DNA from: Basidiobolus meristosporus CBS 931.73
Lineage: Eukaryota > Fungi > Basidiobolomycota
Reading direction: 5' to 3'
DNA length: 64,000 bases
Assembly (NCBI GenBank): GCA_002104905.1
Contig: MCFE01000436.1
Coordinates: 11,387-75,386, forward strand
In this document: positions 1 to 64,000 of the stretch, in pieces
How the letters are laid out: each line of letters starts with the position of its first letter
How positions within the stretch are numbered: the stretch's first letter is position 1
Notes under the pieces: generated by a model
Seen by the model: the letters and a program-made list of their open reading frames with translations, nothing else
Database searches by the model: none
What the model was told of the DNA's origin: nothing
Translations under genes and position numbers: made by a program

Positions 1-2165
1 TCCTCAGTAGTTTCCAACTCTTTCTGGCTGTCCTCCATGTGCCAGCTCATCACACACATGACAGACTTTAAGATAATATTCTTGATGCAATTGGGATATG
101 GTAGCACCTGCAACTTAGCTTGTCTTCCTATCTCCCCACACATCTGTTGTGGTAGGGTAAATATGCCTCCCACAGACAAGTTTATTCATATAGCTACTAT
201 ATTGTACTTAACCATATTTTAACTTATCAGTAGCAGCAGAGACCTATGCATTCAGCTTTATGTTTGTAGTATAGTCGCTCAAATCCCATCACAAACTTCT
301 CACACAACAGCTGTAGATGAGTCAAGCTGGTATTGATGATCTGCTTCTAGATAAATATTCCTTCAATGTCCACATATGACTCCCAATGCTTCCAATGTAC
401 ACTTGGTAGAAATGGCTTCAGAATGCCACCTGAATAAATACATAACCGGTTCATCAAGTCTTTACATTTGTATTGTTGTATATGCAAATGAACATTAATT
501 GGAGCCTGTGAGAAGTACTTAGGGTAGTGTATACTCTGTAATATCTTGCCAATTCTGTCAAATATCTCCGGCATCTCAAAGGGCTCATTTAGCTTGAAAT
601 GCCCCATGTACAATTTGGTCATCAGTATAGGGATATTGTTGAAAAGCAAATGCATTGCTCCCAGTAGAAAGCTTTTGCTCCAACAGATACCTACCCTCTA
701 TCTTGGGTATTTCTGGGTTCCAATTCATTCCATATTTTGGCTAATGGCTTATAGCTTGCCAACTTTGCTGCAATTGCGTGCTTAATACTGTACATTCTCT
801 CTGTGGAAAGATGATGTTCTTAGCACTGGTGTTTGGGTAATAATAATGCGTGTGAGTTATGGAGTGAATCCCCTGGATCTCACATATTTGTCAGCAATAC
901 CATCCATTGTGCATGGAAAAACCTGCTATCTTGCTGATAGCTGGGGTATCTCCCATGCAGATACTAATATGTGATAGTCATGACATCCATTTACCATTAT
1001 CCTGCTGGAAAGCATACAAGATTCATCTAGCAATGGATACAGGTAGCTATCCAGGTTGGACAGTGATCTAGGCCCAGACACCAGTGAGACTACCATCAGA
1101 TTATTGCTCTGATACTGTAAGATGGGCAGCAGATTCAGATTAATGAGAATCAGTGCCCAGCAGGATTTGCTGGTAGAGTACTTGTTTAATGAGAATCTAT
1201 CAAGTGCTAAAGCAAAGGAATGTTCATACAAACCTTCAAAGTAGCCTTTGCTTCTTAGCTGTTTGTAATGTTTGCCATCAAACATACTGGATATGTTTGC
1301 ACTTGATGGATACTAAGCATGGTACTCTATAGCTTTGCAATACTTGTTGGACTGCATCAGCTTCCTCAGATGGAGTATAACCAGAATACAACTGGAGTGT
1401 GAACAATGCTTTCCCTCAATGGTAGTGGATTCCTGGCAATTTGGACACGTTGCAATGGTAGCATTTTTGGATGTGAATGTCATGCAACTGTAAACACATG
1501 CTGGAATCAGGACAGTCTCTAGATCATATGTTGCCAGCCCCATGATGGTTGTCCACTAGTGACATGTACTTGGCAAGTAGCATCTTGGTATGATTTTGGC
1601 AAGAAGCAGTAATAAATCCTTAAAGCCACCATTATTGATATTAGTGGAAACATGCCACTTCTCTAGCCAAGACATTACATCATTCACCAGTTGATGAATT
1701 ACTGGGCTCACTTGACTCCATAAAGCATCCTTGGTATTTGTTATAACAGGTGTTGTCTCATTGGATATAGGGATTTGACTGGGCTCATATGTGGTACTGT
1801 TATTAGGGGAAATAGGCTCAAAATCCATCAGTGAACCTTCTTTGTATGAGCCATCACTCTGTGTGCCATATTCAGAAGGCTGAGGTGTGCCTAAAGGCAT
1901 CATAAGTTCACCTGACTCAGTTTGCGCAGGGTGACAAAGACAGCCCAATGCCAATGTAGAAGTATCCACTGGCCAGCAAGATATTGTTGGTAAAGTAGTG
2001 ACAAATAAATGGACAAATATGACTTGGGTGGCAAAACGCTGGCCATGATCCTTGTAATACTTCCTATGCTGTCTGTGTGCTTCATGGCTGACAGGCTTGC
2101 CACAATAGCCACATGGTCTTTTTCTCTTCTCTTACAGCATTGAGTCAAAGTAGTCTTGTCCATGG
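1..2165 (-). mobile_element. Degenerate CACTA/EnSpm (CMC) transposase, tnp2/Transposase_21 type; runs off the left edge of the window
   Basis: ORF fragments: 1313-1543 (CPNCQE zinc-ribbon-like), 926-1285 (MFDGKHY...ALALD...CWALILINLNL...SGPRSLSNLDSYLYPLLDE, the typical tnp2 core) and 347-655 (MHLLFNNIP...IG...P). They are broken by stops, many consistent with CGA>TGA. Confidence 0.8.
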
Positions 2166-2384
2166 GGCAAACAGTTTGACCTTCAACAACATAACGCTAT
2201 TATATCACTTTTTGGTCAGTACTTATATGAACTTAAGACAGTCTTATACTTGAGACATTGCACCTACATGAATGTAAGATTCAATGATGACTTGCCAAAG
2301 TAAGCATTATGAATAAAGTTGTGACACCACATACACATGTATATGTAATGCAATTCCCCTTTGGTTTGACTCACTTCCTTATAT

Positions 2385-3990
2385 ATGCCACCAAAAAGTA
2401 AAGCAAAGTTGTCTGGTTCTCAATCCAACCCTGCTGCTGATGGCAACAGAAGAACAGTTGGACAATTGCTTGCTTTGACATTCAGTGCACTAAGTGGGGC
2501 TACATCCAAAAAAGACCCTGTGGACAGTATGCCCATTAAAGGTGTTAATGCAGACTCCTCAGGCTCTCAGTCAAGTAGGTAATTGTGAACCTCTGCGGAG
2601 CCACAAGCTGACTGTTATACTCAGTCAGATGAGGATGTAGCAAATGCAGTACCCTCAGGTGAAGATCAGCAAGTGGCCATGATAACATCACCACCACCCA
2701 TATTAGCAAGTATGTTGTCAGCTCATACCAAAGCATTAATGAGACAATTAGGAGCAGTGGCCAATAGGATAGATGCAATGGCCCAGGGAAATCAGGAAAT
2801 AGTCCAGAAACAGGATGAGCAGATGATATGTGTAGAGCAATCAATATCCCAGGAAGAGAAAGCAGTGTCTTTGCTGCAAAGAAGGACCTCAAGTAGCTCA
2901 ATGTCACAGCCTAGAATTGAGCTATCTCCCAATGCAACAGCAGAGAAACTCCGTACAGTCTTTGAGGCACAACAGCAGTGCCCAAATATATAGCCCACAG
3001 AAAAACCTATCAACAGCATGGGAGGGAGACAATGTGGTGCTTGTACTAAAGCCTAAAAACAAAAGACATAATAGATCTGAGAAACTGTTGAGTGAGATAA
3101 TGAAGAGTGGGCTAGTATACAAGAGGCTGTCAGAAGTCTAGCATGCAGTCACCTTAAGGCCAGCATACAATGGGACCATCAGGAACTCAAGGCAAAGCAG
3201 AATGCACTTGACCTGTTCCATGAGCATTATCCTGGACTTAAATGGGCAAAAAGATTTTGTGCCAGCATTGGTATGCAAAGAAAGTATCTTAAGAGTAGCA
3301 GAAACTATCAAAGGCAGAAAAACAAGGGTCCCATGGCCTAAAACCAGTGGCTTCCTCAAGGGCCCATTACAAGCTGGGCCAAAAGCTCCAGACAAGTGTC
3401 CAAGAGATGTCAGGTAGCTGGAAGAGTGTCAATCAGGGACAAGCAGGCAGACATGGATGCAACAGCACAACAATTATCAACAAAAAAGTGTAGTGCCACT
3501 CAAGAATCACCCAGTCAAAGTAGCAGTGAAGGATCTGGCAGTGATAAAAACCAGCCACTTTTTCAGGAGCCCATCACAACTATAGTTGAGAGCTCAAAAC
3601 AAGCAGAAAAGAAACATCAGGTTGCCACAAGAGTGCCAGCAAGGTACAAGCAGGCCAAAACAGATGTGCCACAGTAGAATTTATCCAGGAGGAAAAGTAG
3701 GTCTTTACAAGAAGCACTCAGACAAAGTAGCAGTGAAAGACCTGGTAGTGATAAAGGAAAAGGTAAAGGGAAAAATGTCTACCTAAGCCCAAGACAGGGA
3801 GGCATGCAAAAAAAACTGCAGTTCTTGCCAATTAACACCGCAAGCCAGGAACAGACTGAGTCCCATCATAGCCAAGAAGAATTACCAACAAGAAAACAGC
3901 TGTTTTCAAAAGAGTTGGATGCACAGCCAGTTGAGCTACACTCCAGCAAGGTAGATGAGTTTGCTAAAAAAGGCAATCTGTCTACCACAG
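2385..3990 (+). pseudogene. Degenerate accessory ORF of the CACTA-like element, divergent from the transposase
   Basis: Chain of same-strand ORF pieces (2385, 2673, 3202, 3396, 3804). The same ORF start with the same spacing to the transposase ATG recurs inverted at 26257/26478. Confidence 0.5.
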
Positions 3991-4184
3991 CCTCCACAGC
4001 CTCTATTGTTGACTGAGTGGAGATCCCACTGACAGACAAGGCTACAATGTCAAGAGCTCAAAAGACTATTGCAATGCCTTCAGTGGAGTTGTGGAACATT
4101 AATAGGCACATCAAAAGGCTGCAGCACTTCTTCAAGAGCAGTGCTCACAAATATGCACTGGAATATTGCAAGGATGGAGCCATG

Positions 4185-4982
4185 CACTGCATGCTGAAGT
4201 TCCAAATGATGGTCAGGAATCCAGGAAGGCATGCTGGCACAATCTGGTGCTGTTGCTTACAGTGTGTATTCTTCTTCTTGAAGCTCACCATCTGATTCCT
4301 CAAGGTATTCACTTACTCACTGTCTGATACTTTGGAACTGTTGGCTGGATGAGTCCAGTGTATGTAGCTCTCAGAAGCCACTTAGCTCTACTAATATATC
4401 ACATAGTTCATTTGTCATTGGAGGCAAAAACTTATTCAAAATCTCTTTGGTTCCCAAAGTTGAGGCACAAACAAATATGTCCAGCTTGTACTGAGCAAGT
4501 TGCATGCAAAATTGTTCCCTTGCAGCTTCTTCATCAAATCCCCTCACTCTCAGCTCATTCTTGCTATCAGTTCTTGTCTTGTTAAATATCTTTTTACATA
4601 TTTCCACTGGCATCTTGATGTAGAACTCATTCCACAACTTTCTACTCAGATTCTTCCATCTCTGTCAGCTCTCAGAGGTATCTAGTTGTGCTAGATTAAT
4701 GAGTAGTGCCCAAATATCTCTATGAGGGCTCATCATTGACACCTGTGCCATACTAAAATCATTTGGCAAGAACTCAAACAGATCCAACATTGACTTTAGT
4801 AGTCTGGACAATGCTAGTGAGCTGCAGGATAGGTTTTGTCTGGGCTATACTAAAGCTGAGGTGAGACTTGGTATAGGGAGCATATTGATGGATCTGGATA
4901 CTTATAAAGTATTGTATTGGCATCAACCTGGTCTTATATGAAATATATATGAAAACTAATCTGATTGTTGAATTTTTCATAT
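4185..4982 (-). mobile_element. Partial copy of the ISL2-like element (ORF2 region only)
   Basis: Aligns by eye to about 19880-20690; ORF 4371-4637 is homologous to 20116-20313. Confidence 0.75.
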
Positions 4983-4985
4983 ATT

Positions 4986-5222
4986 AGACATGCTCCTTTG
5001 GATAGGGCCACAGAGTGCCAGCCTGTTTTTAGTGCTGGATTGTTCTGGCACTCTATGGCACTATCTGGCACTATAATTTCTACCATAATGCCAGTGGTAG
5101 AATATAGTAATTGATAATTTTACTCAATCTTACACAGGCTGCTCAGAATAGTGCTTTCCTTGCTTTATTTACTCTCCATAATGCTCCAGAAACATTTCTC
5201 TCAATGGATGTCTTGTATGACC
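4986..5222 (-). mobile_element. Inverted right end of the ISL2-like element (TIR plus transposase 3' end)
   Basis: Reverse complement of about 21770-21999; starts with the TIR variant AGACATGCTCCTTTG. Confidence 0.75.
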
Positions 5223-5284
5223 CTATGAAAAGAAAATTGGTCATGTGGGTGAATTCAATCCTGGTCAGCCATCAGGATCCCATT

Positions 5285-6019
5285 AGACTTGTTCTATTGA
5301 ATAGTGCCACATGGAGCCATGAGTGCCAATTGATGCCATAGTGTGCCAGGGAGGCCAAGTGCGCCTATACTTAGCCACAGAGTGTCAAACATAGCTCTGC
5401 ATCCTCATGCAAAGCAGCCCCTGTGTTTCACTGATTGTACTGGAGATATTCCATTTTTTGATCTTTTTTTGTGGATCAATGTTGTGCAACATGTTTAAGA
5501 GCACAGATGAATTGAATATATGCACCTGGCACTCAATACCTATGGCACTCTGAATCTAGCTCCTGTAGCTTGTATCATGTCACAAAAATGAATGGCACTA
5601 TCATGGTCCACTGGTACTATCTGGCACTAATTTAAAAATATTAGCCCTAATGTAAGACCTATAGAAAGTACTTATAGTGCCACATAGTATTAGTGGCCCA
5701 AGATAGTGCCATGCATTTTTGCGACATGATACAAGCTACAGGAGCTAGATTCAGAGTGCCATAGGCCTTGGGTACTAGATGCATGTCTTCAGTCCTTCTG
5801 TGCTTGTACACATCCTGCACAACATTGCACCACAAAAAAAGGTCATAAAATGGATTTTCTCCTCCATAATAGGTGAAACACAGGGGCTGCTTTGTATGAA
5901 GAAGCAGAGCTATGTTTCACACTCTGTGGCCCAGTTTAGGTCTGCTATGCCTCTCTGGCACACAATGGCACTATTTGACATTCATGGCTTAATGTGGCAC
6001 TATCCAACTGAACAAGTCT
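5285..6019. mobile_element. Foldback/MITE derivative with ISL2-like TIRs; nearly the whole element is a palindrome
   Basis: Ends are AGACTTGTTCTATTG and CAACTGAACAAGTCT. Arms 5285-5632 and about 5674-6019 are inverted repeats around a ~40 bp spacer. Confidence 0.8.
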
Positions 6020-6461
6020 CTTAAGAGACTGTCATAATACCAGCAGCTTGGAATTAGTGACCCTCTCAACAATCTTATGATGGGTTCAACACAGCATTTT
6101 GCTAATTTTACTACCAAATAACGTAATAAAACTTGACAGGGTTTGCTTGGTACTGTGAAGATAATTGCATAGTCTTGTTTCAGTCCTATTGTCCTCTACA
6201 ACTATTGTAAATGAATTCAACCTGCCAGGACATCTAATTGCCTTATATAGTGAAAAATTTGACGGTATTTCAACAAGCTCACAGTCAGACTCTGATGGCA
6301 TTATATTGGTAGTATGGTGGCATACAAGTAGTTCTGTATAATGTTACCATACCAATTTACAAAGTGGTATTTCCTTTTTCTACCTCCCCTTGTGCAATTC
6401 TTATATTACACTGTCACCTCACTCCTCTTTATTTGCTTACCCACACCTACCTTGGGTATAT

Positions 6462-6829
6462 TGTTACAAGTCTTGGTATAAGAGTTGTAGAGGAATAGGG
6501 AGTTTAGCTAGTATTGTATTCACTAAAACTTGAACTGATTTTTATTGAGGTTCCAGCAGCTCCTTATATACATTTTGCCAGATCAATTGCTGACTAATTG
6601 TATTTCCTAATGTAGGTTGTGGCTGATGACTCATTTGATTGCATCATCATCACCCAATAAGATCCTACTTAATATATCTATTTCTGTCTGATAAGGATCT
6701 GCTGATTCATTTGCTGACTAATGCTACTGATTTCATAGATAATACTGATATACTGATAACCTAAACATATACTAATTGATTTGACTAAAAACTGATCTAA
6801 CTTAAACATTCAAGCGGCAGATCATAACA
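6462..6829 (-). repeat. Solo LTR of gypsy family A
   Basis: TG...CA ends; homologous to 17706-18073 and 25265-25633; no matching TSD. Confidence 0.85.
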
Positions 6830-6832
6830 AAA

Positions 6833-9800
6833 TCACATATAGTTTGAATCAAGAAAAACTATGGCCTCCTGCTTACTAACCTCTACAAACATGCACACCT
6901 GCCGCAATTGACATACTTCTATCACCTCAACTTTACGGCTTTTTAGTGTGATACTTGCAAAGTTGCCATTTACATTGTAACACTGGTTACACAAAAATCT
7001 TGCAAACATATGCTTGGTTGTCACCACATTTGCCATGAATACCTCCTGAATATCTGCAAAGAGCTTCTTGGTATTTAGCCCATAGACTTGTTCCATTGTG
7101 CCATTCCAGGGCATGCGGCGCAATCCATGGTCTCTAAGAACAATGGGGCATGAAATTGTAGCTACTAGTAGGCAGGATTGCTCTTGGACAATTTTGCACC
7201 ATGTGGGACAGTCTTGCACACTATGGCACAATCTGACACAATGAGGTGGGCACAAATGATTGTGCCAACTTGTGATGCTTGCATCACGTGCGCAATTGGA
7301 TACTGCTATTATGGTGGGTAACATCCGGTACTTGGATATGTTTCTTTAATATAAGTTAAATAAATGCATATCACACTATAAACTACACTGATTCTTACCA
7401 TTTGGTTACCATCACTCCAATTAAGTCATATCTTAGTGGTTAATTGGTCCAAAAGTATTCTGAAGCTGTCAGCTCCCAATTGGCTCTTTGACCAATACAC
7501 AAGCTACCTGACTTGCCATCAAATATCCTATTTTGCCCATTAAGGAAGTTAATCCCTGATCCTAGTGATTGGACAAGGTGTCATAGCTAGCACGCAACAA
7601 ATTATGTGGGTGTTTAACCAGATCAAATGGCAGCACTGGTGCCACAGATGATGTATACATATGCAGGGTGTTTATTTATAGGGGTCCTGTCTCAAATGTG
7701 AGACAACCTTGAGATTGTTTATATCAAAATTTAGTAATGATTTGCAATTCAATGTGATTGCTTCATCTTCTCTTAGGTTTTTTTCTCACAGGAATTACCA
7801 CTGAGGCATTTGGTAGTGAATCACTTTGCACACCTAAACTACTATCTTGTTGACTATCCTCCTGGCTACTTGTATAATTGTAGTCAGTAATTTGCCTCCT
7901 AGTTGTTGAGTGTAATGCTGCAGCTTGGCTGCGCTGAATTGCTCCAGATGATGCAACTGAGCCAGCCTGCAGTGCTATGCACTAATGCGTTTTTTTACTT
8001 GCCCAAGGCTCTGGTGGTGGAGGCACTTCATGTGGGTCAACATCAGTCAGTTCACCAGTAGCAACTTGCAAAGGTTGGGTGTAATGGCATGCACAGATGC
8101 AACTTTATACGCTAGCATGGCCCTTGGCTGAGTTCAATGTGATGCCGCTTGTTGACACAACTTGGCCTGCTCCAATGAACTTGTGTCTTTTTGAGCAGCT
8201 TGGCAAGTTCTGGTGGTTTTGCTCTGAAGTGTACATGTTGACCCTATACGCGTTGACTCAATGCGGAGCGCTCTTGTGAAGGGTGTTGGTGCAGTTTGGA
8301 CTGACATGTACAGGGGTGCTGAAGTTGCAAGGGATGGTAGGGAATCCAGCAAGGCATGCTGGTGCAACCTAGACAATGTTGCTTGCGGCCTGTATTCTTC
8401 CTCTTGAAGCTCACCTTCTGATTCCTCAAGGTATTCACTTAACCTGTGTCTGATACTTTGGAACTGCTGGCTGGATGAGTCCTGTGTATATTGCTTGCAG
8501 AAGCCACTTAGCTCTACTAATATATTACATGGTACATTTGTCATTACAGGCAAAAACTCATTCAAAATCTCTTTGGTTCCCAAAGTCAAGACATTACCGG
8601 ACATGTCTGGCCTGTACTAGACAAACTGCACGCTAAATTATTCCTGCATGGCTTTCTCATCAAATCTCCTCACTCTCAGCTCATTCTTGATTTCAACACT
8701 TGTCTTGTTATACATCTTTTTATATACATTTGCTGGCATCATGATGTAGAACTCATGCCACAGCTTTCTACTCAGGTTCTTCCATCTGTGTCAACTCTCC
8801 AAGGTATCTGGTTGTGCTAGATTAATGAGTTGTGCCCAAATATATGTATGAAAGCTCATCATAGACACTTAAGCCATACTGAAGTCATATGGCAAGAACT
8901 TGAACAGATCCAACGTCAACTTTTCCAGCCAGACTGTGCTTGTGAGCTAGGGCGTGGGTTTTGTCTAGGTTGTACTACAGATGAGTTGAAATTTAGTATA
9001 GGGACCATAGTGCTGCATTTGGATACCTATGCAGTAGTGTATTGGCTTCAACCTGGTATTATGTCAAATACATGTGAAAACCAATGTGATTGTTGAATTC
9101 TCCATATATTATGCATGATGCATCTTGGATAGCATTGACACAGATGCAATCTTATCAATTGCCGATTTCCTATTTGATTATAGACTTGTGAGTACAACGT
9201 CAATAAAATTACCCAGTCATTGTTTGAGGATAACATTTGCAACATAATGATGGGATACATGGCAACTGATGGAGAATTAATCACAATGCCTGAAAAATCA
9301 GATAAATAAAGCTGATTGTGCCAAATCAATTCAAATCACCTCAGCCAAATCTTCTACCAATTTTAATATGACCTACTCATCTGAATGGCTTTTTCTCACC
9401 AATCCCATCACTACCACTGGATTTCCTTTTGACACACTAGAGGAGATCTATACCAAGCACTGTGGGCCATCTGCCCTAATCTACCTAAGGAGATCCCCGG
9501 TTAAGCTTCTCTGCTATTACAAGAGCTATTGCCCTACAAGGTTTCATTCCACCATCCATGGCAACACAAGTCCTAAAAGCTCTCATTCCTAGCAGACAAC
9601 AATAGAGAACCACCTTGCTGAGGGTATGAAAGACTAGAGTAAGCTTAGAGTACCAGGTTCAGGAGCTCCAATAGACTTGCATATCTCCAAGTGCTCAGCT
9701 ACAGGTTCCATATAGGGAGTATTTTGGATACCTTCCCAGTCAGGATTAACAAGCCATCTAGAGCGCAGAGGCACTTTTATTCTGGCAAGTACAAGGCACA

Positions 9801-11365
9801 CTGTGTGAAGTTTCAAGCACTGTCTGACATTGAGGGTAACATCATCTGGTTTAGTGGGCCATTTGCTGGAAGTAGGCATGACAAAGCACTCCGGCTAGAG
9901 AATCCTCCAGAATTCAGCAGAGGGGAGAAATGTATTTCAAACTTAGCTTGTATAGGAGAGGATTGTCAGAGATTAGGATGTATCACAGCTTATAGGAAGC
10001 CAAGGAGCGGTGTGCTTAGCAGGAAGCAGAAGCTCTACAACAAGATATTTAATCATTTTGAGTAAGAGTAGAGTGTACATTTGGACATCTAAAGCAATTC
10101 AGCATATTGGCAAGTAAATACAGAGGAAGGTCATATATAGGAAAAAACAGCAGAATATGTAAAATAGCGATGATACTATCAATGCACAGTATATTCATAC
10201 AAGAAGACATCCACTGAGAGAAATATGTCTGGAGCATTATGAAGAGTAAATAAAGTAAGGGAAGCACTACTCTGAGCAATATAAGTAATATTGAGTAAAA
10301 TTACCAGTAACTATAACCTACCCCTGGCATTATGGTAGACACTATAGTGCCAGATAGTGTCAGATTGATCCGGCATTAAAACAGGCTGACACTATGTGGC
10401 ACTATCAAATGGAACAAGTCTTATATATTCCTTTGCCCTGTTGGAATCTAGTCCCCCTTATAGGTGTGCTCTGGCTCTTGTTTGTGTGAATCTGTATTGA
10501 ATGGTGTAGAAGTTGGCTTATGACTAAGAGAAATCTAGCATACCTTGGTAGAGTTTACCTAATAAAAATTAGTTGCTTGTTGCACTCAACCAAACTTGGC
10601 ATTACTTAGCTGATCACACATGCATTGGGGCTGCCTAGCTTATTTATGCCATTGGCATAGGTGTCTCCATGTGAATATTTGTCCTCAATATTTTCCAACT
10701 ATTCCTGGTGGCCCTCTAAATGCCAACTCATCACATTCATGACAGACTTGAAGGTGATATTCTTGATCAGATTGTGATATAGTAGTTCCTGCAACTTGAC
10801 TTGTCTTTCTATCTCCCTACACATCCACTCCATAGGAAACTTACAAAAGGTGAAGCAAGGCCCAATATTCTCCACACACCATGCAAGATGGAGTAGAGAA
10901 TGGATACAGTAGTGGCAAAGTTCTTTGCGTTCTGCTTTATGTTTGTAGTATAGCTGCTCAAAGCATGTTACAAACCCCTCACACAACAGCTGTAGATGTG
11001 TCAAGGTGGCATTGGTGATTCACCTCTGGATCAATATTCCTACAATATCCATATATGACTCCCAATGCTTTCAATATACTCTTGGTAAGAATGGCTACAG
11101 AACACCTCCTAAATAAATACATATCCAGTTCATCCAGAGTTTGCATTTGTATTGATGCATTTGCATATGAATATTGATTGGAGCCCATGAGAAGTACTTG
11201 AGGTAGCAGATGCTCTGTATATCTTGCCAATTCTTTCAAATTTTTCCAGTATCTCAAAGGACTCATTTAGCTTGAAATGCCCCCTGTACAACTTGGTCAT
11301 CAGTATAGGAATATTGTTGAAAAGCAAATGCATTGCTCCCAGTGGAAAGCTTTTGCTCCAACAGA
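6833..11365 (-). mobile_element. Second CACTA transposase relic (pieces 10422-11365 and 6833-7083) split by the ISL2-like insertion
   Basis: ORFs 11130-11333, 10979-11266 and 10699-11004 (HSLLHLAWCVENIGP...FPMEW) parallel 1-700. Removing the insert restores GGA ATA TAT GGG CTA AAT (GIYGLN). Confidence 0.75.
7084..10421 (+). mobile_element. Full-length ISL2/IS5-like (PHIS-group) DNA transposon, copy 1, degenerate
   Basis: TIRs AGACTTGTTCCATTG (7084) and CAAATGGAACAAGTCT (ends 10421); transposase fragments 9368-9592 and 9691-10065; ORF2 fragment 8134-8604 on the minus strand. Confidence 0.85.
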
Positions 11366-11449
11366 TACCATTGGATTAATTTTGATTGTGGATCATTAAT
11401 CTTGCCAAGTCAATTATATATATGTTTGCACATTCTGCTATGCCATTTA

Positions 11450-11800
11450 GCTGTGGGGGGTGAGTTACAGTAATCTCCTACTACATCCCAGGAGTTTTGC
11501 AGAAGTGGATTAAAAGTTTGAGGAATATATTCCACCAATGTCAGAGCGCATTTTCTTAATGTTCTCCCCAGTTCCTCTCCCCATCATGACTTTTAAGTCC
11601 CTCAACTAAAACCAAGCTCCTTCTTTTATCTCCATGAAGTAGACAACACGCATCTTTTACATACATCAATTAGAGTGATCCAATATTTCATTTGCATAAA
11701 GTTGAATTTTGCCACTTGGTGCATGTTGAAAAGGTCTTGAAGAAGCAAAGAGAGAACAAGCCCTATGGCAAGCTAAAAAAGTGTAAACTCTAAGGTTGAA
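11450..11800 (-). mobile_element. Small copia-type integrase fragment
   Basis: Minus-strand IKKMRSDIGGIYS resembles the integrase RSDNGGEY motif. Confidence 0.5.
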
Positions 11801-14800
11801 GTTATTAGGACCCTGTAGCAGCCCCTTAGCATATAAGATCTCCAATTAACCATTGGATTAATTTGGTATTATTAGAGATTTGTTAAGTTCTTTGCAAGTA
11901 TTGCAGCACCATTGACTGACATCCTCAATAAAGGCAACACCTCAAAGTGGGACATAACTTGTCAGACTGACTTCCAGATGTTCAAGATGAACTTGCTAAG
12001 CTTCCAGCTTTAGAATACCAGACTGAAGAAAAGAGTTTTCTCTGTGCACAGATGCTTCAGACAATGCAATTGGTGGAGTAATGAGCCAAGAGCATGAAAG
12101 AAAGGACCACCCATTTGTTTTAATACAAGAAATCAAGCTTAACATAGCAAAACTATCCAGTGCATGAGTAGGAGATGCTTGCCACAAAGTACCGCTTGAA
12201 GACCAGGAGATGCTACATTGAAGAAGCCAAGTGCACTGTGAAAGCTGATCATGTCTCACTCAAGTCTATATTTACTCAGAAAGGACTGTCCAGAAGTATG
12301 GCAAGACGGCGTGAGCACATTCAGCAATTTGGCTTGGAGATTATTGACTGCCCTGGGAAAGGCAACATGATAACTGATGTCTTATCAAGACTAAGAACAA
12401 GTTGCACAACTCAACTTGGTGCAAGAATTAGATTGGCCCGGCTTATTACCAAAGTACTTGGAGGCCCAAGCCATTAACAAAGAGTTGGATGAAGACATTA
12501 AGAAGATGATCCATGATTAAGCCAGCAAATTTGTAGTACAAGATGGAACACTCTACCAAATTATTGATGGACATCCTACTGCCTATTGCCCTTATGTTGC
12601 TTGTCTGGATTTCATACGTAAAATACCTAATGGATATGAAAATCTTGGAGCTGAAGGAACCTATAGTCTTTTGAAATCCAGAGCATGATTGCTCCGAATG
12701 AAACATGATATTGAGATGCTGGTGAAAACATGCCCAAATTTCCCAATCAACCAAGACCAACCGCAGAGAGTTACCAAAGTCTTTCCCTTGGAGCCTGCAT
12801 GACCAATTGAGAGCTGGGGAATTGACTTTATTGCAAGACTGCCAACCACCAGGAAATGCAACTATTGGAGCCTGGTAGCAATTGGCCATGCCACTAAATG
12901 GGCAGTTACTAAAGCTGTACATGTAGTCAGTGAGCAAGAGGCAGCAAGTTTCTTCTACCATGAGATTCCTCTGAAGCTTGGATGCCCTGTAGAAATGTTA
13001 CCTGATAGAGAAGCCAACTTCAATGAATCACTTGGAAAAATGCTGGCCAAGTATGCAAATGGAGCTGTCAGTAGATGGATTGAATAAAAACCAAGCTTTT
13101 TTCCTGCAGAGTGTCATTGCACACCACCACCTAGCAATGGCCATTTTATGTTTTGTAGGATGGGAGCCAATGATTCCAGGAGATCCTACTCAATCAAAGC
13201 TTACAGACACCTTGGAAACATAACTCAGTCAGCCAGGTAGACACCAGCAAGTAGAAAAAAGACATCAAGAGGCACAGGCCAAAGTATCTCAAAGTGCAGA
13301 AGAGATGAAGCAGAAAATGCTGCACTATATGGGACAATCTTACACACTATAGTGCAATCTGACTCAATGAGGTTGGCATGACTGATTGCACCAACTTGTG
13401 ATGTTTGCATCACATGCATAATTGGATGCAACCATGGCAGTAGGTAATGTCCTGTACTTGGATATCTTTCTTTTGTGTAAGTGGACATAAACGTGTATCA
13501 CACTGAAAACTACACTGATATTTACCTTTTTAGCTACTATCACTGAAATTGGATGGTATTTCAAAGGCTGACAGGTCTAAACGTACCCTGAGCCTGTTGG
13601 CCCCTGATTGGCTCATTGTTCACTACACAAGCTAACTGATTTGCCATCTAACATCCCATTTTGGCCATTGAATAAGTGAATTTGTGATATTAGTGATTGA
13701 ACAAGGTGTCATAGCAAGCACACAACTGATTGAATAGGGGCAAATTTGGTCAAATAGCTGCACTAGTGTTACAGATGATGTATATATATGCATGGAGCTT
13801 ATCATATTGGCTCTGTCTCAAATATGAGATACTCTGCATTTACTTATATCAAATACTGAGTGATCACTGATTTGCAATGGCTTAATTTGGATTGCAAAAA
13901 ATGAGTTTTTTAGATCATGACAAATGGCAACAACTCAATGTAATTGCATAACCTTCTACTAGGTTCTTTTCTCTCAGGGATTACTATTGAGGATATTTAG
14001 CAGTGATTCACTTTGCACACCTAAACTACTTTCTTATTGACTATTATCTTGATTACTTGTGTACTTGTAGTCACTATAGTACCTCCTAAATGATAACAGA
14101 AACAGCCTGAAGTGCTACATGCTGATGCATTCTTTTACTTGTCTCAAATGTGAGACAACCTTGAGATTGTTTATATCAAAATTTAGTATTGACTTGCAAT
14201 TCAATGTGATTGCTTCATCTTCTCTTAGGTTTTTTTCTCACAGGAATTACCACTGAGGCATTTGGTAGTGAATCACTTTGCACACCTAAACTACTATCTT
14301 GTTGACTATCCTCTTGGCTACTTGTATAATTGTAGTCAGTAATTTGCCTCCTAGTTGTTGAGTGTAATGCTGCAGCTTGGCTGCGCTAAATTGCTCCAGA
14401 TGATGCAACTGAGCCAGCCTGCAGTGCTATGCGCTAACATGTTCTTTTACTTGCCCAAGGATCTGGGTGGTGGAGGCACTTCTGGTAGGTGATGTCAGTC
14501 AGTTCAACAGGAGTAAATTGTGGATGCTCAGGTATAGTGGCATGCACTGGTGAAACTTGATGTGTTGGCATAGCTCTTGCATAAGTTTGATGTGATGTTA
14601 CATTTTGATGCAACTTGTCCCGCTCCAATGGACTTGTGTACATATGAGCAATTTAGCAAGTTCTGGTAATTTTGCCCTAAAGCACGCACTGATTTAATGT
14701 GCATCAACTTGATGTGAGGTGGTCTTGTGAAGGGTGTTGGGCATAGACTAGATTGATTTGCACCAGCACACAATCATTGTAGGGGATGGTGAGGAGTCCA

Positions 14801-17050
14801 GCCAGGTGTGCTGGTGTTATCTAGACCCAGTTGCTTGCAGTCTATTTTTTTCCTCTTGAAGCTCATCTTATGATTCCTCAAGGTATTCACATAGCCTCTC
14901 TCTGATACTGTGCAACTCTTGCCTTGATGAGGCTTGTGTATAATACTCTTAGAAGCTACTCAGCTCTACTAGCATATCATGTATTACAATAGTCATTTGA
15001 GGCAAAAACTCACTCACAATCTCATTGGTTCCCAAAGTGGAGGCACAAAAAGACAGGTATAGCCCACACTGTGCAAATTGCAAGCAGAATTGCGTGTGTG
15101 TGGTATCCTCATCAAATCCCCACACTCTGAGTTCAATATTGATTCCATTACTTGGGTCATGCTGAGATCATTTGGCAAGAAGTTGAATGGAATTATCATT
15201 GCTTTTTCTGGCTTAGACCACACTTGTAGGCTGAGCAATGAGTTTTGTCTGGGTTGTACAGAAGATGAGTTAAGACCTGGTGCAGGGACCATAAAAACAG
15301 ATTTGGATACTTCTACAGTATTAAATTGCTATAAAACTGGGGTTATGTGATATATGTATGAAAACAAATGTAATTGTTGAATTTTCCATATATAATGCAT
15401 GATGCGTCATGGATGGCATTGACATGGATTTATTGACATCTATTGCAGATTTCCAAGTTGAATATGAAATTGCAAGTGATTAATCAACAAAATCACCAAG
15501 TCATTGTTTAAGGATGAAATTTGCAACATATTATGGGATGCGTGACAATTGATGGAGATCTATAATATTGTAAGGAAGATTAGAAAAATTAGGCTGATTG
15601 TCCCAAATTGATTCACAACACCTACACTAAATTACTGTCCAATTTGATATGACTTAGTCATCTAAATTGTCTTTTCTCTTCAATCCCATCACTACCACGG
15701 GATTTCTTCTTACAACATTAGAGAAGATAAATACCTAGGACTGTGGACTATCTCCCTTAACCCACTCAAGGAGATCCCCTATCAAGCTTCTCTGGTGTTA
15801 TAAGATCTAATGCACCATAAAGTTTCATGCCACCATTCATGGCAACAAGAGTCCTAGAAGCTTTGATTCCTAGCTGACAGCAATGGAGAACTACCTTGCT
15901 AAGGGTATGAATGACTTGGAGCAAGCTTTGAGTACTAGGCTCAGAAGCTATAGATTCCCATATCCCAGAATGTTCAGCAACAGGTTCTATATTGGAAGCA
16001 TTGTGGAAACCTTCTGGTAAGGATTAAAATACCTTCCAGAGGACAGAGACACTTTTGTGCTGGCAAATACAAGGCATGCCATGTGAAGTTTCAACCACTG
16101 TCTGGCATTGAGAGTAACATCATCTGGTTGACTGTGCCATTTCCTGGAAGTAGGCATGTCAAAGTACTCAGGGTAGTGAGTCATTCAGTACTCAATTAAG
16201 GGGAGAAATGAAGAGCAGACATAGCTTATGTAAGAGAGCATAGTCAGAGATTAGGAAGTATTACAGCTTGTAGGAAGCTAAGGAGTAGTTTGCTTAGCAG
16301 GAAGCAGAAGCTCTACAGTGAGATATCTGATCATTTCAGAGTGGGCATCATGCATACACTTGAATATTTAAAGAGACTCAGTATATTGGCAGGTAAATAT
16401 AGAGGAAAGCCATATATGGGAAAAAAGAGCAGATTAGGTAAAATTGCTAAGATACTTATTGATGCACAGTGTATGCATATAAAAAGAATCCACTGATAGC
16501 AATGTGCTTGGAACTCTATGAAGTGTAAAACAAGCAAGAAAAGTACTGTTATGAGAAACATAAGTATGATTGAGTTAATACACCAGTAACTGCAGCCTAC
16601 CATTGGCTTCATGGTAGAATTAGAGTGCTGGATAGTGCTGTATGGTGCCAGATTAATATAGTACTATTGCCATGCTTGCACTTTGCGGCACCATCCAACA
16701 GAACAACTCTAAAATCCATTTGCAACCTACCAAGTAGTGCACAAACAAGGGAATATCCGGGAAAACTTAGTACATAAAGACAGAATCAGGCTTGCAAGAC
16801 TTGCTGACAATACTGAACCATTATAATACTGGTATCACAACCAAAGAGACTCAGAGGAGCCCTTACAGTTCTAGTAGGGGGAAATGTTATGATATGCTGC
16901 CTGAATATTTAGGTTAAATCAGTTTTTGTCAAATCAAATAGCGTTATACTTGGTGTTTCAGTATATCAGTGTTATATATCAAGTCAGCAATATCAGTCAG
17001 CAGATGAATCAGTAGATTCTTGCCAGATGGAAATATATATGTTAGATTTA
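11800..17050 (+). mobile_element. Gypsy family A pol relic (RT thumb, RNase H, integrase), interrupted by ISL2-like copy 2; polypurine tract and 3' LTR starting at 16885
   Basis: RNase H-like TDASDNAIGGVMSQ and integrase-like WGIDFIARLP remnants; 16711-16884 is the reverse complement of about 18074-18250; AGTAGGGGGAAA precedes the TGTTATGAT LTR start. Confidence 0.8.
13310..16710 (+). mobile_element. ISL2-like element copy 2; left TIR deleted, most decayed copy
   Basis: Collinear with 7190-10421; right TIR variant CAACAGAACAACTCT ends at 16710. Confidence 0.8.
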
Positions 17051-17064
17051 TTCTGTGAGCAAGT

Positions 17065-17657
17065 ACCACATTGAGCCATAAGTGCCAAACAGTCTAATTG
17101 TGTGCCAGAGAGATGTAGCACACCTAAATTGGCCACAAAGTGCATAACATAGCTCTTTGTCTTCCATCAAAGCAGCCCTTGTGTTTCACTCATTATGCTG
17201 GAGAAATCCATTGTTTGACTATATTTATCAATGTTCAGCAGGATGTGTAAGCCCACAGAGGGACTGAGGATATGTATCCTAAATGTTGGCCCTGAGGTAA
17301 AATTTATTCATGCACTCAAAGTGCCATACAGTACCAGTGGATCAAGATAGTGCCATGCATTTTTGTCACATGATGTAAGCCACAGGAGCTAAATTCAGAG
17401 TACTGTGGGTATTGGTACTAGATACATTTCTTCATTCCTTTTGTGTTCTCACACATCCTGCACAACATTGATCCAAAAAAAAGGTCAAAACATGAATATT
17501 CTCCAGTACATAGGCAAAACACAGGGGCTACTTTGCATGAAGATGAAGATCTATGTTTGCATTCTGTGGTAAAATATAAGTCACTTGGCCTCCCTGGAAC
17601 ATGATGCATCATTTGGCACTCATGGCACAATGTGGCACTATCCAACAGAACAAATCT
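17065..17657. mobile_element. Second foldback MITE copy (left TIR lost)
   Basis: About 17100-17290 is the inverse of about 17400-17600; homologous to 5340-6019; ends CAACAGAACAAATCT. Confidence 0.75.
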
Positions 17658-19336
17658 ATTAAGTAAGATACAAATAGATAGAAATGATGCAATCACATGA
17701 GTTATTGTTACAGACTCTGATATGAGAGTTGCAGAGGAATAGGGAGTTTAGCCAGTATTATAGTCACTAAAACTTGAACTGATTTTTATAGAGGTTCCAA
17801 CAGCTCCTTTTATATATTTTGCCAGATCAATTGCTGACTAATTGTATTTCCCAATGTAGGTTGTGACTGATGACTCATTTGAGAGCATCATCATCACCCA
17901 ATTAGATTATACCTAAAAACGCTATTTCTGTCAGTTTAGGATCTGCTGAATTGTCTGCTGTTAAATACTGCTCATCTGATAGATAACACTGGTATATTAT
18001 AGACCAAACATAAAACTAATTGATCTGATTAAAAACTGATCTAACTTAAACATTCAGGCAGTGTATCATCACATTATCCCCTACCAAAGTTGAGAGGGCT
18101 CTCCTGGGCCTCTTTTCTTGTTATACCAATATCTTGATGGTTCAGTATTGTCAGCAAGTCTTGCAAGCTTGAGTCTATTTCTATGAACTACGTCTTCCCA
18201 GATATTACCTTGTTTGTACACTAATTGGTAAGTTGCAAATAGACATCCTCCAATGATCTTGAAAGATCCGCTCTATTGTGGCTCAGACTTATTCTGTGTG
18301 TTGTTTCTCAGTAATGCAAAGTTCCCAATTGTCAACGCCCCTGGTGATATAGTCTTATCAAGTCTCTGCTTCCTCTATTCTGTACGCTGAGGTACTTTGG
18401 CCTGTGCCTCTTGACATCTTTGTTTCAGCTGTTGGTGTCTACTTGGCTGACTGAGTTCTTCTTTTACGGCATCTGTGAGCTTTGGTTGTGTGAGATCTCT
18501 TGGATTCCTTGGTTCACATCCATACACTAAGTAAAATGGCAATTGTTGGGTGGTGTTGTGCACTCAAACTCTGCAGGCAAAAGTGCCTAGTCTAAAGACA
18601 TGCTCCATTGTACGGTGCCAGGGCATGCGGCGCATTCTGCGGTCTTTAAGAACAATTGGGTGCAATATTGTAGCTACCAGTAGGCAGGATTGCTCTTGGA
18701 CAATATTGCACCATGTGGGACAATCTTGCGCACTATGGCACAATCTGACACAATGAGGTTGGTACAAAAAATTGCACCCACTTGTATTGTTTCATCACAT
18801 GTGCAATTGGATACCACTATTATGGTAGGTGAGATCCAGTATTTGGATATGTTTCTTTAATGAGAATGGAAATAAAGGAGTATCACACTATAAACTACAC
18901 TGATACTTACCATTTTGGTTATCATCCCTCCAAACTGATGGTATCTCAGTGGTTAATTGGTCTAAAAGTATCCTGAAGCTTTCAGCCCCCAATTGGCTCT
19001 TTGACCAATACACGAGCTACCTGATTTGCCATCAAGTATCCCATTTTGCCCATTAAGCAAGTTAATCCCTGATCCTAGTGATTGGACAAGGTGTCATAGC
19101 TAGCACGCAACCAATTATATGGGTGTAAATCAGATCAAATGGCAGCACTGGTGCCACTGATGATGTATACATATGCAGGGTGTTTATTTTTAGGGGTCCT
19201 GTCTCAAATGTGAGACAGCATAAATATTGCTTATATCAAAATTTAGTAATCACTGATTTGCAAAGGCTCAATGCGGATCGCAAAAAAAATGTGTTATTTG
19301 GATCATTATAGATCATAGCAACTCAATGCAGTTGCA

Positions 19337-20583
19337 TCATCTTCTCCTAGGCTTTTTGCTCACAGTGATTGCTACTGAAGCATCTGGTAGTGATTCACTT
19401 TGCACACCTAAACTACCTTCTTGTTGACTATCCTCTTGGCTACTTGTGTATTGGTAGTCAGTATTTTGCCTCCTAATTGATGAGTGCAATGCTGCAGCTT
19501 GGCCACACTGAATTGCTCCAGATGATGCAACTGAGCTGGCCTGCAGAGCTATGTGCTGACGTGTTCTTTTACTTGCCAAAGGCTCTGGTGGTGGAGGCAC
19601 TTCATGTGGGTCATCATCAGTCAGTTCACCAGAAGAAACTTGCTGATGGTCAGGTGTAGTGGCACATGCAGACGCAACTTGCTGTGCTGGCATGGCCCTT
19701 AGCTGAGTTTGATGTGATGCTGCTTGTTGACATGACGCGGCCTGCTCCAATGGACTTGTGTCTCTTTGAGCAGTTTGGCAGGTTCTGGTGGTTTTGCTGT
19801 GAAGCATGTGCGTTGACCCAATACACATTGAGTCAATGCAGCGCACTCTTGTGAAGGTTGTTGGCATGGTTTGGACTGATGTCTGCCAGCACGCTGAAGT
19901 TGCAAGGGATGGTAAGAAATCCAGCAAGGCATGCTGGCGCAATCTAGACAATGTTGCTTGCGGTCTGTATTCCTCCTCTTGAAGCTCATCTTCTGATTCC
20001 TCAAAGTATTCACTTACCCCCTGTCTAATACTTTGCAACTGTTGCCTGGATGAGTCCTGTGTATATTGCTCTTGGAAGCCACTTAGCTCTACTTATATAT
20101 CATGTAATACATTAGTTATTTGAGGCAAAAACTCATCAAAATCTCTTTGGTTCCCAAAGTCAAGGCACAAACGGACACGTCCAGCCCATACTGTGCAAAT
20201 TGCATGCAAAACTGTTCCCCTGTGGCTTCCTCATCAAATCTCCTCACTCTCAGCTCATTCCTGATTTCAATACTTATCTTGTTATATATCATCTTACATA
20301 CATCCACTGGCATCTTGATGTAAAACTCATGCCACAGCTTTCTACTCAGGTTCTTCCATATCTGTCAACTCTCCAAGGTATCTAGTTCTGCTAAATTAAT
20401 GAGTAGTGCCCAAATATCTGTATGAAGGCTCATCATAGACACTTGGGCCATACTGAAATTATTTGGCAAGAACTCAAACAGATCCAACATTGCCTTTTCC
20501 AGTCCAGACCGCACCTGTGAGCTGGGGGATGGGTTTTGTCTGGGTTGAGCTAAAGATGAGTTGAGACTTGGTATAGGGACCAT
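19337..20583 (-). pseudogene. ORF2 of the ISL2-like element, about 410 aa after repairing two stops and one frameshift; family unknown
   Basis: ORFs 20365-20583, 20116-20313 and 19337-20038 join into one frame; homologous segments are present in the other copies. Confidence 0.65.
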
Positions 20584-20890
20584 AGTGACAGATTTGAATA
20601 CTTTTACAGTGGTGTATTGGCATAAACCTGGTCTTATATGAAATATATGTGAAAACTAATGCGATTGTTGAATCTTCCATATATTATGCATGATGCATCT
20701 TGGATTGCATTGACACAGATCAGATCACATCAATTGCAGAGTTCCTATTTGATTATGGATTTATGAGTAATACATCAATAAAAATACCCAGTCATTGTTT
20801 GAGGATGATTTTTGCAACATAATGAAGGGATACATGGCAATTGATGGAGGTTTAATTGTAATGCATGGAAAATGAGATAAATAAAGCTGA

Positions 20891-21865
20891 TTGCGCCAAA
20901 TCAAATCAAATCATCTTAGCCCAATTCTTTCCAATTTTGATATGACTTTTTCATCTGAATGGTCTTTTCTCATCAATCCCATCACTACCACTGGATTTCC
21001 TTTTGACACACTCAAGGAGATCTATACCAAGTACTGTGGTCCATCTACCCCAATCTACTCAAGGAGATCCCTTGTTAAGCTTCTCTGCTATTACAAGAAC
21101 TATTGCTCTACAAGGTTTCATCCCACCATCCATGGCAACAAAAGTCCTAGAAGCTTTCATTCACAGCTGACAGCAATGGAGAACCACCTTGCAGAGGGAA
21201 TGAATGACTTAGAGCAAGCTTGCAGTAGTAGGTTTAGAAGCTCCAATAGACTTCCCTATCCCAGAGTGTTCAGCAACAGGTTTCATATAAGGAGTATTTT
21301 GGACACCTTCCCAGTCAGGATCAACAAGCCTTCCAGAGTGCAGAGGCACTTTTATTCTGGCAAGTACAAGGCACACTGTGTGAAGTTTCAAGCATGGTTG
21401 GACATTGAGGGTAACATCATCTGGCTTAGTGGGCTATTTGCTGGAAGTAAGCATGACAGAGCACTCTGGGTAGAGAATCATCCAGAATTCAGTAGAGGGG
21501 AGAAATCTATGGCAGACTTGGCTTATATTGGAGAGGATTGTCAGAGATTAGGATGTATTACAGCTTATAGGAGGCCAAGGAATGGTGTGCTTAGCAGGAA
21601 GCAGAAGGTCTACAATGAGATATTTAATCATTTCAGAGTGAGGGTTGAGCATACATTTGGATATCTGAAGAGATTCAGCATATTGGCAGGTAAATATAGA
21701 GGAAAGTCACATAGAGGAGAAAACAGCAGAATTGGTAAAATAGCTAAGATACTTATCAATGCACAGTATATTCATACCGGAAGACATCCTCTGAGAGAAA
21801 TGTGTCTGGAACATTATGAAGAGAAAATGATGCAAGGAAAGCACTACTCTGAGCAACATAAGTAA
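20891..21865 (+). CDS. DDE transposase, DDE_Tnp_4/IS5-ISL2-like (probable ATG at 20942, about 307 aa)
   Basis: Open frame with ILDTFP (D), YSGKYKAHCVKFQ, GSKHD, MADLAYIG (D), RVRVEHTFGYLKRFSILAGKYR (E). Confidence 0.9.
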   Translation: MRQIKSNHLSPILSNFDMTFSSEWSFLINPITTTGFPFDTLKEIYTKYCGPSTPIYSRRSLVKLLCYYKNYCSTRFHPTIHGNKSPRSFHSQLTAMENHLAEGMNDLEQACSSRFRSSNRLPYPRVFSNRFHIRSILDTFPVRINKPSRVQRHFYSGKYKAHCVKFQAWLDIEGNIIWLSGLFAGSKHDRALWVENHPEFSRGEKSMADLAYIGEDCQRLGCITAYRRPRNGVLSRKQKVYNEIFNHFRVRVEHTFGYLKRFSILAGKYRGKSHRGENSRIGKIAKILINAQYIHTGRHPLREMCLEHYEEKMMQGKHYSEQHK

Positions 21866-24800
21866 GATCAAGTAAAATTACCAGTAACTATAACCTACCA
21901 CTGGCATGATGGTAGAAATTATAGTGCCAGATAGTGCCAGATCAATCTGGCACTATAAACAGGCTGGCACTATGTAACACTATCCAATGGAACAAGTCTT
22001 ATATACTCATCCCATCTACTAGCAGCTCCATTTGCATACTTAGTCAGGATTTTTCAAAATAATGCATTAAGCCACTCAGGGACTCCATTAGCTCTAGGGT
22101 GCTATGCTGAGGTTTTCAATTGCTTGATCTGCTGAAGTTCCAGGTAAGCTTCCAATATCTTTAACATAAAGCTTGCTCCTCTATTGGATAAATCCCTGCA
22201 GGGCATCCAAAATTTGTAAGGATCCCATGGTTGATGAAACTTGCAACTTCTTGCTCACTAGCTACAGGTCCTGCTTGAGCCACTTGTCATTTAGTGGCAT
22301 GATCAATTGCTACTGTGATCCAATGGTTGCATTTCCTGATGTTTGGCAGTCTTCCACTGAAGTCAATTCACCATCTCTCAAATGGTCTCATAGGCTCTAA
22401 GGGGAAGAGTTCAGCAATTATCTGTGGTTGGCCTTAGTTGATTTGGCAATTTAGGCATGCTTTCACTAGCTTCTCCACGTTTAGTTTCATCTGGGGCCAC
22501 CATGTTCTGGCTTTCACAAGGCTATAGGTTCCTTCAACTCCAGGATGTATGTATCCATTGTGTAGCTTATGTATTAAATCCAGACAAGAAACATAAGGGC
22601 AGTAGGCAATAGGGCTTCTATTAACAATTTAGTAGAGTGTTCTATCCTTTACAACAAATTTGCTGGCTTCATCCTGGATAATCTTTTTGATCTTTTCATC
22701 CACCTCATTGGGAATGGCTTGGTCCTCCAAGTACTTTGGTAATAAGCTAGGCCAATCTGATTCATGCACCAAGTGGAGTTGTTCAACTTGCCCAAGTCTT
22801 GATAAGGCATCAGCAACCATGTTGTTTTTCCCAAGGTAGTAGAAATCTCCAAGTCAATTTGTTGAATATATTTACTCTATCCTGTCATTCTTCAGGAGTG
22901 TACCCTCTAAGTAAATATACACCTGAGCAAAGTGTAATCAGTCTTCACAGTGCACTTGACTCCTTTAATGTAGCATATCCAGGTCTTCAAGCAGTGTATT
23001 ATAGTAAGTATCTCCTTCTCATGCACTGGATAGTTTTGTTCTGCTGAGTTCAGTTTCTTGATTCAAAGGCAACTGGGTAGTTCTTTCCCTGGGGTTCTAG
23101 GCTCAACACTCCACCAATTGAATATTCTGAAGCATATGTGCACAGAGTAAACTCTTTTCTGAAGTCTGGAATGCTTAAGCTTGGCAGCATAGCAAGCTTA
23201 TTCTTAAGGGCCCAAAAGGCAGTCTCAAAGGTTATGCACCACTTTATGGTGTTGTCTTTCTTAAGAATAGCAGTTGCAGGGGCTGCAATATTTGCAAAGA
23301 ACTTGACAAATCTCCAATAATAGGAAACCATTCTAAGAAATGATCTTAGTTCTGAGATGCTATGGGGCTGCTTCAGGTTCTTGATGACTTCAACCTTCTT
23401 TATGTTCAAGGTCACTTCTGTGATGGTCCAAAAGCTCATCAATTCAGGGTATGGGTACTTATTCTTCAGTGCAGCTGAGTTGAGGGCTCTATGGTCAATG
23501 CACATCCTAAGTGTTCTGCCCCTCTTTTTCACAAAGAGTACTGATGCTCCCCAAGGTGACTTGCAAGGTCCAATATATCCTTGCTCCAATAACTGATCTA
23601 TTTGTCTCTTCAGCTCTTACAAATCCAATGGATGTATTCTATAAGGTGTCTTACTCACTGAGGACCATCTTCTGTGTCAATGGCATGATCCACATCTCTG
23701 ACTGGGGGTAAGCCAACAAATACATCTGGAAACATGTCTGAATATTCCTTCAAAAGAGTGTGGACCTTCTGGGGTGCTGGAGTGGAGGAGTCCTCCTGCA
23801 ATACTACCATGATGATCATCTGGGTGTATTTTCTAAGTGCTACACAGAACTGTGTCTTGCTCAGTTCATTTGTTTCACAAACACTGGAATTGACCAAGCT
23901 GAAATCCAGTCTGGCAGGTAATAGCTCATAGGTCATGTTGTTCTTCAGGATCTGAGTGGCATGGGTTCTCCAGTTGCTTGATGGATTACAACAAAATAGC
24001 CAGGTTTTTCCAAGTGCATGGTCAAACTTGCAGCTTCCAAATATAAATGCCTGTAGGTCTTCTTCATAGTCATTGATCTTCATTCTCACTGGCTGAGTAA
24101 TATGGTTGATTATGTGACAGTTCCCATCTGCTGTCAAGCCTGAAGTTGATTTGGTGAGTTCTGAGTTAATTCAAGCTTTTAAAGAATACAGCTCTGACAC
24201 GTACTCATGCAATACTCCTGAATCAATCATGATTTTGGTAGGTACTCCATTGATGACTCCATTCAAGTGTAATAGCTTTGCTGAGTTCAAGGTCATTTAG
24301 GATAAGTGTTCTTCTGTCACATGGGAGGTAAGCTCTGAGTCTTCTTCATGTTCATCCTCCATGTGGCAATGCTCAAGGGGCTCAAAATGGTTGAAAGTTC
24401 TTGATGACCCATGTTGATTTCATCTCTGTGGGTAGTACTTTGCAATTTTTCCTTGCTGGTGGCAGTTGAAGCAAAGGCATTCTATTTACATTCTTCTGTG
24501 GTGGGATTCTTCTGCATAGCATCTATTTCCCTTGGCATTGCTTCTGGTTTTCTTCTTTCATAGTGATTGTAGCCTCTCAGACTAGTCATTGTGAGTATCC
24601 CAACTCCAAACATAGCTAAGTCAAAGTCAATAGCAACCTTGATAGCTTTTTCAATAGTCTGAGGTCTCTGATTATTAACTACCTTGCAAGTTTGTTTTTT
24701 CAACTCATCAATAAAGTATTCAGCTTGTTCCAGGGGTACATTCTTTCAGTTTGTCCAAGCAGATATCTATATTCATAGATCTACTCTTGAACCATTCCCT

Positions 24801-25849
24801 CTATCTGAGTGTTCTCAACTTCCTTCTTAGCAGTGTCTGCTGATGTGAGGGTTCAAAGCATCCTGAATTTCAACACAAACTCATTGCAGGTAGAAACTTT
24901 AGAACATCCCATCATGGTGGCTGACCTGATCTTGTTGTAGTACCACTGCAAAGCTGCATTTGCTAGGTCAGAGGCTGCATAATGCAACTTGCTTTCTGGA
25001 GCAAATCCCTCAGCCATGAAAACTTCTTCAATCTAGGAAAGCCAGGTTCCCAGGTCTTCATTGGCTCTACCATGGTACTGGTTAACCTTAACACTAAAGT
25101 TGCACTTGACAGGGTTTTGCTGGCTTTGGGCCACAGTATTCATTCTTTGTTGCTGCTGGGCCATGGTTTGATGCATATCATCAATCCATGTTTGATTTTC
25201 TGACATCTCAAGGGAGGCTTCATCCTTCTTCAGGAGGGATGTTTCTAATTATTGCTACTACCAATGTTACAAGTCTTGATATAAGAATTGTATAGGTATA
25301 GGGAGCTTAGCTAGCATTATATTCACTAAAACTTAAGGAGATTTTCATTGAGGTTACAGCAGATCCTTATATATATTTTGCCAGATCAGTTGCTTGCTAA
25401 TTGTATTTCATAATGTTGGTTGTGGCAGATGACTCCTTTGATTGCAACATCATCACCCAATTAGATTATAATTAATAGAAATATTTCTGTCTGATAAGGA
25501 GCTACTGATTCATCTGCTGACTAATTGTACTGATCTGATAGATAACACTGATATACTGATAGGCTAAATATAAAGCTAACTGATTTGATTAAACACTGAT
25601 CTAATTTAAACATTGGAGTGGTAGATTGTAACATCATCAGTCAAAACCCACATTAGGAAGTACAATCAGTTAGTAATATATCTGGCAGAATGCTTACCAG
25701 GAGCTGCTGAGACCTTAATAAAATCAGTTCAAGTTTCTGTGAATTCAATACTGGCTAAACTCCCTATTCCTCTGCAACTCTTATATCTGGACTTGTAACA
25801 ATTGATTGCCCACACATATTATTTGCTTATCCTGTTTCTGGGCTGTTTC

Positions 25850-26800
25850 CTCATTTCTCTGGGCCATTGCATCTATCCTATCTGCCACTGCTCCTAATTA
25901 CCTCATTGATGCCATGGAATGAGCTGACTATAAACTTGCTAATACAGGTTGTGGTGATTCTATGATGGCCACTTGCTGGTTGTCAACGGAAGGTACTGCA
26001 TTTGGTACATTCTTATCTGCCTCAGCATCATGGTGGTCTTGTGACTCCTGATAGGTTCTCATTTGCCTACTTAACTGAGTGCCTAAGGAGTCTGAATTAT
26101 TACCCTCTGTGAGAATACTGCCAAAATGGCCTTTTTAAATACATCCGTGCTTGTTGCACTGAGCATCAAAGGAAGCTGTAGTCCAACTGTTCTTCTGCTT
26201 CTGTCAACAGTTTGGTTTGGTTGGAAACCAGACAACTTTCTTTATTTTTGGCAGCATATATTTGGAAGTGAGTTAAACCAGAGGGGAGATGGTGTTACAT
26301 ATACCTATATATGTGGTGCCACCGCATTATATGTAATACTGACTTGGGCAGGTCATCAATGAATTTTGCATTCATGTAAGTGCAATGTCTCAAATACAGG
26401 ACTGTCTTAAATTTACATGAGTTTTGACAAAAAAGTGATACAAAGCGTTACCTTGTTGAGTGCCAAATGTTTGTCCCATGGTGAAGACTACTTTGATCAG
26501 GGTTATGCAAGGGGAGTTGGGAAAGAAAATACCATCTGGTAAATTGGCTCAGTAACATTATACAGAACTAGTTGTAGGCTGCCATACTGCCATGATAATG
26601 CTAGTAGAGGCTCATATTGAGGCAGTCAGACTGCCAACAAGTTTTCTGTGGTGTGAGACATTGAATATGTTTGCTTATTAGGTCTGCTTAAATAATTTTA
26701 GAGCAAGTTAAGACTCTCAGAATATCACACAATACTCATTCAAAGACAGCTCAGACACTGCAAGGTTTTTAGCTCTATTTGGCAGTAAATTATGACAGTT
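25850..26800. mobile_element. Inverted CACTA-family relic containing the divergent promoter and both gene starts
   Basis: 26150-26500 is the reverse complement of about 2140-2500. Confidence 0.65.
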
Positions 26801-26829
26801 GATTCAGATTGGATCCACCTACAGGACCA

Positions 26830-28300
26830 AACTACCGCTTATAGGAATAATTGCAGTGGGCTTTTAGGGGCAGAGTGAGCTGCAGCTCTATGGCACTATC
26901 TAGCAATGTGATTCCTACCATTATGTAGTGGTAGGATATAGTAACTGATGATTTTGCTCAGTCTTACATACATTACCCTGATTGGCAATCTTGATTCATG
27001 TACTCTTCATAATTGTCACAATACATTCTTTTTAGTGATTTTCTACTTATGTGAGCACATTGTGTATTTATAGGGACCTAGACTGTTTTGTAAATAATGC
27101 TAGTTTCTTCTCTAAATGAATTTCTGCTGTGGTTACCAACTAATATGGGGAATCTCCTTATGTGTCCAAATGTTTGCACTTGTTATAGATCTTCTCTAAT
27201 GTGGCAACAGGAAATCCGGCAGTAGTGATGTTATTGCTACACAGAGACTATTTGTATGTGTAAGTCATAATAAGATTGGTAAGCAATAGAGTGCAGATGG
27301 TTTGAAATTGTTTAGTGCAATCTGTTTAGCTATGCTTAGTCTCAGCTCATTCTTAATACACCCCAGTCAGACTTTATCCCCTGACTTACAGGCATGGTCC
27401 AGACTAAAAATATTGATGTTGAATCTCTTTGGGCTCTTGTCAAGTGATGTAGTATGGCCCATGTCCTCATACAGATATCTGTGAGCTATTCATTAAATTG
27501 GCAGAACTGTATACCTCAGTGAGTCATAGCAAGGGAGAAATTTGAGTGAAAGCTATGGCAAGAGTTCAAAATCAAGATGCTGTAGATGCATTTAAGATAA
27601 TAAATAGCCGGACAAGTATTGAGGTCAACAACAAGCTAAGAGTGGGGGGATTTGATGTGGAGGCTGCACATAATTTGCACAATCCACTTGTGTCCCACCT
27701 GTAGGAACCAAGGATATTTGAATAAGCTTTTGTCTTAAATAACAAGTGTACTGCATGACATATTAGTAGAACTAGATAGCTTCCAAGAGCATACACCCAG
27801 GATTTATCAGGGCAATACTTGCTAGGTATCATACAAAGGGTAAGCAAGTGTCTTGAAGAATCAGAAGGTAGGCTTCAAGAGGCAAAATATAGACCACAAG
27901 TTACTGCACCATCACTATGCCAGTGTGCTTCAATGAAGTCCCCACAAAGCCTAGTAGCAGCTGCATGCTGGGATACAGCAACTCAGTTGACATTTACATC
28001 CTTGTCAGAAGTGCTATGCACCAAGTTGATGCAAGTCAAGTCAATGTGTGTGGTCCATAGCAATTCTACTAGAACTCAGCAAGCTGCACAATTAGCCATA
28101 GATTCATTGGAGCCAAAGCATCATCTGGTGCAGCTCAGGGTGGGCAAGCAAGAGCACAGCACTCATCAACAAGTAGGCAGCCCATTGAGGAGTTCACATG
28201 TAGCTAAGATGATAGCCTACAAGGAAGTAGTTTTCATGTGCAAAGAGAATTATCACCAAATGATTGTGTAGAAATGTCTGCAAAAAAAACTAGAAGATGA
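26830..28300 (-). mobile_element. Inverted, internally deleted, old ISL2-like copy
   Basis: ORF 27819-28271 (+) is an ORF2 homolog (EESEGRLQEAKYRPQ); the right-end subterminal region appears reversed at about 26880-26960. Confidence 0.65.
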
Positions 28301-28312
28301 TGAAATAACATA

Positions 28313-29700
28313 TGTTATGATCTACTGCTTGAACATTTAATCAGATCAGTTTTTAGTCATATCACTTAGTTTTAGGCTTAGACTATCAGTATATCAGGGC
28401 TATCTGTCAAATCAAGATCATTAGTCAGCAGATGAATTAGCAGACCCTTTTCATACAGAAATAGATACATCAAGTAAGATCTAATTGAGTGATGATGGTG
28501 CAATCAAATGAGTCATCAGCCTGATTCTATATTAGGAAATAAAATTATGCAGCAATCAATCTGGCAAAATGTACAAAGGGAGCTGCTGGAACCTGAATAA
28601 AAATCAGTTCAAGTTTTATTGAATACAATACTAGCTAAACTCCCTATTCATCTACAACTCTTTCATCAAGACTTGTAAAATTGGTGACAGCAATAACCAG
28701 AAACCTCCCACCCTGAAGGAAGAAGGAGCCACCCTCAAGATATCAGAAAATCAAGAATAGTCTTATGCTATGCAGCAAATTCTGGCCCAACAGTAACAGT
28801 TATTCCAGATCCTTAGCCAGCAGCAACAGGGAAGGAATACTATGGACCAGAGAAAGCAAAACCCTGTCAAGAACAACTTTAGTGTGAAGGTCAACCAGTA
28901 CCATGGTAGAGTTGATGAAAATCCGTGAACTTGGCACTTCCAGACTGAAGAAGCTTTTAAGGCTAAGAGAATTACTCCAGAAATCAAGTTGTACTATACA
29001 GCCTCTTACTTAGCAGGTGCAGCTTTACAGTAGTATCATAACAAGGTCAGGTCAGCCACCATGATTGGATGCTCTACAATCTCTAGCTTAGGATTGTGCA
29101 GCACACCATTAATTCCAAGGTTTCACCCCAGGATCCTGATGGCTGATCTGGATTGGATTCACCTAGAGAGCCAAGTTATTTTCCACAATGACTTCCTGGC
29201 TGTCTTCCACATGCTACCTCTGTTATGAAGTAAATTCCCTTGATCTCACACATTTAAAAGCTGTATCATTGAGTGTGTCCAGATATGTTGGCTATCTTGC
29301 TGATGGCAGGGTATTCATAAATCAGCTGATATTATGTACTTTGACATGACAGCCTTATTCAAGTACAATATCTTGCCAGCTACTTATTACTTTGATTACA
29401 GTACATAGCTCCTTCTGCTACCTAGCATATGCTATGTCAGGTGAGTATGTGATGCCTTGTGGCTCACCTTAGCTGTCCAAGTTTGTCGTATAGAATAAAA
29501 GCTTTGAAAAACAAGGCTCATTTGTGGGCCTATCTCTGTCTATAATGGTATTTCTTGTGAAATCAACAGAATCCCAATGTGCATTTGGAGAACCCATAGA
29601 GAAGCACCTGAACAGTTCATAAAGCTAACTGAGCTCAGCTACCCAGTTACTAATGAATATTAATATCGATTGCTCAAAAATTAGCATGCTTTCACCTTTA
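28313..29700 (+). mobile_element. Gypsy family A 5' LTR (28313-28680), PBS and gag fragment
   Basis: LTR homologous to the other family A LTRs; PBS TTGGTGACAGC; gag remnant YHGRVDEN...ASYLAGAALQ. Confidence 0.75.
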
Positions 29701-32099
29701 GAAGTAATGACAGCTTTGTGGACTCTTGCTACTTCCTGCAAATATTTTTTTCAGTAGCAACTTACTTGGTGTATGCTGCAAATGGACAATCATTATGCTG
29801 CTGACAAGATATGACCCATATATTTTCCTGATACAATCACATGTAATAGTTGCATGGCTTTCACATCAGAAAAGATATTACTGGATACGCAACTTATTGA
29901 GAACTCACCACCATAGGGGGAACATCATTAAAGTACTAGAGATTATAGATTTACCCCATCTAGTGAAGCACATGTAATCCAACAAATACCATGAAGCCAT
30001 AAAGTACCATAACAAGTATCAATCAGTTTCAAATATTTTGCATATATTCAATTGCAGATACTGCAGACAACTGTGAAGAGATAATTACCTGGAAGGTATA
30101 TATGTGCATATATTTGACTTGGCACTTTATATTTACTACAGAATTTACAAATATCAGAGCCAGAGCACACCTAAGTGGGTGATCAGAGTTCAGCAGGGAT
30201 AAGGAGCATATTGATCAATTCCAAAATGTATTTTGAGGATGTTCAGAATATGCCCATGGCAAAATTGGCAATAACAAGGCAAATGTATGTAAGTTGTATA
30301 TACTACTAACAACATAAGGTATATGGCAACTTTTCAAGTTTCACACCTAAAGCTGTAATATTGGGGTGATCAAAGTGTGTCCATTGCAGCAGGTAGGTAT
30401 GCATGTTGCGGTTAGTGGGCAGAAGTCTATATTTCTTGATGACTTGAACTTTATGTTGGATACTCATGGTAGTTGTTGGTAAGCATAAAAGGAGGAATAC
30501 TCTCCAATCCAATATGTAAATAGCACTGAGGGATGTAGTAGAATGAAATAGCATTTGGTAAATTGGTGGAATGGCATTATACATGTGCTGCATCAGGCTG
30601 CAGCACTGCCATGAAATTGCTAGCAGACCTCTGCATTAAGGCTGTCAAAACACTGGTAAGCTTTTATCTATATGTGGCATTTGCATGTATGGGCAAGGCA
30701 GGTCCTCTCCAATAGGTGCAAACCACATTAAGACCATCAGATTGCTGTATAAGTCCTGCTAACAGAGCATAAAAATACACTCAAGTTTACCATAAAATCT
30801 GGCTAAAGAAGCTGCACAACACTGTCACAATCATTCCAAAGAGTTGTCAAGCATGTCAGTGTTTCCAAGCTGCCATCATGGGGCAGCCTTATTGTAGGAT
30901 TTTGATGATTGCTCTAGATTGCATTCACCTGCTTGGCCTAGTTATATCTCATCAGCAGTATTGTGGCTCTATACTTTCCATAAGGCCATCAAACTCTGTG
31001 CTTTGAAGTGATAGCTGCTTTGTCATTTTCATTGTTTCTTTCAAAATTCCTTGTATCCCCATAGTACAATAGTACATGACCTGTATTGCCTGAATCTGTT
31101 CTATTGAGAAGATCTACATCCCAAAGAAAAAAACTCAACAAATGACCTGTAAAATACAAACTGAATATCAGTGTTTTTCATGTATTCCAAATAGTGAAAA
31201 CTCTCAATATCTGAGTCAGTACCTTCATAGCATATGTTGAATCATTTTTTCAGGCAAAACTAGGCCAACTGGTATACATATCACACATGAAAGACAGCTT
31301 CTGCTCAATTGCACCAGAAGTTGCAACTGAAAATATGCAGCCAATGCACCAGTAGAATACCTTGAACCATGAGCTAAGAATTCTATGAACTCTGAGTCTG
31401 AGATTTTCATAGGGCTAACAACCAACTAATATAAGCATTGTTCCATACTTTGTCTGCTTGTCTGCCTCCTGGTTACTTACAGCAACTTATGTTTTCATCA
31501 AGATATTTACACACTTTTCAAGCTATCTGTCATTTGTACATTGATCTGCTGTGCTTTGACCCTATGAAAATGATTAGGATGATCCTGTCAAATGACTGTC
31601 ACATGATTCTTATCCTGTGACTAAGAGGTATATATCACGTGAGGATTCCATGCAATGACTGTTAAAAAAATGACTCCTCAGATCTTGCAAAAACCCAATT
31701 TAGATTTTTAATCATAATAATGTATAAGAGGCTTTTGATGGTTGGCAGCCACTTATCTCAATTTCTGATCCCTATTACTCAATCAACTCATATATCTGTG
31801 TACAGTAAAGGCTACTATTACTTTCATATAGTTTACCTCCTAACTCCCCCATTGCAGGTACTTCTGATGAATATAAAGTGGTACATTTCCATTGAATCTT
31901 TAATTATAATCAATTGCCAGTTATACTGACCTATCCAAGTCCCTATACCTTATACATACATTAAGCCCAAATGTGCACTCACTATGTAACTCTATCAGAA
32001 TCCTCCATTGAATAAGCACTTCTGCTGTAACAACCTTTTCCATGATGTTGGTGGAAACCCTATGGCTTAGGAGACTCTTTATCCTTGTCTGCAAGATTA

Positions 32100-33240
32100 A
32101 TGTGATAAAGCAAGAGACTACTTACCATACTCTTCACAGCAAAATGGAGTGGCTGAGCATGCAGACCAGTCAATAATTGATATGACATGATCTATGATCC
32201 ATGATCAAAAATTACCATATAATTTATTGGGCGGAATCAGTTGCCACAGCTGTATACCTCAAAAATTGAAGTTATACAAAAACACTTTGTGATACAACCC
32301 CATTTGAAGCATGGTATGGATGCAGACCAAGTGCAGATCATCTAAGTATACTTGGTAGTACATCATATGCCAAGAAACAGCTTGGAAATCAGTCAAAATT
32401 TGAGACACAAAGTGTTAAATGCATATTTTAGAGCCACTGCAACAGGAGCAATGCATACAGACTCAAAAATACCAAAACAAAGAGGCTGATCATGTCCAGG
32501 GATGGTTTGTGTGATGAAAACTCATAATCTTCCCAAAGAATGACATTAGAGGATTGCAAAAATCTTATCTTAAGAACACCAATAGATAGAATTGAATAAG
32601 AGCAAAACAATCATGGTTTTTCACTCCAGAGGACTCTACAACCATGGTTTCGCCAGAATCTGTGCCAAGGATTATCCAAGAAGTGAATTTTCTATTATTA
32701 AATGCCCAGATATCCAGCAAAAAAGAAATAGCCAAAATTGCTGTATCAATGAGGGTGCAAGCTTAGCCTATGCCTTTTTGGACTATATTGATCAGCCCCA
32801 GACTGTAAAAGAGGCCCTATATAGCCCTCAGGCAAAGCTTTGGGGATCTGCAATGACTGCGGAATATTGGGTCCTAATGAAAAATCAAACTTGGGCTTAT
32901 TCAATTTACCAATCAACCAAAAACCAATTGGATGTAGATGGGTATTTAAGACAAAATAAAGGGCTGATGGCGCAATTGAAAGATACAAAGCAAGTCTTCT
33001 GGTCAAAGGATACCCACAAGTAAGAGGACTTCATAATACTAAGACCTTTGCACTAGCAGCCAAGTTTAATTCTGTCAGATTAATACTTGCTATTGCTGCT
33101 AAATATAAGTTTCTTCTACATCAAATTGATGTTAAAGTGGCATTTTTGAATGGAGACCTTGATGAGGTAACATATACAGACCAGCTCAATAAGTTTGTTA
33201 GCCTAGATAACCCCCTTTGGTGTGCAAGCTTTAAAAAAAT
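32100..33240 (+). mobile_element. Old copia pol relic (integrase to RT), same lineage as the young copia
   Basis: Reverse-complement similarity to about 43300-44400 (QNGVAE, PQTVKEAL, HQIDVKVAFLNG). Confidence 0.75.
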
Positions 33241-33289
33241 CTATATGTAATTGCACAGAAATACACTGACAAGTTTGAGAAATCACCAT

Positions 33290-35250
33290 TTCCACAACTT
33301 ACAAATCAAGAAATGTTCAATGCTATCAGCAATCTCAGTCAGTTAATGCCTGAAATGGCTGAACCCATGAGCATGGATATCCTTATAAACTACCATGACA
33401 ATATTCACCAATCTTATCTAGTGAAAAACTACAACTTGAAGTGGAAAAGCCTTTTATTCTATTACAACAGGATGCTATGCTGCTACTGTCAGCAATATTG
33501 AAGTGGAATGTGTTTTTGACTCTGGATCAGAGAGCAATGCTGTCACTAATACAACTTGTGAAAAAATCAAGTTGCCATTGATAGAAGTTGACTGCAATAT
33601 GGCAACTGCTACAGGTGCAACAGAGCAGATGCTTGGACTTTGTCACTCTGTACCAATTGAAACTGGAGGAATCAGGGCTACTCATCCCTATATCATTGTT
33701 GCCAATGGATCAACTTTTGAGGTATTGTTGGGATGACCATATGAGAGATAATCTCTTCTACAAGCTGGTAACAGAGCTGATGGAAGCTTATGGCTGGCAA
33801 TCACATCTGACAATCAGAATAGATGGGTAACATTTTGTGCAGTTGAAGAGAGTAATCCAAGGAATGCAGATTCTATTCCAGTACAAGATATACAGGTCCA
33901 TGAGGATATTCTGTTTTTGATCAACAATTCATCCTATCAACAATCAACAAGACAAATACCATGTATAAGCCAGTTGCATTGAAGGCAAAGCCAGTGTCTA
34001 ATAGAATCTCACTATCTGCCCACAACAATCCTCAGATGGAGCCTTTGCATAAGTATGAAAAAACCAGACTTACAGAAGAGAGACTTCAAGAGTCAACTAT
34101 TAGACCTACTCTAACCACTGAAGAAAAAAGTATACTTTTGACCATGCTATAATGCTATAACAATGTTGTTGCATTTAATGATGCATAAAGAGGATGTTTA
34201 TCCACAGTACTGTCCCCACTGGCTGAGATCCATACTGTGGAACATATACCATAGGTGCCAAGAACATATCCTATTCCCTCTAGATTACTGAGCAAAGTAA
34301 TTGAAATGCTACAATCAAGATTTTGAAGTGGAGTCATTAAATAGAGTTATGGACCATATTGTAATCCCTGGTAAGTACCACTGAAGAATAATGGAAGCCT
34401 ACAACTCATTCAAGTTGTACAGCATTTGAATAAGGTCTCCATTGAAGATGCTATGTAACCATTCATACAACATGAGTATATTGAGTAGTTTGCTGGATAT
34501 CCCCTGATTACAACATAGATTCTTCATTCAGGATATGGCAAAATACTACGGGATCTGAATTCAAGAGATTTCACAGCTACAGATACACCAATATGGCTCA
34601 TAAAGATAACACAAACTCCTCTATGATGGACTAACTCTGTGCAAAATTACCAACAAGCAATGTTTTGGGTATTGGATGACTGTTTCCATGAAATATATTG
34701 ACCATTTTTTGATGACATTACAGTTTGGAATGAGTCCAGAGAAAAAGATACACAGCATCTCTGACCCCAATTAAAACAATATGTTTATGATCACATATTC
34801 ACTATTAAAAGAGTCATGAAGAAACTTCAAGCTTCTGGTCTGACTGTATCTGGAGCCAAATGCAAGTTTGGCTACAACAAAGTAATCATTCTAGGTGAAC
34901 TTATTACTGAAAGAGGGAGATTGCCTGATCTGTAAAGCTTTCCTTGGCTCTAAGTTAGAAGACACCAAGCAATATTCATCAAGTCAGACAACTATTGGGA
35001 CCTACTGGTCTGTTCAGCATCTGGATCAAGAACTACACTCAGATTGCTAACCCACTGACTCATCTATTACAGAAAAACCAGAAATTTAAATGGCATGAAA
35101 AGCAGGAAAATAATATGTCAACATTATTTGAATCATTATCAAAGCCACCTGTTTAGAAGCTATAGACTACAATGCTATTAACTCACGGCCAATCATGGTT
35201 TCAGTGGATAGCTCTAGAGTTTGGGTTAGTGGAATCATGATTCAAGTTTA
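33290..35250 (+). mobile_element. Gypsy family B relic (protease, RT, RNase H); may continue at about 40900-41400
   Basis: VFDSGSESN aspartic protease motif, FEVLLG, RT remnants including FFDDITV. Confidence 0.7.
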
Positions 35251-35639
35251 AAAAACATGAGCCTCACTGCTATAGCCTAACCTATAGATATTGGATCCTT
35301 GGCTACTTCATGTTCTGGGTGCCTAATGATTTGGTGAGAATAATTCTGGTATGTCTCAACAAGGAATATGATTATAATTCTCTAGGATTTGTAAGAAATT
35401 TTATAAGTGACCAAGTCAAGTGAATATTTAGGTGCAATTCCAACTTTTTATAATAAATAGCAGGTACCAAGGACATGAGCTTTTGATAAGTTACACAAAC
35501 AGGCCCAAACATGTGCTCTTGGGACCTTCCTAAGCAAATCTACATGTTTATTTTACCAAGATCACATAAAGGTATCAATACCAAATTATAGTCAATACGT
35601 CATTAAGTGAGAACCACATAATCCTCTTGCACTCCCAAT

Positions 35640-38600
35640 TGTTGTATGGGTCTTGAAGATATTGGAAGTGATTGGGAGGACAAGTTGATTATGTGGTTTT
35701 CACTTAATGATTTATTGAATGTAAAAGTAGTATTTATACTTTTACCTGGTCTTGGCATTACAAACATGTAGAATAGGTTAAGGAAGGTCCCAAGAACATG
35801 TGTGCAAAGTTTGGGGCTGTTTGGACAACTTTGAGAATTTTCATGTTCTGGGTACCTGGTATTTTGGTGAAAATATTCTAAGTAAATCCCAACAAGGAAT
35901 TTTGGTCAGTATTCTCTAGGATTTGAAGGTGATGATCTAAGTGACTAAGTTAGGTGAATATTTAGGTGGAAATACAAACTTTTACAACACTCCCACTCAG
36001 CTAAATGTTCATACTGACTAGTCCTAATTTTGACCTAAGATATTCAAACTTGTCTCTAGCTAATGGTTTGGTAAATATGTCTGCAATCATTTCATCTGTA
36101 GGACAGTAAACTAAGCTAACTAAGTTATTCTCTATAGCTTCACATATGAAATGATGTCTAATATCTATGTGCTTGGTTCTAGCATGAAAAGTTGGATTTC
36201 TACCTAATTGTATACACCCTTGATTATCTTGAAATAAAGTAATAGGCGTTTTTTGACATAGGCCTAAATCTGTAAAAAGCTTTCTTAACCACATTGCTTC
36301 CTTTGTAGCTTCACAGGCTGCCATATACTCTGCCTCTGTGGTGGAAAGTGCTATGGTTGGCTGCTTTCTTGAGTTCCATGAAATTGCTCCTTTACAGTAA
36401 AGAAAGGTGTATCCTGTGGTGGATCTTCTGTCTTCTAAATTTTGTCCCCAATCAGCATCAGAGTATCCCACAAGACCCTGCTCTGAATCCTTATAAGTGT
36501 ATCTTAAGCAGATATCAGCAGTTCCTTTTAGGTATCTAAAAATCTGCTTAACTGCTGCAATATGATCAGATCCATAGTTCTGATTATGTTGGCTGACAAC
36601 TCCCACTGAATATGAGATATCTGGACATGTTCCAAGCATAATATACATCAGACTGCCAACCATAGATTGATAAGGAAAGTCAGGGCTTTCAGATGGCACC
36701 AAGCTCTCTTGATTTGGTTGAGTTTTGACCAAGTCAAGGTTTGTCTCCATTGGGGTAGCTGCTGGTTTACAGTCTTCCATTTGGTACTACTTTAGTATAT
36801 CTTGAATATACTTGGATTGACTTAGGGTATAGTCTGGGTACTTCTGTCTATGGAGAACTTAATTCTTAAGTAGTAACTAAGTTCTCCTAGATTGGACATC
36901 TTGAACTCCTTAGATAGGCTGGATTTAGTCTCTTCCAATGTTTCTAGGTTATTGGCGGCTATAATAAGATCATCCACATATAGAGCTAATAGAGCTGGAC
37001 TTGCTCTATCTGGCTTATAGTATATACTATAGTCAGCATTACTCCTTTTGAAACTCAAAGATTCCAAATAAGAATCTATCTTGCAATTCCAGGCTCTTGG
37101 TGATTGTTTGAGACCATATAGTGACTTTTTAAGCTTGCAGACCAAATGAGGGCTATCTTGGTCAACAAACCCATCAGGCTGGTCCATATACACATCCTCA
37201 TCAAGTTCTCCATTCAAAAATGCAGTTTTTACATCCATTTGATGTATAAAAAACTTGTATTTGGCTGCAATAGCCAATATTGATCAAATGGAATTAAACT
37301 TGGCTACCGGTGCAAAGGTCTCAGTATAGTCAAGTCCTTTTGTTTGAGAGTATCCTTTGGCTACAAGTCTTGCTTTGTATCTTTCAATTGTACCATCAGC
37401 CTTGTATTTTGTCTTAAAGACCAATCTGCATCCAATTGATTTCTGGTTGATTGGTAATTTGACTCAGTTCCAAGTTTGATTTTCCATCAGGGCCTGATAT
37501 TCCTCAGTCATTGCAGATCTCCAAAACTTTGTCTGAGGGCTATTTAGGGCCTCTTTTACAGTCTGGGGTTCAGCAATATGGACTGAATAGGCATAGACTA
37601 AGTTTGTTCCCTCATTGATATAGTAGTTTGGGCTATTTCTTGTCCGATTGGATCTCCTGGCATTTGATACTGGAATGATCACTTCTGGGATATTCCTAGG
37701 CACTGATTCTGGCTGAACCATGGTTGTAGAGTCCTCTGGAGTGAAAAAATTCTCATTGTCTTGCTCTGATTTAATCCTGACAATTGGTGGACTTGAGATC
37801 AAATTTTTGTCATCATCTGATGTCATTTTTTGTGAAAATTTTGAATTTTCATCAAACAACACACCCCTGGACTTGATCAGCTTCTTTGCTTTGGTATTGT
37901 AGAGTCTGTATGCCTTACTCTCATTGCAGTAGCCCAAAAATATGCATTTTACACTTTTTGGCTCAAATTTTGACTGATTTCCGGCCAGTTTTTTGGCATA
38001 TGCTGTACACCCAAATATTCTTAGATGTTCTGCACTTGGTCTGTATCCATACTATGCTTCAAGTGGAGTAGAATCACAAAGTATTCTGTTATAACTCCTA
38101 TTTTTAAGGTATACAGCAGTGGCAACTGATTCCGCCCAAAAATCATAGGATAATTTTTGATCATGGATCATAGATCTTGCCATATCAATTATTGATCTGT
38201 TAGCTTGTTCTGCTACTCCATTTCGCTGTGGGGAGTATGGTACAGTAGTCTCTTGCTTTATCCCATGAATTTTGCAGAAGTGGATGAAGAGTTTTGAGGT
38301 ATATTCTCCACCATTGTCAGAGCGTATTTTCTTGATTTTTTCACCAGTTTCTCTCTCCACCATAGCTTTAAACTCCCTGAGCTTAGACAGAGCTACTTTC
38401 TTTCTTTCCATGAAGTAGACCCATGTGTATTTTGTATAATCATCAATAAAAGTGATTAAATACTTCATCCTGCCTAAGGATAAATTTCCATAGGCCCACA
38501 CAGATCTGAGTGAATTAGATCTAATTTTTTCATAGTTTTGATTAACCCAGAGCTCTTGAACAGTTGTCTGGCTTGTTTCCCATATATGCAGGCTTCACTG

Positions 38601-40855
38601 TGCTCCAAATTAGCTGATCTTTGATCATTTCACGCAAATAATCAGAATTGATGTGTCCAAATCTCCTGTGCCAAAGTATTGGTGTTTCTTCATTTAAGTT
38701 ACTTATATGGGCTTCCAGATATGATGGAATATAAGTCAACTTGTATAGATTCTGATCTCTGATGCCCAAAGCAATATGGGCACCATTTTGGTCAGTGATC
38801 CTGCATCCAGAATTGTCAAACTGAAACTGAGTCCTTGTGCTGTGGCCTTGCTTACAGATAGTAGGTTCTTGGCTATTTCTGGTACATAGAGTACTCCTTT
38901 AAAGGTCAGTGTATGGCTTCCTTCACTGCTTCTAAGGTTTACTTGGATAGTTCCTTCTCCCACTGCATCAAGTGTTCTATTGTCACCCATGAAAACCTTC
39001 TTAATTGGAATTTCTTGATATTGGGTAAAAAGTTCTTTTTGGTGTGTAAAGTGTTGAGGAGCTCCAGAGTCAATATACCACATCTGAGAATCCTTGTTTG
39101 TGGTCATATTTAGTGCAGATATGAATAGTCTATCTTCAGCTGTTGCAGCAGTTCTATATTCAGGCTTCTTTTGCTGATTATCTTTCTTTTTGAGACACTG
39201 GTCTGATGTGTGTCCATTCCTTTTGTAGTAGTTACAAAACAGGTTGCTGTTGCCTTTGTAGGGTCTTGGGTACCTCCTTTGTTGGTTATCATGGCATATT
39301 AAAGCATTTTCTTCTTCCTTTTTATTGGCGCTTGATTTACTTAATTCTTCATCCAGGAGCCTTCCACATATGTAATTTAAGGTCAAATCTTCAGTTCTGG
39401 GCTCTAGGGCTGATACAAGGCCCTGACACTTGTCTGTCAGGCTATTCAGGATGGTAACTATCACATCCTCATCAGTGGTTGGTACACCCACAGATTCCAT
39501 CTCATCCACCAGCAGGGTAATTCTGTTAATTAGATTTTCATTTCTTCTCCTGGCAGCATCTTTGTAGTAAAGAATTTTTGTCTCAGATACATTTTCTTAG
39601 CAGCTGAGCATGACTGGTAGGTGTCTTCTAATACCTTCCAGGCATTCTTTGCTGTTTTTGCTCTTGAGCATTGAATTAGCAATTTGTCTTTAACATTAAT
39701 GCAAATGCAGTTAAAGGCACTTTGTTCTTTCTTCTGGTACTTTAAGGCTTCCTCTCCCATGTTTTTAGGAGGGCATTCTTCTCCCATAACAATATCACAA
39801 AGGCCTCTTTCTTGTAGCAGCATCTTCATCTTCACCTTCCACACTTGGTAGTTAGATCCATCCAACTGTTCAGCAGAGGGAAAAATTCCAGTAATAGCAG
39901 TAGTAGACATTGCAGAGAGTGACAGCTTGGGGCTCATAACCTGTTGTAAGAGTCGTAGAGATATTGGAAGTGATTGGGAGGACAAGTAGACTATGTGGTT
40001 TTCACTTAATGATTTATTGAATGTAAAAGTAGTATTTATACTTTTACATGGTCTTGGCATTACAAATACATAGAATAGGTTAAGGAAGGTCCCAAGAACA
40101 TGTGTGCAAAGTTTGGGGCTGTTTGAACAACTTAGAATATTTTCACCAAAGTACCAGGTACCCAGAACATGAAAATTCTCAAAGTAAATCCCAACAAGGA
40201 ATTTGGTCAGTATTCTCTAGGATTTGAAGGTGATAATCTAAGTGACTAAGTTAGGTGAATATATAGGTGGAAATACAAATTTTTACAACACTTTCTTCTG
40301 GTACTTTAAGGCTTCCTCTCCCATGTTTTTAGGAGGGCATTCTTCTCCCAGGACAATATCCCAAAGGCCTCTTTCTTGTAGCAGCATCTTCATTTTCACC
40401 TTCCACACTTGGTAGTTAGATCCATCCAACTTTTCAGCAGAGGGAAAAATTCCAGTAATAGCAGTAGTGGACATTGCAGAGAGTGACAGCTTGGGGCTCA
40501 TAACCTGTTGTAAGAGTCTTGGAGATATTGGAAGTGATTGGGAGAACAAGTAGATTATGTGGTTTTCACTTATTGATTTATTGAATGTAAAAGTAGTATT
40601 TATACTTTTACCTGGTCTTGGCATTACAAACACGTAGAATAGGTTAAGGAAGGTCCCAAGAACATGTGTGCAAGGTTTGGGGCTGTTTGGACAACTTTGA
40701 GAATTTTCATGTTCTGGGTACCTGGTATTTTGGTGAAAATATTCTAAGTAAATCCCAACAAGGAATTTTGGTCAGTATTCTCTAGGATTTGAAGGTGATG
40801 ATCTAAGTGACTAAGTTAGGTGAATATTTAGGTGGAAATACAAATTTTTACAACA
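35640..40855 (-). mobile_element. Ty1/copia three-LTR unit (LTRs 35640-35989, 39942-40290, 40506-40855) with TSD CCAAT
   Basis: CCAAT at 35635-35639 and 40856-40860; fragmented gag-pol 39530-40060 through 36001-36780; 215 bp extra gag piece at 40291-40505. Confidence 0.9.
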
Positions 40856-42157
40856 CCAATCACTACTAATATCTCCAGAACTATTACAATATATTTGACA
40901 GGTATACTCAGTATTACTCCCACTGGTCTAGATAATTGAGCTGACAGGTGGTCTGACTAGTGGGCTCCACTCCTGGCCTTTAGTCTATTAGGGAAGTATC
41001 TAAGCAACTGATAAGCTTGGGCAAACATCTATTGGTTGTGTATTTTATAATTAAGCAGTTGACTGAAATACATATGTATCATATAGAAATATGCTCCTAA
41101 GATCCCAAGTACACTCATCTAAGGGTTTATTTACATTTTTAGGCTTCATGTTATCACTGTCTAAAAGCTCCAACTAGTGTTCAACATGTATTTCAGGATC
41201 ACTCAATTGACTTGATCAAAAAGTACAAAAAATAGCAGATCTGGGCTTGTTTCTTGCTAAAATTAGGCATATATCTTTGACACAAAGTATTTGTAGCATC
41301 TGAACTGTTGCTATTTCTTAGCTTTCATTTTCATCACATCCTCATCTTCTGCCAAATATATACACCTTTTCTGGACTTCTCAAAGGGGTTGTAATTATGA
41401 AGTTGTCACCTGGGTACCCATGCTAGCTTAGTTGCATATATCTTATTCTGAGATTAGCATTTGGGCCTGACCAAATGACTGATCCATTCTTACTTGGAAT
41501 ATTTTTACCAAATTATTAGGTACCCAGATTATGACCTTGCTGAAGCTCATCCAAAAGATCCCAAACTTTGCACGCATATTCTTGGGACCTTTATTAGCAA
41601 GCTGTTTATGTTTTTTGCCTTACTTTATCAAAAGTTTAAATACTATACTTCTAATCAATGAATCTACACATGAGTAGCATGTGAACCCTCTAAGTGTTGT
41701 AAAAATTTGTATTCCCACCTAAATATTCACCTAACTTAGTCACTTAGATCATTACCTTCAAGTCCTAGAGAGTACTGACCAGATTCCTTGACAGGATTGT
41801 TGTAAGAGTCTTGGAGATATTGGAAGTGATTTGGAGAACAAGTAGATTATGTGGTTTTCACTTAATGATTTATTGAATGTAAAAGTAGTATTTATACTTT
41901 TACATGGTCTTGGCATTACAAACACGTAGAATAGGTTAAGGAAGGTCCCAAGAACATGTGTGCAAAGTTTGGGGCTGTTTGGACAACTTTGAGAATTTCA
42001 TGTTCTGGGTACCTGGTATTTTGGTGAAAATATTCTAAGTAAATCCCAACAAGGAATTTGGTCAGTAGTCTCTAGGATTTGAAGGTGATGATCTGAGTGA
42101 CTAAGTTAGGTGAATATTTAGGTGGAAGATACGAATTTTTACAACACTCCCACTCAG

Positions 42158-44650
42158 CTAAATGTTCATACTGACTAGTCCTAATTTTGACCTAAGATAT
42201 TCAAACTTGTCTCTAGCTAATGGTTTGGTAAATATGTCTGCAATCATTTCATCTGTAGGACAGTAAACTAAGCTAACTAAGTTATTCTCTATAGCTTCAC
42301 ATATGAAATGATGTCTAATATCTATGTGCTTGGTTCTAGCATGAAAAGTTGGATTTCTACCTAATTGTATACACCCTTGATTATCTTGAAATAAAGTAAT
42401 AGGCATTTTTTGACATAGGCCTAAATCTGTAAAGAGCTTTCTTAACCACATTGCTTCTTTTGTAGCTTCACAGGCTGCCATATACTCTGCCTCTGTGGTG
42501 GAAAGTGCTACGGTTGGTTGCTTTCTTGAATTCCATGAAATGGCTCCTTTACAGTAAAGAAAGGTGTATCCGGTGGTGGATCTTCTGTCTTCTAAATTTT
42601 GTCCCCAATCAGCATCAGAGTATCCCACAAGATCCTGTTCTGAATCCTTATAAGTGTATCTTAAGCAGATATCAGCAGTTCCTTTTAGGTATCTAAAAAT
42701 CCGCTTAACTGCTGCAATATGATCAGATCCATAATTCTGATTATGTTGGCTGACAACTCCCACTGAATATGAGATATCTGGACGTGTTCCAAGCATGATA
42801 TACATCAGACTGCCGACTATAGATTGATAAGAAAAGTCAGGGCTTTCAGATGGCACCAAGCTCTCTTGATTTGGTTGAGTTTTGACCAAGTTAAGGTTTG
42901 TCTCCATTGGGGTAGCTGCCGGTTTACAGTCTTCCATTTTGTACTTCTTTAGTATATCTTGAATATACTTGGATTGGCTTAGGGTAATAGTCTGGGTACT
43001 TCTGTCTATGGAGAACTTAATCCCTAAGTAGTAACTAAGTTCTCCTAGATTGGACATCTTGAATTCCTTAGATAGGCTGGATTTAGTCTCTTCCAATGTT
43101 TCTAGGTTATTGGCGGCTATAATAAGATCATCCACATATAGAGCTAATAGAACTGGATTTGCTCTATCTGGCTTATAGTATATACTATAGTCAGCATTAC
43201 TCCTTTTGAAACTCAAAGATTCCAAATAAGAATCTATCTTGCAATTCCAGGCTCTTGGTGATTGTTTGAGACCATATAGTGACTTTTTAAGCTTGCAGAC
43301 CAAATGGGGGTTATCTTGGTCAACAAACCCATCAGGCTGGTCCATATACACGTCCTCATCAAGTTCTCCATTCAAAAATGCAGTTTTTACATCCATTTGA
43401 TGAATAAAAAACTTATATTTGGCTGCAATAGCCAATATTAATCTGATGGAATTAAACTTGGCTACCGGTGCAAAGGTCTCAGTATAGTCAAGTCCTTTTG
43501 TTTGAGAGTATCCTTTGGCTACAAGTCTTGCTTTGTATCTTTCAATTGTACCATCAGCCTTGTATTTTGTCTTGAAGACCCATCTGCATCCAATTGATTT
43601 TCGGTTGATTGGTAATTTGACTAAGTCCCAAGTTTGATTTTCCATCAGGGCCTGATATTCCTCAGTCATTGCAGATCTCCAAAACTTTGTCTGAGGGCTA
43701 TTTAGGGCCTCTTTTACAGTCTGGGGTTCATCAATATGGACTGAATAGGCATAGGCTAAGTTTGTACCCTCATTAATATAGTAATTTGGGCTATTTCTTG
43801 TCCGATTTGATCTCTGGGCATTTGATACTGGAATGATCACTTCTGGGATATTCCTAGGCACTGATTCTGGCTGAACCACGGTTGTAGAGTCCTCTGGAGT
43901 GAAAAAATTCTCATTGTTTTGCTCTGATTCAATCCTGACAATTGGTGGACTTGAGATCAAATTTTCGTCATCATCTGATGTCATTTTTTGTGAAAATTTT
44001 GAATTTTCATCAAACAACACATCCCTGGACTTGATAAGCTTCTTTGCTTTGGTATTGTAGAGTCTGTATGCCTTACTCTCATTGCAGTAGCCCAAAAATA
44101 TGCATTTTACACTTTTTGGCTCAAATTTTGACTGATTTCCGGCCAGTTTTTTGGCATTTGCTGTGCACCCAAATATTCTTAGATGTTCTGCACTTGGTCT
44201 GTATCCATACCATGCTTCAAGTGGAGTAGAATCACAAAGTATTCTGTTATAACTCCTATTTTTAAGGTATACAGCAGTGGCAACTGATTCCGCCCAAAAA
44301 TCATAGGATAATTTTTGATCATGGATCATAGATCTTGCCATATCAATTATTGATCTGTTAGCTTGTTCTGCTACTCCATTTTGCTGTGGGGAGTATGGTA
44401 CAGTAGTCTCTTGCTTTATCCCATGAATTTTGCAGAAGTGGATGAAGAGTTTTGAGGTATATTCTCCACCATTGTCAGAGCGTATTTTCTTGATTTTTGC
44501 ACCAGTTTCTCTCTCCACCATGGCTTTAAACTCCCTGAGCTTAGACAGAGCTTCTTCCTTTCTTTCCATGAAGTAGACCCATGTGTATCTTGTATAATCA
44601 TCAATAAAAGTGATTAAATACTTCATCCCGCCTAAGGATAAATTTTGCAT
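42158..44650 (-). CDS. Copia Pol (integrase, RT, RNase H)
   Basis: [64 protein letters not shown]. Confidence 0.95.
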   Translation of the reverse strand: MQNLSLGGMKYLITFIDDYTRYTWVYFMERKEEALSKLREFKAMVERETGAKIKKIRSDNGGEYTSKLFIHFCKIHGIKQETTVPYSPQQNGVAEQANRSIIDMARSMIHDQKLSYDFWAESVATAVYLKNRSYNRILCDSTPLEAWYGYRPSAEHLRIFGCTANAKKLAGNQSKFEPKSVKCIFLGYCNESKAYRLYNTKAKKLIKSRDVLFDENSKFSQKMTSDDDENLISSPPIVRIESEQNNENFFTPEDSTTVVQPESVPRNIPEVIIPVSNAQRSNRTRNSPNYYINEGTNLAYAYSVHIDEPQTVKEALNSPQTKFWRSAMTEEYQALMENQTWDLVKLPINRKSIGCRWVFKTKYKADGTIERYKARLVAKGYSQTKGLDYTETFAPVAKFNSIRLILAIAAKYKFFIHQMDVKTAFLNGELDEDVYMDQPDGFVDQDNPHLVCKLKKSLYGLKQSPRAWNCKIDSYLESLSFKRSNADYSIYYKPDRANPVLLALYVDDLIIAANNLETLEETKSSLSKEFKMSNLGELSYYLGIKFSIDRSTQTITLSQSKYIQDILKKYKMEDCKPAATPMETNLNLVKTQPNQESLVPSESPDFSYQSIVGSLMYIMLGTRPDISYSVGVVSQHNQNYGSDHIAAVKRIFRYLKGTADICLRYTYKDSEQDLVGYSDADWGQNLEDRRSTTGYTFLYCKGAISWNSRKQPTVALSTTEAEYMAACEATKEAMWLRKLFTDLGLCQKMPITLFQDNQGCIQLGRNPTFHARTKHIDIRHHFICEAIENNLVSLVYCPTDEMIADIFTKPLARDKFEYLRSKLGLVSMNI

Positions 44651-44924
44651 AGGTCCACACAGATCTGAGTGAATTAGATCTAATTTTTTCTTAGTTTTGA
44701 TTAACCCAGAGCTCTTGAACGGTTGTCTGGCTTGTTTTCATATATGCAGGCTTCACAGTGCTCCAAATTAGCTGGGGGATCAATTTTCACTCCAGAAATT
44801 AGCTGATCTTTGATCATTTTATGCAAATAATCAAAATTGATGTGTCCAAATCTCCTGTGCCAAAGCATTGGTGTTTCTTCATTTAAGTTACTTATATTGG
44901 CTTCCAGATATGATGGAATATAAG

Positions 44925-46100
44925 TCAACTTGTATAGGTCTGATCTCTGATGCCCGAAGCAATATGAGCACCATTTTGATCAGTGATCCTGCATCCAGAA
45001 TTGTCAAAACTGAAACTGAGTCCTTCTGCTGTGGCCTTGCTTACAGAGAGTAGGTTCTTGGCTATTTCTGGTACATAGAGTACTTCTTTAAAGGTCAGTG
45101 TATGGCTTCCTTCACTGCTTCTAAGGTTTACTTGGATAGTTCCTTCTCCCACTGCATCAAGTGTTCTATCGTCACCCATGAAAACCTTCTTAATTGGAAT
45201 TTCTTGATATTGGGTAAAAAGTTCTTTTTGGTGTGTAAAGTGTTGAGAAGCTCCAGAGTCAATATACCACGTCTGAGAATCCTTGTTTGTGGTCATATTT
45301 AGTGCAGATATGAATAGTCTATCTTCAGTTGTTGCAGCATTTCCATATTCAGGCTTCTTTTGCTGATAATCTCTCTTTTTGAAACACCGGTCTGATGTGT
45401 GTCCTTTTCTTTTGCAGTAGTGGCAAAATAGGTTGCTGTTGCCTTTGTAGGGTCTTGGGTACCTCCTTTGTTGGTTATCATTGCTTATTAAAGCATTTTC
45501 TTCTTCCTTCTTATTGGCACTTGATTTTCTTAATTCTTCATCCAGGAGCCTTCCATATACGTAATTTAAGGTCAAATCTTCAGTTCTGGACTCTAGGGCT
45601 GATACAAGGCCCTGAAACTCGTCTGTCAGGCTATTCAGGATGGTAACTATCACATCCTCATCAGTAGTTGGTACGCCCACAGATTCCATCTCATCTACCA
45701 GCAGGGTAATTCTGTTAATTAGATTTTTCATTTCTTCTCCTGGCAGCATCTTTGTAGTAAAGAATTTTCTTCTCAGATACATTTTCTTAGCAGCTGAACA
45801 TGACTGGTAGGTGTCTTCTAATGCCTTCCAGGCATTCTTTGCCGTTTTTGCTCTTGAGCATTGAATTAGCAATTTGTCCTTGACATTAAGGCAAATGCAG
45901 TTAAAGGCACTTTGTTCTTTCTTCTGGTACTTTAAGGCTTCCTCTCCCACGTTTTTAGGAGGGCATTCTTCTCCCATAACAATATCACAAAGGCCTCTTT
46001 CTTGTAGCAGCATCTTCATCTTCACCTTCCACACTTGGTAGTTAGATCCATCCAACTTTTCAGCAGAGGGAAAAATTCCAGTAATAGCAGTAGTAGACAT
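44925..46100 (-). CDS. Copia Gag-protease (probable start MSTTA at 46100), frameshifted from Pol
   Basis: LDGSNYQVWK, CHYCKRKGHTSDRC zinc knuckle, WYIDSGASQH protease motif. Confidence 0.9.
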   Translation of the reverse strand: MSTTAITGIFPSAEKLDGSNYQVWKVKMKMLLQERGLCDIVMGEECPPKNVGEEALKYQKKEQSAFNCICLNVKDKLLIQCSRAKTAKNAWKALEDTYQSCSAAKKMYLRRKFFTTKMLPGEEMKNLINRITLLVDEMESVGVPTTDEDVIVTILNSLTDEFQGLVSALESRTEDLTLNYVYGRLLDEELRKSSANKKEEENALISNDNQQRRYPRPYKGNSNLFCHYCKRKGHTSDRCFKKRDYQQKKPEYGNAATTEDRLFISALNMTTNKDSQTWYIDSGASQHFTHQKELFTQYQEIPIKKVFMGDDRTLDAVGEGTIQVNLRSSEGSHTLTFKEVLYVPEIAKNLLSVSKATAEGLSFSFDNSGCRITDQNGAHIASGIRDQTYTS

Positions 46101-46119
46101 TGCAGAGAGTGACAGCTCG

Positions 46120-46131
46120 GGGCTCATAACC
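46120..46131 (-). promoter_or_regulatory. Primer-binding site GGTTATGAGCCC, directly abutting the 5' LTR
   Basis: The same motif follows the LTRs at 39941, 40505 and the old LTR near 46760. Confidence 0.8.
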
Positions 46132-49100
46132 TGTTGTAAGAGTCTTGGAGATATTGGAAGTGATTTGGAGAACAAGTAGATTATGTGGTTTTCACTTAAT
46201 GATTTATTGAATGTAAAAGTAGTATTTATACTTTTACATGGTCTTGGCATTACAAACACGTAGAATAGGTTAAGGAAGGTCCCAAGAACATGTGTGCAAA
46301 GTTTGGGGCTGTTTGGACAACTTTGAGAATTTTCATGTTCTGGGTACCTGGTATTTTGGTGAAAATATTCTAAGTAAATCCCAACAAGGAATTTGGTCAG
46401 TATTCTCTAGGATTTGAAGGTGATGATCTGAGTGACTAAGTTAGGTGAATATTTAGGTGGAAGATACGAATTTTTACAACAAGGATTTACTTCAAATATT
46501 TGCCCAGAACATGAAAATTAGATAAGTTGTCCAAACAGCCCCAAACTTTGCACACATGTTCTTGGGACCTTCCTTAACCTATTCTATGTGTTTGTTATGC
46601 CAAGATCATGTAAAAGTATAAATACTACTTTTACATTCAATAAATCAATAAGTGAAAACCACATAATCTACTTGTCCTCCCAATCACTTCCAATATCTCC
46701 AAGACTCTTACAACACTAAGTCTACCCACCACTTCCAATACTCCTCAGAATATTGCAGCAGGTTATGAGCCCCAAGCTTGCTATCCTCTTGATGCCTGCT
46801 TTGCTCTAGATATGCTTTGCTAGTCTGGAGAAAGAATTTCTGCACTATTATTCTGCTAAAAGTTAAAGATAACTACTACTGTTAATGGACTATGTTTATG
46901 AGGATATTGTTGTGGAGAAGAAAGCCTTGCTTTCAAAAGATGCTCTCAGTAACTATTCAAGTTAGCTATATGTGATAATGGACCCTAGGCCACTTCATGT
47001 TCTGGATACCTGATAATTTGGTGAAAATATTCTGAGCAAATTCTAACAAGAAATTAGGTCAGGACAGGATGCTAATCCCAGAACAAGATCTGTGTGACTA
47101 AGTTAAAATGGATATTTAGGTGACAACATAATAATTATAGCAGTATAGAGAGGGCAGTCTTTCTCCAAAATAGAAGCAGTATCCACCAAGGCAAAGTAGA
47201 CAACCAAGGGTAACAAGCTTGGGGTATCTAGCCTGTTGCAAGATTCTGGGGAGTATTGGAAGTGATTTGGAGAACTAGAGGAATGGCATTATATTTACTT
47301 TTCTTTTATTGAGCTCCAATAAGGTAGTTGTACTATAGGGAAACTTTCTTAGACTAATGAGATAAATATTGTCAGGAAGGTCCCCGGAGGCTGTGTGCAA
47401 AGCTTGGAGGCTCTTGGACAAGTCTGAGAATACTGTTTAATTCCAGACCTTCACTAGTTCTAGGAATTAGCTGATACCATACAAACTAGATCTTAGGTTA
47501 GTAATTTTGTATATGCCAGTCTGAAAGTACTTGGTAACAGAAAGCTACCAATGTCCACTGGAAACTGGTGGTTGATTGGTACCCCAAAAAGGGTGGGAAT
47601 CTTTGGTTACAATGGTAGGAATACCAACGTGGACAATCTTTCCCTAGAGCGTACCTACGGACCCTCAATCAATGATTGATTTGAAATTTCCTTGGAATGG
47701 CCGCTTGTCAATGCTCCTGGATTGGGGTCCCCTCTTTCCACGACATTCCATCACTTGGCCCTAGAATCTCTTCGACGAGATGCTAGCCCAAGTATCGAAG
47801 CATCATTTCTACCTAGCAAACCAACAAGGTGGGGCTGACGCTCGTTTCTCAGTACACCAGAGCACTGTCAAGTTCTCAGTGCCAGTGCCAGGTGGGGCAT
47901 AAAATAAGCCGCATACCGGACCTGTACCTAAAGGGGAATTCCAAAGATTCTGAAATACGATTCACCTGCTGAAGAAGGGTGGTCATTGTTGTAAGCCTAC
48001 GGGCTGGGGGATTTGGAATGCGTCCAAGGATACTGGATATCGCCATGAGATGCTAGCCAACCGATCCGCAGCTTACAAGCCAGAGGCATGACATCCAGCT
48101 CCTTGTGCGAGTGGCAGTGTTTTCGGCCCACCGTTACTCAACGAAAATGGTTAGGTTGGGAAGAAGTGTGCCCAGTTTGGCATTGATATTAAATTCGACC
48201 CGATTGACTTGATATCAAATCATTCCAGTAGATGTAGAACCGATTCTCACCATCCCACCCACCACATATAAATGGCCCCCTGGGTCTTTACGGCGAGGTG
48301 TAGGTCCTCGGTTTTCATGAGGCTTGGATGACCTCCCGAGGCTTGGAGAGTACGCAATGATACCTTCGCGCTAGGGATGCCCGGTTCGTGTAGAGTAGAC
48401 CACCCTACGGCCTGCCCAACCAGCCGGCCTTTGGCGTATGATTGGTCCTCTGACCTTCGAGTGTATCCCTAAGTTCGATGGGGGCGGATCCCGTCACCTG
48501 ATCTGCACGCCCCCCCCTTCACCGGAAAGAATAAGCTTCGACATATTTGGCGATTTCAAATCAGGCTAAATATGGCAGTCGAGAGTCCGATGTCTAAATG
48601 GAGGGGCATTCTACGCACCATCAAATGAAATGGCTGGTCGCGGTCCTTGGGAGAACCATGTTTGTCACTAGTCCACAAACGGACTCCGGACCATCGGTCT
48701 GAATAGAACGACCCCGTCACCCCTCTAGGCACGCCACCTGCGGTTCCACCGACACGATGGAACCGGAAGGAATTACCAAACGGGGAAACCAAATCTGGCC
48801 GCCTCGTCGGGCATCTTAAAAAAATGAGGATCTAGGGATCTTGCCATCGGGCCACCGACCCGATGATAGGCCCGCGGGGATCACGTTGAGACAAGAACTC
48901 TTTAATTCGAGCGTTGATGATAAGCTAAGCCTAACTGGGTGATCGGATCCGTCCACGGTTTGTTACAACCACGGGGACGGACCGACATGGGACGTTGAAC
49001 AGACCATCTATCACAAAGCTGGTAAAAATACAAAAATACACTAGGGACAACGGATGGGTGATATCTTGGGGAATCTATGGGATATTGGTTGTCTAGGTAG

Positions 49101-49164
49101 AGCTGGGCGGGCTATAAGGTGGACTTGAATTTACATTGGTGCGGTACAGGTGGTTGGTGGCGGT

Positions 49165-50599
49165 CTACTGGCTGGTGCCGACATGGAGTCTCTCGAAGGC
49201 AGCAGACACCTCGTCCTCCGCGATGACCACGTGCATCTTTTCCCCGCTGCATCCGCTTATTACCTTCACCTTGCTTTTCAGCTGCTTGCAGAGACAGTCG
49301 ATGCTCAGATGCGCAAATTCGGGATTGGTTGCGAACTTCTCCCATACGTCTCTAGCGCTGAGATACTTCCGACGAGAGCTTGGCTTAGTGAGGAAACCAT
49401 GGTCAGAAGTCTCGCTTGGTGGAGTACCATTCTCTTCTAGTTCAAGCACTAACCTCTCAGTGGAGACGGAAGTGGCTGGCAACCCGATCGCTACACAAGT
49501 TAACGACTCGCACAATGCAGCCTCGTCGCGGCTCTTTGGAATGCAGGGGGCTTCAGAAGATGGAACCTCCGTAGTGATCCCGCAACACGATGACGTGATT
49601 ACCTTGGTATCAAAGCTACTGGGAGTCTTGCAACACGATCCAGTGCCGATACTCTGTAGATTGGATTGTATGTCCATCGGCGGGTCAGGGCAGTAAAGGG
49701 GTTGATAGTACTTTGGGGATTCGTCGACTGCCGCTTTCGGGTAGGGGGAAAACGCATTAGCTAGGCTGGGTGGGTATGAGTTTGGCATGGGGAGTAGCTC
49801 CGAGTCCAGGCTGCTGGACAAGAGGCCCAAGGGCGACGGAGCGTCCGAAAGGCAGTTGATAAGATCAAACGGTTTGGAAGCGGGGAAGTTCTGGACCGGA
49901 GCGTTCTCGCACGGAGAAAAGCTGACTTCCGAAATGGGCATGACCGCTTCGGCCGAGGAGATCGGGGGACCGTTCAAGTCGGAGAGTTGAGGAAACTCGA
50001 AGCTGGCCGGAATCCCTCTGAATGGGGCCTCCGAGTTGACCATGCTGCCCACACTGTAGCTGTAAGTGGGCTCGAGTTGTGGGTTTCTTGGCGAGCCGTA
50101 GGAGGGGTTCGAGCTCCGATCCATCCTCTTCAACGCCTTGTTCTCCGTCTCCAGCTTCGCCAGGTACTCCTTCAGCTCGAGCAGCTCCTTCTGCAGCAGG
50201 GAGATTGCGTTGCTATGCGATGACTCACAGGTCTTCACCTTCTTCTCCAGGTCCTCCACGTAGTACTTTTTGCGCTCGCGAAAGGCGCGCTGCGCGGTTA
50301 AGATCTGCGCCTTGCGTTTCTATTGGTCGGTGATTAGCCAAGGTGCTGCGAGGATTCGAGCAATAACTACTTACACTGTCTGGGATGTTGGTTAGAGGCT
50401 TCCGCCCGGGTTTCTTGTGATATGTTTTGTCGGCTTGTTGAACCACCTCTGCAGAATAGTTAGTACAGTTGGCAGGGGGAGACGCGCAGACGCAGTCGGA
50501 CCACTTACTAGGATTCTCGGAGAAACGGAAGTCTTGATCCTTGCTAAGGTCAAGCAGGCCGTAGGCAAACTTTCCTGGTTTCTGCACTTCAGAGGTCAT
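49165..50599 (-). CDS. AP-1/Yap1-like bZIP transcription factor with a PAP1-type C-terminal Cys domain; exons 50599-50375 and 50319-49165, about 459 aa
   Basis: KKPGRKP, then a 55-nt GTAAGT...CTAAT...AG intron, then KRKAQILTAQRAFRERKKYYVEDLEKKV; C-terminus VWEKFATNPEF...IDCLCKQLKSK...VVIAEDEV resembles the Yap1 c-CRD. Confidence 0.88.
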
Positions 50600-50700
50600 C
50601 TGGAACTCAGTGCACCTTGTCGATAGTAATCAAAGAAGCCAGCAATTGCTGGATGGCGGGCCAATTTATTCAGATCGCTCGACAGAAATAGAAATTCCAT
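50596..50700 (-). other. 34-codon upstream ORF whose TGA overlaps the bZIP ATG (ATGA)
   Basis: ATG GAA TTT ... TCC AGA TGA; the main ATG is at 50599-50597. Confidence 0.5.
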
Positions 50701-53289
50701 GAGATCAAGGAAGAGTGCGATTACCTGAAAACAAAAATCAAGTCCTTTTCCATATCAATCCAGCTCCATATTTAGCACCACGAATCTTTTTCACTTGATC
50801 CTTATTTTCTTCGTGGAACTCCCTTTTTTGCGTCCGCGTCCCCTGACTTAGAGGCCAATCATAGGCACCGCCGCATCTTGGTCCGTCTTCAGGAAAACAA
50901 TCAGATCCCTTCCAGCACTCACTACACCAGGACCTTCCAATCAGCCATCAGGGCCGCATTGACCACAGTCACAATTATGAGCTCCCTAGCCGCTACGACT
51001 GCAAGCGAGCCACGTTGCCCCGCTCGCACTAGACGGCAGCAGCCCAGCTAAGATTCAGTGCAATATCGACAACCCAATACCAGGAGGACCGTGTTGGCAT
51101 GATCCAGCCCAGCACCAACCCTTTTGGTGCGCCATGCTTACGGCGATCTGCACACGCAGAACCAACCGCCATGAGGCACCTTGGGCATTTTGCCCATTGA
51201 TAAACCCTTATTTGACAGCCGATATTTGATCGTGGTGGCAAATGGTGGCCAAGAAATTCGCGGTCAAATGTATACCACCCAGATTCCGGGATTTGCCTCT
51301 AAGGAGCGGTGCAGAGTTCTCCGGAGACCCACGTCAGCCTGGCTTCACGACGGCAATCCCTTGGAGCGAGTAATGGTCGGATAGATATGTGGCGTGGTGC
51401 GCCATGGACGTACAGCTACTGACCAATGTGGTGGATAGAGCTTTCCCTCGAGTGTAGAAAAATTTCCTGAACTTATGAGACTCCTTCCAAGTGATAAAGT
51501 TTTTGCCGAGAGAACGCCACTGCCATTAGCTGGCAAACCCCGGCTGGAGGGCTGATGGCTAATTGTAGCGACAGCTGGCTAGCTAAGCCACGGCTGGCTT
51601 GCGGCGGCTTCGGGGCAGATGTCAGAACATCATGGCGGTTGTTTCGGTGCGGATACGGGTCGAGCCATGGATGTAACCCTGAACCTGACCTTCACCCTTC
51701 TTGGAGTCTGGTACCATACGTCAGCGCTCGATGCCAAACGGCAAACCCAACTCGATCTGCAGTTACCCACTCCAAGCTGATACTTGCGCACGGTTAATAT
51801 ATTGCGCCTGAAATGGGAATGATAGTCCATCGACCAATTCATGCGGTGATGTCATCCAAAAAAATACGAATTCTATCATTAAAAATCAAATCCAATTAGG
51901 AATCGGTCGAAACGGTCAGTAGAGCCTCACAATCCACTGGTGCTCGCCAAAAATGGTCACGGAAGTCACCAAACATAGACCGCGCGAAATACGTTCACAT
52001 CAGATACTGGGATGAGAATCAGGTGCCCACCGGCACGGAAGCTAGCTTGATGCATCTAGCCAGCATCGACGGTTTTCACCGGCAAAGTGGGCCACTCTGA
52101 TGTGCATTCAGAGCCTATAACAGCGTACCCATCAATCCTCCAGTTTAAGAGGCGAGGTGCATTGGAGAATTTGTGACTCGGCACAAACAGAGGGCCGCAC
52201 CGCAGCCCTGTTAGAACCAGCATTGGATGTTGTTTGGAAAACGGCGCTTGGCATACGTTTCTGAACCAGAAAATCCGTATGGGCAAGCCAGTTATAGCAA
52301 CTCTTTGGACAAAATGAGAGCACGGTAAGGATCGGAAGGGACACTTGAGGCTACAATTTGGTGAAGAATATCACTGTTTTCAGAAGTTCGAGAGCTTGAT
52401 CGGTCTCCTGGGGACTTTTGGACAATTGAACACGGTGAAATCAGACTTCTCCATTTCGATTAGAAGGTAGCAAAGATGGCAGCTTTGGGATGCTGCACGT
52501 AATTGCGGATGAATGGAACGCTTTAGAGAGGTCTTGAAATTTGCATCCAGGATTCTATCGAACACCCAGCCGGGTGGCAAGATCAGATATCGATAATGGA
52601 GATGTATGAGGTGTCAAAATGATAAGCTTCAAAGCGGAGTCGCATGTACATGATCTTCCTATTCGTATGATTCCCGGCCAAAGCTGAGCTGCTTGTTGAC
52701 ATTCTGTAGGACGAATTTGATGGTGCCTCTATCCCATTGCTCGAGGTTGTGCGTTGGATCGTGAGGAATCCACACTGATGGTCTATATCCCATTACTTGA
52801 CTGGATCAGACCTGATCAAAAGAATGAACGATCTAGATTTGGGTTTTGAGATTCAAGGTTTCATTGGCGCCTTTGATGTTCGTGTTTAACAATAGCCCAA
52901 ATTCGGCGTCAATGCGTTATTTTTACTTCCAAAAGTGGACTTGATGGGGATCAACGTAGGGTCACCTTTTGGAGACTCCATCCAAACACAAATGGTCCCC
53001 TTGTAACACAACGATATTTCTATTGCAAGGAATCCGTCAGGATGGCCACTTGCTATTGTTTACACTTGGCAGAGAGTGATCGTGCATGCACAGAGACTCG
53101 CCGGTGATACCCCTACCGAACTGGACAAGTAACAATAGATTGTAGAACTATAAGCATTCAATGCTTCAATACTAGCACATAGAGTAGTTTTGAATCTGAG
53201 TTGATGAATGTTTCTGGGACTTCACAGCTGTTGAATTATGGAAAAGACTGGAAATTTCAAATAACTTGATCTAGTATAAGTGTGTAAGT

Positions 53290-54330
53290 AATGAAGAATA
53301 ATTCCACCTAAATATTCACCTAACTTAGTCACTTAGATCATTACCTTCAAATCCTAGAGAATACTGACCAAATTCCTTGTCGGGATTTACTTAGAATATT
53401 TACCCAGAACATGAAAATTCTCAGAGTTGTCCAAACAGCCCCAAACTTTGCTCACATGCTCTTGGGACCTTCCTTAGCCTATTCTACGTGTTTGTAATGC
53501 CAAGACCAGGTAAAAGTATAAATACTACTTTGACATTCAATAAATCACTAAGTGAAAACCACATAATCTACTTGTTCTCCCAATCACTTCCAATATCTCC
53601 AAGACTCTTACAACAGAATCATTGTCTACAAATCTTAGAGAATTCTGGCCAAACTCCTTGTTGGGATTTACTCAGAATATCTTCACTAAAACATCAGGTA
53701 CCAGAGCAAGAAAAATCTCCAAGTTTTCTCTAAAACATCATGCGTATCCTATTTTGCACATCAGTACTTAGATTGTTCAGGGTAGTGCTTGTTGTAAAAG
53801 TTTGTAATTGCACCTAAATATTCACCTAACTTGGTCACTTAGGTCATTACCTACAAATATTAGAGAATTGTGACCAAACCCCTTGTTGGGATTTACTTTG
53901 AATATTTTCACCAAAATGTCAGGTATCCATAACATGTATTTTCTCGAAGTTGTCCAAGCAGCCCCAAACTTTGCACACATATTCTTGGGTCCTTTCTGAA
54001 CATATTTCGTGTGTTTGTTTGGCTAAGACTATGTAAAAGTATAAATACTACTTTTACATTCAACAAATCATTGAGTGAAAACCACATAATCTACTTGTTC
54101 TCCCAGTCACCTCCAGTTTCTCCAAAACTCTTGCAACGCCAAGAACATGTGTTTGAAGTTTGAAGGGCTTTGGACAGCTTTGAGATTTTTTCATGTCCTG
54201 GGTGCCTAATATTTTGGTAGAATATCTTGCTCAAATACTTGTCGGGATTTGCTTAATGTATTCTAAGATTCATATGCTATGATCTGAGTGACCAAGTTGA
54301 TGGAATATATAGGTGTAATTACGAAATTTA
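53290..54330. repeat. Cluster of three to four copia solo or partial LTRs inside the gene island
   Basis: About 53290-53615 is a near copy of the young LTR; older copies at about 53790-54137 and 54140-54330. Confidence 0.85.
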
Positions 54331-55441
54331 CAATCATGCCAACCCCTGCATGCTCCTTGATCTCCCAAGTATGGCTTTGAGCAAAAGTCAGTCGTGCTTG
54401 CCACCATATCTCCAGATACAGAGTGGAGACGTGCATCATGCTTGTATTCCACTGCGCATCCAATGCAATGGCAGAAGTATACACACTCACCGCATTCATT
54501 CCTACAATGTGGTCCCAACTAGGATGGGGATTCGAATTTTCGGCCAACTGAATACTGCTTGGTGGCATGAACTTGAGTAGAAAAAGGTCAGCCACGGGAA
54601 TAGGCCGTTTGTAGACCCAGTGAAAGGGGCTTCGTGAGCCGGCATAGAGAGAGTGTGTCGGAGATTGGTGGTACCAGGGCGAGTAGAAAACTAAACATCC
54701 CATGACAAAAGCCTCCCGGCCACCCCAAGGTACCATCTCTGAAGCAGATGGGGATGCACGTTGGATCGATTGGTTTGAAACCACCACGGATTTGGTGACT
54801 GGTTTGGTGGCGTTGTTTCTGACATGTCTGGTTGGGTGTGGGTTTGTTAGAAGTGCAGAAAAACCCCCCTACCGCCGCCCAAAAATGATCCCGCGGAATA
54901 TGGTAAACGATCGGTTTATTTATGGTCGATCAAACTGGATCTGGGGTGGAACTTCGGGGGAGGAGGGTGCACAAAGTGGACAAGTATGGTGGGTGTGCAA
55001 AGCGGAATGGGTAGATATTAGCATGCTCCTTGGCAGAGGGTTTTCTTGGCGAATAGTCGCATTACATTAGTAGGCACTTCGGGTGACGGTCTGTAAATGT
55101 TGATGTCGAAGTTGGAGGAGGGGGGGGGGGAATTTATATCTATCGATATATGATGAGTAGGATAGGTGCCAATCAAAACGTACGATACTTGCTAAGGAGC
55201 ATCATAAACCAGCAAGAAGAGATTATATGCAAAGAGGAGCGATTATGTATATTCACAGGGCATGCTGAAGCTGAAACGGATGCTGATGTGGTTGGTTTAC
55301 TAAAATATCGAGCTATCGGGAGATTCAGACATTGCGAAGCTCGTAGTTCTCGTTGCTGTGGTCGGTTCTCTCTAGCATGGGTGATTGTGGAAGAGCATCC
55401 CCATTCTCGAGCTGGCGCCCGGTTATGTAGCGCACGGGAAT

Positions 55442-55964
<523 letters not shown>

Positions 55965-56574
55965 GGGCCTAATGATTTACTAGGTGTTCAAGAATGCAGC
56001 ATTAGAAAAGAACGAACAAAGAAGCAGATGACAAGTAAGCACCTTGGAGATATTGTTTATGTGAAGTATCCGCCAACGAACAGCTATTATATTGAAGTGG
56101 GATTACTGAGTATATATACCGAAAGACTAGCTAGAAGTAAAACAAAAAGGATAAACGAAAACGACCGATGTGGTAGGCGGAGGGATCAAGTATACAAGCA
56201 CTCCCTCAAGCGCACCAAGAAATCCAGAAATGCCAATCCGATTGGCTGGATTAGCAGGTGGCCACTAGCATTTGCTCATAGATAATGTTTATGTGAGTAA
56301 CGAAGCTCTTAATACCTGCATTCATTATTTCAATCCACTTTATTGAATTGAGGTTGGTGTGGGTTAAATCAATGTCACCATTGTACAATGGCCATGTACG
56401 TTAATGCAGAATCATAAGCACCGCAGCTGATGTTGAGTATCTTCAGTCACATTGCGATGGCTCCAAAATTTCCCATCCATAAAAAAATCCATCCATCAAA
56501 TGTTTTGTCTGCAAAACCAATAAAGAAATCGGGCCCATTCTCGGTATACACATATTTACTGTTGTGGAGAGCAC

Positions 56575-58497
56575 ATGCCGCGTGAAATCATTACTCTACA
56601 GGCCGGGCAATGCGGCAATCAAAGTATGCATGTTCTACCTTGTGTTTCTGTTGATCTCATGTTCACCTATTTCGTGTTCAAGTTGGCGTTGAATTTTGGT
56701 CCCAGCTCTGTGCTGAGCATGGAATAAACAAGGATGGGATACTAGAAGACTTTGCAGTGGAAGGTGTTGATAGAAAAGACGTGTTTTTCTATCAGGTACG
56801 GAGAAAGAGGGCGATCAACCGCCATTACGAAGCGACTGTAGTAGTAACTTTTCCCAACTAGGCTGATGATGATCATTATATCCCAAGAGCCATATTGGTC
56901 GATTTAGAACCAAGAGTATGTATTCCTCGAACCTACCACACCACCATAGCCTAAGCCTCTAACTCTCTCCTCTGACTATAGGTTATCAACAACATTACTT
57001 CCTCAGAGTATGCCAATCTCTACAATCCGGAGAATATTTTTGTTTCCAAGGACGGCGGAGGTGCTGGCAACAACTGGGCACATGGTTATGGGCAAGGCGA
57101 TAAGATATATGAGGAGGTCTTTGATATGCTGGACAGAGAAGCTGAAGGAAGTGAATCGCTAGAGGTATGGCCTACAGCGTGGGTGGTGGCGGATAAACGA
57201 GCATCCGTTAACTAGTTCTCCTACACAGGGATTTATGCTTCTTCACTCTATTGCTGGTGGTACAGGCTCTGGTCTTGGGTCTTTCCTTTTGGAAAAATTG
57301 AATGACCGCTTTCCCAAGAAATTGATTCAAACATACTCCGTATTTCCCAATAACGAGGAGGTGTCGGATGTTGTTGTCCAACCGTATAACAGTATCCTGA
57401 GTTTGAAGCGGTTAACGCAGAATGCTGACAGCGTGGTAAGCTCTCAAGAAACAGTTTGCTTTGCGTAGTATCGGGTTTACTGAATCAGGTTATATAGGTC
57501 GTGTTGGACAATGGTGCTCTAACAAGGATTGCGGTCGACAAGCTACACATCGAGACGCCTACTTTTGCCCAAACAAACCAACTTGTCTGTTCTTATTCGT
57601 GCTCGCCCCTCTACATTGAACCTTGCTAACCTGGTTTCCCCATTCTAGGTATCTACCGTTATGTCTGCTAGTACTACCACTCTTAGATACCCCGGATACA
57701 TGAACAATGACCTTGTTGGCCTCATCGCTTCTCTTATCCCTACTCCTAAATGCCATTACCTGATGACTTCTTATACTCCATTTACTAGCGATGCCGGGGA
57801 TATGGTACCTAATTCACACATCCTTTTTATAGGTTTCTTATTTCCATCTAACATCGTCCCTCTAGTCTAAAGCTGTTCGAAAGACTACCGTTTTGGATGT
57901 TATGCGTCGCTTGCTTCAGCCCAAAAACAAGATGGTCTCTACCAACCCCAGTAAAAAGAGTTGCTATATTTCCGCTCTCAATATCATCCAAGGGGAAGCT
58001 GATCCCACTGAGGTTCATAAATCACTACTAAGGATCCGCGAGAGACGTCTTGCCCAGTTTATTCCTTGGGGACCTGCCAGTATCCAAGTTGCTTTAACCC
58101 GAAAATCCCCCTATGTGCAGACCCAACATCGTGTGAGTGGGTTGATGTTAGCTAACCATACTAGTATCGCCTCGGTAAGCCATATACACCTCTAGAGTCA
58201 TCCGCCTGCTCGATATTAACCATCCTGCTTCTTGTAAAAGCTCTTCAAGCGTGTTTGTGACCAGTATGATCGCCTTAGAAAGCGTAACGCCTTCATCGAT
58301 CGCTACAAACAAGAAGCAATCTTTTCAGATGGACTTGACGAATTCGACGATTCCAGAGAAGTGGTACAGGATCTCATTGATGAGTATCGCGCATGTGAAA
58401 ATCCGGACTATATCAGCCATGTACGTAGAATGCCCTCTTTGATGCTTGTTTCCCATGTCTGATCTTTTTCAATTCCCGATTCTAGGCCCAGAACTGA
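56575..58497 (+). CDS. TUB4: Gamma-tubulin, 9 introns, apparently intact
   Basis: [78 protein letters not shown]. Confidence 0.97.
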
Positions 58498-58838
58498 TAG
58501 ATGGTGGCTAGAGACTTTTTAGAATTAAGTTTGATATTGTACCATACCGTTGTTTTTGCCTTAGACAATAAATACAAGATGCTATATGGGCGCCTTTGTT
58601 CCATGAATCTTATCGGAATGCCGGATATAGCAAAGGCGTATGGCATGGAGTAGAATTTCGTTGAAATATAAAAGTGGAATTCAACTGCAGTGAAGAATGT
58701 GACGTTGAGGATTGCTGAGGCTAGTATTAATTGATTTGTCATTGTATTTCATATTTGAGCAAAGAACCCAAATCATATGACTCCACCTGATAATATATAT
58801 ACGCCTTGTAGTACAATGGATTTTTGCCAGCGTCTACC

Positions 58839-60480
58839 ATGCCGGTTACCTTTCACCTTTTGCTGCCGCTGATATTCTTGTTGACCGTCTTCGGGCCTGG
58901 TTTTCAAAGCGTCTCGATATTTCCTTATTTCAGCCTCACCCTCTCACTCTATTACGTTACTCATACTCAGTTTTTCAACCTACTCTTTCTGAGTCTTGCT
59001 TTAAGTCTTGGGTCTACTTTCGCCTACTTGGGGGTGTTACAAAACCATGAATGGGCTTTAGAGGGGATCCTGATTACTATTGGTAGTTGTTTCTTGATTG
59101 GTAGTGTTCTAACGCTACCTTTCGTTATCTATAAAGTGTTTTTGACGCGCTGGAGCAATCTCCACTTATCAACACTTGTTTTCCCTATATCCTGGACTGG
59201 AGTCTGGATTGTCTATTACTATATCAGCCCTATCGGAAGCTGGGGAAGTTATGCCTATTCGCAATTTGGGATCGAGCCAATTGTCCAGCTTTCTTCAATT
59301 GCTGGTATTTCAGCTATCGATTTCTTGTTATCCTGGTCTGCTTCGGTCTTCAATCTTCTGCTGAATTGGGAATACTTCAACTCCTTTCAAACGATTTCTG
59401 GGGAAGAGCAGCCACTGTTGGCTACACAGCAGAGAGACCGTTCTTCACCGGCAGAAATCAAGCTTCCATGGAAAAAACTGACCACACCAGTTGGTATTTA
59501 CCTCTCGGCTGTCATCGTTTTGTTCTCTTATGGAGCGGCACGACACAACATCCTGCCAGGGTCATTCTATATGAAATTCATTGATCATGCCATTGTGCCG
59601 ACTGTCAAACTGGGCTGTGTCATTGGCAACAATATTGAATCAAAGCAGTCCGATTACTTCGATCAAACTCGCGATTTGGCAAACAAAGGTGGAAATATCA
59701 TTATTTGGTCGGAATCTGCTGTCTCGGTCAAGAATCCGAAGAGTTATGATAGCCTGATGAACCAGGCACGCAACGTTTCCGCAACATACGGAATCTACCT
59801 TGGTGTTACTTACAACAAGCAATATCCAGGGGAGAAGTATTCCCAGAACATGGTGACATTGTTTGATCCAAAAGGGCAAATTGCGTACAAGTATCAGAAG
59901 TCTCACCCAGTTGTAATAGTTGAGAGTCATATCGCCCCTGGACCCAAAGTTATCCCGTATGTCGATACTCCGGAATATGGCCGTCTCGCAAGTGCTATCT
60001 GTTTTGATTTGGACTTCAATACGTTCATGCGACAGGCTGGAGAAAACGAGGTTGATTTTCTTTTGCAACCTTCCTGGACTTGGGGTAATTATCATGGTAG
60101 TTTTCGCTGTCAGTGCCATGTATGTTTACTTGGATATTTCGATTTTAACAGGTCCTATCGGAAAATATCATTCCGAAATCCAGTCTTTCCGTGCAGTTGA
60201 GAATGGAATGAACTTGCTTCGTTGTAGCTCATGGTCCCCAAGTACGGTTTATGACCCGTTCCATCACATTTATGCGTACAAACAGAACCTTGGGGTTGGC
60301 TCTATGTTGGCCGAAGTGCCTTTACGTCGTCATACCAAGACCTTATACACCATCTTCGGTGATTTGTTTGCCTGGTGCTGCTTTGCCGCGACCCTTTTAT
60401 ATGTCACTGTTTCATGGATCCCATTGGCCACAATAGGGAAATGGCCTGCTCTTGTACAGCTTCTCAATGCTAAGCAGTAG
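58839..60480 (+). CDS. Membrane-bound nitrilase-fold protein resembling apolipoprotein N-acyltransferase (Lnt); one intron at 60085-60151
   Basis: Multiple TM helices with WGSYAYSQ, then IIWSESAV (E), YQKSHPV (K), AICFDLDF (C), RAVENG, and a final TM helix after TLYTIFGDLFAW. Confidence 0.85.
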
Positions 60481-60816
60481 AGCCAATTTGTGCAAATAGT
60501 CAAGTTCTCCTAACTGTATTTGATTTGTTCAGAGAATTGAGGGCATGCTAAATTTTGACCGCTTTAGTGGTTGGCAGCCTATATGTGCATTTATTTTACT
60601 TTGAAATGATTAAATGCATTTATCCCACTCTAAACTCACCTATCATATCGATGCTCCAACATTGCATTTGCCAAAAAGTCCCATTTATATGGCTTTACAA
60701 AGCTTACCGTTGTTCGTGTAAATACTGAAATGCAAGTTCAAGTAAGTATCCTCCGAGCTTTCAAAGAACATACCTTAATGTCACGATTCTTCTTATGTTA
60801 GCAATCTTCTAAGCAA

Positions 60817-63213
60817 ATGGTAGAAACCCAGCTGCCAACTGAGCAGCAAAGCTCAACTTTAGTGAAAAAGCTATTACAAAGCTCTCTGGGATGTATCACC
60901 TACTTGCGGTATGATGTAACCAATTGTGATATTCCAACTGAATCTAAATTCAGAGAAGGGCACTCTTCCCCGAGGACAATTATTATACGGAGAACATCGG
61001 AAGTAATTGCAACTAGAGCATACCGAACATTTGATACTTGGGATTAACAAACTTGTAGAACTATCAATTAAACAAATTAAAAGAGGATTTTCAACGGAAG
61101 GTGACACACTCATAGACTGGATGGTAAGCAGTAATAGTACATTCATGATGCGTAATGATAACCAAATTCTGGGCCATCTATAGGAAAAGGGCTGTTACCA
61201 TGCGTTAGAAAAGAAATATGTACATATTTTCGTCATAATGATCTGGTCTTCAATCGTTTTGACCGTAGTGTAGCTACGCACAGTAATTTTGGGAATCTAT
61301 CTCGACCCCGACGAGCCGACAAACCTCGCAGAGACTTATACTTTCGATATAACATATCCAGCAGATGGAGAAACAGACATCACAATATCAAAAGACAACG
61401 AGGAGCTAATGAGATTCAAATCCAAAGGGGAAATAAAGAAGGCTTCGCAACAGCTCCTTCGTCGATTGATCCTGTTGACCCAAACCCTCAAGGTATGAGT
61501 AATTACGCAGGATCCTTGGATGCTATTGCATACGTAGTGTTGACTTTTCCATCAGCCCCTTCCAGGTACCTAAACCGCGATATTGAGAAAAATCTTTGAC
61601 CACAACGTTGTGTCTATGTAGATAATCGTTTCATTACAATGAAACTTCTTTACTATGATATTGCTCCAGCGGACTACGAGCCACCCCTCTTTAAACCAGA
61701 TGACCCTGATAAGAAGTTTGTGTTTGAAGTGGAGCCTGAGAGAATAGATATTGGCGAGGTAGAGACCCCTTATCACAGGTGGGTGGATCTTTGCAAAGAT
61801 CTTATCGCTACACTAGCATTAAGCATTGTGGTGGTAGCATCAATATTAAAGTCGCCACTATATCGGATCAATTTGATGACCCTGAAGAAAACGAGGAAAT
61901 CCCAACTCAAGTATTGAATACTTCAATGTATGATACTCAGGGATCATCCCAATCAGTGAATAGCTCAACACTCAATGATCGGATATCGATTCTCACCAAA
62001 AGAGCGGCTGATGCTTGTGATAAGGTGGTATATGACGCTGAGAATGAGGAGCAAGCTCGTGAGAGCTCCGAGGTATTTCCAATTGGTAATTCTTACCACA
62101 ATCATCGTTTAAATTCCGTTTTCCCAAGGAAATGTCACTTACTCAAGCCACTATCCCTATTATGGACAATAAGGAAAACATAACCACACAGGAGTACTCA
62201 ACATTCCTATCTGAGGTATTGAACACTACATCAATGATTATTTGTGAGTATATCTGATGTTGGCTTATATAGAGTTCATTTTCCTTGGATCCTTCAGACT
62301 CGAACAAGGATTATAAACACTACCCAACAGAATTAGATCCTATTGAATGTTTAGAAAACCTCACACACAGCAAGCTTCTAAAGTTAAGAATAGATAATGA
62401 TCTTCCCACAACAGTGACCTCCCATCAGGAAAATAAGATGGTTGTTCAATGTGTATGTGGCTTGAACGAAAGCGATGGCGATATGGTATCACATATCTAC
62501 AAAAGATCTTTTAATGTATTTATATGTATGTGTTAACAAAAATTTATTCTTTAGATTCTGTGTGACTATTGCAACACTTGGGGTCATATTGTTTGCTTTG
62601 GATTCAAGTCAAAGGATGATCCAAGGATACCAGATGTTCATGTCTGTTATGCCTGTAGATTCAACAAAAGCCAAGAACTGGGTATGAAATATAATACAAG
62701 AAGAATCGAAAACTTAGCAATATGGAGGCACTGTCTTTCTATTGTGTGGGATGAAGGACTGGAGTCGTGTCCGTTACTTGGGTGGAGATTAGGTTTAAGC
62801 TGTGATATTGCAATACCTACTCATGCATAGGTCCCTAAACCGCTAGATTTTTAGGAATCAATACACCAACAGCACGAAAACTAATAAACCGCTTGTGTCG
62901 TGAGGGCTTCCTGATAAAAACTATCAAGAGAGGTGAGCAAAAGACCCGTGGAAAATCCAGCTACCTAGTTGTGAAGAATCCAGAAATGGAAGAGATGCTA
63001 GATCGTTATTTCAGTCAAGATTTGGACGAAGCACTAGTGCATTTTGAGACAAGAGTAAGAGTTCTATTTGACACGGGTATTGTCAATGTGTAACTAATGT
63101 CTCCAAAAAAGCGGGTGAACAGATCGAAGGCAGTATCGAGAAAAAGATCGTCAACTGAATGCACCCCCAAGTCGTCAAATCAAGTTAGTCTTGTTGACAC
63201 TCCTATCGAGTAA
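60817..63213 (+). CDS. HOP1: Meiotic HORMA-domain protein Hop1 with PHD finger; about 12 introns
   Basis: SLGCITYLR|ALFPEDNY, LIDWM|EKGCYHALEKKY|LRTVILGIY, ETYTFDITY, TMKLLYYD...DYEPPLF; PHD CVCG...CDYCNTWGHIVCFG...CYAC. Confidence 0.9.
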
Positions 63214-63751
63214 TGAATCTAACACTTTTAATTTAGTCAACAGAGATGGATTTGAGAAAAAGGAGGAAAGTCTCGATTGCCAAAAGCGCAATATCAGTTC
63301 TGTGAGCGATAGTTGGAAGCTCTGATGGCCATCTGATAAAGGTATCAGCGGTATACTTCTTAATACCAGCATGTTGTACCAATGGCATATATTCTTCGTT
63401 GCGAAATAAACCCTCATATCAGGATTGTTCCAAGAAGGCGAATTCCATTTTAGTGATCATTCGCTACCACAGTTAATACTAGAAGTGAAGTCCGACACTC
63501 TCATTACAGCATGCCAAATCAAATACCAAACACCGAGGAGACAATGCAAGAGCATGAAAGCTAAACCATATATGATTGAAACAAACATATTACTGGAGCA
63601 GTGAATAGGTTAAACGGGAAAGGATATATTATCTGACAGGGGTAAATTCATGTTTCATACTCATTTCCGCCCCAATCCTACGAAGTGCGGGACGGTATTT
63701 AAAGGTACCCAAGGGTTTAGACTCTTCAAGGGTCAGGCCAATCCATAGAAA

Positions 63752-64000
63752 ATGGTGTGTAGAAATATTGTTACTCTGATACTTCTTTGCTTGACTTCAC
63801 TCTCAGGTAACTACCATGAATCTAGGTTGACCTTGTTATCCTTTAATTCCTGATTCTTTTGCAACTGGAATAGTGTCTGTTCTCGCAATTCGCCACGAGA
63901 TCTACCAGTGTGCTAGGGAGTTTGGATGGATGTACCTACTGCCCAAGAATTCGAATTGGTTGTTTTAATGGATGCAAGCCCAACGAGACCTGCAAATATT
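63752..64000 (+). CDS. 5' part of a signal-peptide, Cys-rich (Opy2-like) gene with an apparent 1-nt frameshift; cut by the window end
   Basis: MVCRNIVTLILLCLTSLS|VSVLA signal peptide (intron 63807-63873). Removing one G at 63916-63918 gives CARSLDGCTYCPRIRIGCFNGCKPNETCKY. Confidence 0.4.

Follow-up and report, generated by a model that had tools for sequence, protein, structure and literature searches.

The window, a 64,000-nucleotide stretch of Basidiobolus meristosporus DNA, holds several copies of a DNA transposon and two of a foldback MITE (Table 1). Copy C runs for 3404 bp from TIR to TIR, with 15-bp inverted ends that begin AGAC, which agrees with the ~3.3–3.4 kb element with 15-bp TIRs described in an earlier sequence-only reading. 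The 15-bp terminal motif occurs seven times in the window with at most two mismatches, against 0.27 occurrences expected. Copy C, at its right end, resembles the MITE ends and the corresponding end of copy A over ~28 bp. The TIR is 15–28 bp long and begins AGACTTG; copy A measures 3338 bp. The two genes of the element are divergent, and a promoter common to both may lie in the spacer that separates them.

Table 1 Transposon-related features of the window (positions counted from its first letter)
Feature	Position	Strand	Remarks
Copy D	4189..4992		fragment, ORF2 N-terminal half; 84% identical to copy C
Right-end fragment, inverted	4986..5220		abuts copy D
Foldback MITE, 735 bp	5285..6019		flanks ATT and CTT
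Copy A	7084..10421		86% identical to copy C; both genes broken
Copy B	13313..16710		78% identical to copy C; left end missing; both genes broken
Second copy of foldback MITE	17044..17657		flanks GTT and ATT
Copy C	18596..21999		sole copy with an open transposase ORF
Left TIR, copy C	18596..18610	+	2 mismatches to the family motif
ORF2 remnant, copy C	19337..20583	-	~415 codons, head-to-head with the transposase
Spacer between divergent genes	20584..20941		358 bp
DDE transposase, copy C	20942..21865	+	307 aa from ATG; without other domain
Four ATAGTGCCA subterminal motifs	21921..21973		two per orientation, inside the copy C right end
Right TIR, copy C	21985..21999	-	perfect 15-mer
Copy E	26891..28303		inverted, ~68% identical; transposase mostly deleted, ORF2 heavily decayed

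The transposase ORF of copy C is open from either TTG 20891 or ATG 20942 to 21865. Its product matched DDE_Tnp_4 (E 2.1e-21, 76.6 bits, cut-off 24.8) and DDE_Tnp_1 (2.7e-7), the only Pfam families to score above their cut-offs; a third match, to TARP (E 0.0035, 17.7 bits), fell under its cut-off. The NCBIfam model of the IS5 family, NF033581, matched the catalytic region in part (2.8e-13, 49.9 bits, family cut-off 140 bits), although NCBIfam IS5 scores do not discriminate, transposase relatives with other flanks scoring alike. Database searches returned 12 relatives, and an alignment with 10 relatives places D121, D192 and E236 in conserved blocks. The closest, P0001, is just 60% identical, which indicates that the window elements are a family of their own. 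Judged from its sequence, the transposase belongs with the IS5-like DDE enzymes, is compact and has no additional domain; its IS5-like DDE domain, alignable to DDE_Tnp_4, places it in the PHIS superfamily. The two-gene IS5-like element recognised earlier is thus a two-gene PHIS-superfamily transposon. The compact DDE transposase of ~307 aa was also correctly recognised as far as copy C is concerned, but in copies A and B the gene is interrupted by stops and frameshifts. Both of these copies end it with TAA where copy C has AAA (~21824–21826), and loss of this ancestral stop extends the copy C ORF 13 codons beyond an ancestral end at ~294 aa.

ORF2 starts at ATG 20583, stops at 19337 and ends in KKPRRR, with a helical N-terminal half followed by a tail rich in Q, S and A. 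A head-to-head ORF2 of ~410 aa had been proposed, and its start and C-terminus agree with ours, but the frame is nowhere open in the window. Copy C carries three lesions (TGA 20365–20367, the loss of one nucleotide between 20137 and 20136, and TAA 20093–20095) and the other copies carry worse ones; in copy B, part of ORF2 is deleted internally and its tail is duplicated. For the N-terminal half, no open piece exceeds the 97 aa kept in copy D (4374–4664). Copies A, C and D have TGA at the same codon; GT..AG candidates of 28, 41 and 92 nt for an intron that could explain it were judged by eye and rejected as too short, out of frame or inside conserved coding sequence. Because stop-free runs of 251, 160 and 97 codons keep one register across copies 14–22% diverged, far exceeding chance in DNA of 40% GC, the sequence identifies ORF2 as what was once a true gene, whose transcription diverged from that of the transposase.

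Copies A and C have 8–9 bp of flank in common on each side, and three other repeats are arranged around each of them in an identical order and orientation. For these reasons they are probably one insertion doubled by an old ~11.5-kb segmental duplication rather than two transpositions. The three near-full copies and additional partial ones reported previously can be located as copies A to E, but A and C probably represent a single insertion event. A possible empty site for copy B at 18031–18521 was rejected, since the inverted duplicate there still has a ~121-bp remnant.

The ratio of observed to expected CpG is 0.09–0.19 in the copies versus 0.87 in a genic stretch at 48–52 kb, and TpG and CpA are in excess in the element copies. 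The lesions are of a kind typical of methylated-CpG deamination, and the locus illustrates methylation-type CpG decay as a killer of element copies. Since ORF2 is broken in every copy, nothing in the window is autonomous, and the locus consists of old, neutrally decaying copies. A dN/dS comparison, suggested earlier as a check on selection, was run: branch counts gave a transposase pN/pS of 0.38–0.49 on the intact and the broken copy alike, and divergence among the window copies was flat by codon position in both genes. As a bona fide transposase is equally flat, the codon-position test has no power on past selection of ORF2 and cannot decide it.

The MITE and the two-gene element have in common just the ~28-bp terminus and the 9-bp motif ATAGTGCCA. 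This motif occurs 17 times in the window against 0.76 expected, is confined to element and MITE ends and, by analogy, is a likely candidate for an ORF2 binding site. Among these few and decayed insertions, the flanks of the MITE copies and the ATT flank of the lone end at 4986 are all compatible with ANT duplication. The A/C insertion lies in TA-rich surroundings with CAT or TAA on its left and TAT on its right, and copy B is followed by AAA at its right end. Set against a TWA (TAA/TTA) duplication, the same few, decayed insertions show ATT-type flanks at the MITE and TAA or CAT versus TAT at A/C. A clean empty site was not found within the window.

Pfam searches covered seven stop-free pieces of ORF2, with E values of up to 10 admitted; because TGA 20365–20367 cuts through the candidate three-helix region, this was searched in halves. 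Nothing scored better than E 0.09, the best match being a weak one to SAP_new25 (E 0.094), and none of the pieces matched Myb/SANT, NAM-associated, YqaJ or F-box domains. The sequence-only reading, which saw no Myb/SANT or YqaJ motif, is borne out to this extent. Its F-box-like pattern gains no support, the sole Pfam match named as an F-box protein being Beta-prop_pof12 (E 0.16). A stitched ORF2 profile, A1 (342 columns), gave zero matches in PDB sequences, in a word-indexed set of 5.8 billion proteins and in 1.84 billion representative proteins searched in full with HMMER. Single ORF2 pieces yielded noise alone against PDB sequences, and two pieces retrieved only unnamed or unrelated clusters from the ESM Atlas. 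Related transposases at loci L001 and L002 have partner ORFs without a Pfam domain, which are unlike each other and show no similarity to ORF2 by hhalign or BLASTP. AlphaFold, another check suggested at the outset, was applied to the 97-aa ORF2 piece (five-row alignment, pLDDT 43.5) and to the intact 272-aa partner of metagenome locus L001 (pLDDT 38.7). Both models were too poor to use, so no fold search followed.

The anatomy of the family fits that of the Pangu group, named Harbinger2 in Repbase (PMC12730594). Autonomous Pangu elements are ~3.5 kb long, with TIRs of 11–40 bp that usually start with AG or GG (Han et al. 2015, PMC4482050). They encode a DDE-only transposase and, in nearly every described family, an ORF2 without a known motif; they make ANT target duplications and occur in basidiomycetes and ascomycetes (PMC4482050). 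Pangu_Tmes, for example, is 3280 bp long with a 16-bp TIR, a 322-aa transposase and a 398-aa ORF2, while one family, Pangu_CGig, has a partner with Myb_DNA-bind_4 (PMC4482050). The window family shares with Pangu (e.g., Pangu_Tmes / PIF_Harbinger-1_TreMes) a length of ~3.3–3.5 kb, AG-start TIRs in the same size range, two ORFs and a fungal host. Further likenesses are a ~300-aa DDE-only transposase of DDE_Tnp_4 or DDE_Tnp_1 type, a ~400-aa motif-less ORF2 and a possible 3-bp A/T-rich duplication, suggested by ATT at the MITE and one lone end. It differs in that the A/C insertion has no clean ANT duplication. We conclude that the family is probably a PHIS-superfamily two-gene cut-and-paste transposon fitting best in Pangu, present as decaying copies, with an ORF2 that would have worked by binding the element ends. 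This placement rests on anatomy, the comparison with Pangu being made by published description and Table S3. The family is a new one of an already described kind, not a new system.

The sequence-only reading had proposed a possible new PHIS lineage, in which ORF2 is a new partner unrelated to Myb/SANT and maybe a targeting or anti-silencing factor. We regard this as unlikely. ORF2 is indeed without relatives among the 1.84 billion representatives or the word-sharing candidates from 5.8 billion proteins, and the L001 and L002 partners are likewise domain-free and dissimilar; however, the queries were broken pieces, 14–22% decayed, of a fast-evolving transposon accessory protein. Moreover, the absence of a motif is the published state of nearly all Pangu ORF2 and thus defines no new lineage, the whole anatomy having already been described (PMC4482050). 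Nothing points to an anti-silencing activity. At low confidence, the secondary structure of ORF2 is all-helical, with a helix-turn-helix spacing that could be compatible with a cryptic Myb-like domain.

Another reading is a canonical PIF/Harbinger element with TWA duplication, whose Myb/SANT or NAM-associated partner had decayed past recognition. Rust fungi contain many canonical Harbinger families of 3.3–3.5 kb with 13–17-bp TIRs and a 290–440-aa ‘NAM-associated’ ORF2 (Table S1), the A/C insertion is in TA-rich sequence flanked by TAA and TAT, and the distant metagenome relative L002 is flanked by TAA...TTA. Nonetheless, we find this reading rather improbable, given that open stretches of 97 to 251 aa survive and yet none of the ORF2 pieces matched a NAM-associated or Myb family with E values of up to 10 admitted, and that ATT rather than TWA flanks both the MITE and the lone end. 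The AGAC termini fit the AG/GG of Pangu, though not exclusively, as PIF/Harbinger TIRs also usually begin with A or G (PMC4482050). Canonical elements (Harbinger3_DR, Ping/Pong) and the window family are alike in having a DDE_Tnp_4-type transposase with a second element-encoded protein, short TIRs, a probable 3-bp duplication, Tourist-like MITEs with the termini alone in common, and subterminal repeats able to act as partner binding sites. The window family differs in its shorter transposase without an N-terminal extension, in ATT-type rather than TWA flanks at the MITE and in an ORF2 without a detectable Myb/SANT, trihelix or NAM-associated domain (seven pieces, the three-helix region in halves).

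That ORF2 was never functional, being a chance open frame on the opposite strand of a one-gene element, is very hard to credit: its breakage in every copy, the TGA common to copies A, C and D and the want of codon-position signal and homologues would fit, but the long runs in one register persist in decayed copies, the transposase, certainly a gene, is equally flat, the common TGA fits parallel CGA-to-TGA decay with >80% of CpGs lost, and a head-to-head two-gene layout is the rule in the PHIS superfamily (PMC4482050).

For this Pangu-type family, we hypothesize a mechanism modelled on canonical Harbinger, in which, according to PMC9392472 (citing Sinzelle 2008), a Myb-like partner binds the ends and imports and recruits the transposase. 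The ORF2 protein would bind the subterminal ATAGTGCCA repeats via its helical N-terminal half, where residues ~55–110 may form a W/aromatic-spaced, three-helix-like stretch split by the common TGA. Its basic C-terminal KKPRRR tail may take the transposase into the nucleus, and ORF2 would then bring the enzyme to the ends, so that the element is excised and inserted into A/T-rich sites with duplication of 3 bp. It is doubtful that ORF2, or perhaps Pangu ORF2 in general, is not a cryptic Myb/SANT protein but a factor of new structure that binds the ends at the ATAGTGCCA repeats and serves in import; were this true, each PHIS branch could have come to two-protein transposition with a partner of its own. 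The identity of Pangu ORF2 is a gap that the literature already admits and that these broken copies cannot fill. The main use of the locus is in annotation, as it supplies a Pangu-type family of Basidiobolus meristosporus with its termini, a MITE and a candidate binding motif.

Other known systems have an IS5-related DDE catalytic core in common with the family, among them Spy and ISL2EU. Spy inserts between AAA and TTT with no target duplication, a pattern that the window family did not show. In ISL2EU, the transposase bears THAP/HTH, the partner is a YqaJ exonuclease and the duplicated target is AT (PMC4482050), whereas Pfam finds no THAP, HTH or YqaJ in the transposase or the seven ORF2 pieces of the window family, and its probable duplication is 3 bp, not AT. 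The partial NF033581 match recalls bacterial IS5, whose targets are also ANT (Han et al., PMC4482050), but its score is far under the family cut-off, and the window element is eukaryotic and has two genes. Among the distant metagenome relatives, L001 sits between A-runs and T-runs.

By its anatomy, the element under study (copy C) probably represents a new family of the described Pangu kind, a group of PHIS superfamily DNA transposons that Repbase names Harbinger2 (Kojima 2025, PMC12730594); the new lineage and system suggested by the sequence-only reading are not supported. Published Pangu elements have an autonomous length of ~3487 bp, TIRs of 11–40 bp that usually start with AG or GG, two ORFs with a transposase having no additional domains, and ANT duplications, with basidiomycetes (three) and ascomycetes (two) among their hosts (Han et al. 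2015, PMC4482050). Pangu_Tmes, for example, is 3280 bp long with a 16-bp TIR, a 322-aa transposase and a 398-aa ORF2 (Table S3, PMC4482050). The window family agrees with the published description of Pangu on every anatomical criterion. Agreement with the ANT target duplication is only partial: the MITE copies are flanked by ATT/CTT and GTT/ATT, a lone element end in the window by ATT, and the A/C insertion by CAT or TAA versus TAT.

The copy C transposase is an open ORF of 307 aa (20942–21865, plus strand) that matches DDE_Tnp_4 (2.1e-21) and DDE_Tnp_1 (2.7e-7) and no further domain in Pfam. An IS5-family NCBIfam model matched only partially, at 49.9 bits versus a cut-off of 140. When the transposase is aligned with nine database relatives, D121, D192 and E236 fall within the conserved blocks. 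Copies A and B have transposase ORFs interrupted by stops and frameshifts, and both keep an ancestral TAA stop that is gone in copy C. The closest database relative (P0001, 60% identity, 294 aa) has its C-terminal end at about this point, so the ancestral transposase was ~294 aa long.

Coordinates of the element copies, end motifs, MITE and related metagenome elements. Copies were found by BLASTN with 18596–21999 as query against the window; positions for L001 are those of that locus.
Feature	Position	Description	Method
Copy C	18596–21999	element under study, 3404 bp
Copy A	7084–10421	full length, 86% identical to C	BLASTN
Copy B	13313–16710	78% identical to C; without left end	BLASTN
Copy D	4189–4992	fragment, 84% identical to C	BLASTN
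Right-end piece, inverted	4986–5220	adjoins copy D	BLASTN
Copy E	26891–28303	inverted, internal deletion, ~68% identical to C	BLASTN
Foldback MITE	5285–6019; second copy 17044–17657	735 bp
Four ATAGTGCCA motifs	21921–21973
L001 element	TIRs at 153–173 and 3186–3206	21-nt TIRs; 272-aa partner head-to-head with 286-aa transposase
L002 element		17-nt TIRs; flanks TAA and TTA

The initial observation of the element was largely right, but its second, partner frame (ORF2) proves to be a broken relic in every window copy and not an open gene. In copy C it is a ~415-codon frame on the minus strand (ATG 20583 to stop 19337), head-to-head with the transposase and carrying three lesions (TGA at 20365–20367, a 1-nt deletion at 20137/20136 and TAA at 20093–20095); all other window copies are likewise broken. 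ORF2 was formerly a real gene all the same: runs without a stop, 251 codons long in C, 160 in A and 97 in D, overlap in a single register and stitch into a 342-column alignment.

The TGA is common to A, C and D. CpG observed/expected is 0.09–0.19 in the transposon copies versus 0.87 in the GC-rich genic stretch at 48–52 kb (48000–52000). The copies have lost >80% of their CpGs and hold TpG and CpA in excess, which is the signature of repeat-confined CpG methylation and deamination. Given this loss, parallel CGA-to-TGA decay is a plausible origin of the shared TGA, and with common ancestry of A and C two independent events would suffice. By-eye inspection of the aligned copies gave no workable candidate for an intron that would remove it. 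Codon-position divergence among copies is flat in ORF2 and equally flat in the transposase, the positive control, for which simple branch counts gave pN/pS of 0.38–0.49 whether the copy was intact or broken. Divergence among the window copies is post-insertion decay, and dN/dS-type counts therefore carry no information on past selection of ORF2.

Pfam searches with seven ORF2 pieces at E up to 10 returned no Myb/SANT, YqaJ, NAM-associated or F-box domain (best matches E ~0.09), bearing out the earlier statement that the first two are lacking and failing to support the F-box-like pattern noted with it. The stitched ORF2 profile had zero matches among PDB sequences, among 3637 candidates preselected by shared words out of 5.8 billion proteins, and among 1.84 billion representatives under full HMMER. 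Two ORF2 pieces run against the ESM Atlas met only unnamed or unrelated clusters. Window ORF2 is as unassigned as the partner ORFs of nearly all other Pangu families, Pangu_CGig being one family whose ORF2 carries Myb_DNA-bind_4 (Table S3, PMC4482050). Around the TGA, aromatic residues are spaced, by eye, as in a three-helix Myb-like motif, and two predicted helices 3' of the TGA show helix-turn-helix spacing in a low-confidence model; we regard both kinds of spacing as a lead, not a result. A stop divides this candidate three-helix stretch in every copy, so it was searched and modelled only in parts. The AlphaFold model of the 97-aa piece is all-helical (H2-15, H20-33, H45-58, H63-70, H73-94), with a pLDDT of 43.5, too poor for fold search.

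The 15-bp terminal motif initially reported occurs seven times in the whole window with <=2 mismatches (0.27 expected). The 9-mer ATAGTGCCA occurs 17 times in the window versus 0.76 expected, always inside element or MITE ends and in both orientations. The MITE, whose inverted arms of ~345 nt are 83% complementary, has only a ~28-bp terminus and the ATAGTGCCA motifs in common with the large element. In canonical Harbinger, as outlined in a passage of PMC9392472 citing Sinzelle 2008, the partner binds the ends and imports and recruits the transposase. By analogy, the ORF2 protein is predicted to have bound the ends and to have imported and recruited its transposase, with the C-terminal KKPRRR as a putative import signal.

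Copies A and C probably go back to a single insertion; two separate insertions into similar (TA)n targets are the less probable alternative. Their alignment extends 8–9 bp past both TIRs, and 1–10.7 kb and 10.7–22 kb have a common block order (1–691 block, D/B copy, MITE, 6459–6829 repeat, A/C copy). On these two grounds we lean towards reading the 1–22 kb region as an old ~11.5-kb tandem segmental duplication, rearranged afterwards. Orientation of the five repeat blocks within 1–22008 also matches between halves (offsets 10.6–11.8 kb, identity 78–86%), and neither the 1–691 block nor the MITE has any copy in the window beyond the two in these arrays.

Several further rearrangements were observed. 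The segment 12119–13086 recurs inverted at 22000–23067, and in copy B the region of the ORF2 C-terminal tail holds an internal ~265-bp tandem duplication (13995–14094 and 14260–14359). Positions 18031–18521 are an inverted duplicate of both copy B flanks (13158–13314 and 16715–16927), and a ~121-bp remnant, one end of it TIR-like, occupies the place expected for the 3.4-kb element. A separate ~370-bp repeat family has four copies at ~85% identity (6459–6829, 17703–18073, 25262–25639 and 28313–28678); the start of the copy at 25262 resembles the transposon TIR.

A transposase profile recovered 12 database relatives at 26–60% identity, all on contigs <=3 kb, and a metagenome scan yielded two loci with complete related elements, L001 and L002. 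Neither partner ORF contains a Pfam domain, and the two resemble neither window ORF2 nor one another; the AlphaFold model of the L001 partner has a pLDDT of 38.7. Partner proteins of this transposase clade thus diverge past sequence recognition. The L001 element has GGATGC repeats in subterminal positions and lies between an A-run and a T-run (140–175; 3186–3210) with no obvious direct duplication, its flanks resembling the AAA|TTT insertion pattern of the Spy group. A 724-aa ORF just beyond the right TIR (L001:3410–5584) has a weak JmjC match (E 0.0038, below cut-off), reminiscent of the dioxygenase genes known to accompany DNA transposons of fungi. Some transposase relatives (P0002, P0006 and P0007) bear a C-terminal extension (~80 aa) that contains a conserved WW-G-V motif, and a nearby ORF of L006 (L006:2196–2576) has weak Tudor-like Pfam matches (E 0.01–0.1); the extension or the Tudor-like ORF may be a chromatin-targeting module.
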